DNA from: Candidatus Woesearchaeota archaeon
GTDB lineage: Archaea; Nanobdellota; Nanobdellia; Pacearchaeales; GW2011-AR1
NCBI GenBank assembly: GCA_964497435.1
Contig: CAZCCD010000002.1
Coordinates: 10,050-74,049, forward strand
Reading direction: 5' to 3'
Length of the DNA: 64,000 bases
Both the position numbers and the translations under genes were made by a program. The notes below the pieces were generated by a model. That model did not search any database. It had not been told where the DNA came from and saw nothing but the letters and a program-made list of their open reading frames with translations. Numbering within the stretch: position 1 is the stretch's first letter; each line of letters opens with the position of its first letter. Below are positions 1 to 64,000 of this stretch, in pieces.

Positions 1-267
1 TATTTAATTACAACATAGTCCTCGGAGGCAAATGCAAAAAACTTCTTCGGTTTAGGAGTAAGATTTATCGTTCCAATTTCGCCCACCTTAATAGTAGCAG
101 ATCTTTTATCATGAGAAGCATAATTTAGAACAGCTATTAGCAACTAATAAAGAAGTTATTAAAGTAGCCGCCAATGTTCTTTTCATAACCTATCAACTAT
201 AATTTAGTTTTTAACCATTTCTACCATTCATCACAACCTTTAAAACCCCTTTATTTCTCTCTAAATC

Positions 268-975
268 ATGACAGAATTAGAAGTCGGCGATGTTGTAATG
301 TGTACTGTAGAAAGAATAGTCGGAACAACTGTCTTCGTGAAAATAGATGGAAATGGCGAAGGTTCAATCATATTAAGTGAAATAGCCCCTGGAAGAATTA
401 GAAATTTAAGAGATTATGTTGTGCCAAAAAAAGTCATAATATGCAAAGTCTTAAGAATCTCAGGAGACAGAATAGACCTATCCCTAAGAAGAGTGACTCC
501 AAAAGAACAGAAAGAAATAAGAGAGAGATATAAACTTGAAAAAAGTTACAATAGCATTTTCAAAACAGTCCTTGGTGAAAAATCAGATGAAATTATAGAT
601 AAAATAAGAAAAGAATCGTCGTTGTATGATTTCGTAGAAGAATCAAAAGAAAACCCAATTATATTGGAAAATTTAATAGAAAAAGATAAAGCAAAAAAAA
701 TATTAGAGATATTAAAAACTCAAAAACAAAAAAGAGTCGTTATAAAAAAAGAATTCAGTATGACTAGTATAAAACCAAATGGCATTAAATTAATAAAGGA
801 AATTTTAACAAAAGAAAAAAATGTTCAGATTAATTATGTTGGTGCAGGCAGGTATACTATTAAAACAGAGGCTATTGACCCTAAAAAAGCAGACAATTTG
901 CTCACCGAAACTCTAAAAAGCATGGAAAAAGATGCTAAGAAACTCGGCCTGGAATTCGGTATTAAAGAAAAGTAG
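268..975 (+). CDS. translation initiation factor aIF2 alpha subunit (S1 domain at N-terminus)
   Basis: N-terminal S1/OB pattern (GDVVMCTV...G.FV.I...EG.I..SEI), basic helical middle, length typical of small aIF2-alpha; canonical archaeal neighbour of nop10. Confidence 0.7.
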   Translation: MTELEVGDVVMCTVERIVGTTVFVKIDGNGEGSIILSEIAPGRIRNLRDYVVPKKVIICKVLRISGDRIDLSLRRVTPKEQKEIRERYKLEKSYNSIFKTVLGEKSDEIIDKIRKESSLYDFVEESKENPIILENLIEKDKAKKILEILKTQKQKRVVIKKEFSMTSIKPNGIKLIKEILTKEKNVQINYVGAGRYTIKTEAIDPKKADNLLTETLKSMEKDAKKLGLEFGIKEK

Positions 976-1021
976 TTCTTAAAAATTAACAATATTTAAG
1001 AAGGGAAAATTTTATAAATAG

Positions 1022-1921
1022 GTGATTTATGGTTTTTTTATGGGAGAAAGTAAAAACAACATACATACCTCAAGAGTTCCTTATTTCCATTTTAGACAAG
1101 GAATAAATTTGTGCGGTCCAACCAAATTACAAATAGTTCTTTATGGAAGAGGTGCCCTATATGATCAAGAAGAACTTGCTGCATACATGGGAGTTTATGT
1201 AAGCATAGATCATAAAAATTCATATTCTCCAGTTCTTAGACATAGAGCTCTTCCAAAAGTAGATAAAATTGATCCAAGAACCGGAGAAGTTGTAAAAGAT
1301 TTAGGTGGAAATCCTGTAAAAGTTGATGATGCAAGAGTGGGCTTTAGTATTTGCAGATGGGAAAATAAAAGAGTTCAAGAGAAAATTAGATATTTAGGAT
1401 TAGAGGTATCGGTACATCGTCCAAGCGATTTAGGTTTAACTAGGTTAGTAAAAGATCCTAGTGAATACACGGAAGAGGAATTAAGAATAGCTTCAGAATT
1501 CATTGGTCCGGAAAATCTAGACCGAGGAAATGATGTGGGAATGAACTATAGATGGGACAAATTCAGAGGAACAGAAGATGGACACTATGTTTTAATTTCT
1601 TCTTTCAATGAAAAAAATTATTTAGTAACTGTTACAGATCCTTCGCCAACAAACCCCCCTAATTGGAGTGAGAATCTAAGAAAGTTTTTATTCGGCATGC
1701 AGCCAGTATTTAGAGAAGATGATAATAAGCAAAGAGAAAGAGGATTTTTGGTATTTAAAGGACCTAGAAAATTAAAAACCTATGATTTATCAGAATTATT
1801 AAATACATCTGGAGAAGCTCCAAAATATATTCCAGTAGCCTATGAGATGAAGCCAAAGGACATAGATCCTGAAAAATTTCCTAAACCAATTATGCCTGAA
1901 GAAAGGATGATTAAATCTTAA
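1022..1921 (+). CDS. hypothetical protein, possible papain-fold (C39-like) cysteine peptidase
   Basis: Cys in NLCGPT near N-terminus, His in DGHYVLISS followed ~18 aa later by VTVTDP (C39-like H-hydrophobic ... DP pattern); inference only. Confidence 0.3.
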   Translation: MIYGFFMGESKNNIHTSRVPYFHFRQGINLCGPTKLQIVLYGRGALYDQEELAAYMGVYVSIDHKNSYSPVLRHRALPKVDKIDPRTGEVVKDLGGNPVKVDDARVGFSICRWENKRVQEKIRYLGLEVSVHRPSDLGLTRLVKDPSEYTEEELRIASEFIGPENLDRGNDVGMNYRWDKFRGTEDGHYVLISSFNEKNYLVTVTDPSPTNPPNWSENLRKFLFGMQPVFREDDNKQRERGFLVFKGPRKLKTYDLSELLNTSGEAPKYIPVAYEMKPKDIDPEKFPKPIMPEERMIKS

Positions 1922-2039
1922 TGCTTATTTTTCCTAAAAATTTCTCCATTATCGAGAGGTAAATTTCATTTGAAAATCTTAACAATAGTTAATATAAAGA
2001 TTAGGATAAAAACGCAAAACTTAAATACTATTTTTTGGA

Positions 2040-2474
2040 TTGAATTATATGGCAAACAAGATGAGAATAAATGACGAATTCAACGTAATTCTTCTGGCTG
2101 TTATTTTTGATCCTGCAAAAAGAAAAATCCTAATAGGAAGGCAGGATGGCGACCCGAAACTAGGTAAAAAATTCACGTGGGGTTTTCCTGGGGCTTACCT
2201 AAAACATGGTGATGATATTGACAAAGTCCTAAAAGCAGATATTAAACTCAAAACAGGATATGATATAAAAAATCTCGGGACAATCTTCTCAAAAGTCTAT
2301 CCTGAAAATAAAAAGTTTTTTGCAGTATATTTCTTATGTGAAGTTTTCAGAGGGAAAATGTCTCCTGGAGGTTTCTTCAAAGAATTAGAGTGGGTCAGCC
2401 CAGAAGAACTAGAAAATTTGTTCACAACTTCCTTCCATCCAAGGTTGAGAGAGTATATATTAAATCTAAAGTAA
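2040..2474 (+). CDS. hypothetical protein (weak Nudix-like G...K...G pattern, not canonical)
   Basis: ORF only; GRQDGDPKLGKKFTWGFPGA... loosely Nudix-like, lacks REuxEE. Confidence 0.25.
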   Translation: MNYMANKMRINDEFNVILLAVIFDPAKRKILIGRQDGDPKLGKKFTWGFPGAYLKHGDDIDKVLKADIKLKTGYDIKNLGTIFSKVYPENKKFFAVYFLCEVFRGKMSPGGFFKELEWVSPEELENLFTTSFHPRLREYILNLK

Positions 2475-2476
2475 AA

Positions 2477-2596
2477 ATGAAGCTAAGAAAATGTTCTGCT
2501 TGCAATATTTACACTCTTAAATCTCTTTGCCCTAAATGCAATAAAGAAACAAAATCAGCACATTATAAGTTTATTAAAATGAAAAAACCTATTTAA
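2477..2596 (+). CDS. nop10: H/ACA ribonucleoprotein subunit Nop10
   Basis: MKLRKCSACNIYTLKSLCPKCNKETKSAHYKF matches the Nop10 zinc-ribbon pattern (RKC..C..YTL...CP.CG..T..AHP.RF). The 68-aa track ORF 2390..2596 is an in-frame upstream extension overlapping the previous gene; true start likely ATG ~2477. Confidence 0.7.
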   Translation: MKLRKCSACNIYTLKSLCPKCNKETKSAHYKFIKMKKPI

Positions 2597-2605
2597 GAAT
2601 AAAAA

Positions 2606-3799
2606 TTATCTTACATCAAATACCAATTCTTCTGGGCCTTTTTTGTATAATGTTTCATCTATCATATCTTTGTTAGTTTCTGGATTTAAAGCTCCCTCAT
2701 TTTTTATTTTTATAGAACGATTTCCTGTAACATAACCAATGTTTTTTGATTCAATACCATGAATCCTTGCAACATCAATAACTCTTTCAGGATATGGACT
2801 TACAATTACCATTCCTTGACCCATATTCCAAGTTCTGTATGCCTCTTCATCAGATACATTTCCTAATGCTTGAGTATATAACATAAAATCAGAAGGCTTA
2901 AAAGGATTATCTATCACTGCACCTAACTCAGAGGGCTTTAATATTCTTCCAAGTTTTCCAGGAATTCCCCCGCCAGTAATATGTGCAATCCCATGAATTT
3001 CTACTTTTGGCTCTCCATCAAATCCTCCAAACATATCAACAACAGCTTTAGAATAAATCCTAGAAGGAGTCAAAGCTAAACTTCCTAAAGTGTGTAGGCC
3101 CGTCTTCCAAGAAATATTGTGCCAGTTTTCTTTTTGGTGATAAGTCATTACTCTTCTAACAAGCGATAACCCATTTGATCTAAACCCGTCTTCTTTCAGT
3201 CCAACAAGAGCATCTCCTTCTTTAATTTCTCTTCCAGTAAACATTCTATCCTTCCTAGCAAACCAAACAACTCCAGCTCCCCAATTATAATTAAATGAAT
3301 CATATCCCCCTACTCTACTGCCTAATTCAGCAACCTCCCCATTAACAATTGCGACATTAGCGGCTTTGGCTGCTTCGATATATCCTTGAGCTAATTGTCT
3401 TACTTGATCAAGAAAAGGATTACCATTTTCATCTGATAAAGATCTAACATCTAAAATAGAGCCAACTAAAACAGGCTCTGCCCCTCTAACAACAGCATCA
3501 TCACACACCATTGCAAATAAATCATAAGCAATTGTTCTATGATTTCCAACTCTTTCTGCTAACTCCATTTTAGTTCCAACACCATCAAATCCAATATTCA
3601 TCAAAGTTCCATAAGGTAAATTCGAAACATCAATAGCTCTAACTCCAGAGAAATCGTCAAAAGGAACAATAACCTCTCCTAATCGTCCTTTTCTATTACC
3701 CCATGTTTGTTTTGCAGCATTATAAAGGATTTCAGAAACATTATCCCCTAAATCAATATTCACTCCAGAATCTGCATAAGTTGTTTGTTTTATGGACAT
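2606..3799 (-). CDS. purM: phosphoribosylformylglycinamidine cyclo-ligase (AIR synthase, PurM family)
   Basis: TYADSGVNIDLGD (cf. SYKDAGVDIDAGN), GFDGVGTKMELA, AMVCDDAVVRGAEP, AHITGGG and YRTWNMGQGMVIV all align to PurM; ~50 aa longer than bacterial PurM. Confidence 0.8.
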   Translation of the reverse strand: MSIKQTTYADSGVNIDLGDNVSEILYNAAKQTWGNRKGRLGEVIVPFDDFSGVRAIDVSNLPYGTLMNIGFDGVGTKMELAERVGNHRTIAYDLFAMVCDDAVVRGAEPVLVGSILDVRSLSDENGNPFLDQVRQLAQGYIEAAKAANVAIVNGEVAELGSRVGGYDSFNYNWGAGVVWFARKDRMFTGREIKEGDALVGLKEDGFRSNGLSLVRRVMTYHQKENWHNISWKTGLHTLGSLALTPSRIYSKAVVDMFGGFDGEPKVEIHGIAHITGGGIPGKLGRILKPSELGAVIDNPFKPSDFMLYTQALGNVSDEEAYRTWNMGQGMVIVSPYPERVIDVARIHGIESKNIGYVTGNRSIKIKNEGALNPETNKDMIDETLYKKGPEELVFDVR

Positions 3800-3866
3800 A
3801 AAGAGTTAATATAAAAAGGATTTAAATATTTTTATGTGAAATTTTCATCAAAGTAAAGTAGCAAGG

Positions 3867-6467
3867 TTAAAGCGTAGCTTGCTTCTCTCCTAACAAAGCC
3901 TGACCATACTTTCCATCAAAACCAGGCTTGACTCTTATTTTTCCTTCTCTATTTTTCAAAATCAAATCTATTAATTTTGCATCAACGTTATTTTTAATAA
4001 AATCAGTTTCAGGAACATTTAATAAAATATTAAACTCATTACCAAAATTTTGGATTAAAGAATTATATCTTTTCCAAACACTGACAGAATTCATATCGAC
4101 TCCAAAATGCAAGGCAATTAATTCATGCAAAGGAAGTAATTTATAAAAAGGTTTTGCATTAATTGGTTTATGTCCTAAAGGAAATTTAGCAATTTTGTCA
4201 ACCCTATTATCCACACCAATTGTCAACGGTTTTTTGCAAATAGGGCAAAGTCCATTGAGTTTTTTTGTTTCTTCTGGTGAACAAGAAAAATTACAGTTTC
4301 TATGTCCATCATAATGATATTTTCCATATTCAGGAGGAGTTTCTATTGTTGCCTTTAATCCTTGTCCTGTCCTTATTGCCTTCATAATATTTTCATAACT
4401 TAATTCTTTAAGCTCAAATATAGTTGCCTCTCTTCCAATCCTCCACGGCCAAAAAGAATTATGAACAACCAATTGATTAGCAAGATAATTCTTATAACCA
4501 GGAACAGAGATATCATAAAGATAATCAACATCTGACTTAACATTATTAACAGATTTAACTTCTGCAAGGATAAAATCACCCACTCTCTTCACTTTAGACA
4601 TCCTAAAAACCTTAAGATTATTAACATATTTATTTAACTTATTTCTTTTAATATTATGGTTAAATCCAATTTTCTCCCTAAACTTTCTCAAATTCTCCCC
4701 ATAGAGAATCAAATTATGACGATATTTCTGCTTTTTCTTCTCTAATAAATTTAAATAAACTGAACTAAAAATTTCAAACTTTTTTAATAAAGAATCAATT
4801 TGATATAATAACAACTTATTAGCTGAACATCCCTTAACACCATGATCATCTAAAGAACCTTCTGCATCAAAAAATCCTCTTAAAAATCCAGATATTTCAT
4901 TCAAGGGTGCGGAAAAAATCGAACGAGGTATTCTCCTTATTTTGCTTCTAAAAACAGACTCTGGAAAGTTTAACTCAAAGAATTTAGCTATTGCAGAAGG
5001 AATAACTAAACCGTAAGAATGTTGTTGAGAATACTTAAACAGCCTAGAGCTACAAGAAAATAGATTTTTAATTACATCTTGATAATATCTTAAAATATCC
5101 TTGTTCTTATCTGTTAAGATTAAACACTTCCCCCTATTTATCTTAGTCATACAACCATCTCCAATAAAATATCCCAATAGTTCAAAAAGTTTAATAGAAG
5201 AATAATTTGGAAAACTAACCATAGGACCCATATGTTTACAATAATTACCTGTAAATAAGTTATAATCTAAACTAAGAATTTCAACTATTTTTTTTAATAT
5301 TTTATCATTAATTTTTACAACTCCTTTCTCAATTTTCCAATAATGGTTTTTATCTATTCCTAAAAAATCAGCTAATTGTTTCTGTGTTAATTTCCTTTTA
5401 TTTCTTTTAGACCTTAAAAAAGAAAGTCCATCTCTGCTTAATGAAAAATATATATTAATATCTGGTTTCTTCATTAATATACTTCCTTCGTCATTATGGG
5501 AGATATATGCGGATCTAATTAACAGGTCTCCTTTTTTCAAATGAGAGGCAAACTTTTCTATTATAACCCCTTTCTCCCACACATAAAATCTATGTTTATC
5601 AGAGACTTTTATCTCACCTCCAGCATATTTGATTTCTTTCAGCATATTTGGAGATAGTATCTTAGAATACTGAGCTTTAACTCCATTTTTATAAGACATA
5701 TCTTTAAAATCGGCGTAAGCTACTATACCTTCATCTTTAATTTCAGAGATGGGAACAGTGTAACCATTCTCCAAGGTAATAAAAGTATCGGGATGCACAC
5801 AGTGAGCGTCTGAAAAACTAACAACATTAACATTACCTTCTCCAATCTCTCCTAATCTCCAGGCCATAGAAGGATCAGCGCTCATCCCTGATTCAATTGC
5901 ATAAATTTTATCTGTCTGATCTTGAAAACACTCTTTTAATGAATCAAATCCAGAATCACTCCCATATAAACCGAACCAAGGCGTGAATGCATGAGCAGGA
6001 ATAATTTCAATTTTGTCTTCAATTTCTTTTAAGTCTTTAACTAAATCTCTACATGTTATACCAAATATAGGCCTTCCATCATAATCCAATCTTCCTTTGC
6101 TTCCAAGATAGCTTGTTATTTTATCTGCGATTTCTCTGTTTGACGCAAAAACCAAAAGATGGACAGCCCTTCTCTTTCCTCCTTGAGAAAACATCAAGCT
6201 TACTTCTGTCTGCCATAAAAAAGGAAAACCATTGACAGTTCTTAAAATTCCTTTATCATCTTCTGTCAATTTTTCATCAATTTCTTTCCTATGCAATGGA
6301 TGCTGAAAATCCCCAACCCCCATCAAACCAAGACCTTTTACTCTCCCCCATTTCTCAAGATTATCAATGCTTAAATCCTTAGAAGTTGCCCTTGCATATT
6401 TGGAATGAATCTGTAAATCAGCAATAATAAAACTCTCGTTAATCATAATAATCAAGAAATAAAACAC
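3867..6467 (-). CDS. endonuclease Q (EndoQ, PHP-domain nuclease with C-terminal zinc ribbon) interrupted by a LAGLIDADG intein
   Basis: ADLQIHSKYARATS...MGVGD, VHLLVF, IPAHAFTPWFGLY, MSADPSMA, SFSDAH|[intein]|SFWPWRIGRE...CPICKKPL follow the Pyrococcus EndoQ order; host ~418 aa + intein 448 aa. Confidence 0.7.
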   Translation of the reverse strand: MFYFLIIMINESFIIADLQIHSKYARATSKDLSIDNLEKWGRVKGLGLMGVGDFQHPLHRKEIDEKLTEDDKGILRTVNGFPFLWQTEVSLMFSQGGKRRAVHLLVFASNREIADKITSYLGSKGRLDYDGRPIFGITCRDLVKDLKEIEDKIEIIPAHAFTPWFGLYGSDSGFDSLKECFQDQTDKIYAIESGMSADPSMAWRLGEIGEGNVNVVSFSDAHCVHPDTFITLENGYTVPISEIKDEGIVAYADFKDMSYKNGVKAQYSKILSPNMLKEIKYAGGEIKVSDKHRFYVWEKGVIIEKFASHLKKGDLLIRSAYISHNDEGSILMKKPDINIYFSLSRDGLSFLRSKRNKRKLTQKQLADFLGIDKNHYWKIEKGVVKINDKILKKIVEILSLDYNLFTGNYCKHMGPMVSFPNYSSIKLFELLGYFIGDGCMTKINRGKCLILTDKNKDILRYYQDVIKNLFSCSSRLFKYSQQHSYGLVIPSAIAKFFELNFPESVFRSKIRRIPRSIFSAPLNEISGFLRGFFDAEGSLDDHGVKGCSANKLLLYQIDSLLKKFEIFSSVYLNLLEKKKQKYRHNLILYGENLRKFREKIGFNHNIKRNKLNKYVNNLKVFRMSKVKRVGDFILAEVKSVNNVKSDVDYLYDISVPGYKNYLANQLVVHNSFWPWRIGREATIFELKELSYENIMKAIRTGQGLKATIETPPEYGKYHYDGHRNCNFSCSPEETKKLNGLCPICKKPLTIGVDNRVDKIAKFPLGHKPINAKPFYKLLPLHELIALHFGVDMNSVSVWKRYNSLIQNFGNEFNILLNVPETDFIKNNVDAKLIDLILKNREGKIRVKPGFDGKYGQALLGEKQATL
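4458..5801 (-). mobile_element. intein (448 aa) in EndoQ with LAGLIDADG homing endonuclease domain and an internal HTH
   Basis: Begins CVHPDTFITLENG right after the catalytic SDAH, ends VVHN followed by S; two dodecapeptide motifs LLGYFIGDGCMTK and FLRGFFDAEGSL; HTH-like LTQKQLADFLGIDKNHYWKIEKG. Confidence 0.8.
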
Positions 6468-6658
6468 TATATAATTATTTTGATAATATATAAGATGTAA
6501 TTTTTATAAGATAAATCAAATTTTTATTAACTTTAATTAGATATAACTATTAAAATAGGAGTCATATTTATGTTATTCATATAATTAGTTGGAGTTAAAT
6601 TAAATCGTCGTTAAAAATAGTTTTAATATACCTTTAATACAAATCATTTATGAAACTT

Positions 6659-9600
6659 TTATTGTCTCAACCTATATAAAATCACAATGACTACTGCTGC
6701 TATTAAAACAGCAACAATAGCCCAAAGCCACCAATAGCTTTTTCCTTCTTTAGTAACTTCCTCTGTTTCACTTACAGCTGCTCCTGTGATTGGAGATCCT
6801 GCTTCCTCTTCTTGTTCACTAGAAGGTGTGCTAGCAACAGGATCTGAAGTTGCAATAATTTTTATATTTGCTTTATTCGTTCCATTTGTAGCAGCTATAC
6901 TGTTAAGGGTCACAGCAACATCATAAAAGTTATCTCCTGTAACCTCAAATTTCTTTGTTTCTCCAATAGCAAAAGTAGATGTTTGAGGCGTGCTCGAAAC
7001 TTTAACAGTAGCTGCTGCTACTGTTACACCAGTAAGCTCAACAAAATGATACTCACTATTTAAAGTAAATCTAAGTTTATCATTAACATTTAAATCCCTT
7101 GAATATCCTGAATTAAATTGTGACTCACTGACATCGTGTATTGAACCTGCAGCACCTGCACCTCCATCACTTGAGGAACTAGAAGATGATGAGCTGCTTC
7201 CTGAAGAAGGCGCATTTCCAATAACATTTGGTGCAACCCCAGAGAAATGAGGCACTCTTATGTATATCATATTTGAAGTAGTATTAATATAACAATATTC
7301 TGTATTTGTAGTTCCATTGAGATTAGAATCTGTCTTACTACATGTTCTTCCAGCAGTTGTTAAAAAGTTTCTATAACCTGTTGAATTATAAGACCTATTA
7401 TTTGAATTTCCTAAATACTGGTCAATATCTGATGTTATATTAGAAGTTGTATGGCCTAAAGAAGCGTTCCAAACAACATTCCAGTTCTCGTCGTAAAGGA
7501 AAGGTATTGAGACATTCATGCTGCCTGCATCATTGATTACAGAATCAGAATAAGGCATCCCAATTACCACATAGTCATAAACTTCTGAAGGAACAAAACT
7601 TCCAAATTGCCAGACCTGATTTGCACTACTTCCACCACTTGATGCCTGATCATTTATGACACTCTCCATTGGGGGTTGTTTAGCCGAGAACATGTCAAAA
7701 TTATAGAAAGTTATTGTTGTATTTGATGAAATAAGTTTCATCTCCATATTTATCTTTCCGGCAACCAAGGCCTTCAAAGGATTAAATTCTGAATTATTCA
7801 TAGCTGTTAAAACGCAAGAAGAGCCTGGATTTATTCCATCACAAGTTGAAGTTGATCTTATGAACCTCATGTTTATTGGAAAAGCAGAGACATTCATTTC
7901 TTCAAGCTGTCCAGAAGAATTAACTTTTCTAAATCCTAAATCACCATCTCCTTCATTCATCTGAATTATAGTTATGTTATTTACGGCTTTGCTTAGATTA
8001 ATTGTTTTTTCAGTTGGGGGGGCTTGATTAGGGAACAATTTTATCTTTGCTATAACATTTCTAGGTATTGGCCAGACAAAACTTCCTTGAGAAATCTGAT
8101 TATCCTCAATTATATAGTGTAGTTCGCCAAAAGTACTATCATTTCTAAGATACAAATCTACATGGGGGGTATCATCTGTAATTAAACCACCAGTAGAATT
8201 CACAAAGTTAATTGTCACTTTTGTTGCATTTACGTCTCCACCAGTGGCATTATTATAAGCTCCAGCAAGAGGACCTAAAGTAACATTTTGAGTCGTTGTT
8301 GCAGAAAGGCTAACATTTTGTAACATTCCCACGTACTCTGCAACACCATCATGAGTTGAATTTGTTGTGTTTTTTGCATAAAACTCTAAAAGATAATTAG
8401 AATTCAGCAAGCTTATATTATACCACGCAAATTGGCCATTCATCGTACAAGGAGGATTAGATTGATTTAATTGTGAAGTCGATGATAAATTAAGCTCTCC
8501 TGTATCTTTCATTGGAGGAACAAAACCAGTCCAAGGCATCATTCTTGGGATTATTGATGTAACATTTCTTATTGGTGTTAAATTTCCAGAAACTCCGATA
8601 CATCCTGATAGATAAACTCTTGTAACAGTCAAATTAAGTTGAACATTTAATACCTGACCAGCCACTGTAGGAGTAACTGTTGAATTTGATCTTGGAGGTG
8701 CAGGACAGTGCGTCGCATTCATAAACTGACCATTGCATGTTGACCCATTTCCAAATGAGAATCCGCTAATTCCTGTGAATGGCTCTCTTAAAACCATAAT
8801 CGTATACTGTCTATTCAATGGAACATAAACTTGCTTAACACTTACATTTGTCCTAAAATTACTTTCAATTGGAAATCCTGCTTTTTGCTCCATTACTTCA
8901 TAGCCAAATAACTGCCACCCGCCTGCAGTCGTATTTATTGCACTAATATTAATAGTTGCAGCATCTTCAACATAGAAAGTTGTTCCATTAAGTGTTGGGG
9001 GTTTCATAAATTCATTCCCTTGAAAGTCATCAAAGTCAAAACTAGGCAATGGGTAATACATCATTGCAGGGAAAGGAGGTAATATAGTCCCAACTTTAAT
9101 CACAGAACCACTTGCATTTTCATGTGTTGAATTAGAACCTTGCCTATAATACATCTTTAACAAGAACAAGTCTGCAGAGCTATTAATATTTGACAAAGTA
9201 AAAGAACCATCATTACCACTTAAAGCACTAGCTACAAAAATCTCTTTTGGCGGGCCATTTGGTTGCTCAGCAAATTGATAAATAGAAACATTGGCTCCTG
9301 TTACATTATGACCTGTTTCATTTTTTATATAACCTGAAAAAGCAAAATTAGTTGTAGTTGATGATGTTGAGGCATTCCATCCTCCATTATCCCTTGTCAC
9401 ATTAAGGCTTATATTTACATTTTGGCCTTCTACTGAAGTAACATTAAATGCAAAATTCTTTGTTGTTCCCCATTTGAATCCTCCTGCTGTTAGATTCCAC
9501 CTTAAACTACTAGAAGTATTAATAAAAGATGACCATGTCGCATTTGTGGAATTTGAATTAGAAACAAATGTAACGCCCATAGGCAATGAAAACTCAACTA

Positions 9601-10234
9601 CAGTTACATTAGATGTATCGTCTGATTGCCCTGTTATTGAAAAATTAACTTGAGTATTTGCAGATCTATTTATAGAAGTTGGATTTTGAGAAACCGCAAA
9701 AGGGGTTATACCATTTATCCTTATACTTATTGTTGTAAAGTTTATGGGAGAGTGCGAAGAATTTGAGGTTGAAATATTTAAGGTGTATGTTCCGGGGATT
9801 GATGTTGTTGCATTAAACCAAAAGTATTGCAATCCATTAGACGCCCAAAGATTAACAAGACTATTCATTGATGCATTAGTCCAATTCAAAACAGTGCTGG
9901 TAGTCATACTTGAGTTTGATGTGACATTAAATGTATTTGCTACAATAACAGTGCCATTAGAAGTGCCGTTAGAAGTATCAGTAAAAATAAAACCGACAGG
10001 AAGTACAATACTAACTAGCGTTACATTCATCGTACCTGCAACAGTATCTGTGTTATTTATAGAAATGTTATATGTAAATTCTACATTTTCATTCACTGAA
10101 AAAGATGTTCCGCTAACAGGTCCTATTATATGCGCCGCAAAAACAAGATACAGAGAAAGAACTAAAATTGCACTTACAAATAAAAATAAACCTATCTTAA
10201 TCCTACCTCTTTTATCCATCTTCCCTTTTAACAT
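6659..10234 (-). CDS. large secreted surface (S-layer-like) glycoprotein, N-terminal signal/anchor, poly-Ser linker, conserved C-terminal module plus TM anchor
   Basis: 1191 aa; N-terminal hydrophobic segment; very many N-x-S/T sequons throughout; SSGSSSSSSSSSSDGG linker; C-terminal YWWLWAIVAVLIAAVVIVILYRLRQ. Confidence 0.6.
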   Translation of the reverse strand: MLKGKMDKRGRIKIGLFLFVSAILVLSLYLVFAAHIIGPVSGTSFSVNENVEFTYNISINNTDTVAGTMNVTLVSIVLPVGFIFTDTSNGTSNGTVIVANTFNVTSNSSMTTSTVLNWTNASMNSLVNLWASNGLQYFWFNATTSIPGTYTLNISTSNSSHSPINFTTISIRINGITPFAVSQNPTSINRSANTQVNFSITGQSDDTSNVTVVEFSLPMGVTFVSNSNSTNATWSSFINTSSSLRWNLTAGGFKWGTTKNFAFNVTSVEGQNVNISLNVTRDNGGWNASTSSTTTNFAFSGYIKNETGHNVTGANVSIYQFAEQPNGPPKEIFVASALSGNDGSFTLSNINSSADLFLLKMYYRQGSNSTHENASGSVIKVGTILPPFPAMMYYPLPSFDFDDFQGNEFMKPPTLNGTTFYVEDAATINISAINTTAGGWQLFGYEVMEQKAGFPIESNFRTNVSVKQVYVPLNRQYTIMVLREPFTGISGFSFGNGSTCNGQFMNATHCPAPPRSNSTVTPTVAGQVLNVQLNLTVTRVYLSGCIGVSGNLTPIRNVTSIIPRMMPWTGFVPPMKDTGELNLSSTSQLNQSNPPCTMNGQFAWYNISLLNSNYLLEFYAKNTTNSTHDGVAEYVGMLQNVSLSATTTQNVTLGPLAGAYNNATGGDVNATKVTINFVNSTGGLITDDTPHVDLYLRNDSTFGELHYIIEDNQISQGSFVWPIPRNVIAKIKLFPNQAPPTEKTINLSKAVNNITIIQMNEGDGDLGFRKVNSSGQLEEMNVSAFPINMRFIRSTSTCDGINPGSSCVLTAMNNSEFNPLKALVAGKINMEMKLISSNTTITFYNFDMFSAKQPPMESVINDQASSGGSSANQVWQFGSFVPSEVYDYVVIGMPYSDSVINDAGSMNVSIPFLYDENWNVVWNASLGHTTSNITSDIDQYLGNSNNRSYNSTGYRNFLTTAGRTCSKTDSNLNGTTNTEYCYINTTSNMIYIRVPHFSGVAPNVIGNAPSSGSSSSSSSSSSDGGAGAAGSIHDVSESQFNSGYSRDLNVNDKLRFTLNSEYHFVELTGVTVAAATVKVSSTPQTSTFAIGETKKFEVTGDNFYDVAVTLNSIAATNGTNKANIKIIATSDPVASTPSSEQEEEAGSPITGAAVSETEEVTKEGKSYWWLWAIVAVLIAAVVIVILYRLRQ

Positions 10235-10422
10235 TTAAAGAAGAGGTATTTATAAATTTATTCTTCTTGGGTTCTGTTAAATTAAAAGGTGATAAACACC
10301 TTCAAAACGAGGATTTACCGACGGTATTTGTGTGTTGTTAGTCATCTAAAAAAGAGGTGATTACTAAAACTCTAATTTTTAGGGTTTATAGATGCTAAAA
10401 TCATGAAATTTATCATCACCCG

Positions 10423-11001
10423 TTAGCTTAACGCAACCTCTTCTTGATATTCTCTATATTCTTTAGACTGCTGAATTCTATATATAATAAAGCCAATAAT
10501 TCCTATGATTATAGAAATTATACTCCCCCACAAAACAAAGCTATTTAATCTTCTAGGATTTGGGGGTTTTTCATTTATATCTAAGAATGTTTCATTAGGA
10601 TTTATTTGTTCATATAAGAGAATTATTTTCACATTGGCCCCAGATGTGACATTATTTGATAAGGTTATACCTAATAAAGTTATTTCTAAGTCATAATAAC
10701 CATCATTTTCGAAATCAAATTTCTTTGATTCAGAAACATTAAAGATAAAATTCTCGCCATTAATTCCAATAACAACAAAGCTTGAAGTCAAACCCGCAAG
10801 CTCAACAAAATATTCTTCTCCATTTAGTATAAATCTAAATCCATCATATAAGTTAAGGTCTTTAGAATATCCTAACTTAAGCTGCTCTCCACTAACATTA
10901 TGTGTAGCTCCAAAAGAACCAAAAGCTAGAAAAGTCTCATTAGCGTAAACATTTACAAAAAACAAAATCATTCCAATTATCAAAAAAATTTTATATATCA
11001 T
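10423..11001 (-). CDS. small secreted/anchored protein carrying the same C-terminal module as the large surface protein
   Basis: Signal peptide, then HNVSGEQLKLGYSKDLNLYDGFRFILNGEEYFVELAGLT...KKFDFENDGYYDLEITL...ANVKIIL aligns residue-by-residue with HDVSESQFNSGYSRDLNVNDKLRFTLNSEYHFVELTGVT...KKFEVTGDNFYDVAVTL...ANIKIIA of 6659..10234; C-terminal TM. Confidence 0.6.
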   Translation of the reverse strand: MIYKIFLIIGMILFFVNVYANETFLAFGSFGATHNVSGEQLKLGYSKDLNLYDGFRFILNGEEYFVELAGLTSSFVVIGINGENFIFNVSESKKFDFENDGYYDLEITLLGITLSNNVTSGANVKIILLYEQINPNETFLDINEKPPNPRRLNSFVLWGSIISIIIGIIGFIIYRIQQSKEYREYQEEVALS

Positions 11002-11080
11002 CTCTTTTAAAATATTAAGAAAATAATGTTTATAATACTTACCTGGAAAATTATATAAACAAAGTTCAACAAGTTAAAAA

Positions 11081-11527
11081 ATGGAAAGAACTCTTGTCTT
11101 GATAAAGCCTGATGCAATGGTAAAAAAACTAGCAGGGAATATTATTTCTGAATTGTATATCACTGGATTAAAAATGATAGGTTTAAAATTAGTAAATGTA
11201 AAAAGAGAGTTGGCAGAAAAACACTACAGAGAACATAAAAACAAGCCTTTTTTTGAAAAATTAGTCAACCATATAACAGGAAAATTTCACAATAATGAGA
11301 GTGTAATTGCAATAGTATATGAAGGTAAAAATGCCGTGAAAAAGATAAGAAATGCTGCTGGAGAAACCCATCCAGAAGAAGCTGATTTCAATTCTATTAG
11401 AGGAAAATATGGAAGAGTTCACACAAAAACAGATTGTTTTGAAAATGTGATTCATGCATCTGACTCTCCAGCAATTGCAGAAAAAGAAATAAAATTATGG
11501 TTTAAAGAAAGTGAGATGATAAAATAA
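11081..11527 (+). CDS. ndk: nucleoside diphosphate kinase
   Basis: ERTLVLIKPDA, YEGKNAVKKIR, NVIHASDS (active-site His) motifs. Confidence 0.9.
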   Translation: MERTLVLIKPDAMVKKLAGNIISELYITGLKMIGLKLVNVKRELAEKHYREHKNKPFFEKLVNHITGKFHNNESVIAIVYEGKNAVKKIRNAAGETHPEEADFNSIRGKYGRVHTKTDCFENVIHASDSPAIAEKEIKLWFKESEMIK

Positions 11528-11544
11528 AAATTTGAGATTGAAAT

Positions 11545-11859
11545 ATGAAACGTTATGAGATTATGGTTGTTGGAGGACCGACTATAATTGCTCTAAACTG
11601 GGTAGCCGGTTCCTACGTCTTTGTGATGTACCATGAAGAGATAGAGATAGAACATTTTAAAAAACTAAAAGATTCTGATTTAGTTATACTAACTGCACTA
11701 GAAAACGGAGAAATAACAGCAAAAAATCAATTAATGATGGTTAAAGAAATGTTTAGGGATTATGTTGGGAGAGATTATTTACCTCGGCCATGGAGTTTAA
11801 TTAATGTCCACGAAATTAATCATCCAAAAGAGATTAACTGGAACGATATTCTTGAATAA
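11545..11859 (+). CDS. hypothetical protein
   Basis: ORF co-directional 18 nt after ndk; no recognisable motif. Confidence 0.3.
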   Translation: MKRYEIMVVGGPTIIALNWVAGSYVFVMYHEEIEIEHFKKLKDSDLVILTALENGEITAKNQLMMVKEMFRDYVGRDYLPRPWSLINVHEINHPKEINWNDILE

Positions 11860-11860
11860 C

Positions 11861-12856
11861 TTAATCTCCCTTCCCTTCATCAACAACACCAGCATCAGTC
11901 ACGAAGAAGACACATTCATTATCTGGAAGATTTGGAGAGTCAATTAATTTCGCAACTCTCGAACCTTGCTTCCCTCTCCTTAAATACATTCTATAGGTTG
12001 AATTGTGTCCGACAATATTCCCACCAATAGCAGTAGTCGGATCTCCAAACATCTGTGCAGGGTTTGCCATTACTTGGTTAGTAACATAAACAGCAAGATT
12101 ATGTGTCTCTGCTAATTTCATTAGTTCGTGCATATATCTATTTAATTTCTGCTGTCTATCTGCTAATTGTCCTCTGCCTGTAAATTCTGCCCTAAAATGA
12201 GCAGTCAAAGAATCTATGATAATTAATTTAATTGGCTCTCCATTCTTTATCATTTCACTAACTTTCTCTAGTAATAAAATTTGGTGGTCTGAATTATAAG
12301 CACGGGCCACTAAAATATTTTTTAAGACTTTTTCAGGATTTGCTCCAAGACTTTCTGCTATTTGTTTTATTCTTGAAGGTCTAAAAGTACCTTCTGAATC
12401 AATAAAAACAGCCTTCCCATTTGCACCTCCTTGTTCAGGAGGTAGTTGAACGTTTACAGCCAAAGACAAACCCAGCTGTGTTTTCCCGCTACCATAAGCT
12501 CCGAATGCTTCTGTTATAGCCCTGCTTTCAATACCTCTCCCCCCAAGAAGTTCATTAAGATTTTTACTTCCTGTTGTTATATGATGGATATTTTTACGCC
12601 TCTCTGCAAATTCTGTCCCCTCTATAAAGCCCAGGTCTAACATTTCTCTTGCTGCCTGAATAGCTTTTCTTGCCACAGCAGAACTAACTCCAGCAGTATC
12701 AGCAAGAGTCGAAGGACTCATGACAGCTAAAGACATTAAATCAAAAACTCCTGCACCCTCAAGTTTAGCAGCAACAGCGGGCCCTATTCCTGGAAGATCT
12801 GTAAGGCCATGTTCTCTAGATTCTTTTTCCTTGCCTTCATCTTCTTTTTTAACCAT
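11861..12856 (-). CDS. radA: DNA repair and recombination protein RadA
   Basis: N-terminal HhH (LTDLPGIGPAVAAKL), Walker A GAYGSGKTQL, Walker B LIIIDSLTAHFR, RecA/Rad51 core. Confidence 0.9.
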   Translation of the reverse strand: MVKKEDEGKEKESREHGLTDLPGIGPAVAAKLEGAGVFDLMSLAVMSPSTLADTAGVSSAVARKAIQAAREMLDLGFIEGTEFAERRKNIHHITTGSKNLNELLGGRGIESRAITEAFGAYGSGKTQLGLSLAVNVQLPPEQGGANGKAVFIDSEGTFRPSRIKQIAESLGANPEKVLKNILVARAYNSDHQILLLEKVSEMIKNGEPIKLIIIDSLTAHFRAEFTGRGQLADRQQKLNRYMHELMKLAETHNLAVYVTNQVMANPAQMFGDPTTAIGGNIVGHNSTYRMYLRRGKQGSRVAKLIDSPNLPDNECVFFVTDAGVVDEGKGD

Positions 12857-12934
12857 TTTAAGTTTCTTTTTAAAATTTTACCATAAAAATTAAACATACT
12901 GAATTTAAAAGGATTTATGCAACGCTATATATAT

Positions 12935-13321
12935 TTAATCCCCTATCTCAAAAATAACAACTGCAGCAGAGTATTTTTTCTCGTGAGAAATACTAACTGA
13001 CATGCTTCTAACTTTAAGTTTATCAACGATTTCCTTGCTTCTTCCATGTAGGATAAGATAAGGTTTTCCAGATTCTTCATGTCTTGTCTCTATATCAATA
13101 AACCTAACTCCTTGCTTATTTCCAGTCCCTAAAGCCTTCATTATTGCTTCTTTAGCAGCCCAATATCCTGAATATCTTTGAAATCTCGCTCTTCCATTAC
13201 CATGCTCACATATTTCAATTTCATAATCTGTATAATTTCTTTTAGTAAATCTATCACCAAATTTGTTAATCAATCTTTCTATTCTTTCATTATCTACAAA
13301 TTCTAACCCAGGTTTTATCAT
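12935..13321 (-). CDS. acpS: holo-[acyl-carrier-protein] synthase (4'-phosphopantetheinyl transferase, AcpS type)
   Basis: Aligns over its full length to B. subtilis AcpS: ...WAAKEAIMKALGTG...FIDIETRHEESGKPYLIL...SVSISHEKKYSAAVVIFE. Confidence 0.65.
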   Translation of the reverse strand: MIKPGLEFVDNERIERLINKFGDRFTKRNYTDYEIEICEHGNGRARFQRYSGYWAAKEAIMKALGTGNKQGVRFIDIETRHEESGKPYLILHGRSKEIVDKLKVRSMSVSISHEKKYSAAVVIFEIGD

Positions 13322-13327
13322 CTTAAA

Positions 13328-13816
13328 TTAAAATAAACCAGAAGCTCTCTCAATTAGTAAAAAAACATCAGCAATAATTAATCCTACGAAAATCCCTCTT
13401 TCTAACATGCTTCCTGTCTTAATTTTCCCTGCTGATTTCTTTTTTAAAGGATAAAAAGGAATTATTCCTTGAATTGTAAAACTGTCTGCAAGCAAATGCA
13501 ACCCATACCCAAGAAAAAATCCAAAAGCAGCAACAGGAAATATTAAAACTAAAATAACTGTCAAGGAAATCAAAAACGTAAAAGTGTGAATCATTCCTCT
13601 ATGTTTTGTAAAAAAATTCAAAATCCTTACAATTGGCTTCTTGCCTATTGAAGAAAACCTTGAATCCATGTCAGGCAAAAAAGTCGCGATTAAAGCAACA
13701 GCAGAAAAAACTACCTTATTCTCCACAGCAGGGATAAACAATAAAATAAAAAATATTGTTATGGCTAGGTGTGTTTTTATGAGCATTTTATTATAAATAA
13801 TTCTCAAAATCTTCAA
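13328..13816 (-). CDS. membrane-bound metal-dependent hydrolase, YdjM/DUF457 family
   Basis: Polytopic; THLAIT...PDMDSR...HRGMIHT...HLLADSF His/Asp pattern typical of DUF457; start may be the internal Met 10 codons in. Confidence 0.5.
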   Translation of the reverse strand: MKILRIIYNKMLIKTHLAITIFFILLFIPAVENKVVFSAVALIATFLPDMDSRFSSIGKKPIVRILNFFTKHRGMIHTFTFLISLTVILVLIFPVAAFGFFLGYGLHLLADSFTIQGIIPFYPLKKKSAGKIKTGSMLERGIFVGLIIADVFLLIERASGLF

Positions 13817-13952
13817 CAGGAATTTTAGCTAATTTTAGAACACTTTTAAGAGTTCCAATTTTCAATTGTTTATGCATGGGCACAACAGTGCCAACCTTTA
13901 CACCTGAAATATTTTTAGAAAGTCTAATATGACTTCCAGACCTCCCACTTAC
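13794..13952 (-). pseudogene. hicA: hicA toxin remnant (HicA/YcfA domain disrupted by stop codon and +1 frameshift)
   Basis: Immediately after the hicB TAA stop the same frame reads VSGRSGSHIRL; the +1 frame continues SKNISGVKVGTVVPMHKQLKIGTLKSVLKLAKIPVEDFENYL = HicA consensus (KGSHrif..p.g...tVP.H.gkdl..GTLksILKqAgl..eeF). Coordinates approximate. Confidence 0.55.
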
Positions 13953-14192
13953 TTATGCCCTGAGACTTTTCTCAATTTTGGCATGCTTTAACACCTCAAA
14001 CAATGTGATAATAGGTTTTGTGTTATCTACAGAAACCGGAAATTCTTCTAAATACAATTCAGTGGCCTCTTTTAAATTTGCAACAGCTTCTTCTACTGTC
14101 TTTCCTTGACTAACTGTTCCTATCTCAGGACACTCTGCTATAAACATATCTTCTTCCTTTCTAAGAACCGCACTAAATGTTTGTTTTTCCAT
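13953..14192 (-). CDS. hicB: HicB-like antitoxin (UPF0150 domain) with C-terminal tail encoding the first helix of HicA
   Basis: FSAVLRKEEDMFIAECPEIGTVSQGKTVEEAVANLKEATELYLEE = HicB/UPF0150 signature; tail LFEVLKHAKIEKSLRA resembles the HicA N-terminal helix. Confidence 0.65.
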   Translation of the reverse strand: MEKQTFSAVLRKEEDMFIAECPEIGTVSQGKTVEEAVANLKEATELYLEEFPVSVDNTKPIITLFEVLKHAKIEKSLRA

Positions 14193-14282
14193 GATTAAAA
14201 AATAAGAAAGAAGTATTTAAATATTATGTGTTACTTTTTCCTAACTAAAAAATCTTCTTAAGCCAATTAATAAATTTTTTTA

Positions 14283-15236
14283 TTAAACTTTCTCTTTTTC
14301 AAGCCTTTCTATAACCTCATCAACATCAACTTCCTTAACTTCATCTAATATTAATTCTAAATTGTTAAAAAATTTGTTAGTTCTCACATTTCCTATAAAA
14401 ACCATTTCCTTACCAAGCAAAGAACTTCTCTGAGAAATTAGTTCATCAGGATCGTCTAAAGCTGTTATTCCTAAACCATTAAGAGTGTTGCTAAATGCCA
14501 CTGCCCTAATGCTTTCTGTCCCATCATCAATAACAAAATTTATCAAAGCTTTTTTTTCAGAAGCAACTTTTCCATGTTCAGAACATACAAACCCTTCTGC
14601 TCCAGAAACAACTTTTTTCCCGCATTCAGAACAAACATGAAAAAATCTAGGCTCAAAAGTCTGAACAATAAATGCCCTTGTCCTTGCTACGTCAGAAACT
14701 CTAAAATCAAAAATTTTTTTCTCTCTAATAACTCTTTCAGTAATGACTCTAGAAAAATCCTCGTTGCTAATTTTTAATTCTGAAAAACTTCCAAGATGTA
14801 TTTCATTATCTCTTACAGAGCCATTTTTAATTTCAATAACGCTTCCTTCTTTTAAATCCTCATTTTCAAGAAGAGAAATATGATTAGTATCCCACAAAAC
14901 AACCTTAATATTAGAAGTATCATCAGCAACAACAAAGTTTGCGACTTTTGATTCTTCTCCTTTTCTATTCACATAATTTCTAACTATAGGCTTGTTTATT
15001 ATTTTTCCAATAACATTAGCATTCCTCATTCCAGACAACAATTCCTCAATCTTAAGTTTTTCCTTTTCAAAAGAAATTCCTAACTCAGAGGCAACAACCT
15101 GGGCAGCTCCTTCTTTAGTTATTAATCCAGAAAGTCTTGAAATCTTAGCCTCAACTCTCCTTTCTATCTCGCTAATATCTAATCCAGAAGTTTTTGATAT
15201 TCTCTCTACTATCTTATCGTAATTTTTGTCTGTCAT
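14283..15236 (-). CDS. rpa: replication protein A (ssDNA-binding protein, OB fold plus C4 zinc ribbon)
   Basis: OB-fold region (VANFVVADDTSNIKVVLWD), zinc ribbon CSECGKK...CSEHGK, C-terminal OB; archaeal RPA architecture. Confidence 0.7.
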   Translation of the reverse strand: MTDKNYDKIVERISKTSGLDISEIERRVEAKISRLSGLITKEGAAQVVASELGISFEKEKLKIEELLSGMRNANVIGKIINKPIVRNYVNRKGEESKVANFVVADDTSNIKVVLWDTNHISLLENEDLKEGSVIEIKNGSVRDNEIHLGSFSELKISNEDFSRVITERVIREKKIFDFRVSDVARTRAFIVQTFEPRFFHVCSECGKKVVSGAEGFVCSEHGKVASEKKALINFVIDDGTESIRAVAFSNTLNGLGITALDDPDELISQRSSLLGKEMVFIGNVRTNKFFNNLELILDEVKEVDVDEVIERLEKEKV

Positions 15237-15331
15237 TTTATTAAATATAAAACCAATTTTTAAAAACTTAGATGAGAAAAAACCCTTATTTATAAGTATT
15301 ATTGTTAATTAAAGAATAATCCATAATGTCT

Positions 15332-15640
15332 CTAAGATTTAGGGGAAAATACAATAATCATCGCAATAAAAGAAAAGATAAGGGCTAAAAAAGAAAATAA
15401 TAAAGTCCACCAAAACCACCTTAATTTCTTATATCTGTCTTTCTTAAAAATCACAAAATAATAAATTAACGCTCCTAAAATCCCGAGAAAAATATTTGCT
15501 AAAATCCAGACTATTTTATCACTACCATTTTTAAACTTTCTTGTTAAATTATCGATTAACATTAGTATCCAAAAAACAATTAATAAGGCAACAACTAGTA
15601 TAAGAGATATTATAAAAAAAGCTCCAAATGCTAATACCAT
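15332..15640 (-). CDS. small membrane protein with PLD nuclease N-terminal (PLDc_N) domain
   Basis: FWILMLIDNLTRKF...KIVWILANIFLGILGALIYYFV matches the PLDc_N/cardiolipin synthase N-terminal signature. Confidence 0.5.
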   Translation of the reverse strand: MVLAFGAFFIISLILVVALLIVFWILMLIDNLTRKFKNGSDKIVWILANIFLGILGALIYYFVIFKKDRYKKLRWFWWTLLFSFLALIFSFIAMIIVFSPKS

Positions 15641-15852
15641 AAAGCCAAAAAGATAAAGTAATTTATAAATTTATTGAGGAAATTGTCTCACTAACATTCT
15701 AGATTAAAGATAGATAATATAAACTTATCTTAATAAATCATTAAAATTTAAAGGCTTTTATTTATCTCTTTCTATAAATTAATAAATAAATCTACGAATC
15801 AGCAATTTGAAATAAAAGTAATATTTATAACAAATAAAATCATTATATTAAA

Positions 15853-16080
15853 ATGAAAACTAAAGATCTCTTATTAATAAAAACATCGAAAATTGTATTA
15901 TTTTTTATTTTGCCACTATCTCTTTTATTTCTCTCATTAAGCTTTCCTTCTTTAACAGGTTTCTCAATTAATTCTGAAATAAAATTAGTAAGCGGAAGTT
16001 TGCTTGCAATAGCAGTTGTATTTTTTATTTTCCTGCTTTTTCTAATACAAATCAGACCAAAACCTTATAAATCATATTAA
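15853..16080 (+). CDS. small hydrophobic protein, hypothetical
   Basis: Two predicted TM helices; ORF only. Confidence 0.25.
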   Translation: MKTKDLLLIKTSKIVLFFILPLSLLFLSLSFPSLTGFSINSEIKLVSGSLLAIAVVFFIFLLFLIQIRPKPYKSY

Positions 16081-16092
16081 TCAAATTCATTA

Positions 16093-16368
16093 ATGAATCA
16101 TGGTATAATTGGAGTTAAAATCAAGATAATGCCAGTCTCTCCGGAAGTTAACTTAAAGGAAATAGAAAAAAAAGTCAAAGAATTAATAGAAAAAAATAAC
16201 GGAATAAATAGAAAATATGAAATAGAGCCAGTTGCTTTTGGGTTAAGAGCCTTAATAGCTTTCTTTGAATGGCCAGAGGAAAAAGAACTCGAGCCTCTTG
16301 AAGAAAAAGTGAAAAAAATAAAAGATGTTTCTTCTATCCAAATAATTGACATGAGGAAAATTGCTTAA
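16093..16368 (+). CDS. translation elongation factor aEF-1 beta
   Basis: IKIMPVSPEVNLKEIEKKVKELI...EPVAFGLRALIAFF...IQIIDMRKI matches the aEF-1beta pattern (KVMPESPD...IAFGLKAL...VVDVRRL). Confidence 0.8.
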   Translation: MNHGIIGVKIKIMPVSPEVNLKEIEKKVKELIEKNNGINRKYEIEPVAFGLRALIAFFEWPEEKELEPLEEKVKKIKDVSSIQIIDMRKIA

Positions 16369-16395
16369 CCTTACAAAAAATTATCAAAATGTACT

Positions 16396-16875
16396 ATGGA
16401 AAGCATTGATAAGATTATTGGAAAAATAGATGAATTGCAATTATATGCAGAACAAAAAGCAAGAAAAATGGGATTAAGGAAAGATATTAAAGTAGGTTTT
16501 AATCCAAGAATGTGGCCGGATGGAAGCATAACTTTTCCTAACACCGACGAAGGAGCTTATTTGATACTACTAAAAAAACTTAAAGAGCCGATAGTTGACC
16601 ATGAATTAGGGCATGCATACGTTCATGAAAATTTTCCAAGATTAGAAAGATTTTTTGATAAAATATCAAAACCAGGACATATTTTAAGTGCATTAACATT
16701 TAGGGGTTCTACAGAAATTTATGTGGGTCTTATGCTCACTCTTTCTTTTCTAAGTTTATTTGATGGTTATAAGAATCTAGCTCTAATCTCAATACCCGGC
16801 TCCTCTATTCTTTTACCATATCTCACAGAAGAAGCAATAGCAGAGCATATTGGCAGAAAATATAAAAATAATTGA
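16396..16875 (+). CDS. hypothetical protein with HExxH motif (possible zinc metallopeptidase)
   Basis: DHELGHAYVH; otherwise unrecognised. Confidence 0.3.
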   Translation: MESIDKIIGKIDELQLYAEQKARKMGLRKDIKVGFNPRMWPDGSITFPNTDEGAYLILLKKLKEPIVDHELGHAYVHENFPRLERFFDKISKPGHILSALTFRGSTEIYVGLMLTLSFLSLFDGYKNLALISIPGSSILLPYLTEEAIAEHIGRKYKNN

Positions 16876-17498
16876 ATACTTCTAATAAAATGATTACAAA
16901 AAAACAAGCAGAACAAATAAAAAAACAGCTCCTTGAACAAATAGATAAGTCAGATATTCCAAACAAAGAAGAATTAAAATCTTCTATTGAATCAATGTCT
17001 CCTCAAGAACTTGAAGAATTTTTAAAGAAAAATAAATTAATAAAATCTCAAGGTGAATGCATTTTTTGTTCTATAATAGATAACAAAATTCCTTCATATA
17101 AGTTGGCTGAAAATAAAGAAGCCATTGCTGTGCTTGAAATAAATCCTATTTCAAAAGGACATACATTAATAATTCCAAAAACTCATTCAGATAAAGCATC
17201 AAAAAACTCTTACGATCTCGCAGAAGAGATGGCTTTAATAATATCTAAAGCATTTACTCTTTCTAGAGTTGACATAATTCCCTCAATTTTATTTGACCAT
17301 GAAATAATAAATGTCCTTCCTGTATACAAAGACGAGAGTCTTAATTCAAAAAGGAAAAAACATAGCGAAAAAGAGCTTGAAGAAATCCAAAACCAAATGC
17401 TTAAAGTTAAAGAAGAAAAACATCAAGAAAAACCAAAAGAAAAGAAAATCCATGTTTTTACAGACAAAGATACGTGGCTACCAAAAAGAATTCCATAA
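16872..17498 (+). CDS. HIT-family protein with degenerate histidine triad, Lys/Glu-rich C-terminal extension
   Basis: CIFCSII...LEINPISKGHTLIIPKTH is the HIT N-terminal half; triad position reads LFDHEIINVLP (only the central His retained). Confidence 0.55.
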   Translation: MNTSNKMITKKQAEQIKKQLLEQIDKSDIPNKEELKSSIESMSPQELEEFLKKNKLIKSQGECIFCSIIDNKIPSYKLAENKEAIAVLEINPISKGHTLIIPKTHSDKASKNSYDLAEEMALIISKAFTLSRVDIIPSILFDHEIINVLPVYKDESLNSKRKKHSEKELEEIQNQMLKVKEEKHQEKPKEKKIHVFTDKDTWLPKRIP

Positions 17499-18314
17499 TC
17501 CAGTATTCCATAAATAAAATAATATTAAAAGCGATATTAAAAAAACAGGGACAAAGACTATACCTTGTTTAATCTTAATTTTTTTGTATTTTTTCCTTAT
17601 TAGTTTTATCTCCTCACGATTAAGGCCTTCCCAGTTTGGCTTAATAATCTTTTTTCCAACCTTAACACTTTTATACAACCAATCTCCTTCTGTCAAAACA
17701 TTTGTTTTTGTTTCCCTAATCATACAAATACCATCGACAGTCCTAGCATAAATATAAAGATAAGGCATAATCAAAAGTATAAAACCAACTATGAGGAAAA
17801 TGCTCTCTAAAAAACCAAACAATATTATTAACAAACTAAATATCATAACAATGAATATTTTATTTTTTTCTTTTTTTAAATTTGTTTTAAATGCTTTATT
17901 AAATTCTTTATATTTTCTAAAACTCAAATAAATGGCAGTTATAATGCCATAAAATGATCCTATAAAAAGGAAAAGGAAAATAAAAATGACAAAGATTCTC
18001 AAATTATAAGAGAAAATATCTGTAAAAGGCAGAACACTTCCTAAAGCAATCATTAATTTTGCATCTCCTCCTGCAAATATCCTCGAATAATAAAAAATAT
18101 TTCCTATAGCAAAGAAAATTAGCAAGCCTATTAATCCCTGATAAAAAAATCCAAAATCATCATTAAAAAGACTGAAAAAAAACCTAAATCCTAATGCAAA
18201 AATCACTAAAGAAAAACTTATCCAATTCGGGATTTCCCTAGTTTTTATATCAGTAATGCTGGCAAAAACAATCCATATTAAAGCTAATAAAAAAAGTATT
18301 ATCACCTCTATCAT
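17478..18314 (-). CDS. archaeal prepilin/preflagellin peptidase (A24 family, PibD/FlaK/EppA-like)
   Basis: Polytopic; first Asp in ASITDIKTREIPNW, second in the FAGGDAKLMIALG (GGDxKL) motif. Confidence 0.7.
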   Translation of the reverse strand: MIEVIILFLLALIWIVFASITDIKTREIPNWISFSLVIFALGFRFFFSLFNDDFGFFYQGLIGLLIFFAIGNIFYYSRIFAGGDAKLMIALGSVLPFTDIFSYNLRIFVIFIFLFLFIGSFYGIITAIYLSFRKYKEFNKAFKTNLKKEKNKIFIVMIFSLLIILFGFLESIFLIVGFILLIMPYLYIYARTVDGICMIRETKTNVLTEGDWLYKSVKVGKKIIKPNWEGLNREEIKLIRKKYKKIKIKQGIVFVPVFLISLLILFYLWNTGLWNSFW

Positions 18315-18517
18315 GTTTTAAATAAAGAAAAAGTGTTTATAATTATTTTGCATAAAGGTTTCTTAATAAGTTAGGAATTCTTAAGTTTATTTAGATTAGT
18401 ATTAGTGATATAAAGAATTAATTATAGTGAGAAGTTTTCTATGTTAACAATTAAATAAATCTGCGAACAGAGTGAGACTAAATAATTTCTTGGGTTTTTA
18501 GTAAAAAATATCTTCAA

Positions 18518-18634
18518 TCACCTTCTAAAAACATCTAGACTTCGTTTTCCGCCGCCTTTTCTATAAGGATGTTTCTTCTTTTCCCTGAACTTACTCTTTT
18601 TCTTGTTTCTTTTTTCACTAAATCCATAATCCAT
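18518..18634 (-). CDS. candidate small basic protein (38 aa, Lys/Arg-rich)
   Basis: Hand-translated: MDYGFSEKRNKKKSKFREKKKHPYRKGGGKRSLDVFRR; below the 60-aa track threshold; coordinates approximate. Confidence 0.25.
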   Translation of the reverse strand: MDYGFSEKRNKKKSKFREKKKHPYRKGGGKRSLDVFRR

Positions 18635-18655
18635 ATTAATCAATTAAGCCTCTTT

Positions 18656-19348
18656 TTAACTTTTAAATGCTTCTTTTAAATTATCTACAAAAGCATGCAA
18701 GACACCTCTTTCAGACCTCTCCCTCATTCTTTCAAAGTCTTCTTTTTTATTCTTAGAGAAAATCCCTAGTTGTCCAATTACCTTATACACAATAACCATA
18801 AAAATAATCACTACAAAGAAAAGAAGTAATGACCAAAACCACGCATCTGTCAAAAAAACAATCCAAACAAAAGATTCTGCTATTGCTCTTAATATTCCGA
18901 TTTGAGCGAGGGCTATTGTCAAACCTAGTGATATTATAAAAGAAGTTCCTAATGAAAAAGAAAGAAAAACTGAAAATATCTCTTTAAACTTAAACACAAA
19001 AAAAATCCATAAAATAATGACAAAAAATAATGCAAGAGATAATGAATATGGCTCTCCAAAAAGAACTAAGAAAACAGGGCTTATGGCTGTAAAAAAATAA
19101 TTAAAACCATTAATAACAGGATTTTTAAGCAAAATCCTTCTTAACTCCTCCCCAATATATCCTGCATTGCTGTCAGCTATTTCTCCTTGAATATCTTCAA
19201 TTTTGTCAACTCCTTCTGTTAATTGCTCGTTAGTTTTTTCAAGATCTTGAATCTCATCTAAACCATCCTGAACTGCATTGACAAATACAAAAGAAAATGT
19301 AAATACCAATGCAAAGAATATAACAAACAAAAACCTATTTTTCCCCAT
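18656..19348 (-). CDS. membrane protein, hypothetical (N-terminal signal, acidic coiled segment, 4-5 TM)
   Basis: ORF plus hydrophobicity pattern; lies between prepilin peptidase and pilin genes. Confidence 0.4.
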   Translation of the reverse strand: MGKNRFLFVIFFALVFTFSFVFVNAVQDGLDEIQDLEKTNEQLTEGVDKIEDIQGEIADSNAGYIGEELRRILLKNPVINGFNYFFTAISPVFLVLFGEPYSLSLALFFVIILWIFFVFKFKEIFSVFLSFSLGTSFIISLGLTIALAQIGILRAIAESFVWIVFLTDAWFWSLLLFFVVIIFMVIVYKVIGQLGIFSKNKKEDFERMRERSERGVLHAFVDNLKEAFKS

Positions 19349-19383
19349 TAAAATAATAATTAATAGAAATTTTTAAACCTTGG

Positions 19384-19968
19384 CTATGGTCCTCTCCTTC
19401 GCCTTCCCCTAAAACTTCTCTGTATCTTTCTTAATCCAGTTATTGCGGCAGCAGCTTCATCAGCAGATTCAATTGCCTTAATCTCCTCAACCTGACCCTT
19501 CCTTTTTGCAGCCCATCTAGCAATCATATTGCTTCCAAGAGTCAATCCAATAAATATGATCAAAGCAACTATTAGAGCTAAAAATATTCCAATAGCTCCT
19601 AAGGCTGCTGTAATAGAAAGCATGAAAATAGCAATCTTATTAACCACCCCTATAATAGAAACAGCAATTCCAATTCCTGCGGCAATTGTATATTGTACCC
19701 ATGGAGTCCGAAAAAACATCATTAATTGCAAAATGTCATACATTCCTGCAAAAATAATAGCCATAACTATTACTCCCAAAATAACTTCTTTCCATGATCC
19801 ACCCAGGTTAAAAAAAGAAACAGCCCCTGAATACCATCTTCCAGACTCAATAGAATTATCTATAAAGACATTAACCTCTGCACTTACCAATCCTACGAAA
19901 GATAAAAAAATCCCTAGCAACAATAACAAACTAAAAAATCTTCTCTTCCTATCCTCTTTTTTATTCAT
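19384..19968 (-). CDS. membrane protein, hypothetical (signal peptide, 4 TM, Arg-rich C-terminus)
   Basis: ORF plus hydrophobicity pattern. Confidence 0.4.
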   Translation of the reverse strand: MNKKEDRKRRFFSLLLLLGIFLSFVGLVSAEVNVFIDNSIESGRWYSGAVSFFNLGGSWKEVILGVIVMAIIFAGMYDILQLMMFFRTPWVQYTIAAGIGIAVSIIGVVNKIAIFMLSITAALGAIGIFLALIVALIIFIGLTLGSNMIARWAAKRKGQVEEIKAIESADEAAAAITGLRKIQRSFRGRRRRGP

Positions 19969-20224
19969 AAATAAAATAAACTCTTAATGTTTATAAACAT
20001 TTCTTTAGAAAAATAGCAGCTCGCAATCTCGCTGATTGTATTATAAATAAGACTGATTAATAAAGAGAGAGTAAGTTAGCAAATCTTAGATATGACTATC
20101 TACAAATTTATTCATTAAAGTTAAATTAAGCATAATAATCTTGGGCATCTAAATCTAAAAAATTAATGCTCAGAAAAGATCGTAGTTATTGTTAAGCTAT
20201 AAACTTGATTAAATACATCTACAT

Positions 20225-20665
20225 CTAACTCTGAGTGTATAAATCAGGATTAAGAATCTTGCAAGTCTCTCCATTAACCTTATCGTCTTCTTTTAAGTTC
20301 TCATTATCACAAAGCTGTTCAGCTAAATTCCTAACAGTGTTAGCAGTATCGCTGCAAGAATCTTCAGGGAGCAGATGTGTGAATGTAGCATATTGTTCAA
20401 GATAATCACAATTTACAAACTGCTTCTTCCCAGCTATCTTGACTTCCTTAAACTCATTGCAATAACTAGTTTTAAGATTATTACTTCCTGAAACATCACA
20501 TGCCTTGGCAGCTACTTCTAAATCTCCTGGAAGAATTCCAATTTTTCCAAATATAAAATCCCATCCTTTAATAAATCCGACAGCAACAACAACTAATACA
20601 ATAATTCCCAGTATAAGCAATATTAAAGTTGAAATAGGCAGTCCTTGAGCCTTTTTATTAAACAT
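20225..20665 (-). CDS. type IV pilin-like protein with archaeal class III signal peptide
   Basis: From the internal Met: MFNKKAQG|LPISTLILLILGIIVLVVVAVGF (basic N-region, Gly before a hydrophobic stretch); Cys-rich globular part. The upstream 29 codons of the track ORF are probably not translated. Confidence 0.6.
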   Translation of the reverse strand: MFNKKAQGLPISTLILLILGIIVLVVVAVGFIKGWDFIFGKIGILPGDLEVAAKACDVSGSNNLKTSYCNEFKEVKIAGKKQFVNCDYLEQYATFTHLLPEDSCSDTANTVRNLAEQLCDNENLKEDDKVNGETCKILNPDLYTQS

Positions 20666-20734
20666 CTTAAGCCTCTCTTTCATATATAGGAATAACAAAC
20701 AAGTGTTTATAAATATTTTTAATCTGTTTGACTC

Positions 20735-20880
20735 ACTCGTAAACTCGCTCATCCATTAGTATTACTTTGAATCAGATTTCATTGTTTACTTTTATTGGAT
20801 ATAATCAATCATCAAATTGTTTTTTATCAACAATCATATAAATTTATGAGCGAAGCGAACTTATTCATTGATTGACGTTT
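20735..20880 (+). repeat. inverted repeat pair (ctcgctcat ... atgagcgaagcg) about 100 bp apart at the 5' end of pilin gene 20225..20665
   Basis: gactcactcgtaaactcgctcatcc ... tatgagcgaagcgaac; GC-rich islands in an AT-rich spacer. Confidence 0.35.
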
Positions 20881-20886
20881 GATTTC

Positions 20887-21288
20887 TTATTCTTCATTAC
20901 TCTTTAATTTATACTCAACACGAAAAATACTCTTTTCTTCTTTCCAGAATAAAAAGCCAGACGAATCCTTTAATTCTTGGTACAAAATTATTTCTCCATT
21001 TTCATCCATCTTATAATCAACCCTGCTTAAATCTTTATGAAACGAATAATCTTCTATTTGTAAATTGATTTTCTCCATCCATTCAAGACTCTCAAATACC
21101 TTGCCTATCTTACTATCAGACACTATAAAACTGAATAAAGCCAAGGCACAAACTAATACAACACCTATAACCAAAATACCTATACTTATGTCTCCTCTCT
21201 TGGTTTTTTTCAAAAACCAAGGATAAAAAAATTTCTTATTTTTTTCTTTAGATTTTATTTTGCTTTGAAATAACTTATCCATTTTCAT
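20887..21288 (-). CDS. pilin-like protein (class III signal KKTKRG|DISIGILVIGVV)
   Basis: A TTG at ~21213 gives (M)KKTKRG|DISIGILVIGVVLVCALALF, a textbook prepilin leader; the track ATG start adds a 26-aa extension. Confidence 0.5.
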   Translation of the reverse strand: MKMDKLFQSKIKSKEKNKKFFYPWFLKKTKRGDISIGILVIGVVLVCALALFSFIVSDSKIGKVFESLEWMEKINLQIEDYSFHKDLSRVDYKMDENGEIILYQELKDSSGFLFWKEEKSIFRVEYKLKSNEE

Positions 21289-21604
21289 TCACCCACTCCT
21301 TTATTTTATCTTTATTTTTGTCATTTAATTCAAAAGCCAGTAATGTTTTAAGATTAATAGAGCTTTCAGGAATATCTTGGGAATCTTCACCAAATGTTTT
21401 TAAAGAAACTCCAACATCTTTCAGTTTTCCAAGAAGAGATGAAGCATAAATAAAAAGAAACAAAGTCACAATAATAACTATTGTAGCTATAATCCAGACA
21501 ATTCCTTCACTCGCCTGTGCTTTTTTATCCAGGCTTGACCCTAACTTAAAGGAGATGTCATAAGAAGAACCTTGGTTCTTTTTATTACTTAGCATTTTTA
21601 TCAA
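21275..21604 (-). CDS. pilin-like small protein (KKAQA followed by TM helix)
   Basis: LDKKAQASEGIVWIIATIVIIVTLFLFIYA; shares the KKAQ[GA] motif with 20225..20665. Confidence 0.45.
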   Translation of the reverse strand: MIKMLSNKKNQGSSYDISFKLGSSLDKKAQASEGIVWIIATIVIIVTLFLFIYASSLLGKLKDVGVSLKTFGEDSQDIPESSINLKTLLAFELNDKNKDKIKEWVNENG

Positions 21605-22088
21605 CTTTTCTCACCCCTGTCAAAATTTTAATTAAATATTGTTTATCATCTTTTAAAGAATAAAATCTTCTTTCAACGCACTTTGATAATTTCTCGTATT
21701 CTTTATCCCTTTGAATTTCACATTCAGAAGCAATATTCAAATTTCCATCTTCTATAGAAAAAACATTTTTGTTTAAATCTTCAACACCAAAAAAATCAGC
21801 CTTAATATAATACTCTTGATAATCTATTGTTTCTTCAGGTTCAAAGTTCAAATTACATTCTTCAAGAAAATTTCTTTTAAATTCGTCATTAAAACTCTCA
21901 TTCTTAAATAATTCTTGATTTAATTCTCCTTTAAAAGAAAAACAATCAGCAACATTGTTAGCTAAAATAGATGCCTCAACCTCTCTAACATCATAAGGAT
22001 ATCCATAGTAATTGCTAACCATATAAACTATTGCTGTAGCTGTAAAAGCCAGTATAAAAAATAAATATACTGAAATGATTTTATCCAT
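21585..22088 (-). CDS. pilus-locus secreted/anchored protein, hypothetical
   Basis: N-terminal signal anchor, acidic Cys-containing globular part; operon position. Confidence 0.4.
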   Translation of the reverse strand: MDKIISVYLFFILAFTATAIVYMVSNYYGYPYDVREVEASILANNVADCFSFKGELNQELFKNESFNDEFKRNFLEECNLNFEPEETIDYQEYYIKADFFGVEDLNKNVFSIEDGNLNIASECEIQRDKEYEKLSKCVERRFYSLKDDKQYLIKILTGVRKVDKNAK

Positions 22089-22515
22089 TTTTTTCCCTCA
22101 CTATAATATAAACTTTACCTTCAGGAGAAACATCAATTCCTGGGTTAACATCATTAAAGAAAGTGTAAGAATACCCTCCCTTCTCTGTAAGCTTCACATT
22201 AACAACATTTCCATCAATTCTTACAGCATTATTATAATTATCTTTAAACCATTCTTCATCAGCCTTAGTTCCATCCTGTAAATCAAGAGTTATCTCCATT
22301 CCTGGCTTAGAGGCATCAATAAGCAAGGCAATATCTTTTGCATAATTTTCCTCTAAAGATTTTCCATTTGCCTGTTGCTTCCATAAAAATAAAACCAAGA
22401 TGCTTAAAAAAGCAACAATCAAAACAAGAAATAAAACATTTTCTGCCAGCAAGTTTCCTTTAGTTCGACCAAACATGTATGAAGTAGTTAATCTTTTGCC
22501 TCTTTTTTTATCCAT
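22081..22515 (-). CDS. pilin-like protein (MFGRTKG|NLLAENVLFLVLIV...)
   Basis: Basic N-region then Gly then a long hydrophobic helix; overlaps neighbours by a few nt. Confidence 0.45.
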   Translation of the reverse strand: MDKKRGKRLTTSYMFGRTKGNLLAENVLFLVLIVAFLSILVLFLWKQQANGKSLEENYAKDIALLIDASKPGMEITLDLQDGTKADEEWFKDNYNNAVRIDGNVVNVKLTEKGGYSYTFFNDVNPGIDVSPEGKVYIIVREKNG

Positions 22516-22545
22516 TTCTATAAAAGAGATAGCTAATTAATAAAT

Positions 22546-23508
22546 CTAACTAAGAGTGACTATTTTCTCACAATTCAAAGCCTCAAATTTTTTAGAATCA
22601 ACTTCAAGAACAGTAGGAGCTGTGAACTGGTTTTCAACTCCTCTTCCTTGAACTTGTATTGCAGCTATTTCTGGTTCAAAACTATTTGCAATCTTTTGAG
22701 ACACAGTATCCCCTATTATAGCTCCACCAATGGCGGATACTCCTATAACGACCGCTCCACCAATCAATCCTACGGGTCCTAAAAATGCAGTAATTGCTCC
22801 AGCTACAAACCCTCCGCCAGAACCTATTAAAGACCATAGAAAACCACTAGTCTCACTAGTTATTCCCATAACAACAAAATACTTCTTCCCTGTGTTTATC
22901 TTCCCAAAAGTTCCTTCTATCTTATATTGATCAGATGCACTTTGTTTGAGGGAATCTAAGTTATTTGTCCCAAAAATATATTCTGAATATGTTATTTCTT
23001 TTCCAGGAGCTTTTACATTGCTTAAATAATCATACAACCCATCCTTGCTTATGTTTCCGTCAACAACTCCTTCAAGTTCTTTCAAGCTGCCATCAAAATA
23101 AATTTCATCGCACAAAGAGCAATAATTACTTTTGATTGCCTCTTTTCCTATGTAATCAACTCTTCCTTCTCCAAACATCCACCAGCAAGAAGCCATTTCA
23201 TCAGCAAGGATTTCGTAGACTTCATTTACATTTTTTACTTTCTTTACATCTGGCTTTGAGAGCCCTTCACAACTTCCGTCCTTTGTAATACAAATATATT
23301 CTCTCCTGCAGTCTAAGTCAACTCCCTGTCTTATAACTCCAGAGCTTCCCCTTAAAATAACAGAATTATGGCATAACTCTTCAGCACTAACATCACTAGG
23401 ATTTAATATAAAAATAAAACCTAAAATAACCAAAAGACTAAAAATTACTATAACAATGCCAACAATTTGTGCCGAAGTTAACTCACCAAGTTTTTTTTTG
23501 ACTATCAT
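22546..23508 (-). CDS. large pilin-like/pilus-tip candidate with class III-like leader and C-terminal Gly-zipper TM
   Basis: MIVKKKLG|ELTSAQIVGIVIVIF...; C-terminal GFLWSLIGSGGGFVAGAITAFLGPVGLIGGAVVIGVSAIGGAIIG. Confidence 0.45.
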   Translation of the reverse strand: MIVKKKLGELTSAQIVGIVIVIFSLLVILGFIFILNPSDVSAEELCHNSVILRGSSGVIRQGVDLDCRREYICITKDGSCEGLSKPDVKKVKNVNEVYEILADEMASCWWMFGEGRVDYIGKEAIKSNYCSLCDEIYFDGSLKELEGVVDGNISKDGLYDYLSNVKAPGKEITYSEYIFGTNNLDSLKQSASDQYKIEGTFGKINTGKKYFVVMGITSETSGFLWSLIGSGGGFVAGAITAFLGPVGLIGGAVVIGVSAIGGAIIGDTVSQKIANSFEPEIAAIQVQGRGVENQFTAPTVLEVDSKKFEALNCEKIVTLS

Positions 23509-23603
23509 TTAAGCAGCTCCTAATTTTTTTAACAAAAGATACATTCCTATGAATAAAAGCAAAAATAATGCAATCCACATTATATATTTTCCAAGATTTT
23601 CTG

Positions 23604-24053
23604 TCATGCCTTACTTATTATTATTTTTCCTCCTTCTTTCTTAATTAATATGTTTGTTAAAGAATCTTCAACATCTTCGATCTTTATTTTATTAAAATCT
23701 TGAAGATTTTCAAAAATACTACAGGTTCCTTTTTCATCACATTTATTTTCATCTTGGCATATGCACAAACAATTTTTTTGCAGGCAAGAAAGGGGTTTCT
23801 CTTCATCTCCAATAAAGCCAACAACATACCATCCTTCAGGAGTTATTCCAGAAACAACCTCGCTTCCATTACTACTTTTTATAACATCTTTAAGTCTTTC
23901 TAATGTAGCTTCTGCTTGTTTATATTCATCAGAATAAATCTTGGCGTAATAAAGGCGGAATGCAAAATAAACTAAAAAAATCAAAACAATTACTGCAATA
24001 ACCATTTTTGAGCTTTCCTCAGGAAGCCAGACAGATCCTCTTTTGTTTTTCAT
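23604..24053 (-). CDS. pilin-like Cys-rich protein (MKNKRGS|VWLPEESSKMVIAVIVL...)
   Basis: Basic N-region, Gly, Glu near +5/+6, TM helix; CLQKNCLCICQDENKCDEKGTC cluster. Confidence 0.4.
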   Translation of the reverse strand: MKNKRGSVWLPEESSKMVIAVIVLIFLVYFAFRLYYAKIYSDEYKQAEATLERLKDVIKSSNGSEVVSGITPEGWYVVGFIGDEEKPLSCLQKNCLCICQDENKCDEKGTCSIFENLQDFNKIKIEDVEDSLTNILIKKEGGKIIISKA

Positions 24054-24202
24054 CTTAAAAATGGAATAAATACCTCTCCAGCAACGTTTCTAAAAAAAGG
24101 ATTTATGTAATCTTTAAAGGCAAAATAAAGTCCTAATATGACTGTCCCAGCCACTAAAATCCCAAGAATGATCTTAATCAATGTGCTAATCTCAAAATCC
24201 AT
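24050..24202 (-). CDS. candidate 50-aa membrane mini-protein (stop overlaps next gene start, ATGA)
   Basis: Hand-translated MDFEISTLIKIILGILVAGTVILGLYFAFKDY...; coordinates approximate. Confidence 0.3.
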   Translation of the reverse strand: MDFEISTLIKIILGILVAGTVILGLYFAFKDYINPFFRNVAGEVFIPFLR

Positions 24203-24203
24203 T

Positions 24204-24359
24204 TTACCATCCCCTGAATATATCTTTAATTTTATCGATTAATGAAATGCCTTTTCCTTTAAGCAAAAATATATTAATAAGAACTATGACTAAGACAGCG
24301 GCAGCTATTATCCACCATATTAAATAATCAACAGCAACCCCCTTTTTTTTATTATCCAT
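24204..24359 (-). CDS. candidate 51-aa membrane mini-protein
   Basis: Hand-translated MDNKKKGVAVDYLIWWIIAAAVLVIVLINIFLLKGKGISLIDKIKDIFRGW; coordinates approximate. Confidence 0.3.
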   Translation of the reverse strand: MDNKKKGVAVDYLIWWIIAAAVLVIVLINIFLLKGKGISLIDKIKDIFRGW

Positions 24360-24424
24360 ATAAAAATTAAATAAAGATAGTTAATAAAATTATCCTTAAC
24401 AAGATAAATAAAAAACTTAATTGC

Positions 24425-26590
24425 TTATCCGCTAAGAACGACTGCAGACAGAATAAATAAGATTATTGACGCAAGCAAAGCTGTTACAAAATAAAGAACA
24501 ATTCCCATCTGTAAATTTATTCCTGTCTTGTTTATCCTCTCTAACTTGTCTTCTCCAGAATCAACAACAGCCAATGTCCTAGTCAATATAAAAACAATCT
24601 GTATTAAATAAATTCCAACAGCTATTTGTAAGAAATAAGGAGGTATCATTTCCTTAACATCAAATAAATCAAGAATCTGTTGCAGATTAAATCCAGCACC
24701 AGCTTCTGGCAATGTCACAGATAAATTCAGCCTTGATAAAATAGAAGTTATCATTGCAGCTAATCCAACAACAATTCCTGAAAGCAATGGTGCAAGGAAA
24801 GTCATATTGCTTTTCATGTCAGAAGCTATTTCGGCAAGTAAATCTTTAAGTCTCTGAGTTATTTTTTGTATATTTTTTACATATTGGGAAATACTTACTA
24901 GGCTTGAGGCAGCAATCTTAAGCCCTTTTTTCGCAGATTCAACAAGAATCTTCATGCTAGTAGATATTAATTCTGAAGGATAATAGATTATGGCTCCCCT
25001 CTTATTGTCAAAAATAGCCCTATCAACATCCATCCCCATTTGGCTTACATTGTAGTTAACTCTCCTAAAAAAATCCTCTGTCCTTAATCCTTTCGAAGAT
25101 TCAGCTACTTTCCCAAAAGCAAGCTCTGGAGGAACACCATTCCCTATTCTATTTCCGAGCTGGAATAATGAATTATTAAACTCTTCTTCAAGCTCTCTAG
25201 TGTTCCTTCTTTCAACTATCAAAGAACTTGTCTTGTCTCTGTAAGCAATAGAAAAAAACAAGGCTAATCCCAAAGGAAAAAACATCCCTAAAATTAGTGA
25301 ACCTATCCCAAAAGGCCCTCTTCCATCATCTGTAAATCCAAAAAACTTCTCATCTCCAAAAAAACTCAATCCAAGCTCTGTAAATGTGTAATCTTTTTGC
25401 AGTCCAAGAGAATTAGGTAAAGACGTAAACTGAAATATTAAAGGCAAAAGCCCTATTAAAAAAAACGGCAGGCATAGTATAAATGCATTGATAAAGTGTT
25501 TCTTGCTTTTGTATTCATTATAATATGGGTTTCTTTCAAGCAAACTTGACTCTCCATAACCTCCTGGCCTCAAAAATATTATTTTATCTGTAAGATAATA
25601 GACAAAAAAAGGCACTAATAAATTGAATATAACAAATATATGATACCATTTTACAAGCCCCCCAAGGAGTGCAGATGCTAAAGGAAGTAATGCTAATCCT
25701 AGAGTCGGAAGAACAACTCCAAGCATATAGACATTTGTTAAAGGACTTCTTACAGAATGAGTAAACTTCAACATCTTATCATAAACCCCATCTAAAATAA
25801 CTTGAAGAGAACTCTCAAGCAAATCAACTCTTCTTGCATCATTAGGCTCAAATAAACTGCTCTCAATCAAATGAAAAGCTTCTATAAACTCTGATGAATA
25901 ATCTCTCCAGCTCTCAAGATAATAATCAAGGCTTTCTTTTATGGTCGAAAATTTTCCAACTTCAACATTATAAAAAATCTTCTTGAAATCGAGGGCTAGA
26001 GGGGGTTGTAAATTCTCTGCTGCAAAAGCTATTGCCTTTTCGAGATTAGGAGTGTGCCTCATGTAAACAACAACATAAAGAACAGCAGGAACCATCTGGC
26101 TAGAGGCTTTGAGTCTCCATTTATTTGCAAGCCTTGCAGGATACGCCTTTACAAAATAAAATAAGAATGTTGCTAAAATCAACATCAAAAAGAAAAACAA
26201 AAATGGAAAGGCAGTCAAAATGCTGTCGAAATCTCCACCTTCACTATTAAGCAAGGCTATGACAATAGAAATAAAAAATCCTACAATAAAAACACCAACA
26301 AAAGACATTACAGCTAAAGAAATCGCCTCTCTAGGATCAACATCTAAATGAGCTGTATCTAAATGTTTCTTAATTTCTTCTTCGTCTTTTTTTGAGCCCT
26401 TTATTCTTATAACATTTCCTAGAGATTTGCATAGTCTTTCATACCTTGTTAATTCAGGAGCTAATTCTTCTTTAAAATCTATATATTCTTTGCTATAATC
26501 AACATTACCTATATTAGAGGTTCTTATTTTTCCTTCTATCTTAGCACCATATTTTCTAAGAATATCCTCGACTTTCGGATTCACAACCAT
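24425..26590 (-). CDS. polytopic membrane protein, probable pilus platform protein (FlaJ/TadC/PilC-like)
   Basis: 721 aa, about 9+ TM helices in two clusters separated by cytoplasmic domains; lies directly between the secretion ATPase and the pilins. Confidence 0.45.
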   Translation of the reverse strand: MVVNPKVEDILRKYGAKIEGKIRTSNIGNVDYSKEYIDFKEELAPELTRYERLCKSLGNVIRIKGSKKDEEEIKKHLDTAHLDVDPREAISLAVMSFVGVFIVGFFISIVIALLNSEGGDFDSILTAFPFLFFFLMLILATFLFYFVKAYPARLANKWRLKASSQMVPAVLYVVVYMRHTPNLEKAIAFAAENLQPPLALDFKKIFYNVEVGKFSTIKESLDYYLESWRDYSSEFIEAFHLIESSLFEPNDARRVDLLESSLQVILDGVYDKMLKFTHSVRSPLTNVYMLGVVLPTLGLALLPLASALLGGLVKWYHIFVIFNLLVPFFVYYLTDKIIFLRPGGYGESSLLERNPYYNEYKSKKHFINAFILCLPFFLIGLLPLIFQFTSLPNSLGLQKDYTFTELGLSFFGDEKFFGFTDDGRGPFGIGSLILGMFFPLGLALFFSIAYRDKTSSLIVERRNTRELEEEFNNSLFQLGNRIGNGVPPELAFGKVAESSKGLRTEDFFRRVNYNVSQMGMDVDRAIFDNKRGAIIYYPSELISTSMKILVESAKKGLKIAASSLVSISQYVKNIQKITQRLKDLLAEIASDMKSNMTFLAPLLSGIVVGLAAMITSILSRLNLSVTLPEAGAGFNLQQILDLFDVKEMIPPYFLQIAVGIYLIQIVFILTRTLAVVDSGEDKLERINKTGINLQMGIVLYFVTALLASIILFILSAVVLSG

Positions 26591-26654
26591 TTTTCCACTC
26601 TTTTAAAAATTATCTTTTAAAAAATAAGGAAGATTAATTAATAAATGTTTAGAA

Positions 26655-27677
26655 TCAAGACTCTTTAATGACTCTCCTGATATACCATAAACTCAAAGCG
26701 CCGACAGGGAAACTAAAGAAATAATAAATGATCCTTGTCAAAAAAGCAACAAGCAGCGCTATTGGTTTAATCACCCCCATTGCAGAATAAAGCAATGTCA
26801 TGGTTACTTCAGTGGCTGCAATTCCTCCAGGAAGAATAGTTAAAGCACCTATAATATTTCCAAGCGTCACAACAATGATTATAGAAAGAAAGTTAACATG
26901 AAAACCAAATGCCAAAAATAAGAAATAAGCTGTTAAATAATTAAATAACCAGAATAAAAAAGCCAAGAAAAAAGCACCAATCATTGTTTTTTTGTTTTTT
27001 ACTGATTTCCTGAAAGTATCGGCAAAAATTCTTATTTCTTTATTAATAAAATGCTCAAAATCTTCTGGCTTCTTAAACCTGCCATTCACAAAGCTAAAGA
27101 AATGCAACCTCTTAAAAAAGGCTCCTATGTTAAAATGCATTTTTCTTAATGTAAAATACAAAGTGAATCCTACAGAAATCAAAACAAAGGTTAACAATCC
27201 TTCAAGTATTAATTTAAGAGTGTTTGATATCTCGACATAAATCAAAATAAAAAATATAGAAAAGATAGCAAAAAAAGCCAAAATCATTAATTGATAAAAT
27301 TTATCAGCAATAACATATGCTAACATAGATGTTTTAGATTTTTTAAATTTTTTTGCAAGGAAATGGGCTCTGAAAGGCTCTCCGCCTATTCCTGCACCCG
27401 GAGTTATTGAATTAAAAAAAGCGCCTGCCAAAAGAACATTTAACAAAAACCAAAAATTTCCTTTGAATAGTTTAGTATATAAAAAATTCCATCTTAGATT
27501 CCACACAATAAAAGTCATAAATGTTGATAAAACAGCTAGTGATAACCATAAAAGATCTCCATTAGAAAAAATCAGGTAGAGTTCATAAAAATCAATTCCT
27601 TTTAATATCAAATACAAAATACCAATAAAGGCTAAAATAACAATAAGACTTATTACTCTTTTAGCAGTTTTCTTCAT
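26655..27677 (-). CDS. UPF0104/LPG-synthase-TM (flippase-like) family membrane protein
   Basis: Polytopic; NSITPGAGIGGEPFRA matches the family's conserved P..G.GG.E loop. Confidence 0.45.
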   Translation of the reverse strand: MKKTAKRVISLIVILAFIGILYLILKGIDFYELYLIFSNGDLLWLSLAVLSTFMTFIVWNLRWNFLYTKLFKGNFWFLLNVLLAGAFFNSITPGAGIGGEPFRAHFLAKKFKKSKTSMLAYVIADKFYQLMILAFFAIFSIFFILIYVEISNTLKLILEGLLTFVLISVGFTLYFTLRKMHFNIGAFFKRLHFFSFVNGRFKKPEDFEHFINKEIRIFADTFRKSVKNKKTMIGAFFLAFLFWLFNYLTAYFLFLAFGFHVNFLSIIIVVTLGNIIGALTILPGGIAATEVTMTLLYSAMGVIKPIALLVAFLTRIIYYFFSFPVGALSLWYIRRVIKES

Positions 27678-27708
27678 CTAGCCTAAAAGTAAAAATTATT
27701 TATAAATC

Positions 27709-30048
27709 TTATATTTTCTTCTTTTTAAGCTGTTCCCTAAGCCAGAGCTGCCATAATGGAAAAACCCTCTCTGAAACAGGCAACCCAACTTCTTCTCTAA
27801 CTTCTTCTGAAATTTTATGAAATGCGTCATTAGACAAAACATTAAACTTAGCTTCTAAAATTCTTGAGTTTTTTGTTTTATTTGAAATATCAACTAATTC
27901 CTTTTTTATCTTAGCCCTAAGGAGTATATTATCATAAACAGCGTCCCAATTTCCGGCCCACCCCTTCACATTAGATGCAATATCTTTTATGACTTCAGAA
28001 TCTCCGTTAATCAAATCTTCAGAAATCTCTAATTCATCTTTATCTACATTATATTTAAGTAAATCAACAAATCCTTTCTCTTCTAAGGGATCATTCTTCC
28101 AATGCTTCCTTACTTCTGAAACTTGAATTAAGCGTCGCCATGAATGTAAACCATCAGGACTTTTAATTGGATTCGCCACAGCTATTACATCTGTTGCCTT
28201 AAAACTAGTTGCCGGAACTTCGAGGTCATTTACGACTCTATCAAAAACAGCATAAGGACTTGCTCCGTGAATTGTTCCTGCAACAACATTAGCCAAAGCT
28301 CCAATCCTCATTGCTTCATAAAGGGCTTTTGCTTCTACTGACCTAATTTCTCCTATAATTAAGCAACTATCTCCTAATCTTAAGCTAGTCCTTATACCAT
28401 CATCTGCAGAAACTTCTGCCCCTGTCTTTAAAAGGGCTGATCTTACTTTCATCCTTAATATATCATAATTAATCTTTCTTAGAGAATCAACAGGCAATTC
28501 TAAAGTATCTTCCAATACAATAATCCTATATTTAGGGATAATCTCTAGCATTAAGCTTCCAAGAAAACTCGTTTTTCCAGATCCTCTTGTTCCTGCAATT
28601 AATATTGTCCTTGCTCCATCAATAAGGAAACTAAAAATGCCTGCAGCAATCGGATTAATCATCTTATTCTGTATAAATAATGGCAATGTCCATGGCTCAT
28701 CTCTATGTCTTCTAATAGAATATGCTAAACCTCTTGGAGAAAGTGGCTCTTGGATTATTGCAACCCTAGCATTGATGTTCTCTATATTTAATTGAGTGTC
28801 TAATATAGGATTAGCTTCATCAAGAGGCCTTCCTGAAATCATCCTAAATTTGGCAGCCCATGAATTAACATCTTCCTGACTTGGAATAATATTTGTAATA
28901 CACTCATCAAATTTTTGATGTCTTATAAATATTGGATTTAAAGATACAGGAGCATTTAAGGAGATGTCTTGAAGATTTTCATCCTGAAGAAGGACCTCTA
29001 AAATTCCAAATCCAATTGTATGCCTTACGAGTATAGATGATAATTTATTTAAGTCAGAGTAACTCATTCTTATTCCTTGAGCCTGTGATAAATCTCTTAA
29101 AAGATCTCTTGAAATGTTTAAAAAAACCTGTCTTACTCTTTCAGTATCAATAAACTCTTCTGCCTTTGGTTGGTGCTCCATTAAAACACCCTTAGCAAGA
29201 TTCAACAACATGTTATGATCTTCGCTTAGAGAATTTTCAGGAGGTAATAAATGATAGATAAACTTAGATTCACCTTCTCTTCTCAAAATGGTTACAATAG
29301 ATTCATCAAAACCCCCTTCCCTAACTTTATATTGTCCTATAATCTCTGCTCCTTTAGGCAAGTCAGAAACAAGCCTCGTGAAAGTGTAATTCGGAATTGT
29401 ATCTGGCCTAAATATTTTATTATAAATTTCCCTTGATCCTAACTTATATTCATTAAGATAAGGCAATGCACTTTGTATTATCTTTGTGTTTTTAATCCTG
29501 TTAAATACTCTTTCCAAAAGATGCACGTAGCTTTGTTGGCTTGGCTGGTATAGTTTTTGTTTCTCAAGCAAAGCCCTCGCCTCGAATAAAAATCTCCTTA
29601 TCTCTGAGTAAGCAGCAACAGGATCTCTTTTTAATAAAAAAAGAAAATTAAAAATATCATTATATCTTTTAGAGGATTCCTGAGAAGAGTTTAATGAGAG
29701 TCTGTCTTGTGAAAGAATCCTTTCCTGGCTTGAAAAATAAACATAAAGATTAGCTATTTCCATCAACATCTCTACCTCATTAAAATCATAATTATAATTC
29801 TTCTGTTGAACAAGGACAATCCTTGAAACATTTGGATTTTTAATTAAAGAATCTATGACTCTTTCCATTACATCAGGATAGTCGGCAATACTTGGAACAA
29901 AAGGCACACCAAGATAATTAATATATAATACATCCTCACCCCCTTCCCTATTCACTTCAAATGCATACAAAGGTGTCTCTTTATTAAATTTCATGAATAT
30001 AAAAAGTAGAAAGGGTTTAATAATTTTTACAAGATGTAAAGTAATCAT
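27709..30048 (-). CDS. type II/IV secretion-system ATPase (FlaI/PilB/TadA/VirB11 superfamily) with N- and C-terminal extensions
   Basis: Walker A IAGTRGSGKTSFLGS, Walker B RIIVLEDTLE, Asp box, His box GTIHGASPYAVFDR. Confidence 0.85.
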   Translation of the reverse strand: MITLHLVKIIKPFLLFIFMKFNKETPLYAFEVNREGGEDVLYINYLGVPFVPSIADYPDVMERVIDSLIKNPNVSRIVLVQQKNYNYDFNEVEMLMEIANLYVYFSSQERILSQDRLSLNSSQESSKRYNDIFNFLFLLKRDPVAAYSEIRRFLFEARALLEKQKLYQPSQQSYVHLLERVFNRIKNTKIIQSALPYLNEYKLGSREIYNKIFRPDTIPNYTFTRLVSDLPKGAEIIGQYKVREGGFDESIVTILRREGESKFIYHLLPPENSLSEDHNMLLNLAKGVLMEHQPKAEEFIDTERVRQVFLNISRDLLRDLSQAQGIRMSYSDLNKLSSILVRHTIGFGILEVLLQDENLQDISLNAPVSLNPIFIRHQKFDECITNIIPSQEDVNSWAAKFRMISGRPLDEANPILDTQLNIENINARVAIIQEPLSPRGLAYSIRRHRDEPWTLPLFIQNKMINPIAAGIFSFLIDGARTILIAGTRGSGKTSFLGSLMLEIIPKYRIIVLEDTLELPVDSLRKINYDILRMKVRSALLKTGAEVSADDGIRTSLRLGDSCLIIGEIRSVEAKALYEAMRIGALANVVAGTIHGASPYAVFDRVVNDLEVPATSFKATDVIAVANPIKSPDGLHSWRRLIQVSEVRKHWKNDPLEEKGFVDLLKYNVDKDELEISEDLINGDSEVIKDIASNVKGWAGNWDAVYDNILLRAKIKKELVDISNKTKNSRILEAKFNVLSNDAFHKISEEVREEVGLPVSERVFPLWQLWLREQLKKKKI

Positions 30049-30274
30049 CTAATTTATAAAAATCATGCTGATATTAATATTAAGTCTAAAGATAATATAA
30101 TAAATTTATCTACTAATTATAATGAATAGTAATAATAAGTTTGAATCTAATCAATTAATATATAAATTGAAGGAATTATTTATATTAAATTATAAATGGT
30201 TTGATGTAATATTAAATAAGGTCAAAAAATAATCCTATAACAAAGAATTTAAACTTCACTTTCCTTGCCATTAA

Positions 30275-30598
30275 ATGAATGAAGAGTATGATTATTCTTC
30301 CTATTATAGTGAAATAGCAACAAGAATAAGAGATTTAGAAGAAAGACAAAGGAATTTAAGAGACAGGATTATTCTTATTGGAGAAAATTTGATAGAAGCA
30401 AGAGAAAAATTTTCAAGAGAAACAATAGACCTAAAAAAAGAAATTCAAGAAATAAAACAAACACTAGAAAGATTAAAATCATTTATCGAAAATGCTTCTT
30501 CAGAATTTACAAAATTCGCAAGAAAAGAAGACGTAGAAATACTGGCAAAGCAAGCAAAAATGTTTCAACCTTTAGGAAGCATTAAAAAACAATTGTAA
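30275..30598 (+). CDS. coiled-coil protein, hypothetical
   Basis: Heptad-rich; C-terminal part resembles the coiled coil of 30876..31592. Confidence 0.35.
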   Translation: MNEEYDYSSYYSEIATRIRDLEERQRNLRDRIILIGENLIEAREKFSRETIDLKKEIQEIKQTLERLKSFIENASSEFTKFARKEDVEILAKQAKMFQPLGSIKKQL

Positions 30599-30646
30599 GA
30601 AAAATTAAAAAGGCATTAATATTTAAAATAATAAATAAATGAAAAG

Positions 30647-30891
30647 ATCCGACAATTGTTAGAATAATCTGAGGTTTTGGCTCAAATCAACCAGAGGCGG
30701 CAAGAAGATTCGGCGGTTGTTGGATTAATCCGAGGTTTTTTGTCAGGTCTCTTCGGAGGCAACAAGAAGATTCGGCAATTGTTGGAATAATTCGGGTTTT
30801 TTACTCGGATTCATCAGAGGCAATGGAAAAATCCGATAGGATGCTGGAATCTAAAAACCCGCAGGAGGTTTTTATATGGGAGTCTTAGAAT
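30647..30891 (+). repeat. tandem direct repeat, ~3.8 copies of a ~61-bp unit, ending in the RBS and start codon of 30876..31592
   Basis: Units start ~30647, 30708, 30770, 30831: atccgacaattgttagaataatctgaggtttt... / attcggcggttgttggattaatccgaggtttttt... / attcggcaattgttggaataattcgggtttttt... / atccgataggatgctggaatctaaaaacccgcaggaggttttt. Confidence 0.8.
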
Positions 30892-31592
30892 TAGTAACAA
30901 AGATGAAAAGTCAGGGAAAAGGAGAATTTGAAATAATTAAAGCACTCCAGAATCAAGGAGTGCCTCCAAAAGAAATTCAAGATGCAATAAGCCAGGCACA
31001 AATAAAAGAAGCTGTGGCAGGAGAAACATCTGAAATGCAGCAATCAATGATGGACCAAGAACAAGATAATTACACTAATTATAATCCAGAAGAATATGTC
31101 CCTCAACCTCAAATGCCAATGGATGTTGTTCCTCAGGCACCTTATCAAGAGCAATACCCCCAAGACACATCCATGCAATCATATGGATATCAACAACCCC
31201 TACCCCAATATCAATACCCTACTCAAGGTCCTCCTCAAGGCCAAGAATATTACCCTCAAGAATACCCTGAACAATATATGCCTGAAACCTATTCTGGTGA
31301 TTCAGAATCATTAATAGATGTAGCAGAGCAGGTATTTAGTGATAAATCAAAAAAAATGCAAGATTCCCTTGAAACTCTCGAGGAGTTTAAAGCCCTAACA
31401 GAAAACCAGGTCAAGAGTTTTGAAGAGAGATTGAGGAGAATAGAAGAAATAATAGACAGGCTTCAAATCTCTATATTAGAAAAAATAGGTTCATATGGAG
31501 AAAATCTTTCTAACATTAAAAAAGAAATGTCAATGATGCAAGATTCTTTCAGGAAAATAGTTGGCAGTGATAGGCCGTTAAGAAAACCATAA
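30876..31592 (+). CDS. low-complexity Gln/Pro/Tyr-rich protein with N-terminal helical domain and C-terminal coiled coil
   Basis: QYQYPTQGPPQGQEYYPQEYPEQYMPETY central region; strong SD ggaggt 7 nt upstream. Confidence 0.5.
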   Translation: MGVLELVTKMKSQGKGEFEIIKALQNQGVPPKEIQDAISQAQIKEAVAGETSEMQQSMMDQEQDNYTNYNPEEYVPQPQMPMDVVPQAPYQEQYPQDTSMQSYGYQQPLPQYQYPTQGPPQGQEYYPQEYPEQYMPETYSGDSESLIDVAEQVFSDKSKKMQDSLETLEEFKALTENQVKSFEERLRRIEEIIDRLQISILEKIGSYGENLSNIKKEMSMMQDSFRKIVGSDRPLRKP

Positions 31593-31596
31593 AAAA

Positions 31597-32157
31597 TTAA
31601 GATGGTTTCTCTCTAAACATATAAGATTTATAATCTGATGTTGTTGGAGGTTTTGTTGATCCTATAATCAATCCAACTATTACCAAAAAAACAACAATTC
31701 CAAGAATCATATCCCAATTCTGGCGCCACCAATATCCTGTGCTCCATCCAACTGATTCTCCTGTATTGACCAAGACAACAATAACAATGACTACCCCTAT
31801 AACCAAAAGAGTATACATTATAAATTTCTTTTCAGGGTCAATAAACAAGCCAGTCAATATCAATAAGACAAGGATAATTGCCAGACCAACACCCATCCTG
31901 GGAAATATTTCAGAGAAGAAAACAGGGACAAAATCAAACTGAAGAGACATCAATGCAACCATTAAAGCAATTATAGAATTAACTCCTTTACTTCCTTTAA
32001 ACATGTTCATCTGATGTAAAATACCGAATACAAGGGCAAAAATTATCAAGAAAGGAATCACATAACTAAAAACACCTATTTGCTCCCATTTAGCCAACAA
32101 GTTTCCAACAGCCCCCCCATAATAACCAGCATATTGTAAAAATAAAGTCTTTATCAT
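31597..32157 (-). CDS. membrane protein, hypothetical (about 5 TM)
   Basis: ORF plus hydrophobicity. Confidence 0.4.
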   Translation of the reverse strand: MIKTLFLQYAGYYGGAVGNLLAKWEQIGVFSYVIPFLIIFALVFGILHQMNMFKGSKGVNSIIALMVALMSLQFDFVPVFFSEIFPRMGVGLAIILVLLILTGLFIDPEKKFIMYTLLVIGVVIVIVVLVNTGESVGWSTGYWWRQNWDMILGIVVFLVIVGLIIGSTKPPTTSDYKSYMFREKPS

Positions 32158-32320
32158 TTTTGTAAAAATTTGAAATTAATGCTCCTCCTTTAATATGCTA
32201 AAAATAAGAAGAATCATTTTAAATATGTTTCGAAATCGTTATGTTTGTTTAATTTAACTTTGGTTCAACATATTTATGCGGATGTTGATAAATAATTTGT
32301 TAAGAATTATTAAAATGAAT

Positions 32321-32818
32321 TTATCCTTTGCTTGCCTTTGTTCCGAGAAGAATTGCCGCCAAAGCCCCTGCAATTACAACTATAAAAATTATATTTGTCC
32401 ATAAATCAGAGCTCCAACTCTGCTCAAATAAAATTTCAGTGACATCGTCCCAAACACCTGTTATCAAAAAAAGAGCTATAACAACAGCAATTAATACAAT
32501 AATGCCTGCTATAATTTTAAGAGGTTTAGAATCAAACTTCGCTTCCCCACCAGTTACAAACCCCCAAAGCAAAAGAACAACAAATACAACAACAATTGCA
32601 ACACTTAAGAATAAAATTAAGTTTCCTACAACTAACTTTGGCGAAATAGCAGTAGTAAAAATAAGGCCTATAACAAAGGCTATAAAAGCATTAAGCTGTT
32701 TCTTTTCCTTTCCAAAAATATTTGTCTTTTCCAGGACTGCAAATATTATAAAAAATATTAACAAAAATGGATATACAAATTTAACTAGAAGTTCTGACTG
32801 CAGGATGTTCTCTGCCAT
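32321..32818 (-). CDS. membrane protein, hypothetical (about 5 TM)
   Basis: Minus-strand frame gives clean TM helices; the fully overlapping plus-strand ORF 32328..32828 is Thr-rich low complexity and judged an artefact. Confidence 0.45.
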   Translation of the reverse strand: MAENILQSELLVKFVYPFLLIFFIIFAVLEKTNIFGKEKKQLNAFIAFVIGLIFTTAISPKLVVGNLILFLSVAIVVVFVVLLLWGFVTGGEAKFDSKPLKIIAGIIVLIAVVIALFLITGVWDDVTEILFEQSWSSDLWTNIIFIVVIAGALAAILLGTKASKG

Positions 32819-32819
32819 T

Positions 32820-33101
32820 CTATATTAAGTTTTCTGGTACCTCTTCTATTCCCTGTACTTCAGGATTTGGTAAGGCTGATTTATTTATTATGAAAACATC
32901 GCTTATAGCCTTCACAAACTGATGCGGGATTATAACCCCTCTTGCCCCCCCAATCAAAGACATAACATTACCCCCAACTTTTATACGCCAACCATCAATT
33001 TTATTTTCATGAAGGTTGGCCTCTTCTATCTCTCCAAAGTAATCTCCAGAGTCAGTGAAAACCTTCAATCCAACGACCTCGCTTACTTTTCTGATTCTCA
33101 T
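32820..33101 (-). CDS. PRC-barrel domain protein
   Basis: EVVGLKVFTDSGDYFGEIEEANLHENKIDGWRIKVGG... matches PRC-barrel topology (~90 aa). Confidence 0.5.
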   Translation of the reverse strand: MRIRKVSEVVGLKVFTDSGDYFGEIEEANLHENKIDGWRIKVGGNVMSLIGGARGVIIPHQFVKAISDVFIINKSALPNPEVQGIEEVPENLI

Positions 33102-33197
33102 AGAAAAAGTTATAATTCGTTATTTAAATACTTTTCCGTAATCTATTATAAACTATTGTATAACAAAATTTATAAGAATCCATTTACTGTATTTTCT

Positions 33198-33827
33198 ATG
33201 TTTAAGGCAAAAGAATTAACAATAATTATTGCTGTCTCTATAGTCATTGCATTTGCTTTAGTATTAAAATCTTTCTCTCTAAATAATTATTTAATTTCTC
33301 TATTATTAATTTTTCTTGTAATAATTGTAAATATTTTTGCTAAAAAAATTGCTTCTTTTTTCCTTGATTCTGAGATAGAAGTCAAATTATGGGAAATGAA
33401 AAGATGGGGTTTCAAATCTCATCATCACTTTAAAAAGCCTGTTCCAACTGGAGTCATATTTCCTGTCGTGATAACAGTCATAACAGCGGGTTTTCTTTAT
33501 TGGATGGCTTCTCTTGTTTTTGAAGTAAAGGCAAAGGTCTACAGGGCGGCAAGAAGATGGGGCTTATATTCTTTTTCTGAAATGACTGAATGGCATATAG
33601 GATTAATTGCTGCATGGGGCATTATAGCAAATCTTCTGTTCGCTGTTCTTGGTTATATCACAGGTTTTTCAGAGTTTGCTAAGCTCAACATATACTATGC
33701 TTTCTTTAATATAATACCTTTCTCTGATTTAGATGGAAACAAGTTGTTTTTTGGAAGCATAATACTTTGGGTATTTTTAACAACTCTTGTTTTAATAGCA
33801 TTAGGCTATGTTTTCCTATTAGTGTAA
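33198..33827 (+). CDS. membrane protein, hypothetical (weakly S2P/M50-like C-terminal PFSDLDG, no HExxH)
   Basis: Start moved to the internal Met at ~33198 because the track ORF 5' end overlaps the PRC-barrel gene; 5-6 TM. Confidence 0.4.
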   Translation: MFKAKELTIIIAVSIVIAFALVLKSFSLNNYLISLLLIFLVIIVNIFAKKIASFFLDSEIEVKLWEMKRWGFKSHHHFKKPVPTGVIFPVVITVITAGFLYWMASLVFEVKAKVYRAARRWGLYSFSEMTEWHIGLIAAWGIIANLLFAVLGYITGFSEFAKLNIYYAFFNIIPFSDLDGNKLFFGSIILWVFLTTLVLIALGYVFLLV

Positions 33828-33858
33828 AATATTTAAATGCATAAAACATAAAAATATA

Positions 33859-34095
33859 ATGGTTGAAGGAAAAAAATCATTTTTTTTAAGGAAAAAAACA
33901 ACCCTAATAATTGGAGTCATAGCCCTTATTTTTGGATTTGTCTTTTTAAATGAAGGAATTTTTACAGGAAGAGTCACAGGAAATGCCGTCGTTAGTGAGT
34001 ATAATCCTATTTTTAGTGCATTATCAATAATAGGAATACTCCTTGTTCTTTGTGCAGGAATCTTAATTATTTACTCTATGATTAAAGAGGAATAA
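33859..34095 (+). CDS. small membrane protein, hypothetical
   Basis: Two TM helices. Confidence 0.3.
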   Translation: MVEGKKSFFLRKKTTLIIGVIALIFGFVFLNEGIFTGRVTGNAVVSEYNPIFSALSIIGILLVLCAGILIIYSMIKEE

Positions 34096-34253
34096 AATGT
34101 TTAATATAGACAACCTTTCAACTTAAAATTTAATACGGTCTAATACAAAGGTTAATGTTAATAAGATAGAATAAATTTAAACATATCATAATTAGATTAT
34201 CCTTTAAAATAAATTTAACAAAAATATTTATACTATCTTTTTTTATTTTAAAA

Positions 34254-35807
34254 ATGTTTTCCAAGTTTTTACAAAACATAACTCCAAGGGAATATCAACA
34301 AAAAATATTTGAAACATGTGTTGAAAAAAATTGTCTAGTTGTTCTTCCTACTGGAATCGGAAAAACCCTAATAGCCCTTATGCTTGCAATTGAAAGAATG
34401 AAAAAATATCCAAAAGAAAAAATTGTTTTTTTAGCTCCTACAAAACCCTTAGCAGAACAGCATTTAAATTATTTTAAAAAACATCTTTCAGAATTGTTTG
34501 CAGACATTCAGCTTTTCACAGGTTCTGTAAAACCAGAAGAAAGGAAAAAAATATGGCAGATAGCAGATATAATATTTTCCACTCCTCAATGCATTGCGAA
34601 TGATTTAAGGAATAATTTGTATGATTTAAAAGAGGTCTGCCTTCTTATTGAAGATGAAGCACACAGATGCATAAAGAATTATGATTATAATTTTGTTTCA
34701 AAAAAATATAAAGAACAAGCATTAAATCAGAGAATTATTGGATTAACAGCCTCTCCAGGATCTGAGGCTTCTAAAATAAAAGAAATATGCAAAAATCTTT
34801 CAATAGAAGCAGTTGAACTAAGAACCAGAGAGAGTGATGATGTCAAAAACTATCTCCAAGAATTAAAATTTGAAAAAATAATTGTCGAATTTCCTAACGA
34901 GCTTGGAGAGATAAGACATGTGCTTAAAAAAATCTTCAATGAATATGTAGAAGAATTAAAAAATAGAAAGGTTCTATTTGGTCCAGCAACAAAGACGGGT
35001 CTCATAGAACTGCAAAAGAAAATTTCAGGATCTATTTCAAGAGGGAACAATAATTTTAATTTTCTTCGTGCAGCAAGTGCGTGTGCGCAGGCAATAAAAA
35101 TACAGCATGCACTTGAACTACTTGAAACACAAAATCTTCAAATCTTTAACAAATATCTTAAAGAACTTCTTAATCAGGCATCTAAAAAACAAAGCAGAGG
35201 TGTAATAAAGTTAGTTTCTAAGCCAGAATTTAATTTTGCTTTTACAAGAACAAATGAATTGCTTTCAAAAAACTTTGAGCATCCTAAATTAAATATACTA
35301 AAAGAAATAATAGAAAAAGAAATAAATGAAAATAAAAATGTAAAAATAATAATATTCGCACAATTTAGAGATACTGCATCTTTGTTATCCAAAAAATTAA
35401 GTGTAATTCCCGAAGTTAAATCAAAAGTCTTTGTCGGACAGGCAAAAAAATTAGACACTGGTTTAAGTCAGAAAGAGCAAAAGGAAATAATAAATGAATT
35501 TGAATCAGGAGGAGTAAATATTCTTGTTGCCACCGCAATTGGCGAAGAGGGTTTAGACATTCCAGAGGTTAATGCAGTCATTTTTTACGAGCCTGTTCCA
35601 AGTGCAATAAGGGCTATTCAAAGAGCAGGAAGAACAGCAAGATTAATGAAAGGGAAATTAATCATCTTAATAACAAAAGGAACAAGGGATGAAGCATTTT
35701 ATTATGTTTCTAGAGCAAAAGAAAAGAAAATGCATAAAAATATAGAAATAATAAAAGACAATTTAAATAACAAAAACAGATTTGAAAAGCAGGAAAAATT
35801 AGCATGA
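34254..35807 (+). CDS. hef: Hef/FANCM-type SF2 helicase (helicase half of a split Hef)
   Basis: Motif I VLPTGIGKTLIA, motif II LLIEDEAHRC, motif VI QRAGRTAR; insertion domain between the RecA lobes as in Hef. Confidence 0.85.
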   Translation: MFSKFLQNITPREYQQKIFETCVEKNCLVVLPTGIGKTLIALMLAIERMKKYPKEKIVFLAPTKPLAEQHLNYFKKHLSELFADIQLFTGSVKPEERKKIWQIADIIFSTPQCIANDLRNNLYDLKEVCLLIEDEAHRCIKNYDYNFVSKKYKEQALNQRIIGLTASPGSEASKIKEICKNLSIEAVELRTRESDDVKNYLQELKFEKIIVEFPNELGEIRHVLKKIFNEYVEELKNRKVLFGPATKTGLIELQKKISGSISRGNNNFNFLRAASACAQAIKIQHALELLETQNLQIFNKYLKELLNQASKKQSRGVIKLVSKPEFNFAFTRTNELLSKNFEHPKLNILKEIIEKEINENKNVKIIIFAQFRDTASLLSKKLSVIPEVKSKVFVGQAKKLDTGLSQKEQKEIINEFESGGVNILVATAIGEEGLDIPEVNAVIFYEPVPSAIRAIQRAGRTARLMKGKLIILITKGTRDEAFYYVSRAKEKKMHKNIEIIKDNLNNKNRFEKQEKLA

Positions 35808-36481
35808 CAAAATTTTATGAAATATTTTCAAAAAGGCCTTCTAAAATTATTAAAGAAAAGTCAAAAATCATAATCGATTATAGGGAAAAAAATTCTTTAG
35901 TTCCATCAATGCTTGTTAAGTTAGGGTATGACCTAGAATTTAAAGAGTTAAAAATAGCGGACTATCTTGTTAATGGGGTCGCTATCGAAAGGAAAACAAT
36001 TTCTGACTTTATATCTTCTATGATAAATAAAAGATTGTTAAAACAAATTGAAGAATTAAAACAATATCAAGATAAACTCTTAATTATTGAAGGATATGAG
36101 GAACAAGAGTTTTATAATGATGAGCCAGGAGGAATTAGTGGAAATGCGATTAGAGGATTTTTACTTTCAATAACATTAAAACACGGCATTCCAATAGTAT
36201 TTTCAAAAAATGCAAATGACACCGCAAAATTTATAGAAGTAATTGCCAAAAAAAAGAAAGAAGAAGATATATCACTTAAAGCCAAAAAAAGAGCTCTCTC
36301 AAAAAAAGAGCAACTACAATTTATTCTTGAAGGATTTCCAGGAATAGGGCCGAAAACAGCAAAAAAACTCTTGAAAAAATTCAAAACCCTTAAATCAATT
36401 TTTAATGTAAACGAAGAAGAATTAAAAAAACTTGTAGGAAAAAAAGCAGAAATATTTAAGCTTCTTAAAGAAAAATATTAA
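35804..36481 (+). CDS. ERCC4/XPF-type nuclease with HhH2 (nuclease half of a split Hef)
   Basis: IADYLVNGVAIERKTISDF (ERK catalytic motif), C-terminal GFPGIGPKTAKKLL HhH; start ATG overlaps the helicase stop (ATGA). Confidence 0.8.
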   Translation: MTKFYEIFSKRPSKIIKEKSKIIIDYREKNSLVPSMLVKLGYDLEFKELKIADYLVNGVAIERKTISDFISSMINKRLLKQIEELKQYQDKLLIIEGYEEQEFYNDEPGGISGNAIRGFLLSITLKHGIPIVFSKNANDTAKFIEVIAKKKKEEDISLKAKKRALSKKEQLQFILEGFPGIGPKTAKKLLKKFKTLKSIFNVNEEELKKLVGKKAEIFKLLKEKY

Positions 36482-36714
36482 ATCCTAATCCATATTTTAT
36501 ATTGCTTTTGACAATAGTGTTAAATTCAATTTATATTCTAATATAAAACTTTGATTAATCTTATATATTAACTACTCAAATTGTATCGAGAATATTTATT
36601 ATAAATAATTAATGAATAAATCCATTATTAACGATTTGTCTTATTACTATCAATATTTACCTTAGAGCGTAAAGCAAATTAAATGTTAAGATAAAGGATT
36701 TACTTTATATAATG

Positions 36715-37236
36715 TTAAAGCAAAGGATACTCTTCTAAAATATCATAAGATGGTCCGCTACTAGATAATGTAGATCTTTTTAATCTAAAATTATTGGTAT
36801 TAAAATTAATTTTAGGAATTTTAATGCTGTTTAATTCACTTAAAAATTTTTTCCTGTCTTTGATATTTTTAACCCTTGCTATAGTTAAATGTCCCATAAA
36901 TCTCTCTTCTTTCCCAAAAACCCATTCTAAGGCATTGTCAATCTTTTTTTGCAAATCTTCAGCACCTTTTAAATAAAGCCAGATAATTCTTATAAAATTA
37001 GGAGAAAAAACACCAATAGAATCTATTTCAATTTCAAAAGAATTAAATTTTACCATTCTAAGTCTTCTTTTAACTTCTTCAACTTTTTCTCTGTCCATCT
37101 CCCCTAAAAATTTCATGGTTAAATGTAAATTATTAGGTTCTGTTTTTTTCCCGATAAATTCAGGCAACTCATCCTGTATCTCTCTTATTCTTTCTCTTAT
37201 TTCTTCAGGCATATCAATTGAAATAAAACATCTCAT
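36715..37236 (-). CDS. thpR: RNA 2',3'-cyclic phosphodiesterase / 2'-5' RNA ligase (ThpR/LigT, 2H family)
   Basis: Two H-x-T-x motifs: NLHLTMKFLG and MGHLTIARV. Confidence 0.7.
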   Translation of the reverse strand: MRCFISIDMPEEIRERIREIQDELPEFIGKKTEPNNLHLTMKFLGEMDREKVEEVKRRLRMVKFNSFEIEIDSIGVFSPNFIRIIWLYLKGAEDLQKKIDNALEWVFGKEERFMGHLTIARVKNIKDRKKFLSELNSIKIPKINFNTNNFRLKRSTLSSSGPSYDILEEYPLL

Positions 37237-37237
37237 A

Positions 37238-37651
37238 TTAGTAATTGTCTAAAAGATAATGGCTATCTCTTACTTTAAACCCAAATTTTTTTAATAAATT
37301 AATTGAAGATAAATTTTCTTTCCTAACATGCGCATAAATCCATGGAACATCTCTTTTCTTAAACTCTTCTAAAACTTTTTTTGTTAGTAGCTGTGCAACT
37401 CCCTTTCCCCTAAAATCTTTTCTAACAATAATCTTATAAATATATCCATAATATCCGCCATCATCATTAGCAAATATGCTCCCGACAGTTAAATTATTTA
37501 CTATTGCAACAAAATAATAACCTCTATTCTTCCTTAGCATTCCTAAAAATCTTTTTTTTGTAAATTTATCAAAAACCATGTCTTCAAACTTTAATAGATT
37601 ATAAATTTCTTCATAATTACTTAGTTGTGTTTTTCTTATTTTTATATCCAT
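37238..37651 (-). CDS. GNAT family N-acetyltransferase
   Basis: VRKDFRGKGVAQLL acetyl-CoA binding motif A. Confidence 0.7.
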   Translation of the reverse strand: MDIKIRKTQLSNYEEIYNLLKFEDMVFDKFTKKRFLGMLRKNRGYYFVAIVNNLTVGSIFANDDGGYYGYIYKIIVRKDFRGKGVAQLLTKKVLEEFKKRDVPWIYAHVRKENLSSINLLKKFGFKVRDSHYLLDNY

Positions 37652-37657
37652 ATTGAA

Positions 37658-38467
37658 TTACAAAAATTCGCATAATATTTTAACTCCTAATTTAAGAGTC
37701 ATATTATCATGATTCTTATCTTTTTCTGGATTAATTTCTACAATATCAATGGCTTTGAGGTTTTTAACTTTATTAAGCCTTTGAATTAAATAAATTAATT
37801 CTCTGGAAGTTAATCCTCCTGGCTCTTTATATCCTGTCGCAGGAGCAAAAATAGGGTCTACAACATCTATGTCAATAGAAAGATAAAGCTCTTTCTTGTT
37901 AGAAAATTCCATTATACTATCACAGGCATCTTCTATATTTAAAAGCAAATTATTAATATCCATTCTTTTAACCTCCTTCTCTTTCATATATTTAATTTCT
38001 TCAACATCAGAATTTCTTAATCCGACTAACATTACATTTTCAGCAGGAAATCCGTAATCTATAAGGCCTCTTAACCATTCTTCATGAGTCGGAAAATTCT
38101 TATCAACAGGTTTCATGCAATCAGGATGAGCGTCAAAAACAATTAAACAGGGTTCTTTGTTATTTGCATTAGAATGTTTTAAAAAAGCCCTTATTGTTGA
38201 AAAACTAATAGAATGGTCTCCTCCTAAAAAAATAACCTTATCTTTGTTTAAAGATTCTAAAGAATTTTTGTAAATTAACTTATTTGTCAACTCTAAATTA
38301 TTATTGTCTAAATGTATTTCCTCTAAATCCAACAACTTAATGTCTATTGGTTTTCCTTGTTCATTGCTGTAAATCTCTTTCAAGGCCTCGAGTATTGCAT
38401 TTCCTGCTCTTTCACATCCATTTGTCTTTCCTAAACCATTTATACCTGGAACCTTAATAATTTGCAT
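37658..38467 (-). CDS. arginase/agmatinase family ureohydrolase
   Basis: GGDHSIS, VFDAHPD and SIDIDVVDP manganese-binding motifs. Confidence 0.75.
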   Translation of the reverse strand: MQIIKVPGINGLGKTNGCERAGNAILEALKEIYSNEQGKPIDIKLLDLEEIHLDNNNLELTNKLIYKNSLESLNKDKVIFLGGDHSISFSTIRAFLKHSNANNKEPCLIVFDAHPDCMKPVDKNFPTHEEWLRGLIDYGFPAENVMLVGLRNSDVEEIKYMKEKEVKRMDINNLLLNIEDACDSIMEFSNKKELYLSIDIDVVDPIFAPATGYKEPGGLTSRELIYLIQRLNKVKNLKAIDIVEINPEKDKNHDNMTLKLGVKILCEFL

Positions 38468-38528
38468 GAAATTAGAGGTAAAATATAGTTTTTAAGGTTA
38501 ATTAAATAAATCAATTATCAGTTTTATA

Positions 38529-39650
38529 TCATGTTCTTCTTGGGAATAATCTTCTTATATTAGGTCCTCTCATTGCCATGGGTCCTCTAGGAAACGGTGT
38601 CCTAATAAAAGGGCTTGAAATTGGGCTTTTCATATTAAGCAAAGAAGCTGGTTTTTGGGATGTTTTTTTAGGTTTAGAAAAAGAACCTCTTAACCTCTTT
38701 ACAATAAAAAAACTTACAACACCTATTCCTGAAAAAAGAACAAAGACAATTATGTAAAAAAGCCACATATAACTCTTATTAACCTTTTCCTTACAATCTG
38801 CAGGGCATAAAAAAGAGCTTTCATCTAAATCACAAGTATTATCTCCACAATAAGAGGACATCACAACAGGACAATATCCGCAATCGTTTACACAACTAGA
38901 GCAATCTTCATTTTCATCGCAAAAGCCATCACCACAAACCCTTTCTTGAGATGATAAGTCAACTCTAAAGGAAACTTCTTCACCATAAGAATTAGAAAAA
39001 GAGGAATATTTACTGGCATAAACATTTAGTGTATTTAATCCAACTGCTGAATTTATACTAGTATTGGGTGTGAAATCAACAAGAGAGCCTGAATTTAATG
39101 AATACTTCCAAAATCTTGCGTTTCTTTTTGTATCAATAACTCTCAAAGGTATGTTTGTTGAGCTATAAACCATTCCATCTTGAGGAGAAAAAAAGATTAT
39201 TTTTATAGAACCAGAACCTCCTCCCCCATTTTCGCCATCTTCACTTCCAAGTGGAACTCCACATATTCCTGGAATCTCGCCTTTTTCTTCCCATGCCTTT
39301 CCACTTCCACAAAGATAGGCTGTGTTTCCTTGGCAAAAATATCCAATATCAATTTCAGGATCACATTCTTCTCCAGTAAAAAATTCCCAAATTTCTCCTA
39401 ATTTATCTCCACCTTTAATTAGCTTTTCAGCAGATTCAAATCTCTGGCTACAAATTCCTTCTACACAAGATTCTCCAACACATTCATAATCATTAATACA
39501 TTGAGCTCCTCCAGTCTTAAGAGTTTTAAACTGGCCATCTACATCACAATACTTTCCATTACTCAAACTTCCTGCAATTTCACAAGTTTGAGAAGAAATA
39601 AAATTTATAAAAACTAAAAAAATAATTCCTAGAAAGTATTTTGAAGCCAT
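38529..39650 (-). CDS. Cys-rich secreted protein with C-terminal TM anchor and Pro/Arg-rich cytoplasmic tail
   Basis: Signal peptide; many Cys in CxxC/CGDG spacing; ENGGGGSGS linker; TM near C-terminus. Confidence 0.45.
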   Translation of the reverse strand: MASKYFLGIIFLVFINFISSQTCEIAGSLSNGKYCDVDGQFKTLKTGGAQCINDYECVGESCVEGICSQRFESAEKLIKGGDKLGEIWEFFTGEECDPEIDIGYFCQGNTAYLCGSGKAWEEKGEIPGICGVPLGSEDGENGGGGSGSIKIIFFSPQDGMVYSSTNIPLRVIDTKRNARFWKYSLNSGSLVDFTPNTSINSAVGLNTLNVYASKYSSFSNSYGEEVSFRVDLSSQERVCGDGFCDENEDCSSCVNDCGYCPVVMSSYCGDNTCDLDESSFLCPADCKEKVNKSYMWLFYIIVFVLFSGIGVVSFFIVKRLRGSFSKPKKTSQKPASLLNMKSPISSPFIRTPFPRGPMAMRGPNIRRLFPRRT

Positions 39651-39655
39651 CGTAG

Positions 39656-41509
39656 CTAATTGGTTGACCTCGAAGCACTATTGTCTACCTCATTGCCTCC
39701 AGTATTTCCTTGATCATCACTAGCTATACATCCTAAATAACCATTATTAGAAGCTGTCTGTCCTGCATCATCTCTGCTGAAAACATCTACAGGATGTATA
39801 ATTGCACACCAAATTTTTTGTAATAAACCAGCTTGTTTTTCTAGCTCTTGTTTAAGCAAGGTGCATTTTCCTTCTATACATACATTACTCTTACATTGAT
39901 AATCCTCGACACAACTCTGTCCTTCGTTCTTAGCACTCTCATATTTTAAAGTAAAAGGACTGCAATATTTTAACACCCCTCCAATTTCTGCCCTTGTTTT
40001 TGGAGAAATTCTAGGCCCTCCTTCAACAACAGGCTCGCAACTAATACCTCCTTCTTCTTCAGGAACTATACAGGCTCCTTTTTCACATCCATCATCACAT
40101 CTAATTATCTCTTCTTTTAACTCGCCAGACTCACAGTATAATTCCTTTAAATATGATCCTTTTTCTAAATCAGGACCTGTAAGAGAATCTCTACAAGAAT
40201 CTTGATAAATATCCTGTCCATTGACTAATGTAAATGCCCATTCATAATAGTTCTTTCCAAAATCACCGTCAGCGCAAGTTATCTCATCTTTTATGTCAAG
40301 AGGAACAGGAGCAGGACCAGTAGGAGAAATATAAGAAATTAAATAAACAATATCAGAGCTCTTAACTTCCCAGTCACCATTTACATCACCTATCCATAAA
40401 GGACTAGGAGCTGCTCCTCCTTTAAAAACATAATTTACAAGGTAATTAACATCTAGCTGATTAATACTCCCGTCTTTAGTTAAATCTCCTCTTTCCTTGA
40501 GAACAGGAGCTGGAGCATTTTTATTTAGATAATTTTCAAGATAAGTTATATCAGATGTTTTTACCTGACTATCACCATTTACATCACCTATCCATAAAGG
40601 ACTAGGAGCTACTCCTCCTTGAAGGACATAGCTTATTAATAGATTTAAGTCAGAAAAATCAATTTTATTATTTTTATCTAAATCTCCTACAACATAAGAA
40701 ACAGGGGCTGAGGCTCCGGTTGCACCATTTAAGTAATTTTGAAGGTAGAGTATATCAGCATTGCTTACATCACCATTTCCATTTACATCTCCTATCCATT
40801 CTGGAGATGGGGGAGTACCTGCCCTTAAAATGTAATCTGTTAAAAGATCAAGGTCTGCATTATTTATAATCTTGTTTTTGTCTAAATCTCCTATAAGATA
40901 TGATACAGGATCTGGAGCATCAACATTGCGACTTAAATAATTTTCTAAATAAGTTATATCTCCAACACTAACATCATTGTTTCCATTAACATCTCCTAAT
41001 TCAATAGGATCAGGAGCAGGGCCTGCTCTTAAAATGTAATCTGTTAACAAGTCAAGATCATCACTATCTATTACTCCATCTTTGTTTATATCGCCTGTTT
41101 GAAGAGGAACTGGTTTAGGACCCCTCGGAGAAATGTAAGAAATCAAATAAGTTATGTCTGCATTATTTACTATTTTGTCACCATTTACATCTCCTAATTC
41201 AATAGGATCAGGAGCTACTCCTCCTTTAAGAACATATTCTATTAAAAAATAAACATCTTCTATATCAATCTTCCCATCAATATTAACATCTCCTCTCTTT
41301 AATTCTATTTCAACATTTGTTTTAGAATCAATCCTCGTGAGATCTTGGCTTTCATTGATAGCAAAACCAACAATCCCTATTCCTGCAATTAGTATAGCAA
41401 GAGAAATAACAATTGAAATAACAATTACATACCTCTTTTTTCTGGCTCTATTTTGACCAGAGGTAGAGGCTTTGCCTCTTTTTTCCATGATATGTATAAC
41501 AAAAAACAC
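39656..41509 (-). CDS. membrane-anchored surface protein built from ~10 tandem dockerin-type (EF-hand-like Ca-binding) repeats plus C-terminal Cys-rich domain
   Basis: N-terminal TM; repeated ~33-aa units GDVN.DG.V...DI.YL..Y...GG.AP.P (e.g. GDVNIDGKIDIEDVYFLIEYVLKGGVAPDPIEL). Confidence 0.55.
   Translation of the reverse strand: MFFVIHIMEKRGKASTSGQNRARKKRYVIVISIVISLAILIAGIGIVGFAINESQDLTRIDSKTNVEIELKRGDVNIDGKIDIEDVYFLIEYVLKGGVAPDPIELGDVNGDKIVNNADITYLISYISPRGPKPVPLQTGDINKDGVIDSDDLDLLTDYILRAGPAPDPIELGDVNGNNDVSVGDITYLENYLSRNVDAPDPVSYLIGDLDKNKIINNADLDLLTDYILRAGTPPSPEWIGDVNGNGDVSNADILYLQNYLNGATGASAPVSYVVGDLDKNNKIDFSDLNLLISYVLQGGVAPSPLWIGDVNGDSQVKTSDITYLENYLNKNAPAPVLKERGDLTKDGSINQLDVNYLVNYVFKGGAAPSPLWIGDVNGDWEVKSSDIVYLISYISPTGPAPVPLDIKDEITCADGDFGKNYYEWAFTLVNGQDIYQDSCRDSLTGPDLEKGSYLKELYCESGELKEEIIRCDDGCEKGACIVPEEEGGISCEPVVEGGPRISPKTRAEIGGVLKYCSPFTLKYESAKNEGQSCVEDYQCKSNVCIEGKCTLLKQELEKQAGLLQKIWCAIIHPVDVFSRDDAGQTASNNGYLGCIASDDQGNTGGNEVDNSASRSTN
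40298..41296 (-). repeat. coding tandem array of ~10 dockerin-like 33-aa repeats inside 39656..41509
   Basis: Periodic GDVNG/GDLDK ... YL.NY ... AP.P units read from the translation; coordinates approximate. Confidence 0.6.
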
Positions 41510-41797
41510 TTTATAATTCTTTTTATATAATAAGATAAATATTTAATTTAAGTTTAGTTTAATAAAATATTTTTATTGATGTAAATATAACAATAAATTA
41601 CTAAAGTTTGATGCGACTCATAATAAATTTTCCATTTAAAATTAATAAATAAGATTCTTAACAGAATCAGAATTAGACAAATAATACCGAGGTAAGCATA
41701 TTTATCTTAAACTCAAATATACATAAAAAACAAAAACTATTTAAAATGCCTTTCCCTTATAAAAATACGACAAAGAGGTTGAAAGGAGGTAGATAAA

Positions 41798-41950
41798 ATG
41801 AACAAGCTAATTGGATGGATTTTCATCATAATTGGTGTCATAATGCTATTACCATTGCTAAACCTAACATTCTTAGGTACAGCAGGAGACTGGCTAGTTA
41901 TGCTAGGATACTTAGTAATCGGTATAATGTGGCTAATGCATACTAAATAA
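41798..41950 (+). CDS. candidate 50-aa two-TM mini-protein with strong Shine-Dalgarno
   Basis: aaaggaggtagataaaATG; MNKLIGWIFIIIGVIMLLPLLNLTFLGTAGDWLVMLGYLVIGIMWLMHTK; the antisense 72-aa track ORF is rejected in its favour. Confidence 0.45.
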   Translation: MNKLIGWIFIIIGVIMLLPLLNLTFLGTAGDWLVMLGYLVIGIMWLMHTK

Positions 41951-42035
41951 AACATTTATTTTTATTTATTTTTTATAATTTATTAGTTTTTACTAATTCT
42001 TGATTTAATTTATAGATTTAGAAATGTCTGTATAT

Positions 42036-44654
42036 TTAATTACTATAACTGTAACGTGCATCACAAGGAGCAGAGGGTTCGCAGAGATTATATGAATCTG
42101 AATCTTCAGGGTAACAACCAACACTCCCTGTACATGATACAACCATTGCTTCTGGCTCACCTGAAACTGAATTTGAAGTAGCCCTGCAGCCAGCATATTT
42201 AGTGCCTCCACAACCTGAAGAACATCTACCATAACATGTAACTAAAACTTTTGTTTTTGATTCTGTTGTCTTATCCCCTTTTATTATAACTTGGTTGCTG
42301 GACTCGGATTCTGCTGTCTTAGCATTTAAGACTAAAAATGAGCTATCACTAATTCTAATAGCTTGAGGGTTAGTTTTACTCTTCAATCCAAAAATTCTTC
42401 TAAATAAAGATGGTTTTGATTCTTTTTGAGTCTGTGAAAAATAACTTTCAACACCTTTCAAAGCTTCTTCTTTGTTTTCAGGGATAAGCTGAGGCGTACC
42501 TCCACTCCCACTAGAAACACAATTACATTGCGGAACAGGACCTGCCTTGAATATATAGTTAGTTAAATAAATAATATCCCCAGAATTTATTCCTGCGGAA
42601 TTATCAACATCTCCAATACATGATGGATTTGGAGCAGGCCCTCCTTTAAATACATAATTGATTAAATAAACAATATCTCCGGCAGTAACTCTGCCGTCAT
42701 TATTAACATTTCCGCAAATGTAATGAGGAATGTCTTCGGGCACACAGGCTCCATCAACACAGCCATATACACATTCGTCTGAAACAACTTGTGGTTCTGT
42801 TCCACTGCAGTAATATTCATTTAAGACATTAGAGTGTGAAATTAGTTGAATCTGTGCATTTACTCCTCCGCCAACAGGTCCTTCATTAGCATTCAACAAA
42901 TTAACAATAACTCCAAGAATCTCTTTAGAGGTTCCTTCTATTATTTCTTTAGTCTCAGATGCTCCTAGACTATTAGTTACCTTAATCGTGGCAGAAGTAT
43001 CTGTAGCACTTATTAATTCAAAAGTGTAATACTCTCCTTCATAATCTGCACCAACACTGGCTCCTATCGATAGTGTAAAAGAACTAAGACTTTCTCCACA
43101 CAGATCTTGTTTTGAATAAGATTTTCCATAACTATCATACCCATAAACACTTCCAACAGTAAACCACATTATTCCTCCATCTGTATCTGTGCAGGAAGCC
43201 GTCGTTATGCCTGAGCACTCACTAAATTTAATATAAGCTCCATTTGTATTGTCATAAGATTCAAAAATAAAATGTAATTTATCAAAAACAGGGTTTGTCC
43301 ATGTCTGTCCTAATTTAATCTCGTCATTATCTGAATCAGAAGCGAAGAAAGAGACAATAAATCCTGTAGTAGAAGCCCAACTCGCACCACTTCTTGTTAC
43401 TAAAGTTCCATCTACAGGTATTCCATCAGATCCACGAATTACTTCAGAACCATGAGTTAGTTTTAATACGTCAGAACCAACAAATAACTGTGCTCTAATA
43501 ACTCCAAAAGAGTCTTCATCAACAACAACAAGAGAAACAACTACGCCTTGTATTTCTTTAAAAGAGTATTCACTTATTTCTTTTATTTCAGATGCTCCAT
43601 TTGAATCAGTGACTTTAATAGTTGCAGAAGTGTCTGATCCTGAAATCAATTCAATTGTATAAGTCACTCCATTAATTAATGTTTCTACTTTTGAAGGTTC
43701 AGATCCTCCAAGAGATACATCTACTTTTCCAACAGGCCCTGTTCCCATTCCCAACAAATATAAATCACTAGCCGTAGTTCCAGCTCCAACAATATATTCT
43801 TTATCAGATAAAGATATTGGTTCTCCAATAGAATCAAGATGAGTAAAATCTACAGCTCTATTAAAGATTATATTATACCTATAAAGAGGTCTAGAACTAA
43901 TTGTACTCATCTGAACATGAACATAACCTGTGTCATTTTCAAGAGTGTTGTTTCCAATAGTTAAAGTCTGCACAAAATTTGCACCAACGTTTCCTTCGAA
44001 AATTCCATCAGCTAAAATAGTTGGAATATCTGATTTAGTCAGAACGGTCTTTACTTTGTTAATAGGATCTCCAATAAACAATTTAGAACTAGGAGTATGT
44101 AAATAAGCACTCTCGCATGTTGGCTGAACACATCCTTCATCAATGCCTAAAGCACAATTGTCATCAATTCCATTGCAAACCTCTGCCATGCCAGGATTTA
44201 TATTTGGATTATTATCGTTGCAGTCTTGAGGGTCGCAACTATCTCCAACCCCATACCCATCATTATCATTGTCTACACATGTTGAAGGTATACAAATCCC
44301 ATTACTGCATCCACCAGGACATGGTGTACAAATTCCTTCAGTCCAGGTTTGTGTGCAGTTTCCAGTTATATTATTGCATTGAAAATAAATAGTTGAGGTG
44401 CAGGCGTCGTTTCCAGAACAATACTGTGTTGTTATAGGAGGACAATCAGAATTTGTCGTGCATGACGCAGTTCCACTAGTCACAGACGAAACATATCCTT
44501 GAACACCTTGAGCATAGCTTGATTCTTCAATTTCAAGCACAGGAGATTTTCTTACAGCTTCGCCTGTTGGAGATTTTCCTATGTTTGCAATAAGAATAAC
44601 TATAACAAGAACTAAAGCTACCAAACCCAAAAACATCACCCTCTTTTGATCCAT
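42036..44654 (-). CDS. large secreted Cys-rich surface protein with internal duplicated domain and one dockerin-type repeat pair
   Basis: Signal/TM at N-terminus; duplicated ~45-aa segment (TYTIELISGSDTSATIKVTDSNGASEIKEI vs YYTFELISATDTSATIKVTNSLGASETKEI); GNVNNDGRVTAGDIVYLINYVFKGGPAPNP/GDVDNSAGINSGDIIYLTNYIFKAGPVP. Confidence 0.5.
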   Translation of the reverse strand: MDQKRVMFLGLVALVLVIVILIANIGKSPTGEAVRKSPVLEIEESSYAQGVQGYVSSVTSGTASCTTNSDCPPITTQYCSGNDACTSTIYFQCNNITGNCTQTWTEGICTPCPGGCSNGICIPSTCVDNDNDGYGVGDSCDPQDCNDNNPNINPGMAEVCNGIDDNCALGIDEGCVQPTCESAYLHTPSSKLFIGDPINKVKTVLTKSDIPTILADGIFEGNVGANFVQTLTIGNNTLENDTGYVHVQMSTISSRPLYRYNIIFNRAVDFTHLDSIGEPISLSDKEYIVGAGTTASDLYLLGMGTGPVGKVDVSLGGSEPSKVETLINGVTYTIELISGSDTSATIKVTDSNGASEIKEISEYSFKEIQGVVVSLVVVDEDSFGVIRAQLFVGSDVLKLTHGSEVIRGSDGIPVDGTLVTRSGASWASTTGFIVSFFASDSDNDEIKLGQTWTNPVFDKLHFIFESYDNTNGAYIKFSECSGITTASCTDTDGGIMWFTVGSVYGYDSYGKSYSKQDLCGESLSSFTLSIGASVGADYEGEYYTFELISATDTSATIKVTNSLGASETKEIIEGTSKEILGVIVNLLNANEGPVGGGVNAQIQLISHSNVLNEYYCSGTEPQVVSDECVYGCVDGACVPEDIPHYICGNVNNDGRVTAGDIVYLINYVFKGGPAPNPSCIGDVDNSAGINSGDIIYLTNYIFKAGPVPQCNCVSSGSGGTPQLIPENKEEALKGVESYFSQTQKESKPSLFRRIFGLKSKTNPQAIRISDSSFLVLNAKTAESESSNQVIIKGDKTTESKTKVLVTCYGRCSSGCGGTKYAGCRATSNSVSGEPEAMVVSCTGSVGCYPEDSDSYNLCEPSAPCDARYSYSN

Positions 44655-44740
44655 TAATTTTCTTAAGAATATTAAGTTTATAAATGTTTTTTTTGAAAGT
44701 GGTGATTTTGTTAATTTTAAAGAAAAAAAATAAGAATAGA

Positions 44741-44800
44741 ACCGCTCGCTTCGCCCGCTCTAAAATTGCTAGTTCGCAAAACTCACTAGTTATTTAATAA
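44741..44800 (+). repeat. intergenic copy of a short GC-rich palindromic repeat family
   Basis: accgctcgcttcgcccgctctaaaattgctagttcgcaaaactcactagtta; related words at 49101..49160 and partially at ~20010..20045, 20735..20765, 20845..20880. Confidence 0.45.
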
Positions 44801-44953
44801 AGTTTAATGGTAAAATGTCTTGAGGTTATAAAGTACATCTAGATTTGATAGACTAATTAAATTTTTATTACAACTTAAATATTTCATGTGGAGAATCATA
44901 CAGAATACTGATTCAGAACAAATAAATCATCTCAAAATAGTAATTTCATAAAA

Positions 44954-46153
44954 TCACTCAGGCACCAACGCAAAAAAACTATAATTCTTTACTTTAGCCA
45001 GCTCTTTTACATCTTCTAATTTTACTGCCTTTATCTTTTCCTCAAACTCATAAAATTCTCCTGCATTCCCTGACATTTCATACAATAGCAAAGACATCAT
45101 CTGATCTTGGGAATCTTCTATAGCTATCTGATAATTTCCAAGAAGCTGGTCTTTTACTTCATTCAGCTCTTTTTCAGTTAAATCCTTAGAAACTTTTTCA
45201 AGCTCTTCTATTATCAGGCTTTTTACTTTCTCAACATTTTCTTTAGTTGTCCCAACATAAACAAATGTGTAAGAAAAATCTTTTTCTATATTTGCCTGTG
45301 CCCTGACAGAATAAGCAAGATTTCTTTTCTCTCTTATCTCTGAAAACAATCTTGAAGACATGCCTCCTCCAAGAATGCATGAAAGGACTCTTGATGCATA
45401 ACTAAGCTTATCATTTTTAAGAGGAGTATGCCATGCAAAAACCAAATTAGCCTGATCCAATCCTTTTCTTTTTTCAATTCCTTCATGATTTTTTGTCTTA
45501 ACTTCAAACCTTGGAATTTTTCCTTTTTCATTTCCAAAGGTTTTCTCTGCGAAATTAATAAGTTTGTCAAGATCAGTATTTCCAACAACACACAAAACCA
45601 TGTTATTTGGCTTGTAGACTTCTTTAAATTTAGCAATAATTTTCTTCCTGTCTATAGAAGACATTGTTTTTTCAGTTCCTATTAAATCCAAGCCAAGAGG
45701 AGCTTCATAAAGATAATTCTGTATCTTATCAAAAACATAAACAACCGGATTGTCTTTCCTCATCTTAATTTCCTCAAAAATGACTTTTCTTTCTTTGTCC
45801 ATTTCTTTTTCGTCAAACAAAGAATTTTTAACCATGTCAGAAAGAACAGCTAAAGCAACATCTAAATGTCTGCTAGGCATCTTGCACCAGTAAGCTGTTA
45901 TTGACTCATCAGTAAAGCCATTAAGAATTCCTCCATTTCTTTCAATTTCTTCAGCAATCTTCTTGGCATTTCTTGTTGGGGTTCCTTTATACAACATATG
46001 TTCTATAAAATGCGAGATTCCTTTTTCACTAACATGCTCATTCATTCCTCCATTTCTGACCGCGATTGCAACACTGACAATAGGCAAATCCCTTTTTTCA
46101 AATATTATTGTCATGCCATTTTTTAAGACTTTTCTGAAAAATTTTGGTTTCAT
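44954..46153 (-). CDS. M16 family zinc metallopeptidase (pitrilysin-like)
   Basis: Inverted zinc motif HFIEH, downstream NGFTDESITAY glutamate region. Confidence 0.85.
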   Translation of the reverse strand: MKPKFFRKVLKNGMTIIFEKRDLPIVSVAIAVRNGGMNEHVSEKGISHFIEHMLYKGTPTRNAKKIAEEIERNGGILNGFTDESITAYWCKMPSRHLDVALAVLSDMVKNSLFDEKEMDKERKVIFEEIKMRKDNPVVYVFDKIQNYLYEAPLGLDLIGTEKTMSSIDRKKIIAKFKEVYKPNNMVLCVVGNTDLDKLINFAEKTFGNEKGKIPRFEVKTKNHEGIEKRKGLDQANLVFAWHTPLKNDKLSYASRVLSCILGGGMSSRLFSEIREKRNLAYSVRAQANIEKDFSYTFVYVGTTKENVEKVKSLIIEELEKVSKDLTEKELNEVKDQLLGNYQIAIEDSQDQMMSLLLYEMSGNAGEFYEFEEKIKAVKLEDVKELAKVKNYSFFALVPE

Positions 46154-46195
46154 AAAACAGAAAAATAGGAAGGGTATTTAAATTTTGTTTTAAAA

Positions 46196-46498
46196 TTATT
46201 TTTTCCTTAGAAATTGATAAAGCATGCCAATCAAAGCCCCGATTATAAAAGCCTCAATAATTAAAGATGTGAAAAGTAAAAAGTTGTTGCAAACTCCAGA
46301 ACCACCAACATCAAAACACCCATTGCCAAAAGCTTCTGTAAAAAATAAGCTAAGAATAAAATATAATGCAAGCAAAAAGAAGAAAGATATCCCGGAAAAA
46401 ATATTAATTTTAGAAAATAATAAGCCAACAAGAATAAGAGCTATTAATCCAAAAATAATTCCTCCCTTTAGCCAATAAGGCCATGTTTTCCAACTCAT
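46196..46498 (-). CDS. small membrane protein, hypothetical
   Basis: 3 TM helices. Confidence 0.35.
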   Translation of the reverse strand: MSWKTWPYWLKGGIIFGLIALILVGLLFSKINIFSGISFFFLLALYFILSLFFTEAFGNGCFDVGGSGVCNNFLLFTSLIIEAFIIGALIGMLYQFLRKK

Positions 46499-46512
46499 AA
46501 TTAAAAAAAGAA

Positions 46513-47289
46513 TTAAGTCTTTTTAAAATTTTTGTTAAAAACCAAATACCTTTCACCCCCTAACTCAAAATCATCCAGCAAATTAAAACTGTCTTTTATG
46601 AAATCAGTGATCCAATTTCTAGAAACTTTAAATTTCCTTTTTTTAATCATGCTTCTAGTTGCAAAGCTAACAACTACTTTATCAACTAAAGGAACAATCT
46701 CACTTAATAATTTCTTAGAATAATCATGTTTTAACATTTCAAGAGAATCCAAAGTCTTAAACAAAAAAATAATTTTATATCCTTTAACACTCTTAATTAA
46801 TTCTTTTACTTTAGATAAATCAAATAATGAAAAATGATAAGCCTTTCCGCTAATTTTATTTTTCTTAAAATAATCATTAGTTAGATCAACTAACTGTCCG
46901 ATAGAATCAATTCCGATATAATTTACATTTCCCATAAATTTATAACTAAATCCATTAACACCTGCTCCGAGATCAATTATGGTTATCACCTCTTTTTTAG
47001 ATTCATTTCCAAGAATCCTCCCATACAATTCCTTATAAAATTCTAAGCGTTCTCTTGTCGACAAATGTTTCCTTAAAATCCACTCTTCATCCTTATTTTT
47101 ATGGCTCAATAATTTCCCACTAGTAAAGCTAGAAAAAACCTTATGTAGGAGTTCTCTGGTCAATCTAATTTTTTCTTCATCAGAAACTTGCCTTTTTTTA
47201 AAGTGGCTGAAAGCCATTTCAATGTCTTCTCTTGGCAATTTTGAAAATTCTTTCTTTTTTGTTATTTGTTTATAAATTTTTATGTTCAT
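46513..47289 (-). CDS. class I SAM-dependent methyltransferase
   Basis: Motif I ITIIDLGAGVNGF, motif II-like IGIDS, Rossmann pattern. Confidence 0.5.
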   Translation of the reverse strand: MNIKIYKQITKKKEFSKLPREDIEMAFSHFKKRQVSDEEKIRLTRELLHKVFSSFTSGKLLSHKNKDEEWILRKHLSTRERLEFYKELYGRILGNESKKEVITIIDLGAGVNGFSYKFMGNVNYIGIDSIGQLVDLTNDYFKKNKISGKAYHFSLFDLSKVKELIKSVKGYKIIFLFKTLDSLEMLKHDYSKKLLSEIVPLVDKVVVSFATRSMIKKRKFKVSRNWITDFIKDSFNLLDDFELGGERYLVFNKNFKKT

Positions 47290-47822
47290 TTTCTACTAAT
47301 AAATTTATTACCTTTAATGTAAAACCTTAAATTTTCATTAAGATCTTTTTTAACACCGATTCTTTTAGAAGATATTATTTTATATTTATTTTTTTCCTTA
47401 ATATTTTCTAACCATAATTCTTTATTATTAATTATATCTTTTTTATGAAATCTTTTATTAATTTTTAAGGTTCTTGTTAAAAGTCCTGGGCCAGAAGTTT
47501 TCGCTTCAAAATTCAACGGCTCTATAGCCCTTATCAAAACAGCTTCTGCTTTTCCTTTTTTTCCCGTAACAATATTAAAAAGCCATTGATTATGCACCCC
47601 ATAAACTAAAATTGTATCTGGTTTCATTAACATTGTATCTCTTAAATCTCCATTTTTAACAGCCCTAGAAGCAGGATCTTCACTTCCAAAATAAGCTTCT
47701 GTTTCTACAATTTTTGCTTTTAAAATTTCATTATTAATGTTTCTAACAAGAATTTTTCCTAATAAATCTCTTGCAACTATCCTGACATTTCGCAAAAAAA
47801 AGTTTTTGTTGAGTTTCATTTT
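47286..47822 (-). CDS. DNA-3-methyladenine glycosylase (AAG/MPG family)
   Basis: IVETEAYFGSEDPASRA, LVYGVHNQWLFNIV, AVLIRAIEP; start placed at the Met beginning MKLNKNFFLR so it abuts rather than overlaps 47821..48363. Confidence 0.75.
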   Translation of the reverse strand, partial: KMKLNKNFFLRNVRIVARDLLGKILVRNINNEILKAKIVETEAYFGSEDPASRAVKNGDLRDTMLMKPDTILVYGVHNQWLFNIVTGKKGKAEAVLIRAIEPLNFEAKTSGPGLLTRTLKINKRFHKKDIINNKELWLENIKEKNKYKIISSKRIGVKKDLNENLRFYIKGNKFISRK

Positions 47823-48363
47823 ATTTAACAATTTCAATATTTTGTTCTTTACAAAAACTATCAAAATCTTTGAAGTAAATATCTCCTTTGAAAAAAATAT
47901 ATTCTTCAGGCGAGTCTTCAAATATGACTTTTTTAGAAAGTTTATAAGAAGCAGTTTCTGTAGTTTTCCTTACCCTGATTAATCTCCTTATCATATCGCT
48001 ATTTCCTAATTCCGGATATTTAGATAATTCATCAAAAAAGAATAATGCTGGCCACATTTTTACAGATAAATCAAAAATTTCTTCATCAGATTCTACCACC
48101 TCAATACTATTAATTAATTCATAAAAATTATCACATACTTTATTGAAAAAATCTTCTGTAAATTTTTCTTTAAACCATTCGTCAAAAATTTCTGCTTCCT
48201 CTAAATCATAATAAAGCGTCATAAAACCATTTTTACAGACAAATAAATGATTGAAATAGCCTATTCCCGCTAGCTTTTTTAACTCCTCAGATTCACCTTT
48301 ATACCAAGCTTTAACGTCAAATAAAGAACATTCACGAGTTAGGGCTTTCTTATACTTTTTCAT
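47821..48363 (-). CDS. hypothetical protein (acidic, Phe-rich)
   Basis: ORF only. Confidence 0.35.
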   Translation of the reverse strand: MKKYKKALTRECSLFDVKAWYKGESEELKKLAGIGYFNHLFVCKNGFMTLYYDLEEAEIFDEWFKEKFTEDFFNKVCDNFYELINSIEVVESDEEIFDLSVKMWPALFFFDELSKYPELGNSDMIRRLIRVRKTTETASYKLSKKVIFEDSPEEYIFFKGDIYFKDFDSFCKEQNIEIVK

Positions 48364-48403
48364 AAAATATTTAATAAAGGTTTATTTAAAAATTATAGTC
48401 AAA

Positions 48404-49438
48404 ATGAGTAGCACAAACCAATCACCCCAATATTTAAAGGCTCAGGCAAGATTTTTACAGGCTCAAACAGATACAGAAAAACTTCTTGCCTTAGAAGAAA
48501 TGATTAGAGAATGTCCTAAACATAAATCTAGTGAATCAATGCTTGCCAATCTAAAAACCAGAAGAAAAAAACTCCTGGAAAAAATTGAAAAAAGAAGTAG
48601 AAAAAGCAAATCTTCAAAGCATGGAATAAAAAAAGAGTCTATGCAGACAGTAATAATTGGAAAAACAAATTCTGGAAAATCAACTTTAATGTCTTTATTG
48701 ACAAACACAAAGCCCGAAATTTCTCCATATGGCTTTACAACAAAAAATCCTGTTGTGGGAATGATAGATTATTCTGGAACACAAATACAATTAATTGAAA
48801 ACCCCGCAATAGAATCAGAATATTATGACAAAGGATTAACACATTCCACAGATACGTTATTGATAGTTGTTAATAAATTAGAAGAGGTTAACGAAATTCT
48901 TGAGCTTTTAAGAAATATGGATAAAAAAAAGATAATTATATTCAACATCAAAGAAGATTTAGACGAAAGGAAGCTTGATGCAACACTAAAGAGTAAGAAG
49001 CTAAATTATTTTATTATTAATCTAAAAGAAAAAATTGATATAAAAAATGAAGATAATATAATTGAAGAGGTTAATATCAATTATTATAGGGCGGGTGGTG
49101 AGCAATTTCGCGAGACAAAATTGCAAAACTCACAACTAGCGGAGTTGCGAATTAGGGGGGTTGGGGGCGGGGTAGAACTTCTTAAAGAAAAAATATTTCA
49201 AAGCTTTAGCAAAATTCGTGTCTTCACAAAAGAGCCGGGAAAGCCAAAATCAGAGAGGCCCGTTATTCTTGACCCTGAAAGCAAGATAAAAGATTTAGCC
49301 GAAAAATTACATAAGAAATTCATAGAGCAATTTAAATTTTCAAGGGTTTGGGGTCCTAGTGCAAAATTTGGAGGAATGGTGTGCGGGCTAAATCATGTAC
49401 TAAAAGATAATGATATAGTAGAGTTACATACTTCTTAA
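48404..49438 (+). CDS. DRG/Obg-class GTPase with C-terminal TGS domain, atypical G3/G4 motifs and an inserted GC-rich segment
   Basis: DRG-like N-terminal helix, G1 GKTNSGKST, G2 FTT, G3 reads LIENPAI (DxxG -> ExxA), G4 reads NKLE, TGS domain (VWGPSAKFGGMVCGLNHVL.DNDIVEL). Confidence 0.6.
   Translation: MSSTNQSPQYLKAQARFLQAQTDTEKLLALEEMIRECPKHKSSESMLANLKTRRKKLLEKIEKRSRKSKSSKHGIKKESMQTVIIGKTNSGKSTLMSLLTNTKPEISPYGFTTKNPVVGMIDYSGTQIQLIENPAIESEYYDKGLTHSTDTLLIVVNKLEEVNEILELLRNMDKKKIIIFNIKEDLDERKLDATLKSKKLNYFIINLKEKIDIKNEDNIIEEVNINYYRAGGEQFRETKLQNSQLAELRIRGVGGGVELLKEKIFQSFSKIRVFTKEPGKPKSERPVILDPESKIKDLAEKLHKKFIEQFKFSRVWGPSAKFGGMVCGLNHVLKDNDIVELHTS
49101..49180 (+). repeat. GC-rich nested palindromic element in-frame inside the GTPase gene, followed by a G-tract run
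   Basis: gcaattt cgcgagac aaaattgc ... caact agcgg agttg ...; outer ttcgc...gcgaa; then ggggggttgggggcgggg; shares aaaattgc / aaaactcac / ctag / ttcgcaa words with 44741..44800. Confidence 0.5.
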
Positions 49439-50518
49439 GTTATTTTTAATGTGGTTAATTATTGGTTCTTTTGATGATACCTTAAGTAATTTTTTTAGGG
49501 TTTCATCATTATCCAGAGAGGTTGCAATATATTTCAGGAGTTGATTTTTACTAAAGCCCTTATAATTTTTTGAGTTGCTTATTTTTCCTTCTTCAATGAA
49601 TTTTATTTCTCTAAAAAATCTTTTTATATCTTCTTTACGATTCAGGTTGATGTTATTTTCGTCGTTAATTGGCCTATATCCAAGAGATTCTAAAATAAAA
49701 AGGGTGTCTTTCATAATTCCTGGATTAAAAACAGCCAAAGAAATACGCGGTTCTATTTTCCATCTTTCTTTACTTTTCCTATAAGACAGAGAATGGAATA
49801 CGCTTCCATCACCAGCGTAAAACCCCCTTAAAAAGCTATTTTTAACTTCTTTTTCAGCATTCAAAAGATCGTCAGATAATTTCTTTTTATTGAATAGGAA
49901 CCTATTTACTAAAGAAACAAAATGAATGGAATAGACACTTATTTCATACACACCGCTTTCTTTAATTCTTTTTAAAAATTTTAGTCCCCAAGAATTCATT
50001 AAATTTTCATAATAAGAGAGCAAAGAAGGATCTTTATTATAAAAATCAACATTATACTTCCCGATATATCCATCCGATAATATTAGTCCAAGAAATTCAT
50101 AAAAATATCGGTCTAACCCAATGTCTATTTCTTTAATTCTTCTGTGTTTGATCTTATTAGTTTTCCTCAAAAGATTTATTCTGGAAAAAATAGTTGAATC
50201 TGTTAAATCCAAATTTAATTTTCTTCTCAGTTCATCCTTTATCTGAGTATTATTAAATTTATTTTTACTTAATTTTAAGATTATCTCTCTCGACTTAATT
50301 ATTTTTAAATCAAAATCAATCCGGGATCTTCCTCTTCCGTTTAAAATATACCTTCCTAAAGAAACTCTTTTAAGATAACCTTTCTTCCAAAACTTCTTGA
50401 AATAATTATTTCTAACTTGATTATAGGTTAAATTAATTAATTTAGAAATTTCCTTGGTGTTGTGCTCTTCAGACCAAAGTTCTAAAATGGTTCTAGATTT
50501 GTCCAGTAAAACTCTCAT
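49424..50518 (-). CDS. free-standing LAGLIDADG homing endonuclease (double-motif, N-terminal wHTH)
   Basis: FLGLILSDGYIG and FLRGFYAGDGSV dodecapeptides ~100 aa apart; no Hint/splicing blocks, so not an intein; 3' end overlaps the GTPase gene by 15 nt, convergent. Confidence 0.7.
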   Translation of the reverse strand: MRVLLDKSRTILELWSEEHNTKEISKLINLTYNQVRNNYFKKFWKKGYLKRVSLGRYILNGRGRSRIDFDLKIIKSREIILKLSKNKFNNTQIKDELRRKLNLDLTDSTIFSRINLLRKTNKIKHRRIKEIDIGLDRYFYEFLGLILSDGYIGKYNVDFYNKDPSLLSYYENLMNSWGLKFLKRIKESGVYEISVYSIHFVSLVNRFLFNKKKLSDDLLNAEKEVKNSFLRGFYAGDGSVFHSLSYRKSKERWKIEPRISLAVFNPGIMKDTLFILESLGYRPINDENNINLNRKEDIKRFFREIKFIEEGKISNSKNYKGFSKNQLLKYIATSLDNDETLKKLLKVSSKEPIINHIKNNLRSM

Positions 50519-50594
50519 AAATACCCCAATAATCTAAAATATATAAATCTTCCTATATGCTTAAAGATCTCGATGTTGTTGAGTTTAAGACGAG

Positions 50595-50846
50595 ATGAAA
50601 ACAGAATATAGAAAAGAATTTATTAGATTTGTAAAGACAGGAATAGCAAGCCCTGAAGCAGTCATGTATTTGATTAATGATAAAAGTGTCATGGAAGCAT
50701 ATTTTAGAAATGTTGAATCAAGAAATAGATATATTGTCGGAAGAATAAAAAACATGGCTGAACAAGTAAGAAATGATTTAGAAGAAAGTGAAAAGATTTT
50801 AAGAAAATTACTAGATGATTTAAGAGGCTTAGAAGGAGTGTTTTAA
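50595..50846 (+). CDS. hypothetical small helical protein
   Basis: ORF only. Confidence 0.3.
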   Translation: MKTEYRKEFIRFVKTGIASPEAVMYLINDKSVMEAYFRNVESRNRYIVGRIKNMAEQVRNDLEESEKILRKLLDDLRGLEGVF

Positions 50847-50856
50847 AATAATATGA

Positions 50857-51108
50857 TTATTTAAGATTTTTTATTTTGTTAGAAATTCCCTTCAATCTTT
50901 CACCAATATTTTGGTAAATAATGTAAATAATCACTACTCCTAAAATTATCACAAAAGTATAAACCATAACTCTTTCTGGATTTAAAATCAAGGCGCCAAC
51001 ATAAGCAAATAATGCACCAAAACCAGTAATTAAGATAATATTTAATAGTTGAAGATATCTTTTGTAAGATAGATCCAATACGTTTTTCTCCAAATCAATT
51101 TTATTCAT
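50857..51108 (-). CDS. small membrane protein, hypothetical
   Basis: Two TM helices. Confidence 0.35.
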   Translation of the reverse strand: MNKIDLEKNVLDLSYKRYLQLLNIILITGFGALFAYVGALILNPERVMVYTFVIILGVVIIYIIYQNIGERLKGISNKIKNLK

Positions 51109-51109
51109 T

Positions 51110-51262
51110 TTAATTTGAAGCTATTAAGGAGATTCCAAAAGCAGCAATGGCTATTCCAACAATAACCTCTACAAAATTTCCTTTAGAATTTAAAGATATA
51201 TAGGCTCCAAGTAAAGTTGCTCCTACTCCAATACCTATCTTCCAGGGGTTTGGTTTAGACAT
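51110..51262 (-). CDS. candidate 50-aa membrane mini-protein
   Basis: Hand-translated MSKPNPWKIGIGVGATLLGAYISLNSKGNFVEVIVGIAIAAFGISLIASN; 1 nt upstream of 50857..51108; coordinates approximate. Confidence 0.3.
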   Translation of the reverse strand: MSKPNPWKIGIGVGATLLGAYISLNSKGNFVEVIVGIAIAAFGISLIASN

Positions 51263-51354
51263 ACTAAAAAAAAGAATTAAAAGTTTTTAAATTTAACATA
51301 TTAAACTTTTTCGTAAATTCACTAAAACACATATTTCATTTAAAACCAAAAATT

Positions 51355-51804
51355 TCACTTAAAAATCCAGTTTAACCTTAAAACAATTCTTTCGTCATTA
51401 TAATCACAAACTGCTTTAAATTTCTGACTTTTTCTATTCAATAATGAAGTTCCTAAACCCAAGGCATCAGAAATTAAGTCTTTATAACTAAACCCCTCTC
51501 TGTAAGCATCAAAAATCTCTTTAGTTACGCCTAAACCAATGACTACTGGATTAGAAACTAATTCTTCTTTAGTTATGGCATAAACACTGGATTCAGCAAC
51601 ATAACTCCCATAAAAGTGAGAAGCTTTATCTGGCATTTTCAATTCCCAATCAGAACCAACATAAAGCCAAGGATCTTTCCTTTGCATTTTAAACTCGCCA
51701 TTTGAGGGATGAGAAAATAATGGGTTTCCCGCATTAACACTCTCTGCCTGAGCTAATAAAACCAAAGCAGTTCCTATGCCAGCTATTTTTTTGTTCAACA
51801 TCAA
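51355..51804 (-). CDS. secreted protein, hypothetical
   Basis: Signal peptide MMLNKKIAGIGTALVLLAQAESVNA. Confidence 0.4.
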   Translation of the reverse strand: MMLNKKIAGIGTALVLLAQAESVNAGNPLFSHPSNGEFKMQRKDPWLYVGSDWELKMPDKASHFYGSYVAESSVYAITKEELVSNPVVIGLGVTKEIFDAYREGFSYKDLISDALGLGTSLLNRKSQKFKAVCDYNDERIVLRLNWIFK

Positions 51805-51993
51805 AAAACAGAAGATGATTTATTTAAATAGTTTATCATTAAAAAATTCACCTCAACTTCTTCCTTATAGACTCTATTAACATATCTAAGTATTCTGCAA
51901 CAGCGTTTTTCAAATCCATTGCAGGAAAAATGTCTAATATAGTAAATTTTATATACTTCAAAACCATAAATTAGTTATGTTAGTTAAAGTAAA

Positions 51994-53040
51994 TTATACG
52001 TAAGCATCTTCATAATATTTCTGAAGTAATTTGTCCTCTCTAATGGGTTTTAAAAGTTTATTAACTTCCTTAGCCATGGTATTTTTCAAATCTAATGGAT
52101 GTATCTTTTTCTCAACAAAATCTTTTTCTAAATCCCTATAAGATTTGTAAATTAAATTTCCGCCATATTTTTCTGGTCTTTCAATAACAAGAGCTTCTTT
52201 TCTATCTCCTTTCAAAATGAAAACAAGATATCTCAATAAGTCCATCAACCCATTATTTGGATTTCCTGAAACACAATCTGCATTATTTATTTTTCTTTTG
52301 ACACTTTCTTCATCATCCAAAAGATCTATTTTTGAGGAAGTCACGCTTGAGCTCATCTTTTCACCAACAAGACCTCTTATCATAGGCGTCATTATTTCTA
52401 TTCTCCTTTTATATCCTATTTTCGGAAGGTATTCCCTAGCAAAAACTAATATTTTTCTTTGATCAAGGCCGGCAAATTGGGCATCAACCTTCAAATATTC
52501 CTCATCAAGAGCTTGCATAAGAGGGTAAACAAGTCCTGAAAGTTTTACATTTTCTCCGCTTGCACTTTTAACAGCTTCTGAAGCAGAATGCTTTGCGGCG
52601 TTAACATTTGTAAATGTGCTTAGTTTCAACAAATCTTCAAAATAATTTTTATTTAATTGAATGTTGCTTCCCTTAACAAATTCTAGTTTTTTTAAGTCCA
52701 CATTTAAAGTTTTGAGGATCAGTGTTATCGATCTTTCATAATATTTCGTTCTCTTTTCTAAAATATCCCATGGAACACCATCAAGCGCGGCATGTAAATC
52801 TGCTAAAAGAATTTTTACCTTAATCCCCACTCTCAAAAAATCGGAGATTTTTAACATGGGGAAAAAATAAGCAAAAGAAACACTTCCCGTGGGCATGGTG
52901 CCCCAATAAACAGAAAGTTTACTACTACTTTTTAACTTTTTCAATAATTCTTCCTCACCAATTATTTCAGCGCAATTTCTCTTTATCAATGCTATTTTTT
53001 CTTCGTCTTTTAATTTCATAAAAACAAGAATCTCTTCCAA
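51994..53040 (-). CDS. tyrS: tyrosyl-tRNA synthetase (archaeal type) with non-canonical HIGH region
   Basis: Colinear with M. jannaschii TyrRS: IKRN.AEII.EEEL..., YPLMQALDEEYL, QRKILVFAREYLPK, KMSSS, IERPEKYGGNLIYKSY. The position of EPSGKIHLGH reads MPTGSVSFAY. Confidence 0.8.
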   Translation of the reverse strand: MEEILVFMKLKDEEKIALIKRNCAEIIGEEELLKKLKSSSKLSVYWGTMPTGSVSFAYFFPMLKISDFLRVGIKVKILLADLHAALDGVPWDILEKRTKYYERSITLILKTLNVDLKKLEFVKGSNIQLNKNYFEDLLKLSTFTNVNAAKHSASEAVKSASGENVKLSGLVYPLMQALDEEYLKVDAQFAGLDQRKILVFAREYLPKIGYKRRIEIMTPMIRGLVGEKMSSSVTSSKIDLLDDEESVKRKINNADCVSGNPNNGLMDLLRYLVFILKGDRKEALVIERPEKYGGNLIYKSYRDLEKDFVEKKIHPLDLKNTMAKEVNKLLKPIREDKLLQKYYEDAYV

Positions 53041-53093
53041 TTATTAAACCTTGCTATGGAAACAATTATAAATTTATTTTACTCATTTAACTC

Positions 53094-53900
53094 ATGTTCA
53101 AATTAATCTTCAATCCGCAAAAAGCAAAAAGGCATCCTTTTGAAACAATGTTCTTGGGTTTCTTTTACTCATCATTGTCAATACTCTTTAGCCTCTGGAT
53201 ATTTCCAGAATATTCTTCGATAGCAATGATTTTTTTAACTGTCTTCTCATGCCTATACCTAATTCAAAGTGCAATAAAGATAGAAGAAGAGAAAGAGAAA
53301 GAAAGCAAAGAAGAAAAATGGCTCCTAAAAGAGCATTCCAAGCTATTATATCTTCTTTTATCTATATTCATAGGTTTCACTATTTCTTTCACTTTATGGT
53401 CTTTCGTGTTGCCTTCTGAAAAGGTCTCAGAAATTTTTAATTTTCAAAAAATAATTGTAGAAGGAATCCAAACAGCTATCTCTACAGGAAGTTTCTCTAA
53501 TTCAGGAGCATTTATATCTATAATGACAAACAACATTAAAGTATTGGTTATATCTTTAATTTTCGCGTTTTTCTATGGTGCAGGGGCAATATATGTCTTA
53601 GTATGGAACGCAAGCGTAATGGGTTTTGTAATAGGCAACCTAGCAAAAAATACATTCGGAATAGCTGCATTACCTATAGCTTTCACAAAATATTTTATAC
53701 ACGGAATACCGGAAATGATTGCTTATCTAACTGTCGCTGTCGCAGGAGGAATAATTTATGTTGCATTCTGGAAAGGAGATTTCTCAAAAAAAGGAAAAAA
53801 GAAAAAAATATTTCTTGACGTATTAATTCTTATTGGAGCAGCCCTAATATTATTAATGATTGCAGGACTTATAGAAGTATTCGTTTCTCCTTACCTATAG
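53094..53900 (+). CDS. SpoIIM/DUF95-like membrane protein
   Basis: 6 TM; YFIHGIPEMIAYLTVAVAGG resembles the DUF95 HG.PE motif. Confidence 0.45.
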   Translation: MFKLIFNPQKAKRHPFETMFLGFFYSSLSILFSLWIFPEYSSIAMIFLTVFSCLYLIQSAIKIEEEKEKESKEEKWLLKEHSKLLYLLLSIFIGFTISFTLWSFVLPSEKVSEIFNFQKIIVEGIQTAISTGSFSNSGAFISIMTNNIKVLVISLIFAFFYGAGAIYVLVWNASVMGFVIGNLAKNTFGIAALPIAFTKYFIHGIPEMIAYLTVAVAGGIIYVAFWKGDFSKKGKKKKIFLDVLILIGAALILLMIAGLIEVFVSPYL

Positions 53901-53934
53901 TGAGGTTTTTATACACAAAACTCCTTAATATAAA

Positions 53935-54813
53935 ATGAAAAAAATAGTAATAGGTTGTATATTTAAAGGTAAAAAATTTGGAGGGGACGAAAAAATTTTT
54001 GAGAAACTAGCTAAGAAAAAAAATGTAGAAATAGTTTTTTTGGATTTCTTAAGAGACCTCGACAAAAAAGAATTAGAGGAAAAAATAAAAAAATGTGATA
54101 TAATATACAACAATAGTGCAGAGGATTTTTCAATTGAGTTTGAAAAAACAATCGAAGAGCTTGGAAAAAGAGTCATAGATACGACAAAAACATATTATTA
54201 TTACGAAGACAAATGGATGTTTTATTTAAAATGCAAAGAACATGGAATTCCAACTCCCGATACAATCATTCTTTCAGAAAATTTAAATATCGTAAAAAGA
54301 GAACTAAAGGATTTTAATAAATGGCCCTTAGTAATAAAAAGAGTCGAGGGAACATGTGGAGAGTATGTTGAGAGGGCTAAAACACAAAAAGAAGCCCTAA
54401 AAATAATAAAAAAATGGAGAAAGAAAAATCCTCTAATTCCAATAATAGCCCAGGAATTCATAAATTCTCCAAGCTATAGAGTGACATTAGTAGGCAATAA
54501 AATAATCCAGACAGCCTTAAAAAGAAGCAAGAGATGGAAGGCAACAGGGGTATATGCTAAAAAAATTAAAAAATTTGAAATAGATAGAAATCTGAAAAAA
54601 ATAATCAAAAAAATAAACAATCTTTCAAAAATAAAAGTTTGTGGAGTTGATTTCCTAAAAAAAGACAGTCAATGGCTTGCGTTAGAGATTAATTCTTCAC
54701 CAGGATTCGATTTCTTTGAATCAGAAAGAGAAATGGTAATCAGTAGAGTGATAGACTTACTTAAAAAAGAAGCAAAAAAAATTAAACATCATAAATCTCC
54801 TCAAATTTCTTAA
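53935..54813 (+). CDS. ATP-grasp ligase, RimK/LysX/CofF-like
   Basis: DKWMFY..GIPTPDT, PLVIKRVEGTCGEYV, IIAQEFI, YRVTLVGNKI, GVDFL...LEINSSPGF. Confidence 0.6.
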   Translation: MKKIVIGCIFKGKKFGGDEKIFEKLAKKKNVEIVFLDFLRDLDKKELEEKIKKCDIIYNNSAEDFSIEFEKTIEELGKRVIDTTKTYYYYEDKWMFYLKCKEHGIPTPDTIILSENLNIVKRELKDFNKWPLVIKRVEGTCGEYVERAKTQKEALKIIKKWRKKNPLIPIIAQEFINSPSYRVTLVGNKIIQTALKRSKRWKATGVYAKKIKKFEIDRNLKKIIKKINNLSKIKVCGVDFLKKDSQWLALEINSSPGFDFFESEREMVISRVIDLLKKEAKKIKHHKSPQIS

Positions 54814-55531
54814 TTTCATTTAAATTTATCTTAGAAACTATCATTCCTTCTTTCCCAATTATTTTTTTTAAGACTTTGTGAGGACTAACTATTGTTGAAT
54901 AAGATACAAGGTATTTTGAATCGACAACAGGATTACATAAAGCCACAAAATAAAGATTCTCAAAAGCCCTCGCCATTGCAAGAGATTCTAAGAGTTTTAT
55001 CTCTCTTTCTTTATGTTTTTCTTTATGCGCCTTAGTTTCATATTCCCATTGAGAAGGACAAAAAACAATTTCTGCTCCTGCTTCTTTGAGTCTTTTAAAC
55101 AAAGCAGGAAAAGCTAAATCCCAACATATAACTATACCTATTTTTGCGAAATCTGTCTTAAATATCCTAACCCTAGATCCAGGATCTACTTCATCACCAT
55201 AAAGATGTATCTTCTTATAATTCCCTTTTATATTTCCTTCCCTATCTATCAAAACTGCAGTGTTATATCTTCTCTTCCTTATCTCTAAATCTTCTGTTAT
55301 TATACACCATATAGAATTTTTCCTGCATTCCTCTCTTATCTCTTTAATTAGAGAGTCATTAAAATAAAGGGTTTCTGTTTTATGGACACATGATTCTGGA
55401 AAACAAACAATGTCTGCCCCCAACTTTCTTGCCTTTCTTATGTATTTTTTAATCTTCTCGACATTATTCCTTCTAGAAATATCAAAGTATTTTATTTGTG
55501 CTAGGGCAATTTTAGGCATTTGTTTTTTCAT
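54782..55531 (-). CDS. carbon-nitrogen hydrolase (nitrilase superfamily)
   Basis: Catalytic triad: Glu in VCFPESCV, Lys in NYKKIHL, Cys in GIVICWDLAFP. Confidence 0.8.
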   Translation of the reverse strand: MKKQMPKIALAQIKYFDISRRNNVEKIKKYIRKARKLGADIVCFPESCVHKTETLYFNDSLIKEIREECRKNSIWCIITEDLEIRKRRYNTAVLIDREGNIKGNYKKIHLYGDEVDPGSRVRIFKTDFAKIGIVICWDLAFPALFKRLKEAGAEIVFCPSQWEYETKAHKEKHKEREIKLLESLAMARAFENLYFVALCNPVVDSKYLVSYSTIVSPHKVLKKIIGKEGMIVSKINLNEIKKFEEIYDV

Positions 55532-55652
55532 TTTAACACTAAGTTAAGTAAGTTTTTAATTCTAGTGTCGGTAGGTGAAATGCTTTTTATAAACTTAACT
55601 GTTGACAAAATATTAAATATATCCTTATAAAATATAAAAAATAGGGATTTAA

Positions 55653-56852
55653 ATGCTTATAGAAATACTGCTTTTTCTCTTGCTTGGGATAATTGCAGGC
55701 ATATTTACAGGCCTTCTTCCAGGAATCCATATAAACCTTATAGGGGTCTTCCTCATAACAATTCTTCCAACATCTCTAGGTTTCATAGATCCTGTTTATC
55801 TCATAATTTTTGTAGTTAGCATGGCAATAACAAATACTTTTGTTGACTTTATACCTAGCATTTTTCTCGGCTGCCCTGATGAAGATGCAGAGCTCTCTGT
55901 TCTGCCTGGGCATGAATTATTAATAAAAGGACATGGTTATGAAGCAATACTCTTAACAGCTTATGGTGGTCTAATTGCAATATTTATATTAATTTTAATA
56001 GTTTCTCCAATAATAATTATATTTTCAAAAATTCAAAATTTCCTTCCTATTATTATACCCTGGCTTTTAATTCTCACAGCAATATTCATGATTTCGACAG
56101 AAAAAAATTTCCTGAAAGCAATATTAATTTTCTTATTAACTGGTTTTCTTGGATTATTTGTCTTAAATATAAATTTTGTAAAAGAGCCTCTTCTACCTCT
56201 CTTAACTGGTTTGTTTGGAATTTCATCAATGTTAATAAGCATAAAAACCAAGACAAAAATTCCGGATCAGGAAATAACTAGTCTAAGCGAAAAAAGAATT
56301 AAACCTTTTTTTGGTTCTGTAATTGCTTCTTTGTTGTGTGGATTTCTTCCAGGAGTTGGAGGAGGACAGGCAGCAATTGTAGGAAATTCTATAACAAAAA
56401 CAGATAGAAAAGGATTTTTAGTATTATTAGGTTCTACAAATGTGTTAGTCATGAGCCTCTCATTTATTGCTCTTTATACAATCTCTAAATCAAGAACAGG
56501 TGCAGCAGCAACTATAAACAACATAATAAAAAATAATCTCGGATCTTTTTCAGACAAGTTATTAATCTTAATATTAATAATTATATTACTTTCGGGCATA
56601 ATTTCTTTCTTTATCACAAAATTCCTTGCAAGAACAATTTCATTAAGAATTTCTAAAATAAATTACAATAAACTATCAATTATAATCATAATTTTTATAG
56701 GAATCTTAGTGCTTATTATATCTGGAATAATTGGATTTTTAGTTTTAATTATTTCAACCCTTGTAGGAGTCTATTCAATAAATCAAAAAGTCAAAAGGAC
56801 TTTGATGATGGGCTGTTTAATGATTCCGACGATTGTGGTTTATTTGTTTTAA
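55653..56852 (+). CDS. polytopic membrane protein, TctA/DUF112-like putative transporter
   Basis: Internal duplication of G...G.LPG motifs (GIFTGLLPGIHIN and CGFLPGVGGGQAAIVG), 10+ TM. Confidence 0.45.
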   Translation: MLIEILLFLLLGIIAGIFTGLLPGIHINLIGVFLITILPTSLGFIDPVYLIIFVVSMAITNTFVDFIPSIFLGCPDEDAELSVLPGHELLIKGHGYEAILLTAYGGLIAIFILILIVSPIIIIFSKIQNFLPIIIPWLLILTAIFMISTEKNFLKAILIFLLTGFLGLFVLNINFVKEPLLPLLTGLFGISSMLISIKTKTKIPDQEITSLSEKRIKPFFGSVIASLLCGFLPGVGGGQAAIVGNSITKTDRKGFLVLLGSTNVLVMSLSFIALYTISKSRTGAAATINNIIKNNLGSFSDKLLILILIIILLSGIISFFITKFLARTISLRISKINYNKLSIIIIIFIGILVLIISGIIGFLVLIISTLVGVYSINQKVKRTLMMGCLMIPTIVVYLF

Positions 56853-56890
56853 GGAGAAAAATTTATAAACAGATAATTTATAGCAGAAAT

Positions 56891-57646
56891 ATGGGCATTG
56901 AAAAAATATTGAGTAAAACAAAAAATATTGGAAGAAGATTTTTAGTTGGAATTGCTTTAACCAGCGCTCTTTCATTTAACGGATGCCAGCAAAAAGTAGA
57001 TATCACAACTCCGGACGATATAACTGTAGACCCAAAACATGTTGGGATGATTGAAGGAAGAGCATTTTCTGCAAGCATATCAACAAAAAACCAGATAGTT
57101 TTTTCAGGATACGAAGGAGCAGAAATTAGGGTGTTAAAGCCCAACTACGAATACACTGATTTTAAGACGACAAGCATATCTGAGGGAGTATATGCTATCG
57201 ATAATATACCAACAGGTAGCTACAATATAATGGGTTGTGGCCCGGGAACAGGATGGGTCGGAGACCCTCCTTGTGATTATGAGCCAGCTGTAGTATCAAG
57301 CCAACAATCCTATAAAGTATCTGATTTAGTTGTTACAATTGATAAAGCTGATAAAGACGCCATATTTTACGGAACCCTTTTTGAAAACAACCAACCATCA
57401 GTAGGGAGAAAATTGGAACTATGGCTCAATGATATAGAAAAAAGAGGCGAGACAACAACATCCTCTACAGGAGATTTTGCTTTCTATATTGATATTACTA
57501 ACGGCTCGCACTACTTGAGAAGTCCTGGGGGGGCCATAAAAATTGATGGCTGGCCCAGTAATGGATTTATAAATTTTGCAAATGTTAAAGACGAAGAGTT
57601 TGAGGGCCCTTTATTTAGAAAAAACGCCACATTCACGCCAAATTAA
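56891..57646 (+). CDS. secreted (lipo)protein, hypothetical
   Basis: Signal peptide ending ...LSFNGCQQ (lipobox-like). Confidence 0.4.
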   Translation: MGIEKILSKTKNIGRRFLVGIALTSALSFNGCQQKVDITTPDDITVDPKHVGMIEGRAFSASISTKNQIVFSGYEGAEIRVLKPNYEYTDFKTTSISEGVYAIDNIPTGSYNIMGCGPGTGWVGDPPCDYEPAVVSSQQSYKVSDLVVTIDKADKDAIFYGTLFENNQPSVGRKLELWLNDIEKRGETTTSSTGDFAFYIDITNGSHYLRSPGGAIKIDGWPSNGFINFANVKDEEFEGPLFRKNATFTPN

Positions 57647-57648
57647 TT

Positions 57649-60600
57649 CTAAAACCACTTCTTCAAAGCTTCTTGCTTTTCTTCTTCCTTGCCAAATATG
57701 CTATCAATATATCTTTTGACTAACTCCAAATTCTGATTTATATATGGAGAGAGATTATATTTCTTAGCCAATTCTAATGCTGGCTCCAGATATTTTTTTA
57801 TACCTCCTTCATGAACTGTGAAGATTATCTTTCCGTTACATTCAGGACAAACGCCTTTCAAAGGAGGCCTTCTCATAATATTATTGCAGGCAACACATCT
57901 GAAGTCTTGTATTGAAAAATTTCTGAGATTTCCTTTCATATCCCTAATAAAGTGTCTTTCAATTATTAGTCTAGCAGTATCTGAAGTATCGGCTGCCCTT
58001 AATTTTTCAACAAGCCTCATTTGATGTTTCACTTTATCTTGCATTGTTGCCAGGGTTTTATAGCTCGAACATAAAACACCTTCATTAAAATTAGAAGTAT
58101 CGTGAGTAAAATTAATATTCAAAAAAGGATCTTTTCCTTCTTCTAAAATATCTCTAACCATGTAGACTTTAACTTTTGAAGAATGCTCTCCTCTTTCAGC
58201 TGCCTCGTAAAGTTCTAAAGGATACTCTTTAACAACCTCGAAATCTAGAATTTGTTCATCAACCTCTCCTGCATCTATCTTAGCATTTAAAACAAGAGGA
58301 GCATCTTGGGTTCCACCCCTATGGCTTGGTAAAAATTTTCTTGAAAAATTCAAGAGGACGTCAGACAAAAGCATAATAGCTGCCTCATCACCATCGCATC
58401 TCGTATTGATTATCTGTTCCCCCCACAAAACATTCCTATCCTCTTTTTCTTTCCATTCTATTTCTAAACAATAAGAGTTTTTTTCTTCTTTAATTACTTC
58501 AACTTTTTTAACATAATCTTCTACATAATCACTTTTAGCAACTAAAGGAATTTGTTTACCATTATACTTTAAAAATCTTTTTTCTGCAGGATGTAAAAAT
58601 TTAATTTTTTCGGACTTTTGAGAATTAATAACATTCAAAATTTTACCCAATTTAAAAGAATCGTAAACTCCTAAAACCAAATGATTTAAAATATGTTTTT
58701 TGGGAATTTTACCTAATTTTTCATACTTATCCAAAACCCTCTTCCCAGGAAGTCTTAAATCCGTTCTGAAATATCTTCCAAAAACTCTAAACTTTGATAA
58801 AAGTAAAGTTACGTCATCGAGTAATTCTCTTGAAACAGAGTAAAAGACTATATTTTTTCCTTTGATAATACTTCCATCACCATCAAAATAAGCAGAGATA
58901 TACTCTTTAACTAAATCCTTATTCAAACCAAAAAAAAATCTAGGGACTCTTTTATCATATGCTCCTTCGCCACACCCGATAAACTTAATAAAATAATAAA
59001 CCAATTTACTACAAACCATTATTTTTGTATTATCCTCTCCTAAACTTGCTTTCATTCCAAAAACTTCTCCTATTAATTTGATAAGATGGTCTTGCATATC
59101 TTTATTACAAATTCTAAAACTAACTTGTGAAACCCATTTGTTGGTTCTTGAATAGCCTTCTGCAGCATAATAACCTAAAAATCTAATCAGATTTTCATTA
59201 ATAGGAATAATTGCGGGGATTTTATGATCAGAAGAGACATATTTTAATTTTATATCGTGATAACTAATTTCCTTATTAAAAGTTTTTTCCTTATAGAAAT
59301 CAGACAAATTTATTTTTTTCCCATCAATAAAAACAAAAATTTTTTTCTTTTCTTTTTCTGAAAGTTTTTCTTTAAAAAGTTCAATTAAATTAACTTCTTT
59401 AATATCCAATTCAAAATTAAAATTTTCCAATACAGGAAGTTTATCATCAATTTTTAATTCCTTAGCTTCTTTAAATTTGAATTGCTCATCTTCTATATAC
59501 ATAAATTTATGGGTGGGCGTCATAATATACTCCCTATTTGTTGCTGTTGTAACCTTTATCCACTCCCGGGTTATTGGACCTTTTATAAAATATTTAATTT
59601 TCTTTTTCTTTAGTTCATGAGTAACTGGATCGATTCCTAATGCGTAAATATTTTTATTGTTTTCAACTGAAATGGTTCCAAAAGAATCAATCTTTTCTGT
59701 TTTTGCCCCTTTTTTTATTAAATTTTCAACATAATTTCCTATATCATCATAAAATATTTCATCATTATTCTCATTATAAAAAAATATTTTGGTTGTCGGA
59801 TAAACACAGTCTCGTCTAATTGCAGCATGCATGAAAGGACTTGCTAAAAGCCCAAGAGTGTTTGAAAATCCAATAAACCTACAAATTACTCCGGCACAAT
59901 TATGAGGAGCCATGCAAACACCTAATTGTCCTATAAGATCTTCTCTTTTCCTCACATTATGGATTGGCTTTAAACCATAAATTCTTTCTAACATTTCATC
60001 GATAAACAAAGATATTCTCATGAAAACATTATCCGCCCCTTCTTCAGGTGAAGAGGCGTAACCAGGAAGCAAGATATCATGGGGTTTTAATTCTAATATC
60101 TGATCATCTTTTTCCAAAGGCATTCCATAAATGTCCTCATTATAACCTAACTCTTTTAATTTTTGAACACCCACAAAAATTTCTTTTGGTTTAAACGCTG
60201 TTAAAGGTATTTCAGTAACATCATATCTTATAGTTCCATCTTTATTAACCTGTAAATCATATTTTGCCCTTAAAATTCCTTTAGAAAGATTTTCAATAGT
60301 CTTATCTTCTGAAGACAATCCTCTAACACCCTTCACTAAAAGAGGTATCTCTTCTTTATTCAAACCAAGTTTTTCAATACTTTTGTTAAAATAATAACCA
60401 ATATCTATAATTCTATTATAATAAGGCACTCCTTTACTATTTTCTAATTCTCTCTTAAAACTTAATTGTTTTTTTTCAAAAAAATAAAATTGTTTTTTTG
60501 TCTTCTTCTCACATTTTTCACATAAAGGATAGATTGTCTCTATTTTACATTCTTCACAATAAAAAGTTGGAAAAGAGCCCCTTACCTTTCCAACTTCACA

Positions 60601-62541
60601 TGCTTCTTGAACACTCCTAAACCTTCCTCCCTCATTTCCTACAGGGAATAAAACATTTGGGCTTCCAGTTAATTTTCTAAGTTTTGCCTTTTCGGGCCTA
60701 CCCATTCTTGATCCTATAAATTCTCCAGCCTTGTCTTTAATATTCACTTCACAAACACTGTTAATTATATCTAAAGGATTACTACCTTTAAACTTTTCAA
60801 AGTCAACAATATCTTTTAGTAAAACATTTTCATTCACAGAATCAAAATTTATTCCAAGATTAAACAAAAAAGCCCTACTATTCTCTTCGTTAAGAACAAC
60901 GTTTTCAATAGTAACGTCGTGTTCAATACCTAACAATTCTAAAGCCCTTTTTCCTACTTTAAATTTTTCTTGTTCGATTTTAGTATATGGAAAAATAAGT
61001 TTATTATCCACTTTCGCTCTTTTTAACCATTCGATCAATCCGCCAAATTCTTCTTTAGAAATTTCTGTCCAATAAAATATAAATTTGGGGTGAAGAGGTA
61101 TCATGAATTTTCTACTTAGAGATAGTGCGTCTTTAAAAGAAATATTAAAAAAATCTATGGTTTCTTCAGCTTCTTTACTTTTCTTTCTTAAATCAAGAGC
61201 CCACCACTCTTCAACGTATCCTGGCTTGACTAAAAAAGCATTTCTATTTGATAAATCTCCAAAAGGAAATAACATATCCCCAAGATAAATTATTTCTTCC
61301 ACATCAAGATTATATTTTTTTGCTTCTTCTTTTGATTTAATTTTTTTTACAGAACCATTAAACAATTTTATTATTGGTCCATCAATCATATCACAACTCG
61401 TCACTATACATCCTTTAGTCGGTTTCTCTAGTTTTAGTTGAGTGCCTGTCGCAATAAAACCATCTGTTATTTCCATTGTAGCTGGATGAATCGATGTCGC
61501 ACTAAATCCTGAAATCCTACTCCTCCCATACCTAAATCTAAAGCCTCCTGAATTTCCTGGATGCCCAAAAACAGGCCTTCCTGCAACTAAATCCTTAATA
61601 TAGACTGGAGAAAAATCTCCTTTTTCTTTACCTCTTTTTCCATGAATCTTAATATACTCTTCTAAAAAATCCCAGTCAGTTAATTTGAATCCTTTTTTTC
61701 TTAGAGAATAAATATATTTCTGAATTTTTGCGGCTTTTTGTGCTAAGCCTTCTCCAATCACAAGACAGAAACCGCTCCTAAGCATATTTGTATCTATTCT
61801 CTCTAGATTTTTATAATTAGAAACCTCAAATTTTTCTGACGGCTCTCCAGAAATTTGTAGAGGAATATTTTTAGCTAAAAACAAAGCTTCTTCTTCGGTA
61901 GGCATGTACTGTAGATTTGTTATTCTCTCATGGTAGTCGGTTAATTCTATAAACGTTCTTTTTGCTTCTTCTTCTGTTGGATCGTATTTTTCATATCCAA
62001 ATATCTCTCTTAAATGATCAATTATTACTAAAGAAAAAGCGGCTCCTGTTCCTCCTGCACTCCTTACCGGTCCAGAAAAATAAGGACAAAGATATTCTTT
62101 TCCTTCTCTTGTTTTCATGATTTTAATTTCTGTCAATCCTTCTATAGGAGAAGACACGACTCCAAGAGTCATATACGCAAAACCAATTCTTGCACCAGCT
62201 TCTATGGCCTCAAGAATATTTCTAAACTTACAGAATTTTTGTTTTGCGACCTCTTCTGCAATTTGAATGCTTACAGCAGGATCGAGTTTCCCGTATTTTT
62301 TTTCTAACTCAAGAATCCTCTTATCTATACTAGAGTTTTCCATTTGAGGATATAAAGTAGAAATGAGGCCAACAACTTTTTCTGCCATTGACATGGCAAG
62401 AGGAATCTCAACTTTATCTACAGGATCAAAACCCCTAGCCCTAGCTTCTTCGGCAACATTGTAGACTTTCATGACCTCTTCTTTAAATGATTGAAAATAT
62501 TGTTTTGTATTCATTTTAATTTTTTTAAAACCTCTTGCCAA
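57649..62541 (-). CDS. DNA polymerase II (PolD) large subunit DP2, interrupted by a LAGLIDADG intein
   Basis: N-terminal DP2 signature (ARGFDP...VEIPLA), Zn fingers CEECK...CEKCEK, catalytic region ...MHAAIRRD|[intein]|TRCDGDEAAIMLLSDVLLNFS; 1630 aa minus ~468-aa intein is about 1160 aa. Confidence 0.9.
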   Translation of the reverse strand: MARGFKKIKMNTKQYFQSFKEEVMKVYNVAEEARARGFDPVDKVEIPLAMSMAEKVVGLISTLYPQMENSSIDKRILELEKKYGKLDPAVSIQIAEEVAKQKFCKFRNILEAIEAGARIGFAYMTLGVVSSPIEGLTEIKIMKTREGKEYLCPYFSGPVRSAGGTGAAFSLVIIDHLREIFGYEKYDPTEEEAKRTFIELTDYHERITNLQYMPTEEEALFLAKNIPLQISGEPSEKFEVSNYKNLERIDTNMLRSGFCLVIGEGLAQKAAKIQKYIYSLRKKGFKLTDWDFLEEYIKIHGKRGKEKGDFSPVYIKDLVAGRPVFGHPGNSGGFRFRYGRSRISGFSATSIHPATMEITDGFIATGTQLKLEKPTKGCIVTSCDMIDGPIIKLFNGSVKKIKSKEEAKKYNLDVEEIIYLGDMLFPFGDLSNRNAFLVKPGYVEEWWALDLRKKSKEAEETIDFFNISFKDALSLSRKFMIPLHPKFIFYWTEISKEEFGGLIEWLKRAKVDNKLIFPYTKIEQEKFKVGKRALELLGIEHDVTIENVVLNEENSRAFLFNLGINFDSVNENVLLKDIVDFEKFKGSNPLDIINSVCEVNIKDKAGEFIGSRMGRPEKAKLRKLTGSPNVLFPVGNEGGRFRSVQEACEVGKVRGSFPTFYCEECKIETIYPLCEKCEKKTKKQFYFFEKKQLSFKRELENSKGVPYYNRIIDIGYYFNKSIEKLGLNKEEIPLLVKGVRGLSSEDKTIENLSKGILRAKYDLQVNKDGTIRYDVTEIPLTAFKPKEIFVGVQKLKELGYNEDIYGMPLEKDDQILELKPHDILLPGYASSPEEGADNVFMRISLFIDEMLERIYGLKPIHNVRKREDLIGQLGVCMAPHNCAGVICRFIGFSNTLGLLASPFMHAAIRRDCVYPTTKIFFYNENNDEIFYDDIGNYVENLIKKGAKTEKIDSFGTISVENNKNIYALGIDPVTHELKKKKIKYFIKGPITREWIKVTTATNREYIMTPTHKFMYIEDEQFKFKEAKELKIDDKLPVLENFNFELDIKEVNLIELFKEKLSEKEKKKIFVFIDGKKINLSDFYKEKTFNKEISYHDIKLKYVSSDHKIPAIIPINENLIRFLGYYAAEGYSRTNKWVSQVSFRICNKDMQDHLIKLIGEVFGMKASLGEDNTKIMVCSKLVYYFIKFIGCGEGAYDKRVPRFFFGLNKDLVKEYISAYFDGDGSIIKGKNIVFYSVSRELLDDVTLLLSKFRVFGRYFRTDLRLPGKRVLDKYEKLGKIPKKHILNHLVLGVYDSFKLGKILNVINSQKSEKIKFLHPAEKRFLKYNGKQIPLVAKSDYVEDYVKKVEVIKEEKNSYCLEIEWKEKEDRNVLWGEQIINTRCDGDEAAIMLLSDVLLNFSRKFLPSHRGGTQDAPLVLNAKIDAGEVDEQILDFEVVKEYPLELYEAAERGEHSSKVKVYMVRDILEEGKDPFLNINFTHDTSNFNEGVLCSSYKTLATMQDKVKHQMRLVEKLRAADTSDTARLIIERHFIRDMKGNLRNFSIQDFRCVACNNIMRRPPLKGVCPECNGKIIFTVHEGGIKKYLEPALELAKKYNLSPYINQNLELVKRYIDSIFGKEEEKQEALKKWF
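58405..59808 (-). mobile_element. intein (~468 aa) in PolD DP2 with LAGLIDADG endonuclease; C-terminal IIN|T rather than HN|C
   Basis: Starts CVYPTTKIFF after RRD; motifs FLGYYAAEGYSR and YISAYFDGDGSI; ends ...NVLWGEQIIN then TRCDGDE (penultimate Ile, +1 Thr). Confidence 0.75.
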
Positions 62542-63080
62542 TTTCTTACCCTTATAATATTCTCATGTTCAGTGCCTTTGTTCCAGGGCTTATCGAATAA
62601 AAAAACCTTAACACCATTATTCGCACAATCCAGCGCTGCAGGAGCATGATCTTCTAAGATAACATTCACGCCTAGACTATTACATGCTTTAGCCTTACTT
62701 TTATTAGGAAATTCTCTAGCATAAAAGATTTCAAAAGAGTGGTTTGGAAAAATCTTTTCAATAAAATTTTTTGTTTTTTCTTTTAAATGCATTGGTCTAA
62801 AAGTAATAAAAATTATATCATGTTGTTTAGATAATTCAATAACAGATTCTCTTGCCCCTTCTATTAATTTAAGGTTATCAAAAATTTCTGAATTAATAAA
62901 AAGACTATTTAGCTTATCAGATTCTTCCTTAGATATTCCTAAAGATTCATTAAAATTATAAGAAGAGATATTTTCAAAATTAGCAGCCTTTCCATATTCT
63001 CTCTGAAAAATTTCCAAATAACCTTCGGCATACTTCGCGACTACCTCATCAATATCTATTCCAATTTTCATTTTACTCAA
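62511..63080 (-). CDS. HAD-superfamily 5'(3')-deoxyribonucleotidase-like protein
   Basis: N-terminal IGIDIDEVV (DxDxV), length and pattern of the NT5C family; sits between the DP1 and DP2 genes with short overlaps. Confidence 0.55.
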   Translation of the reverse strand: MSKMKIGIDIDEVVAKYAEGYLEIFQREYGKAANFENISSYNFNESLGISKEESDKLNSLFINSEIFDNLKLIEGARESVIELSKQHDIIFITFRPMHLKEKTKNFIEKIFPNHSFEIFYAREFPNKSKAKACNSLGVNVILEDHAPAALDCANNGVKVFLFDKPWNKGTEHENIIRVRNWQEVLKKLK

Positions 63081-64000
63081 AATCCAAAATTTTTAATGCC
63101 CTTGTTTTAAGATTAAGCATAGGCACTTTACAGTGATCGGGAATATTTCCAAATTTTTCTTGATAAGGAGTAAGCTCTTCCCAGGTAGAACCAGAAACAA
63201 TGAGGATGTTGTTAAAGTAAGATACCCCGCTTTTATGTGTATGGCCCGAGACAAAAATATCAGGAATTTCTTTTATCAAGTGAGAATCATTATTTCCTGG
63301 AAAATATTGAACAGAACCGTGAGTCGGAGCAAGATGCCTAAGCTTCAAAAGATATTCCATAATTTTCTCTGGTGAATTCATTGCCTTTATCCTCATTAAC
63401 TTAGGTACATTATCTGCAAAAAAAGGGTAGGAAAATCCATGATAGGTTAAGACATTAAATCCTGAAAAATCTCTCATAGCCCCAATATTAACTAAAGCAG
63501 GGTTCCCTGAGAGGACTACGTTCTCTAATTCGTAAAGAGGCCATGCATATTTTTCATCAAAAATAGGCTGGGGCTCCATTAATCTAACACCATCGTGGTT
63601 TCCAGGGGAAATAATTATTTTTATGTCTTTTCTTATCTTTGAAAGAAGATTAGCAACTCTAAGATATTGGTCTTCCAAATCAACAATTTCTAAATCTCTT
63701 TCGTGATCAGGATAAACCCCTACCCCACTCACTAAATCCCCGACTATGAAAAGGTATTTTATTTTGTCTGTTTCTTGAACATTTCCAATTCCTCCATTAA
63801 GATAATTGATAAATTTTAGGAAATTTTCTCTCATAAATTTCTTACTTCCATACTGTAAATCTCCTAAAAAAAGAGCATATTCTTCTATAGGAGATCTCTT
63901 TCTTTCAAATAACCTTGCTTCAGGAAAAACTATTTCTTGTGCAAAAAGAATTTCCCTATTTCCGAAACATTTAAACCCGATAACAGAATCCAAAGCTAAA
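63073..64000 (-). CDS. DNA polymerase II (PolD) small subunit DP1, C-terminal phosphodiesterase domain (5' part of gene beyond window)
   Basis: YLFIVGDLVSGVGVYP, SPGNHDG, LRHLAPT, GHTH, SGSTWE align to the Pyrococcus DP1 PDE domain. The track M at 63993 is a TTG and the frame is still open at the window edge. Confidence 0.85.
   Translation of the reverse strand, partial: LALDSVIGFKCFGNREILFAQEIVFPEARLFERKRSPIEEYALFLGDLQYGSKKFMRENFLKFINYLNGGIGNVQETDKIKYLFIVGDLVSGVGVYPDHERDLEIVDLEDQYLRVANLLSKIRKDIKIIISPGNHDGVRLMEPQPIFDEKYAWPLYELENVVLSGNPALVNIGAMRDFSGFNVLTYHGFSYPFFADNVPKLMRIKAMNSPEKIMEYLLKLRHLAPTHGSVQYFPGNNDSHLIKEIPDIFVSGHTHKSGVSYFNNILIVSGSTWEELTPYQEKFGNIPDHCKVPMLNLKTRALKILDFE

Follow-up and report, generated by a model that had tools for sequence, protein, structure and literature searches.

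A tandem array ahead of a DPANN-specific gene contains an intact copy of a dispersed structured element

Introduction

DPANN archaea make up much of archaeal diversity, and to our knowledge almost nothing is known about the control of their gene expression. In a 64,000-nucleotide stretch of a Candidatus Woesearchaeota archaeon genome (the window), a GC-rich tandem array precedes the gene for a 238-aa protein, which raises the question of what the array is and whether it has a meaning beyond this locus. A sequence-only reading had named three options, namely regulator-binding sites, a structured 5' leader and replication slippage, without recognising the element, and had missed the dispersal of the unit across DPANN genomes. 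The array is one intact and two decayed head-to-tail copies of a structured DPANN element of about 90 bases.

Genes flanking the array

All window features described below lie on the + strand. Upstream of the array is a gene for a 107-aa coiled-coil protein (30275-30598), which had been described as divergent. It is in fact encoded on the same strand as the 238-aa gene and is its conserved syntenic partner: in tblastn searches it was found directly upstream, in the same orientation, in 79 of 80 related DPANN loci. In Pfam the 107-aa protein has only weak coiled-coil matches.

The 238-aa protein (30876-31592) is DPANN-specific. A search returned 606 homologues, every one from DPANN-type sources, and nothing usable was found in Pfam, NCBIfam or a PDB profile search. 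AlphaFold2 predicts an N-terminal three-helix domain (pLDDT >95), disorder at residues 61-139 and a single long helix at 144-230. This agrees with the earlier description of a helical N-domain, a low-complexity segment and a coiled coil. The term prion-like has no support beyond low complexity: the Q/P/Y/E-rich segment is a linker that differs in length and composition across 52 aligned homologues.

The tandem array

TRF detected an array at 30644-30800 (period 61, 2.6 copies, 75% matches) with a score of 167, while the runner-up array in the 64-kb window scored only 66. A repeat search resolved three in-register copies starting at 30644, 30705 and 30767, spaced by 61 and 62 nt and 64-75% identical. 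The periodicity of about 61 bp noted by the sequence-only reading is thus confirmed by both methods. The region is also GC-rich as noted, with 0.42-0.44 at 30650-30850 vs 0.13-0.27 in neighbouring intergenic DNA. The 35-nt unit core has a single location in the window (chance expectation: 0 matches), and neither simple patterns nor the family model R1 described below found further copies of the element in the 64 kb. In an independent assembly (L005) the array is identical, with 0 mismatches, and no copy-number variation was seen in this comparison. The population is also present in SRR12113383, SRR12113384, SRR12113420 and SRR12113430.

A CRISPR mini-array was ruled out: conservation extends over all 61 nt of the unit, so that the supposed spacers (64-75% identity) are not unique. 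A coding repeat was ruled out as well, the period of 61-62 nt not being divisible by three. A 37-aa ORF within the array (30677-30790) has no support.

Unit 1 (30644-30704) is degenerate. It contains a GAGGTTTT box (30671-30678), an AGAGGC loop motif (30693-30698) and a weak stem of CAAATC (30683-30688) with GATTCG (30707-30712). Its match to model R1 is not significant (7.5 bits in a 600-nt search) and its folding z-score is +0.9. Unit 2 (30705-30766), also degenerate, has a GAGGTTTTTT box (30732-30741) and a hairpin of CAGGTCT (30744-30750) with AGATTCGG (30768-30775) around a GGAGGCAA loop (30755-30762). It lacks the A-tract arm of hairpin P3, and only its P1 part matched the model, at 7.6 bits (E=0.15 in 600 nt), two of the pairs being non-standard. 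Both units fold no better than shuffled sequence. They look like decaying local tandem duplicates in which the A-tract arm is gone and little of the stem pairing is left. The ccgagg...cttcgg hairpin that had been assigned to every unit occurs in unit 2 alone. The first half of unit 3 (30767-30797) consists of a spacer and a GGGTTTTTT box (30795-30803) and runs into the intact copy.

An intact copy of the element

The intact copy was identified with R1, a covariance model of 92 positions built solely from other genomes. It matched 30798-30877 over model positions 1-92 of 92 with 41.3 bits (E=1.1e-5 for 64 kb, both strands). This segment comprises the last repeat unit together with what had been called a partial fourth copy. 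As a plain repeat the latter aligns poorly; joined to unit 3 it makes one complete conserved element.

In this copy the P1 stem is formed by TCGGATT (30805-30811) and AATCCGA (30830-30836), and it is this hairpin that is conserved in the family. The P1 loop carries AGAGGCAA at 30816-30823, and GGAATC at 30847-30852 is the counterpart of GGGAAAATC. P3 pairs AAAAACC (30853-30859) with GGTTTTT (30867-30873), with predicted pair probabilities of 0.95-0.99. The Shine-Dalgarno sequence GGAGG (30864-30868) and the ATG at 30876 are those of ORF 30876-31592, as previously assigned. Since the 3' end of the 16S rRNA is GAUCACCUCCU, both GGAGG and AGGU are genuine Shine-Dalgarno matches. A long-range pairing P0 (CGGGUUUUU at 30793 with AAAAACCCG at 30853) was considered as a switch against P3 and rejected, as it is 5.6 kcal/mol worse and has a pair probability of zero.

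No gathering-level Rfam 15 match was found in the 64-kb window. Permissive Rfam searches with the array and with a canonical copy reached at best 11-17 bits against thresholds of 40-73, and no snoRNA-type match was among them. No description of the element emerged from the literature, which was searched by sequence and topic. The family is therefore new to Rfam and to the literature searched, and its function is what we infer below.

Structure and covariation of the family

Members of the family are about 85-95 nt long and dispersed across Woese-, Pace- and Nanoarchaeota. The element comprises hairpin P1, which has a GGAGGCAAU loop, a variable middle, a conserved GGGAAAAUCG and hairpin P3; L159:8585-8700 holds a canonical copy. 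In P3 an A-tract is paired with GGUUGUUUUC, and the hairpin bears a Shine-Dalgarno-like AGG; the stem has 10 positions and the loop 3-5 nt, and a single A follows in most copies. The consensus ends (5' GCGATTTTC, 3' GGTTGTTTTC) are not mutual reverse complements. Hairpin-shaped insertions occur at tolerated positions (L041, L046, L114, L121), and P1 stems can differ even within one contig (L117: CCGAATCC and GCGATTTCC).

Covariation was analysed in an alignment of 64 sequences, with 500 shuffles and slid pairings as controls. Compensatory changes were found in 7 of the 8 P1 pairs. Double-change cells numbered 44 in P1 vs 11.2 +/- 2.8 in the shuffles, none of the 500 shuffles was as high, and all slid controls lay below the true pairing. 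The closing pair of P3 switched from G-C to A-U six times. Helix P2 received no covariation support in this alignment. Folding of single sequences is unexceptional, with z-scores of -0.15 to -0.9 for most copies, and the P1 counts of G-U vs A-C (about 9 to 3) are too few to fix the sense-strand RNA as the folded strand.

A conserved leader peptide or uORF was rejected, as no coding frame is conserved: loop length alters the frame with respect to the conserved 19-mer, and the UAG is missing in many copies. In L039 and L046, uORFs run from the old start codon, which has been retained, to the UAG of the P3 loop.

Location of the family members

A metagenome scan with the conserved 19-mer uncovered at least 120 contigs. 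The only IMG/VR match falls in a giant-virus bin and is probably due to chance, and a viral origin was rejected. Among 80 independent DPANN genomes, 8 have the element ahead of the orthologue of the 238-aa gene, and in one further DPANN genome it precedes the partner 107-aa gene.

Other host genes belong mainly to translation and transcription and include EF-1alpha, EF-2, EF-1beta, S10, S3Ae, L37ae, L24e, L10e, aIF-1A, SRP54 and Spt5, in addition to tRNAs; copies are in sense orientation. Between P3 and the ATG there is a gap of 1 nt in 13 copies and of 2 nt in 30; in front of tRNAs, position +1 falls 1-3 nt past P3. The intact window copy, with P3 ending at 30873 and the ATG at 30876, has the same 1-3 nt spacing and orientation. 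Sense-oriented copies were also found within a tRNA intron and a 23S rRNA intron, and further copies lie in an rRNA spacer.

A putative 5' leader

In 11 of the 59 window ORFs a TATA-like 8-mer begins at position -29 relative to the start codon; elsewhere, the genome relies on leaderless promoters with TATA at -29 from the ATG. A TATA-like box read from the sequence, TATTTAAAAT at 30620-30629, is a candidate leader promoter. Applied to this box, the -29 spacing would place the transcription start at about 30651. TATA-like boxes also lie upstream of P1 in other genomes, at -47 to -36 and at -30, which suggests that transcription starts 0-17 nt before P1.

The preferred explanation, which we regard as having an even chance of being correct, is that the element is duplicative, is transcribed as a 5' leader and provides the ribosome-binding site, and that the array is the leader region of the 238-aa gene, made of three tandem copies of one family member. 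Two of the options offered for the array, a structured 5' leader and replication slippage, thus have joint support, the former from the position of the array and the covarying family of its last unit, the latter from the decaying extra units. Transcription from the old promoter near 30650 would turn the whole array into a 5' UTR of about 225 nt, as judged from promoter spacing. The element would convert a leaderless gene into a leadered one, whose translation would rely on the Shine-Dalgarno sequence in P3. P3 would partly cover this sequence and P1 would display a second one, so that the leader would set or regulate ribosome access. It may also affect RNA stability or 5' processing. The family would spread by duplication or insertion, and the two upstream units would be local tandem duplicates without the A-tract arm, now decaying.

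A parallel is offered by leaders that sequester the Shine-Dalgarno sequence (riboswitch platforms, ribosomal-protein leaders, RNA thermometers). They too have a last hairpin that pairs the Shine-Dalgarno region before the AUG, a conserved structured 5' UTR (as the DPANN element would be) and a coherent gene set. However, the DPANN element has no conserved ligand, protein partner or alternative pairing, and P0, the one alternative examined in the window, is disfavoured; it is patchy per gene and is also found before tRNAs and in introns. The copies before tRNAs, in the tRNA intron, in the 23S intron and in the rRNA spacer are not explained by translation control and count against a leader.

Presence, absence and possible mobility

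The presence of the element is patchy, even among sister genomes, and it is thus dispensable at the 238-aa gene. In three comparisons of filled and empty sites between close relatives, the element was found directly behind what had been the start codon of a gene that is otherwise leaderless, with a start codon downstream of P3. The boundaries in these pairs are sharp and lie directly after ATGR, and ATGG is regenerated past the element. Some copies are truncated at the 5' end and retain the 3' module alone, and tandem or abutting copies are found in other genomes (e.g. L095, L100, L135). Copies at orthologous genes are no more similar to one another than copies at different genes (0.717 vs 0.671, p=0.14). 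Vertical inheritance at orthologous genes was rejected on this non-significant signal, and repeated insertion or homogenisation fits the values as well as conserved function does.

These patterns, together with the copies inside introns and the rRNA spacer, are what would be expected of a selfish non-autonomous mobile element without a host function that inserts at the 5' ends of highly transcribed genes. This is possible but in our judgement somewhat unlikely. It could be a hairpin-ended IS200/IS605 derivative moved as single-stranded DNA, or a SINE-like element mediated by RNA. The array would then have arisen by tandem insertion or duplication, and the Shine-Dalgarno sequence would be kept since insertions that silence genes are lost. 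The strong bias towards translation-apparatus hosts and the strict orientation speak against it, and the diverse copies within single contigs (L117, L095) argue against a recent burst. It is also compatible with the preferred explanation, as a mobile element can be a leader too.

A flanking direct repeat of at least 11 nt is present in 9 of 61 copies (lengths 11-56 nt), and few of those repeats adjoin the element. Long direct target duplications of this length range, which favour mobility, were found in L162, L164, L125 and L066/L116, but most copies lack a flanking repeat of at least 11 nt, and target-site duplication was rejected as a general feature since it is confined to a minority. Terminal inverted repeats and a target duplication of short, fixed length, both features of MITEs, are absent from the DPANN element.

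Correia (NEMIS) elements of Neisseria and MITEs, including those of Sulfolobus, resemble it in being small non-autonomous repeats whose presence differs between relatives and which can give an adjacent gene expression signals and be transcribed with it, as the DPANN element probably is. Its bias in orientation and position is far stricter than theirs. The BOX elements of Streptococcus pneumoniae, bacterial intergenic repeats of the modular form boxA-boxB(n)-boxC, are likewise short, dispersed and without a transposase of their own. They have an internal module that can be multiplied in tandem and a predicted RNA fold, and are co-transcribed with their neighbours, as seems likely here. In contrast to the DPANN element, BOX is not fixed to a start codon or tRNA +1, has no tie to translation genes and differs in sequence and architecture.

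IS200/IS605 hairpin-ended derivatives are palindrome-associated transposable elements. They share with the DPANN element a sub-terminal hairpin at each end, strand-specific insertion by a short target (here after ATGR) and the lack of target duplications at most copies. An ORF for an IS200-like transposase (Y1_Tnp, E=1e-26) adjoins the element in L022, which favours a link. However, it is the only IS200 transposase in about 1.2 Mb of element-bearing loci, the ends of the L022 IS copy are unlike those of the element, and no cleavage or guide motifs were identified. Given that single transposase, IS200 was rejected as the general mobiliser. SINE-type retroposons, like the DPANN element, include copies truncated at the 5' end, carry an A-rich stretch close to the 3' end, occasionally have target duplications that vary in length and are linked to tRNA genes. 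In the DPANN element, by contrast, the A-tract is internal and base-paired, most copies lack duplications and no reverse transcriptase partner was identified.

Less likely readings: transcript ends, promoters and chance

The element may instead be an RNA-level module that defines the 5' ends of transcripts, which we consider unlikely. In one version the RNA may be cut 1 nt past P3, by an RNase Z-like activity or by itself, so that long precursors would yield mRNAs without a leader and tRNAs with mature 5' ends. In another, the element may be a leader that spreads when it is attached to the 5' termini of abundant cellular RNAs and then returned to the genome as a copy. Both versions would account for the element's equal distance of 1-3 nt from the ATG of leaderless genes and from tRNA +1.

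The same distance would also follow if the 3' part of the element (GGGAAAATCGAAAAAAACC...GGTTGTTTTC) were a core promoter firing 1-3 nt after TTTTC, which is quite unlikely. Its products would be leaderless mRNAs and leaderless tRNAs, as in Nanoarchaeum, and the P1 palindrome would be the upstream site of a dimeric regulator, so that the three window units would be three regulator sites. A DNA-level promoter would account for the 3' module occurring alone and for highly expressed host genes, and leaderless tRNAs at a fixed distance from box A are known in N. equitans (PMC3491384). However, at the TATA position the element has ATCGAAAA (canonical) or GAATCTAA (window) vs the TTTATAAA-like 8-mers of the window ORFs; ATCGAAAA is not TATA-like, and a test for an archaeal core promoter (BRE/TATA) found no TATA of the genome's type at the usual distance. 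The canonical TATA-like boxes upstream of P1 would start transcription just before P1. In addition, one sequence-specific regulator would not suit the differing P1 stems on L117, P3 covaries at its closing pair, hairpin-shaped insertions are tolerated, and an internal promoter has no obvious role in a tRNA or 23S intron.

That the element is a 5'-end processing module, transcribed and then cut 1 nt past P3, is very unlikely. An RNase Z-like activity, which would read P3 as a minihelix, or self-cleavage would free either the mature 5' end of a tRNA or an mRNA without a leader, beginning with 5'-AUG or 5'-AAUG. The tight, near-identical spacing from P3 to the ATG or tRNA +1 is consistent with this, as are the uniform P3 (10-position stem, 3-5-nt loop, then a single A in most copies) and the leaderless mRNAs that these genomes otherwise translate. 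In N. equitans, RNase Z cleavage is known to generate the 5' end of an adjacent RNA (PMC3491384). The basis is geometry only, no known self-cleaving ribozyme family in Rfam matched, and the conserved AGG in P3 would be useless if the leader were removed.

The C/D box sRNA genes of Nanoarchaeum equitans are described as mobile, lie beside tRNA genes, in a tRNA intron and at gene borders, and have their ends set by tRNA-processing enzymes (Randau 2012, PMC3491384). The DPANN element resembles them as a small structured, tRNA-adjacent and intronic sequence of DPANN genomes. It differs in having P1 and P3, adjoining start codons and carrying a Shine-Dalgarno sequence, and inspection of the consensus and the window copy by eye showed neither C (RUGAUGA) and D (CUGA) boxes nor the ACA box of an H/ACA sRNA.

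Finally, it is highly improbable that the array is a chance slippage product, a GC-rich tandem duplication upstream of a gene without meaning beyond the locus: the low model scores and shuffled-like folding of units 1 and 2 would suit it, as would the identical array in L005 without copy-number variation, but the last copy fits a model from unrelated genomes (E=1e-5 over the window) and in eight other genomes the element lies ahead of the orthologue, so slippage is refuted for 30798-30877 and can apply to the two extra units alone.

Significance

A conserved structured element sits at the 5' ends of genes for elongation factors, ribosomal proteins and other housekeeping functions, and of tRNAs, in otherwise leaderless genomes. 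Its presence explains why some intergenic gaps are unexpectedly long and rich in GC. Should it be a leader, as we prefer, its hosts would be a candidate set of co-regulated translation-apparatus genes in reduced genomes, and it would offer a concrete RNA in which to probe for a ligand or protein partner. If it is mobile, it would represent a novel kind of archaeal repeat, targeting transcript starts and carrying a ribosome-binding site of its own. Either way, the covariance model is ready for the annotation of DPANN genomes.

The tandem array upstream of the 238-aa gene

The tandem array is real. A tandem-repeat search of the 64-kb window found it at 30644-30800 (period 61, 2.6 copies, 75% matches) with a score of 167, against 66 for the runner-up. 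A second, independent repeat finder placed in-register copies (units 1 to 3) at 30644, 30705 and 30767, at intervals of 61 and 62 nt and with 64-75% identity. This bears out the array proposed by the sequence-only reading, which was also right that the region is GC-richer than its surroundings (42-44% G+C vs 13-27% in adjacent intergenic DNA) and that the 238-aa ORF starts here, with GGAGG at 30864-30868 and ATG at 30876. Two of its details were incorrect: the ccgagg/cttcgg hairpin assigned to each unit occurs only in unit 2, and the gene at 30275-30598, described as divergent, lies on the same strand as the 238-aa ORF. It had also suggested searching for the unit beyond the locus. The 35-nt unit core has no second site within the window (chance expectation is no matches), and a related element is present in other DPANN genomes and metagenomes.

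The 238-aa protein has 606 homologues, whose named sources are all Nanoarchaeota, Pacearchaeota, Woesearchaeota or "archaeon"; searches of Pfam, NCBIfam and PDB found no relative. Scanning species-representative genomes with this protein gave 80 loci, from metagenome-assembled genomes of such archaea, and in 79 of them the immediate upstream neighbour, in the same orientation, is a 107-aa coiled-coil gene, usually separated by 10-70 nt. The two genes (window 30275-31592 and 79 related loci) form a conserved co-oriented DPANN pair, neither with a known domain. The predicted structure of the 238-aa protein has a confident three-helix N-domain, disorder at 61-139 and a single long helix at 144-230. 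The helical parts described earlier are thus seen in the model, and the Q/P/Y-rich stretch is a linker that differs in length and composition between homologues. Among the proteins encoded nearby in the window are a PRC-barrel protein and an ATPase of the FlaI/TadA type.

A dispersed structured element

In some of the related loci the gap before the 238-aa gene is long and holds a conserved leader. It consists of a hairpin, GCGATTTYC...GAAATCGC with loop GGAGGCAAT, and a 3' part made of GGGAAAATCGAAAAAAACC, 3-5 nt, GGTTGTTTTC and the ATG. The "partial fourth copy" of the array aligns poorly as a plain repeat; together with unit 3 it has the layout of this leader. A metagenome scan using a 19-mer found at least 120 contigs, mostly with the whole element, which comprises a first hairpin (P1), a variable middle and a hairpin before the ATG (P3).

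In an alignment of 64 non-identical copies, compensatory double changes were found at 7 of the 8 P1 pairs. Double-change cells numbered 44, compared with 11.2 ± 2.8 in column shuffles (reached by 0 of 500), and every slid control fell below the real register. The P3 closing pair alternates between G-C and A-U; a further proposed helix, P2, has no covariation support. A covariance model built from foreign copies only, with the window copy left out, gave a single significant match in the window, at 30798-30877 (+), covering model positions 1-92 of 92 (41.3 bits, E=1.1e-5). Units 1 and 2 scored just 7.5-7.6 bits; they are without the A-tract arm of P3 and their P1 stems are weak. The array therefore consists of one intact element after two tandem duplicates, which are probably decaying, and so represents a local triplication of one member of a dispersed DPANN family of structured elements occupying gene 5' ends. 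Neither the window, its copy nor a canonical copy matched an Rfam family, and literature searches by conserved sequence and by topic found no description of the element; the family is apparently undescribed.

Additional hairpins (e.g. GGCCCC-N-GGGG followed by TCTCC-N-GGAGA) occur in some copies at fixed positions: between GGGAAAATCG and AAAAAAACC in L041, L046, L095 and L135 (L-numbers denote related loci or contigs) and in the P2 region in L114 and L121. These match the expansion-segment pattern of structured RNAs.

In Logan assemblies of four samples (SRR12113383, SRR12113384, SRR12113420, SRR12113430) a contig starts exactly at window position 30846; the contig to its left runs to 30871 in one sample and to 30765 in a second. 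This break falls at the P3 hairpin and coincides with no repeated 31-mer; it may stem from heterogeneity among strains, from sequencing errors caused by the hairpin, or from low coverage.

Possible mobility

Genomes with the element are spread across the tree of the 238-aa protein, and close sisters differ in its presence (L039/L060, L041/L070, L046/L068). Sister flanks are identical as far as the old start codon; filled sites hold the element and 10-25 extra nt directly after ATGR or GTGG, with a start codon ATGG after P3. Sharing an orthologous host gene does not make copies more similar to each other than copies from different genes are. Some copies consist of the 3' module alone, tandem or abutting copies occur in L095, L100 and L135, and direct target duplications of 11-56 nt flank a few copies and are absent from most. 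Terminal inverted repeats of the element were not found. An IS200-type Y1 transposase (Pfam Y1_Tnp, E=1e-26) separates the leader element from the 107-aa gene at L022:1833-2237 (-), the only one in ~1.2 Mb of fetched loci. A purely selfish element is a somewhat unlikely reading; P1 covariation and the model match support a structured 5' leader, one of the options first raised for the array. The two upstream units are probably tandem duplicates, in keeping with another of these options, replication slippage.

Several flanks carry duplicated host sequence. The last 17 nt around the 107-aa gene stop codon (30589-30605, ACAATTGTAAGAAAAAT) look like the spacer that each repeat unit contains (ACAATTGTTAGAATAAT, e.g. 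30652-30668), one period downstream. A second copy of the 3' end of the 107-aa gene lies downstream of the element in L066 (~56 nt) and L037. A tRNA 5'-end fragment (GCCCCGATAGTTCA...) follows the element directly in L097 and L102, with a complete tRNA ~60 nt further on in L102, and in L162 and L164 a duplicated tRNA 3' end (AGTTCGATTCTGCGTGGGACCA) flanks a truncated element left and right.

Promoters and Shine-Dalgarno sequences

Of the 59 window ORFs, 11 have a TATA-like 8-mer (TTTATAAA-like) that begins at -29 relative to the start codon, a sharp peak in agreement with the Nanoarchaeum box A spacing (PMC3491384), and 17 have one within -35 to -26; examples precede ORF starts 15640, 44654 and 27677 (all -) and 30275 (+). 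Judged from this pattern, the window genome is largely leaderless. GGAG/GGTGA Shine-Dalgarno sequences occur mainly ahead of operon-internal genes. In the ATPase ORF at 27709-30048 (-), a TATA-like box lies just ~14 nt upstream of the listed start; the true start is probably an internal Met (MKFNKE...), 18 codons downstream.

If the element were a promoter module, a TATA-like box would be expected at the usual position inside it. There is none in the canonical form (ATCGAAAA) or the window copy (GAATCTAA); canonical boxes in other genomes lie upstream of P1 instead, at -47 to -36 and at -30, which would put transcription start 0-17 nt ahead of P1. In the window, the box TATTTAAAAT at 30620-30629 would place the start close to 30650, where the array begins. 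A related genome has GAUCACCUCCU at the 3' end of its 16S rRNA, so the P1-loop GGAGG and P3 AGG(U) are true Shine-Dalgarno matches. Folding of the intact copy, an analysis proposed earlier for each unit, predicts P3 strongly (30853-30859 with 30867-30873, pair probabilities 0.95-0.99), overlapping the 3' part of the Shine-Dalgarno sequence; energies of single copies are unremarkable. A rival long-range helix was 5.6 kcal/mol worse than the P3 fold. The G-U to A-C ratio in P1 is ~9:3, a count too small to decide the folded strand. Taken together, the box positions, the Shine-Dalgarno matches and the P3 prediction indirectly favour a transcribed leader, and make a promoter improbable.

At two filled sites (L039:2408-2491, L046:2249-2374) the old start codon survives close to the predicted transcription start and begins a uORF of 27-41 codons, which reads through the element to a UAG in the loop of P3, 9-14 nt ahead of the main ATG. 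No uORF reading frame is conserved across the family.

Genomic positions of element copies

Among 74 distinct model matches, 45 have an ATG opening a real ORF within 0-3 nt after the element; 13 copies have 1 nt between the last base of P3 and the A, and 30 copies have 2 nt. The host genes belong mostly to the translation and transcription apparatus: EF-1alpha, EF-2, EF-1beta, aIF-1A, ribosomal proteins S10, S3Ae, L37ae, L24e and L10e, SRP54, Spt5, and a small zinc-ribbon protein (zinc-ribbon matches only in Pfam) presumed to be subunit P of RNA polymerase. Further hosts are a presenilin-type peptidase, SMC and HerA. In the 80 loci (~440 kb), which were selected via the protein and not via the element, eight copies lie directly before the 238-aa gene and one before the partner gene; none was found elsewhere.

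In other copies tRNA position +1 comes 1-3 nt after the element. All copies at tRNAs, introns and the rRNA spacer are in sense orientation: just before tRNA-Ala in the L090 rRNA spacer (6587-6700), ahead of a tRNA that follows the 16S gene in L198, as a 3' module in a tRNA intron of ~100 nt (L184:1616-1789), and full-length in an intron of >300 nt in a 23S rRNA gene (L090:3937-4039 (-); LSU rRNA 2910-6222). The anticodon loop of the L184 tRNA reads CUUAUA, and the conserved ACUGCUUAAGGUAGCG region follows closely after the 23S intron copy. The identical spacing to ATG and to tRNA +1 is the feature least well explained by the leader model and makes processing and transcript-end readings worth testing. 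A 5'-end processing signal seems improbable.

The best-supported reading, held at about even confidence, is a transcribed 5' leader that is itself duplicative or mobile. With such a leader, a gene otherwise expressed without one would become Shine-Dalgarno-dependent.

What the first reader, a model, noticed from the sequence alone, without database searches (positions are those of the whole stretch)
38529..44654. Cluster of membrane-anchored surface proteins built from tandem dockerin-type repeats
39656..41509 encodes about ten consecutive 33-aa EF-hand-like dockerin repeats (GDVN.DG...DI.YL.NY...GG.AP.P), whereas classical dockerins have two. The same repeat pair recurs near the C-terminus of the 872-aa Cys-rich protein 42036..44654. 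A third Cys-rich anchored protein lies alongside. No cohesin-like partner is obvious in the window. In a small-genome, probably host-dependent archaeon, these are candidates for Ca-dependent cell-cell attachment.
Basis: partly seen in the sequence, partly recalled or inferred. Interest (0 to 1): 0.6.

Follow-up and report, generated by a model that had tools for sequence, protein, structure and literature searches.

The report
Five-dockerin surface protein cassette, DPANN archaeon
A tiny uncultured archaeon carries a membrane-anchored surface protein built from five calcium-binding "dockerin" plug modules in a row, next to two partner surface proteins. This is a real and rare arrangement that already has precedents, and the socket it plugs into is still unknown.

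Summary
The ORF at 39656..41509 (-) encodes ten 33-35-aa Ca-loop/helix segments at aa 73-407. They alternate in two types, so they form five complete type-I-like dockerin modules. Pfam Dockerin_1 scores E=6e-46. The AlphaFold model is confident over the array and superposes on solved dockerins at 1.5-2.8 A. The 872-aa neighbour carries one Cys-flanked dockerin at aa 647-713. Its core is homologous to S-layer-like proteins of Pacearchaeota, Woesearchaeota and Nanoarchaeota. The third ORF is a type-I membrane protein with 20 Cys.

New findings: the five-dockerin gene and the third gene recur as an adjacent pair in a related contig. They are fused into one protein in two archaeal MAGs. The cassette sits in a conserved housekeeping neighbourhood where the surface-gene content varies between relatives.

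No Pfam cohesin was found in 53 window ORFs. No carbohydrate-active enzyme domain was found, so this is not a cellulosome.

Arrays of five or more dockerins are rare but known, in Patescibacteria, Omnitrophota and Clostridia.

The most likely role is a Ca2+-dependent multivalent docking or adhesion device on the cell surface. Attachment to a host is plausible but untested. I rate it a new variant of a known kind, of moderate interest.

The parts
39656..41509 (-). p1: N-terminally membrane-anchored poly-dockerin protein. It is 617 aa from the GTG start, or 610 aa from the ATG at 41488, which matches the length of the database copy P0001.
   Evidence: The ORF is listed. Pfam Dockerin_1 scores E=6e-46. 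An identical protein, P0001, is in NCBI on a 138.8-kb contig. The orthologue P0245 is 41% identical and colinear over 539 aa.
41357..41431 (-). p1 transmembrane anchor (aa ~27-51). It is preceded by a basic cytoplasmic N-terminus (RARKKR).
   Evidence: The hydrophobicity scan finds one TM segment. AF2 models one long helix over aa 21-58. The topology, with the C-terminus outside, is inferred from the positive-inside rule.
41096..41293 (-). Dockerin module 1 (aa 73-138; segments 1 and 2).
   Evidence: pLDDT is ~88-94.
40892..41095 (-). Dockerin module 2 (aa 139-206).
40688..40891 (-). Dockerin module 3 (aa 207-274).
   Evidence: The PDB sequence match to the double dockerin 8x39 spans aa 204-329.
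40490..40687 (-). Dockerin module 4 (aa 275-340).
   Evidence: The best Pfam stretch is aa 308-361.
40289..40489 (-). Dockerin module 5 (aa 341-407).
   Evidence: The best stretch of the profile search is aa 334-398 of P0001.
40070..40276 (-). p1 Cys-rich 'CxDxD...C...GAC' domain (aa ~412-480). It has no family assignment.
   Evidence: The same domain (CTDSDGG...) is present in the orthologues P0245 and P0248, in p2 from aa ~488, and as a stand-alone gene in L061 at 8525-8896. There is no Pfam hit and AF2 confidence is low.
39800..40039 (-). p1 C-terminal Cys-rich module plus helix (aa ~491-570). It is paralogous to the N-terminal module of p3.
   Evidence: BLASTP of the p1 C-terminus against p3 aa 24-76 gives E=1e-5 with 35% identity over 54 aa. 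The module is conserved in P0245 and P0248.
38529..39650 (-). p3: type-I membrane protein of 373 aa. It has a signal-like N-terminus, Cys-rich modules, a conserved ~85-aa module of unknown fold (aa ~148-232), CGDGxC repeats, a TM at aa ~294-317 and a basic tail. It starts 5 nt after the p1 stop codon.
   Evidence: There are no Pfam or NCBIfam hits. The orthologue lies directly downstream of the p1-like gene in L066 (47% identity over 322 aa, E=1e-94). In P0254 and P0255 it is fused behind dockerin arrays (40% over 218 aa, E=1e-47).
42036..44654 (-). p2: 872-aa N-terminally anchored mosaic surface protein with 36 Cys.
   Evidence: The closest homologue, P0121, sits at the syntenic position in L064.
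44136..44225 (-). p2 MopE-type Cys-rich 'putative metal-binding' motif (aa 144-173).
   Evidence: Pfam PF11617 scores E=8.2e-10.
43215..44117 (-). p2 S-layer-protein-like all-beta domain (aa ~180-480).
   Evidence: It is homologous (32-41% identity) to the N-terminal half of ~880-aa Pacearchaeota, Woesearchaeota and Nanoarchaeota proteins, many of which carry PF05124 S_layer_C. AF2 pLDDT is >90. The only significant PDB fold match is 3u2g, the M. acetivorans S-layer MA0829 DUF1608 domain, at E=7.8e-5.
42744..43193 (-). p2 CxDxD Cys-rich domain (aa ~488-637). It carries an inserted second copy of the small S-layer subdomain (YYTFELISATDTSATIKVTN...).
   Evidence: The sequence repeat is visible. 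pLDDT is 76-92 for aa 525-605. The domain is conserved in P0121.
42516..42716 (-). p2 single dockerin module (aa 647-713). It is flanked by Cys 647, 679, 710 and 712, which could form a disulfide clasp.
   Evidence: Pfam PF00404 scores E=2.5e-6. The local HMM gives 1.8e-17 and 2.3e-16.
41798..41950 (+). Small 50-aa hydrophobic ORF on the opposite strand between p2 and p1. It separates the two transcription units.
   Evidence: A near-identical 52-aa ORF lies at the same relative position in L064.

Best explanation
The region is a surface-protein cassette of a Pacearchaeota/Woesearchaeota-type (DPANN) archaeon.

Anatomy:
- p1 is held in the membrane by one N-terminal helix. Outside the cell it displays five tandem type-I-like dockerin modules, which together contain ten Ca2+-binding F-hand segments. 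Two Cys-rich modules follow the array.
- p1 is translationally adjacent to p3, and the two act together. p3 is a type-I membrane protein with Cys-rich modules and a conserved module of unknown fold.
- p2 is a separate, N-terminally anchored mosaic protein. It combines an S-layer-protein-like beta domain with one Cys-flanked dockerin.

Proposed mechanism (inferred):
- Ca2+ folds each dockerin module.
- The array then acts as a multivalent plug strip. It binds cohesin-like or other partner domains that are not encoded nearby.
- This would either build a complex on the archaeon's own envelope or attach the cell to another cell.

What is shown: the dockerin identity and fold, the membrane segments, the p1-p3 coupling, the S-layer homology of p2 and the lineage.

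What is inferred: Ca2+ binding, the existence and nature of the partner, and any role in adhesion.
For: - Dockerin identity: Pfam E=6e-46 for p1 and 2.5e-6 for p2. PDB sequence hits are the C. thermocellum double dockerin 8x39 and 17 other dockerin-bearing chains. Ca-ligand positions are intact in all 10 loops. The two-type alternation shows 5 full modules. The AF2 model is confident over the array, and Foldseek returns only dockerins with probability ~1.
- Surface location: single TM or signal segments are predicted, and Cys-rich extracellular-type modules are present.
- p1-p3 coupling: the two genes are separated by 5 nt. An orthologous adjacent pair occurs in L066. The fusions P0254 ([archaeon]) and P0255 ([Nanoarchaeota archaeon]) join dockerin arrays to a p3-like module. 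p1 and p3 also share a paralogous Cys module.
- p2 S-layer relation. S-layer-like paralogues that end in a dockerin (P0127, P0135) exist in related archaea.
- Conserved genomic position with variable content: the block is M16 peptidase, surface genes, arginase/LigT, ERCC4 and DEAD helicase.
- Multivalent arrays are recurrent in other ultrasmall lineages. Among the top array-bearing hits, those with a source name are mostly Patescibacteria or Parcubacteria. An adhesin role has been proposed for nine dockerins in Omnitrophota (PMC10066038). A dockerin-domain envelope protein is essential in an epibiotic Saccharibacterium (PMC10633639).
Against: - No cohesin was found. No PF00963 hit appeared in 53 window ORFs. 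Single-sequence cohesin searches of ~990 kb of window plus related DPANN loci found nothing.
- The helix-surface positions that contact cohesin in clostridial dockerins (10, 11, 17, 18, 22) are poorly conserved between p1 and its orthologue P0245, at 0-4 of 10 identical. The structural positions D1, D12, L16 and Y19 are 10 of 10 identical. This fits fast co-evolution with a partner. It fits equally well with no specific binding surface at all.
- The family is rare. Only about six members were found. L064, a syntenic relative, lacks p1 and p3 entirely, so the function is dispensable.
- Ca2+ binding, surface exposure and expression are all untested.
Confidence: 0.55

Rival explanations
1. The array is a structural stalk and has no cohesin partner. 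Five Ca2+-rigidified dockerin modules would serve only as a spacer of defined length. The spacer would lift the Cys-rich C-terminal head of p1, or the p3-like module in the fusion proteins, away from the membrane and through the S-layer. Any binding would be done by the Cys-rich modules.
For: - The array lies between the membrane anchor and the distal Cys-rich domains.
- Structural residues are invariant, while the canonical cohesin-contact positions drift freely between orthologues.
- Module number is roughly kept at 4-5 in P0245, P0254 and P0255.
- No cohesin was found.
Against: - Known dockerins are protein-binding modules.
- In P0248 the modules are interspersed with Cys domains rather than forming one spacer.
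- p2 and the L061 217-aa protein carry a single dockerin that is not positioned as a spacer.
- The AF2 model gives no defined inter-module geometry (pTM 0.36).
Confidence: 0.22
2. The cassette serves self-envelope assembly rather than host attachment. The dockerins of p1 and p2 would tether these proteins, or S-layer-like subunits, to a cohesin-like domain in the archaeon's own S-layer or envelope. This would be analogous to anchoring scaffoldins, but with reversed polarity.
For: - p2 carries an S-layer-protein-like domain plus a dockerin.
- The S-layer paralogues P0127 and P0135 have a C-terminal dockerin in place of the usual C-terminal region.
- A large NxS/T-rich S-layer-like protein at 6659-10234 lies in the same window.
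Against: - p1 and p2 already have their own membrane anchors.
- Only 2 other dockerin ORFs occur in 879 kb around S-layer-like genes of 60 related loci, so this is not a general S-layer mechanism.
- No cohesin signature was found in the S-layer-like proteins.
Confidence: 0.15
3. The cassette is a cellulosome-like polysaccharide-degrading complex, in which the dockerins recruit the proteins to a scaffoldin that organises carbohydrate-active enzymes.
For: The only support is the domain name. The dockerin family was defined in cellulosomes, and the best PDB hits are cellulosomal.
Against: - None of the three proteins has a glycoside hydrolase, CBM or other catalytic domain.
- No cohesin, scaffoldin or glycoside-hydrolase/CBM family was matched in 53 window ORFs.
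- The dockerin-bearing proteins are themselves membrane-anchored.
Confidence: 0.03

Closest known systems
Type I dockerin modules of clostridial cellulosomes (Pfam PF00404; e.g. Xyn10B dockerin in 1OHZ/2CCL, Cel48S dockerin in 2MTE)
   Same: The module is a duplicated ~22-residue Ca-binding loop plus helix (F-hand) with D1/N3/D5/D12 ligands. The predicted fold superposes at 1.5-2.8 A with TM 0.65-0.84.
   Different: Five modules lie in tandem instead of one. The host protein is non-enzymatic and membrane-anchored. The organism is an archaeon. The linkers are of the 'GG(x)AP(x)P' type shared with non-cellulosomal dockerins of Zixibacteria and FCB bacteria. No cohesin partner was found.
Multi-dockerin proteins of Clostridia: the C. 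thermocellum double dockerin Clo1313_0689 (PDB 8X39/8X3A), and triple to septuple dockerins in R. flavefaciens and Oscillospiraceae (review PMC12484212)
   Same: Whole dockerin modules are arranged in tandem. 8x39 is the best PDB hit by both sequence and fold.
   Different: Those proteins belong to organisms with cohesin scaffoldins. The solved example is attached to an S8 protease. None is reported with a TM anchor or a p3-like partner.
Non-cellulosomal dockerin arrays of ultrasmall bacteria: nine PF00404 domains in an Omnitrophota giant ORF (PMC10066038), and Patescibacteria/Parcubacteria proteins with 9-12 modules (P0002, P0242, P0243, P0247)
   Same: Each has an array of many dockerin modules of the same sequence subtype on a predicted surface protein of a small-celled, probably host-associated organism. 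A cohesin-independent adhesin role has been proposed.
   Different: Those are bacterial. They are often fused to an S8 protease or a peptidoglycan-binding domain. There is no relation to the p1 C-terminal domains or to p3. Sequence identity to p1 is only ~30%.
Pacearchaeota/Woesearchaeota S-layer-like proteins (~880 aa, PF05124 S_layer_C), and the M. acetivorans MA0829 DUF1608 S-layer fold (PDB 3U2G)
   Same: p2 aa ~180-480 is homologous to the N-terminal half of these proteins and is predicted as the same all-beta architecture.
   Different: p2 lacks their C-terminal half. It has its own N-terminal anchor, Cys-rich modules and a dockerin. It is a mosaic paralogue, not the canonical S-layer subunit.

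Membership tests
Dockerin type I (PF00404) | The sequence matches the family profile above the curated threshold. | tested here: met
   p1 scores 154.9 bits against a cutoff of 22.9 (E=6e-46, 6 stretches). p2 scores 28.0 bits against 22.9.
Dockerin type I (PF00404) | The module consists of two tandem segments, each a 12-residue Ca-binding loop (D-x-N/D-x-D/N-...-D12) followed by a helix. | tested here: met
   All 10 p1 segments and both p2 segments carry the ligand pattern. The two segment types alternate.
Dockerin type I (PF00404) | The three-dimensional dockerin fold. | tested here: met
   AF2 pLDDT is ~75-98 over aa 73-407. Twenty-eight of the top 29 Foldseek PDB hits are dockerins, with TMt 0.65-0.84 for single modules. 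This is a prediction, not an experimental structure.
Dockerin type I (PF00404) | Ca2+-dependent folding and binding to a cohesin module. | not testable with these tools
   This needs ITC or CD with Ca2+ and binding assays.
Cohesin-dockerin system / cellulosome | A cohesin-bearing partner (PF00963) is encoded by the organism. | tested here: inconclusive
   None was found in 53 window ORFs. None was found in ~990 kb of window plus related loci by phmmer or jackhmmer with two cohesin seeds. Only 64 kb of this genome is visible, and divergent cohesin-like folds were not screened structurally.
Cohesin-dockerin system / cellulosome | Dockerins are appended to carbohydrate-active or other enzymes. 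| tested here: not met
   No catalytic domain was found in p1, p2 or p3.
Archaeal S-layer-like protein family (PF05124-containing, Pacearchaeota type), for p2 | Full-length homology, including the C-terminal S_layer_C region. | tested here: not met
   Only p2 aa ~180-640 align, which is 31-36% query coverage for most homologues. No PF05124 hit was found in p2 itself. The shared domain is real: pLDDT is >90 and the fold match to 3u2g is significant.
p1/p3 poly-dockerin cassette (family proposed here) | An N-terminal anchor, 4-5 dockerin modules and Cys-rich modules, with the p3-like module encoded immediately downstream or fused. | tested here: met
   Members are the window p1-p3 pair, L066 (P0248 plus a 355-aa ORF), P0254 and P0255 (fusions), and P0245, a p1 orthologue on a 2.2-kb contig.

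The most novel reading that the evidence does not exclude
The poly-dockerin/p3 pair could be a host-attachment device of DPANN archaea. Its dockerin modules would bind a ligand other than a self-encoded cohesin, either a host surface protein or glycan or a host-encoded cohesin-like domain. On this reading, long dockerin arrays are a convergent adhesion solution shared by ultrasmall episymbionts (DPANN, Patescibacteria, Omnitrophota). The variable surface-gene slot between the M16 peptidase and the ERCC4/helicase genes would be a host-range locus.
Probability: 0.2. Interest if true: 0.75.

Novelty: new variant of a known kind. Interest (0 to 1): 0.42.

Why it matters
How DPANN archaea physically hold on to other cells is largely unknown. 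Only a few surface proteins have been implicated.

This locus gives a concrete, testable candidate. It is a membrane-anchored strip of five well-understood Ca2+-dependent protein-plug modules, genetically coupled to a second membrane protein by a conserved gene pair and by fusions. It sits at a genomic site whose surface-gene content differs between close relatives.

The locus also extends non-cellulosomal multi-dockerin architectures to archaea. It links dockerins to S-layer-like proteins. If no cohesin exists in these genomes, this would become one of the clearer cases for a cohesin-independent function of dockerins.

If the partner turns out to be an ordinary self-encoded cohesin, the finding is a modest addition to the known spread of cohesin-dockerin modules.

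Tried and rejected
- Tandem Repeats Finder on the DNA found no array with a ~100- or ~200-nt period. The repeat is visible only at protein level.
- The look-up of encoding contigs for the identical protein P0001 returned 'not on record', so the rest of the 138.8-kb contig could not be read.
- The genome-contig scan did not return the window's own genome, so whole-genome cohesin screening was impossible.
- The third homology search, seeded with the cohesin domain of P0217, returned nothing. That search was wasted.
This is a weak negative.
- The metagenome scan with the p3 family found only 2 loci, one of which duplicates L062.
- Chen et al. 2024 (PMC10949318) and Peer et al. 2009 (PMC3035643) are not held in the library. 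Both are cited only through papers that cite them.
- The AF2 models are uninformative for the Cys-rich regions of p1 (aa 407-617) and p2 (aa 26-177 and 606-872), because the alignments lacked coverage there.
- The test of module-by-module orthology between p1 and P0245 was inconclusive. Best matches are not positional.
- The cellulosome reading was rejected because there are no enzymes and no scaffoldin.
- Chance or a low-complexity artefact was rejected on the E-values.
- The idea that p1 and p3 are one gene split by an error was rejected. p3 has its own start and signal-like N-terminus, and the same two-gene arrangement occurs in L066.

Full report
**1. Observation**

The three minus-strand ORFs exist as described: p3 at 38529..39650 (373 aa), p1 at 39656..41509 (617 aa, GTG start) and p2 at 42036..44654 (872 aa). 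The database copy of p1 (P0001, 100% identical, NCBI, on a 138.8-kb contig) is 610 aa, consistent with a start at the ATG at 41488.

A motif scan finds exactly ten repeats in p1, starting at aa 73, 106, 139, 172, 207, 240, 275, 308, 341 and 374. It finds the repeat pair in p2 and none in p3. An HMM built from the repeats finds them nowhere else in the 64-kb window.

All ten loops keep the canonical Ca-ligand positions D1, N/D/T3, D/N5 and D12. Odd and even repeats form two classes, with 49% and 55% identity within class and 34% between classes. The real unit is therefore a two-segment module of 66-68 aa present five times.

No DNA-level tandem repeat is detectable. The array is old, not a recent expansion or an assembly artefact.

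**2. Identity of the repeats**

Pfam Dockerin_1 matches p1 at E=6e-46 (154.9 bits, cutoff 22.9). It matches p2 at E=2.5e-6 over aa 650-701.

A sequence search of the PDB returns the C. thermocellum S8-protease double dockerin (8x39/8x3a, E=1.5e-9), followed by 17 other dockerin-bearing chains, mostly type I.

AlphaFold2 with a 50-sequence alignment gives pLDDT of about 75-98 across aa 73-407, with one loop plus helix per segment. Foldseek against the PDB returns 8x39 first. About 25 single dockerins follow, with TM (target-normalised) 0.65-0.84 and rmsd 1.5-2.8 A.

**3. The three proteins**

p1 has a basic N-terminus and a single TM helix at aa ~27-51. The five dockerins follow. Next comes a Cys-rich 'CxDxD...GAC' domain at aa ~412-480. 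The protein ends with a second Cys-rich module plus helix at aa ~491-570, which is paralogous to the N-terminal module of p3 (E=1e-5).

p3 has a signal-like N-terminus, 20 Cys, a conserved ~85-aa module of unknown fold, CGDGxC repeats, a C-terminal TM and a basic tail. It matches no Pfam or NCBIfam family.

p2 has an N-terminal hydrophobic anchor and a MopE-type Cys motif (PF11617, E=8e-10). It also has a central domain at aa ~180-480 and a CxDxD domain carrying a second copy of a small subdomain. The Cys-flanked dockerin lies at aa 647-713, followed by a Cys-rich tail.

The central domain of p2 is homologous (32-41% identity) to the N-terminal half of a family of ~880-aa proteins from Pacearchaeota, Woesearchaeota and Nanoarchaeota. 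Many of those carry PF05124 (S_layer_C). The domain is predicted with pLDDT >90 as all-beta. Its only significant PDB fold match is the Methanosarcina S-layer DUF1608 domain 3u2g (E=7.8e-5). It is not a cohesin.

Two S-layer-like paralogues in related archaea (P0127, P0135) end in a dockerin instead of the usual C-terminal region.

**4. Organism and context**

The window is archaeal. It encodes PolD DP2 with an intein, the PolD small subunit and RadA. GC content is ~31%. Fifty-nine of the 60 genome loci related to p2 come from Pacearchaeota, Woesearchaeota, Nanoarchaeota or unclassified-archaeon MAGs. The exception, L060, is a weak match (E=2e-4) in a Myxococcales contig.

Synteny with relatives is clear. 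The window order is:
- Window: M16 peptidase, p2, a small ORF, p1, p3, arginase, GNAT, LigT, ERCC4 and DEAD helicase.
- L064: the same block with a p2-like gene (P0121) but no p1 or p3.
- L066: arginase and LigT, then a p1-like gene (P0248) followed directly by a p3 orthologue (47% identity over 322 aa, E=1e-94), then ERCC4 and the helicase.
- L061: M16, then a stand-alone CxDxD protein, a 217-aa single-dockerin protein and P0255, then LigT, ERCC4 and the helicase.

P0255 ([Nanoarchaeota archaeon]) and P0254 ([archaeon]) are single polypeptides. In each, a dockerin array (about 4-5 modules by inspection of the sequences) is fused to the p3-like module, including its C-terminal TM. P0245 is a colinear orthologue of p1, with 41% identity over 539 aa and five modules.

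The p1-p3 relationship is thus supported three ways: adjacency (a 5-nt gap), conservation of the pair, and two gene fusions. The slot in this housekeeping block behaves as a variable surface-gene site.

**5. How unusual is it?**

A profile of the module was searched against 1.84 billion representative proteins. It finds 19,628 proteins at E<=1e-3 and only 80 at E<=1e-30. Roughly 35 of the best 150 have five or more matched stretches, with a maximum of 12.

Among the top array-bearing hits, those that carry a source name are mostly Patescibacteria or Parcubacteria. One is from an FCB bacterium and one is labelled only 'bacterium'.

The literature already records several cases:
- double dockerins in C. 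thermocellum, and triple to septuple ones in Ruminococcus and Oscillospiraceae (review PMC12484212);
- nine non-cellulosomal dockerins in an Omnitrophota giant ORF, interpreted as an adhesin (PMC10066038);
- an essential dockerin-domain envelope protein in an epibiotic Saccharibacterium (PMC10633639).

No paper in the searchable library links dockerins with Woesearchaeota, Pacearchaeota or Nanoarchaeota. One database entry (P0254) is already auto-annotated as 'dockerin type I domain-containing protein [archaeon]'.

The architecture is therefore rare and undescribed for DPANN archaea, but it is a variant of a known kind.

**6. Partner and mechanism**

No Pfam cohesin is present in 53 window ORFs, including every one with an N-terminal hydrophobic segment. 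The 1191-aa NxS/T-rich S-layer-like protein has no PDB sequence relatives. Single-sequence and iterative cohesin searches of ~990 kb of window plus related loci were negative. The rest of the genome could not be read.

Between p1 and P0245, the structural positions D1, D12, L16 and Y19 are invariant in 10 of 10 segments. Positions equivalent to clostridial cohesin contacts (10, 11, 17, 18, 22) are identical in only 0-4 of 10. This fits either fast co-evolution with a partner or the absence of a specific binding face.

I commit to a Ca2+-dependent multivalent docking or adhesion device acting together with p3 (confidence ~0.55). Whether the target is self or foreign remains open. The rivals are:
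- a pure Ca-rigidified stalk (0.22);
- self-envelope or S-layer assembly (0.15);
- a cellulosome (0.03, essentially excluded because no enzymes or scaffoldin are present).

**7. Verdict**

The added value of this analysis is fourfold: the five-module structure, the S-layer relation of p2, the conserved or fused p1-p3 pair, and the variable syntenic slot.

I rate the novelty as a new variant of a known kind, and the interest as moderate (0.42).

Noticed in passing
window 41798..41950 (+): A 50-aa hydrophobic ORF (MNKLIGWIFIIIGVIMLLPLL...GIMWLMHTK) lies on the opposite strand between p2 and p1. A near-identical 52-aa ORF occupies the same relative position after the p2 homologue in L064 (12590-12748). 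It is therefore probably a real small membrane-protein gene. It falls below usual ORF-length cut-offs.
   Followed up: partly
window ~17478..30048 (-): This looks like a type IV pilus or archaellum-like locus. It contains a prepilin peptidase (PF01478, 17478-18314), a run of small proteins each with one N-terminal TM (20225-24053), a 9-TM protein (24425-26590) and a T2SSE-type ATPase (27709-30048). It could be a second surface or attachment system in the same window.
   Followed up: partly
window 6659..10234 (-): A 1191-aa protein with an N-terminal signal-like segment, very many N-x-S/T sequons, a poly-Ser linker and a C-terminal TM anchor. It has no Pfam or PDB sequence hit. It is a candidate S-layer or major envelope glycoprotein. 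Its fold, including any cohesin-like domain, was not examined.
   Followed up: partly
window 3867..6467 (-), 57649..62541 (-), 49424..50518 (-): Two intein-containing genes are present. One is an 866-aa ORF with an intein, LAGLIDADG and HTH domains. The other is PolD DP2 with an intein and LAGLIDADG domain. There is also a free-standing LAGLIDADG-domain ORF. That is an unusually high density of homing-endonuclease elements for 64 kb.
   Followed up: no
window 42036..42515 (p2 aa ~714-872); P0121 C-terminus; L061 9241..9954: After the dockerin, p2, its homologue P0121 and the L061 single-dockerin protein share a short helix ending in a 'hydrophobic-F-(K/R)-R/N-I-F' motif (SLFRRIFG, NLFKRIFS, AFFRNIF). 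P0121 ends 7 residues after the motif and the L061 protein ends at it. p2 continues for ~110 more Cys-rich residues. This could be a sorting or membrane-association signal, with a p2-specific extension.
   Followed up: no
window 38529..44654 versus L061, L064, L066: The slot between the M16 peptidase and the ERCC4/DEAD-helicase genes holds a different set of surface-protein genes in each related genome. The contents range from p2-like only, to a p1-like plus p3-like pair, to a single-dockerin protein plus a fusion. The flanking housekeeping genes stay colinear.
   Followed up: yes
window 1..64000: No tRNA gene (ARAGORN) and no Rfam family at gathering threshold were found in 64 kb.
   Followed up: no
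window 41488..41509: The start of p1 is ambiguous. The ORF listing extends the ORF to a GTG at 41509 (617 aa). The 610-aa length of the database copy matches a start at the ATG at 41488. The extra seven residues (MFFVIHI) are probably not translated.
   Followed up: partly

Follow-up and report, generated by a model that had tools for sequence, protein, structure and literature searches.

An open reading frame for a DRG/Rbg-like GTPase of the ribosome-associated type contains, in the 64-kb stretch of DNA analysed here (referred to as the window), an additional in-frame segment with a GC-rich, palindromic half, and the question raised by this locus is what the segment is and how it came to lie within a protein-coding gene. 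We consider it probable that core and arm of this segment represent a short non-autonomous dispersed repeat of Pacearchaeota-type DPANN genomes, which was inserted in-frame into a loop of the GTPase.

The GTPase gene and its insertion

The gene and the parts of the insertion are located as follows.

48404..49438, + strand: GTPase ORF, DRG/Rbg-like, 344 aa, with N-terminal HTH, G domain and TGS domain, carrying the insertion
49031..49162, + strand: in-frame insertion of 44 codons (residues 210-253), delimited by family alignments, boundaries ambiguous by about 3-10 nt
49031..49088, + strand: AT-rich left arm of the insertion, with its own inverted repeat AAAAATTGATATAAA / TTAATATCAATTATT
49089..49160, no strand assigned: conserved GC-rich core of the repeat, 72 nt, GGGCGGGTGGTGAGCAATTTCGCGAGACAAAATTGCAAAACTCACAACTAGCGGAGTTGCGAATTAGGGGGG, defined by 22-mer matches and the covariance model R1
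49163..49172, + strand: G-run GGGGGCGGGG with the codons GGG GGC GGG (Gly254-256), a near-repeat of the left end of the core, GGGCGGG
49021..49035 and 49180-49194, + strand: 15-nt direct repeat, left copy TCTAAAAGAAAAAAT (encoding LKEKI) and partner TCTTAAAGAAAAAAT, 159 nt apart

The GTPase has the architecture of DRG/Rbg proteins, i.e. an HTH, a G domain and a C-terminal TGS domain (Pfam: MMR_HSR1, residues 82-181, E 9e-16; TGS, residues 271-343, E 2e-12), and the closest structures are those of Rbg2 (7nrc, E 9e-25) and Rbg1 (4a9a, E 4e-21). The S5D2L insertion domain (PF16897) gave no Pfam match in the window protein; some homologues carry a precomputed match to it. The 1420 homologues retrieved have Nanoarchaeota or Pacearchaeota as source labels, and the members of this DRG-like family comprise about 300 aa, compared to 366-410 aa for Rbg1/2. 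From the sequence alone it had been proposed that substitutions in the G3 and G4 motifs might allow this GTPase to bind but not to hydrolyse GTP. The substitutions are indeed present, G3 being ENPA (aligned with DLPG of Rbg1/2) and G4 being NKLE instead of the canonical DxxG and NKxD, but they are traits of the whole family and not of this gene: across the ~300-aa DPANN proteins, E132 and P134 of the ExPA sequence at G3 are invariant, A135 is nearly so, and the NKxD position is variable in the alignment. Since they are family-wide, these changes say nothing specific about the window GTPase.

In an alignment with 120 homologues of 299-313 aa, the window GTPase has 44 extra residues directly before the helix GVELLKEKIF, in the loop at the G5 position, and this insertion is unique to the window protein among the aligned sequences. 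Judged by this comparison, the insertion is lineage-specific, and the in-frame inserted segment that had been noticed in the DNA is real. In the AF2 prediction, pLDDT values drop below 50 exactly at residues 210-254, between the strand 202-205 and the helix 256-266, and low confidence is limited to the insertion, with confident G-domain elements on both sides. One copy of the repeat would have entered this predicted surface loop between the last beta-strand and the last helix of the G domain. As the insertion, which encodes ...GGEQFRETKLQNSQLAELRIRG..., has a length divisible by three and its G-rich strand is free of stop codons in the frame concerned, the segment is probably translated through in the predicted protein; read-through would add about 44 poorly ordered residues, and the gene would have survived because the G5 loop tolerates insertions. 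The predicted peptide segment of the GTPase at the insertion reads ...YYRAGGEQFRETK....

The palindromes reported for this DNA, GCAATTT/AAATTGC (49102-08 / 49118-24), CAACT/AGTTG and TTCGC/GCGAA, were all recovered, as was the run G6TTG5CG4, and the 60 nt from 49123 to 49182 (55% GC) rank in the top five of the 31% GC window. Glycine is encoded in the window by GGA (55%), GGT (23%), GGG (13%) and GGC (9%), and the triplet of codons for Gly254-256 is therefore atypical for the host, GGG and GGC being minority codons. The two copies of the 15-nt direct repeat around the insertion match at 14 of 15 positions and are the only two occurrences of the pattern in the window; the repeat is partly made up of ancestral LKE codons. 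Its interpretation as a target-site duplication is not supported, as no equivalent direct repeat flanks the insertion at L009, a copy of the element located in an mnmA gene.

It has also been considered that the G-runs form a G-quadruplex regulating translation or replication, or that the segment is an assembly chimera; both are scarcely credible. Runs of six, five and four G residues do lie near each other, with GGG.GGG 60 nt upstream, but the prediction of G-quadruplexes, which the sequence-only reading had suggested, failed to reveal the canonical motif (four G3+ tracts with loops of 1-7 nt) on either strand of the whole window, and other copies of the element are devoid of extra G-runs. 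A chimera is contradicted by the mnmA copy, which is identical in two JGI samples, and by two independent Logan contigs from different runs, which are 100% identical to the window from 49107 onward. Both contigs begin at 49107, i.e. 30 nt before position 49137, which varies between element copies (T/G/A). If Logan assemblies use k = 31, 30 nt equals k-1, and a de Bruijn branch arising from another element copy in the sample would produce such breaks. The source genome presumably holds more than one copy.

Two hairpins on the C-rich strand

The core folds into two adjacent hairpins on the C-rich strand, which is antisense to the GTPase gene.

49127..49153, - strand: hairpin A, 10-bp stem including G-U pairs, 7-nt loop (folding)
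49102..49124, - strand: hairpin B, 10-bp stem including G-U pairs, 3-nt loop (folding)

Hairpins A and B are dissimilar to each other. The same two 10-bp hairpins occur in four of four intact copies of the core, all 20 base pairs being kept in every one of them, and each of the three stem substitutions observed leaves the pairing intact through G-U wobble. Among the copies, no compensatory changes on both sides of a stem were seen. The folding is strand-specific, with z-scores of -3.6 to -5.3 for the C-rich and -0.4 to -2.4 for the G-rich strand of the intact copies, and this asymmetry is unchanged under DNA parameters. In the window copy, only the - strand has an unusual fold (z -4.6), which ranks about 36th of 6390 windows along the stretch, that of the + strand being ordinary (z -0.4). 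The stable hairpin expected for a repeat resembling the RPEs of Rickettsia is thus predicted on the C-rich strand. The covariance model R1 matches at 49084-49165 (- strand) with 102 bits. Terminal inverted repeats were detected neither in the window copy nor in L009, and in L013 they are limited to a weakly matching pair of 19 nt (74% complementary). Comparison of the copies gave neither terminal inverted repeats nor target-site duplications that were consistent.

Within the 64-kb window, no second copy was found by BLASTN (word size 7), Smith-Waterman comparison with shuffled sequences, the covariance model (no second core at E<=10) or nhmmer. Related sequence words had been thought to recur at 44741-44800 and 20010-20880, and these do not exceed chance: 13 of 60 shuffles reached the best Smith-Waterman score that the core attains against the rest of the window, the region 44735-65 scored 4.4 bits with the covariance model, and the region 20018-40 had an nhmmer E-value of 4.6.

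Copies of the core in other genomes

An exact 22-mer of the core (49112-49133) was used as probe against genome and metagenome contigs and matched five other places (L009-L013), located on three JGI contigs and on two contigs of the MAG JACQLK01, a Candidatus Pacearchaeota. The six copies known, including that of the window, were all located with this 22-mer, and the pairwise identity of the cores (87-93% over 70 nt, with unrelated flanks) therefore overstates their conservation. The two JACQLK01 copies are intergenic; L012 lies between convergent genes, L013 is intergenic, and L011, on a metagenome contig, is intergenic and truncated. L009 and L010 lie inside an ORF for a 457-aa MnmA protein, with PDB homologues aligning on both sides of an insertion of about 58 aa. 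A degenerate copy with GGGTGGT at both ends was found in L014, a syntenic relative, between the genes for ERCC4 and LigT (nhmmer E 1e-12); the orthologous spacer of the window (36482-36714) is without the element, and the GTPases of L014, L018 and L004 are without the core. As far as these alignments go, the element occupies a given site in one syntenic relative and is missing from it in another; the surroundings of the core are unrelated between loci, and one further gene, mnmA, has it in-frame but in a different reading frame.

Only two frames of the G-rich strand, frames 0 and 2, are free of stop codons across the core, and these are the ones read in MnmA (frame 0) and in the GTPase (frame 2); each of the two genic insertions has a length divisible by three and is open in the frame that is read. 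The proposal of an RPE-like, in-frame palindromic element is strengthened by the occurrence of the ~70-nt core in unrelated contexts of Pacearchaeota-type genomes: it was found in five further contexts, two of them on different JACQLK01 contigs, and is positioned in frame in the GTPase and MnmA and between genes in L011, L012, L013 and L014. The element would comprise about 70 nt of conserved core and an AT-rich arm that evolves rapidly. Homology between arms was found for the two JACQLK01 copies (z=9), and arms of different genomes show no significant similarity.

Other searches were less productive. A strict double-hairpin pattern had no match in genome or metagenome contigs because copies differ in the second stem (CAACT vs CAACG/CAACA), and the element was not found in viral contigs by pattern scans or in phages and plasmids by BLAST. 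The insert peptide retrieved one unrelated eukaryotic repeat protein from 1.84 billion cluster representatives, in a search of low sensitivity, as proteins with the insert share clusters with relatives that lack it; a word-index protein search with the same peptide returned nothing, not even the GTPase itself, and is uninformative.

The properties of the two genic copies bear on the idea that the protein is made without the insert, which would be excised as a BHB intron or another intron or skipped by translational bypass of the 'byps' type. Such removal would restore a family-typical loop length, and the insert resembles mitochondrial GC clusters and byps in AT-rich coding sequences, but a multiple of three and a stop-free frame in both genic copies would be needless for a segment that is removed, and a scan for BHB motifs spanning the insert (helix, 3-nt bulge, 4-bp helix, 3-nt bulge) yielded only weak AT-rich candidates, most of them out of frame. 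We therefore regard this possibility as very improbable.

The unrelated loci argue in a similar manner against an ordinary lineage-specific expansion, by slippage or low complexity, of a hypervariable Gly-rich loop in which the palindromes arose by chance. At least four scattered homologues (P0052, P0034, P0100 and P0006) carry shorter G-rich insertions in the same loop, the AT-rich half of the insert resembles typical N/I/K/E-rich filler, and the fold is no outlier window-wide; chance expansion would nevertheless have to account for a near-identical 70-nt core at unrelated loci of other genomes. This observation refutes loop expansion for the core, whereas the AT-rich arm may still have originated in this way, and as an explanation of the whole segment we give it very little credence.

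More serious, although in our opinion still unlikely, is the interpretation of the core as a functional small-RNA gene or structured regulatory RNA encoded by the C-rich strand and selected by the host, the copies in ORFs being genes embedded in antisense orientation. It would agree with strand-specific hairpins that have invariant G-U pairs and wobble-only substitutions, with a core far more conserved than arms and flanks, and with three intergenic cases in which the C-rich form is co-oriented with, and downstream of, the upstream gene. The two JACQLK01 cores, moreover, are 87% identical and no closer to each other than copies from different genomes, which fits a functionally conserved sequence as well as recent mobility. 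On the other hand, the conservation is inflated by the way in which the copies were found, truncated (L011) and degenerate (L014) copies exist, presence varies between syntenic relatives, and a host RNA gene is hardly to be expected inside two different housekeeping ORFs. Neither Rfam (gathering and E-value thresholds) nor ARAGORN matched the element to an RNA family or tRNA, and a conserved promoter or terminator could not be defined.

Spread, related elements and the neighbouring gene

For the dispersed repeat that we favour, spread may proceed via a strand-specific single-stranded intermediate, DNA or RNA, in which the hairpins of the C-rich strand are recognized; this is the weakest step of the proposal. 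A more far-reaching variant, tentative and on the whole improbable, holds that the double hairpin of the C-rich strand is an active strand-specific module which enters G-rich sites by microhomology and leaves G-rich footprints after deletion of the hairpins. Such a module would be a minimal end pair of a single-stranded-DNA transposon or a mobile antisense RNA, kept by selection across Pacearchaeota; its preference for G-rich sites (Gly codons) would result from microhomology with its own G-rich termini, and the small Gly/Trp-rich insertions that other lineages carry in this GTPase loop would be scars left by it. Consistent with scars, GTGGGAGG, a word with only four independent occurrences in 190 kb, is common to the loops of P0052 and P0006 and the left end of the element at L009, and the P0034 loop shares AGGGGGGTT with the right end of the element. 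The mini-insertion loops show a GGG-rich codon usage that is atypical for the host. The similarity of the P0052 loop (L001) to the window insertion is weak (4 of 500 shuffles were equal) and that to L009 is not significant. A single ancestral insertion in all insert-bearing GTPases was rejected, since the NJ tree places these proteins apart from one another, each with insert-free sisters. If the variant were true, new surface loops of essential DPANN proteins would repeatedly arise from the element.

The RPEs, as far as they are described in PMC2229807 and PMC10969869, are short dispersed hairpin repeats found between genes and in-frame in housekeeping genes (Ogata et al. 2000). The element reported here shares with these accounts the dispersed, intergenic and in-frame occurrence of short hairpin repeats, and would likewise contribute a peptide where the fold tolerates it. 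It differs in its DPANN host, in a conserved part of only ~70 nt that is GC-rich in a 31% GC genome, in having two adjacent one-strand hairpins instead of the one long stem described for RPEs as formed from terminal inverted repeats, and in the number of known genic copies (two, compared to at least 19 in those accounts). Across domains, no sequence homology between the element and the families RPE-1 to RPE-10 would be expected. Palindromic repeats of another archaeal phylum, with another sequence, provide a precedent for copies inside coding regions, to the extent that they are described. In yeast mitochondria, GC clusters and 'byp' elements are GC-rich palindromic mini-elements of AT-rich genomes that also occur in protein-coding genes. 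They resemble the present element in being GC-rich and palindromic and in their in-frame invasion of AT-rich genomes, but byps, which the ribosome skips, can do without an open frame, whereas the genic copies reported here are open and belong to an archaeal host.

REP/BIME and PATE elements are mobilised by HUH transposases (IS200/IS605-type, RAYT). They have in common with the present element strand-specific imperfect hairpins and, as far as the copies compared show, the lack of classical terminal inverted repeats and target-site duplications; unlike the situation for REP and PATE, a Pfam scan of 52 window ORFs revealed no transposase, whether TnpA, RAYT or other, and no conserved target tetra- or pentanucleotide was established. 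MITEs are likewise small non-autonomous repeats, but the terminal inverted repeats by which they are defined are absent from the present element; in a census of archaeal MITEs, which required such repeats, DPANN were among the most MITE-dense archaea and about 89% of the MITEs were intergenic (PMC11602168). The element family appears to be previously undescribed, as judged from Rfam and the literature searched. It may correspond, in archaea, to the selfish DNA first described within protein genes of Rickettsia, and would indicate that tiny, streamlined DPANN genomes, which are thought to be under strong reductive pressure, are still invaded by mini-elements. A tolerated (semi-)selfish repeat in essential translation-related genes would remodel surface loops of core proteins. 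The asymmetric double-hairpin core is compact enough for biochemical tests, and the covariance model R1 offers a handle for copy counts and for the mobilising enzyme. For the annotation of MAGs it is relevant that the element would break short-read assemblies and lengthen ORFs.

Downstream of the GTPase gene lies a second gene of interest.

49424..50518, - strand: free-standing gene for an HTH and double-LAGLIDADG protein, 364 aa, convergent with the GTPase gene (LAGLIDADG_3, E 2e-9)

The overlap of 15 nt with the GTPase gene that had been noted is correct (49424-49438). LAGLIDADG_3 matches in two stretches, and the catalytic aspartates D149 and D237 are invariant in 14 homologues. A link between this gene and the insertion was rejected: relatives with the same gene pair have insertion-free GTPases, and the adjacency to the insertion is therefore coincidental. 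Nor is the distribution of the LAGLIDADG gene mobile or sporadic, its position and overlap being unchanged across all relatives examined. L004, L005, L006, L014 and L018 have kept both the gene order and the 15-nt overlap, and identities are 69-78% for the LAGLIDADG protein and 59-66% for the GTPase beside it.

A GC-rich insertion in a DRG-like GTPase gene

Comparison with other archaeal sequences indicates that the segment at 49031-49162 contains one copy of a GC-rich double-hairpin repeat, hitherto undescribed, that occurs in Pacearchaeota-type archaea. The host gene encodes a DRG-like GTPase, and the copy lies in frame in a loop that probably tolerates it. The genes and segments concerned are the following:

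48404..49438, + strand: GTPase ORF of 344 aa; MMR_HSR1 G domain at residues 82-181, TGS domain at the C terminus (271-343)
49031-49162, + strand: insertion in the GTPase, 44 residues (210-253) absent from homologues
49031-49088, + strand: AT-rich half of the insertion
49089-49160: GC-rich half of the insertion, the core
49424..50518, - strand: free-standing LAGLIDADG ORF (HTH plus double LAGLIDADG) with two LAGLIDADG_3 stretches

In a structure homologue search, the best matches to the GTPase among solved structures were two yeast members of the DRG family, Rbg2 and Rbg1. The alignment covers the N-terminal helix-turn-helix with G1-G3 and, further on, the stretch that begins at GVELLKEKIF and includes the TGS domain. 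A database search yielded 1420 homologues; the best 120 of these are 299-313 aa long, except for one of 328 aa, and stem from metagenomes and MAGs with the source labels Nanoarchaeota or Pacearchaeota. The 44 extra residues emerged from alignments, first with 21 homologues and later with 119, and the insertion is lineage-specific; an earlier sequence-only reading had proposed an in-frame inserted segment here. The extra residues occupy the position of the G5 loop: before them comes the last β-strand of the G domain, …YFIINLKE, and after them the last helix, GGGVELLKEKIF. An AlphaFold2 model based on the family alignment (mean pLDDT 80.6) is confident outside the insertion, residues 1-3 and the linker at 66-73, and has pLDDT values <50 at residues 210-254. 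The palindromes described in the sequence-only reading all fall into the GC-rich half. Stop-free frames across the core are limited to 0 and 2 on the G-rich (+) strand and to one on the C-rich (-) strand; the GTPase uses G-strand frame 2, with the predicted translation GGEQFRETKLQNSQLAELRIRG.

The same reading had noted altered G3 and G4 motifs in this gene. Both alterations are real, ENPA (aligned to DLPG of Rbg1/2) replacing DxPG and NKLE being found at G4, but they are traits of the whole family: in the family alignment, E132 and P134 never vary, A135 hardly does, and residues at G4 vary across all members. Pfam gave no match to the S5D2L domain in the window GTPase. The changes in G3 and G4 belong to a DPANN DRG-like family of ~300 aa and are specific neither to this gene nor to the insertion. 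This family has ExPA at G3 instead of DxPG, does not conserve NKxD, and has no S5D2L match in most members; strong conservation is seen at G1, at the G2 threonine and in the TGS domain. The family may bind nucleotides with altered specificity or without hydrolysis.

The convergent overlap between the GTPase and LAGLIDADG genes is exactly 15 nt, as stated previously, and the same holds for all relatives examined. In these relatives (contigs L004, L005, L006, L014, and L018), the LAGLIDADG gene is located between a tRNA synthetase gene and the GTPase gene; it is missing in the more distant L001, L015, and L016. Identity amounts to 69-78% for the LAGLIDADG proteins versus 59-66% for the neighbouring GTPases, and both catalytic aspartates are invariant among 14 homologues. 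The gene behaves as one stably inherited within this clade, and its product resembles a domesticated LAGLIDADG protein passed on vertically more than a homing endonuclease. A connection with the insertion was not detectable, the same gene pair being present in relatives whose GTPases lack the insertion.

Dispersed copies and strand-specific folding of the core

A strict double-hairpin pattern gave zero matches across public collections. The plain 22-mer GAGACAAAATTGCAAAACTCAC (49112-49133), used as search word, matched the JGI metagenome contigs L009, L010, and L011 and, within one genome, L012 and L013, which are different contigs of the Candidatus Pacearchaeota MAG JACQLK01. The same core is thus present at unrelated loci of other genomes. 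The main intuition of the sequence-only reading, an in-frame palindromic element resembling the Rickettsia palindromic elements (RPEs), was therefore right, for reasons that were invisible to it. The aligned copies form a discrete block, GGGnGGnnGGnGAGCAATTTCGCGAGACAAAATTGCAAAACTCACAACnAGCGnnGTTGCGAnTTAGGGG, with unrelated flanks and a pairwise identity of 87-93% over 70 nt; since an exact word within the core served to find the copies, ascertainment accounts for part of this conservation, and outside the 22-mer identity is still about 81-83%. The copies are situated as follows:

L012: intergenic, flanked by two convergent genes
L013: intergenic, flanked by two co-directional genes
L011: just downstream of a gene, truncated after ...CTCACAA
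L009 and L010: inside a 457-aa MnmA ORF, sequence identical in the two samples

Alignments of the L009/L010 MnmA with MnmA proteins from the PDB cover residues 4-133 and 199-335 and leave ~58 extra residues between GHYAR and KDQSYFL, where the core is read in G-strand frame 0 (predicted GWEASNFARQNCKTHNERGCELG). In both genic insertions, the length is a multiple of three bases and an AT-rich stretch lies on the same side of the core. The L009 MnmA (9412-10785, - strand) also has a second, N/K-rich expansion of ~35 aa, lying between residues 335 and 421, relative to PDB MnmA. L013 contains, at about 6853-6880 (- strand) and ~650 nt from the complete copy, the fragment TTGTTTTCTGGGGCGGGTGGGCAGG, which matches the left junction together with ~12 nt at the start of the core and shares 17 identical nt with the L011 junction; an ORF for a small membrane protein (6399..6812) separates the two.

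Related words had also been reported elsewhere in the window, at 44741..44800 and 20010..20880, and these proved to be at chance level. Local alignment of an 89-nt core with the rest of the window gave a top score of 26, which 13 of 60 shuffles equalled or exceeded, and the 11-mer common to the core and 44771 corresponds to chance expectation. Region 44735-65 scored 4.4 bits under a covariance model of the core, whose sole match in the window was 49084-49165, and 20018-40 had an nhmmer E value of 4.6. Rfam at gathering threshold and a tRNA scan of the whole 64 kb detected no tRNA, rRNA or any Rfam family. The GC-rich intergenic patch 44735-44800 (GAACCGCTCGCTTCGCCCGCTC…TTCGCAAAACTCACTAG), flanked by two - strand genes, shows likeness to no part of the element but its C-rich ends. 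The intergenic mini-hairpin 20018-20040 (AGCTCGCAATCTCGCTGATTGTA) matches hairpin A of the C-rich strand at 18 of 23 positions, including a compensatory change from CAAC/GTTG to CAAT/ATTG, without reaching significance. The 13-mer AATTAGGGGGGTT at 1652-1664 (- strand), within ORF 1022..1921 (no Pfam match), equals the right end of the window core.

In the window copy, the C-rich strand folds into two adjacent 10-bp hairpins (z -4.6), and the fold of the G-rich strand is no stronger than those of its shuffles (z -0.4). Both hairpins recur as the minimum-energy fold on the C-rich strands of L009, L012, and L013 (z -5.2, -5.3, and -3.6; G-rich strands -2.0, -2.4, and -1.3), and the asymmetry is the same under DNA parameters. 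In the four-sequence alignment, 20 of 20 pairs are kept in each copy; three pairs show one-sided variants, all via G-U wobble, several G-U pairs are invariant, and double compensatory changes are absent. On the G-rich strand the hairpins would contain C·A mismatches, which argues that whatever reads the structure would act on the C-rich strand, antisense to both host ORFs. After composition correction, the fold of the window copy is about the 36th strongest among 6390 sliding windows along the whole stretch, too far down the ranking to have been picked out by structure alone.

Insertion sites, ends and possible mode of spread

L014 and L018 are collinear with the window over genes for a Hef-like helicase, ERCC4, LigT, arginase, M16 peptidase, the GTPase, the LAGLIDADG protein, a Tyr/Trp-tRNA synthetase, TctA, and PolD. 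The core is absent from the GTPases of L014, L018, L004, and L006. L014 harbours a degenerate copy between ERCC4 and LigT (2870-2959; nhmmer E 1e-12), which has kept the G-rich ends and GCGAG words but no longer has the hairpins; at the orthologous site, the window has a purely AT-rich spacer (36482-36714) free of the element. Exact matches to the window were also obtained from two Logan contigs of different sequencing runs; each starts at 49107, i.e. 30 nt before 49137, a loop position that varies among copies (T, G or A). With k = 31, we infer that this start marks a branch of the assembly graph where a further copy in the sample diverges.

This loop seems to be a hotspot, since shorter G-rich insertions are found at the same place in the homologous GTPases P0052, P0034, P0100, P0006, and P0008. 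In a neighbour-joining tree, the insert-bearing proteins are scattered, with insert-free sisters beside each, which argues for independent events. GTGGGAGG is shared by the P0052 and P0006 loops and the left end of the L009 element, and 190 kb of sequence contain just four independent occurrences of this word; the P0034 loop ends with AGGGGGGTT, like the right end of the window core. These inserts may be scars that the element left behind, or else Gly/Trp-rich loops that arose by convergence. In the sole formal scar test, the weak likeness between the P0052 loop on L001 and the window insertion was matched by 4 of 500 shuffles.

Terminal inverted repeats are not evident in the window and L009 copies; in L013 there is a weak pair of 19 nt. 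On either side of the window insertion lie TCTAAAAGAAAAAAT and TCTTAAAGAAAAAAT, a pattern with no other match in the window. We do not take this pair for a target-site duplication, since the left repeat consists largely of ancestral N-L-K-E codons present in relatives at the same position and no similar repeat was found at the L009 insertion. The G-rich left end is nearly repeated after the core in the window (GGGCGGG…GGGCGGGG) and in L014 (GGGTGGT…GGGTGGT); the glycine codons following the window core (GGG GGC GGG) are atypical compared with genome usage (GGA 55%, GGT 23%). Between the two JACQLK01 copies, likeness extends over another ~85-150 nt of AT-rich sequence on the G-strand 5' side (z=9), and AT-rich arms from different genomes show no significant likeness, which points to a mobile unit of probably 130-220 nt with a fast-evolving arm and a constrained core. 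No transposase was detected among 52 scanned window ORFs. Our favoured, though tentative, guess is that the element might spread via a strand-specific single-stranded intermediate.

RPEs, the first-described class of this kind, are hairpin-forming repeats of 105-146 bp from Rickettsia; besides intergenic copies, there are in-frame fusions with conserved genes, of which at least 19 carry one (PMC2229807; PMC10969869). The window element matches this class by function. An archaeal precedent was reportedly described by Suyama et al. in 2005 (cited in PMC2229807) for Methanocaldococcus jannaschii, and the GC clusters of yeast mitochondria offer a further analogy. MITEs of DPANN archaea have been counted in bulk in a census that demanded terminal inverted repeats (PMC11602168), which the window element lacks. 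This sequence family matches nothing in Rfam, and a prior description of it was not found in the literature searched.

Other features of the window

The window has a GC content of 31% and an archaeal gene content (eIF2-alpha, RadA, PolD, FlaI-like ATPase). An 866-aa ORF (3867-6467, - strand) contains an intein (Intein_splicing plus LAGLIDADG_3) that itself includes an HTH_3 domain; the extein has no Pfam match at E<=1e-5. A 1630-aa ORF (57649-62541, - strand) occupies the position of the PolD large subunit; its orthologues contain an intein with LAGLIDADG_3 in L006, L018, and L019 (1659 aa) and none in L014 (1151 aa). Two large proteins (39656-41509 and 42036-44654, - strand) both carry dockerin type I repeats, one together with an EF-hand and the other with a MopE-like metal-binding motif, and are candidates for unusual cell-surface proteins of a DPANN archaeon.
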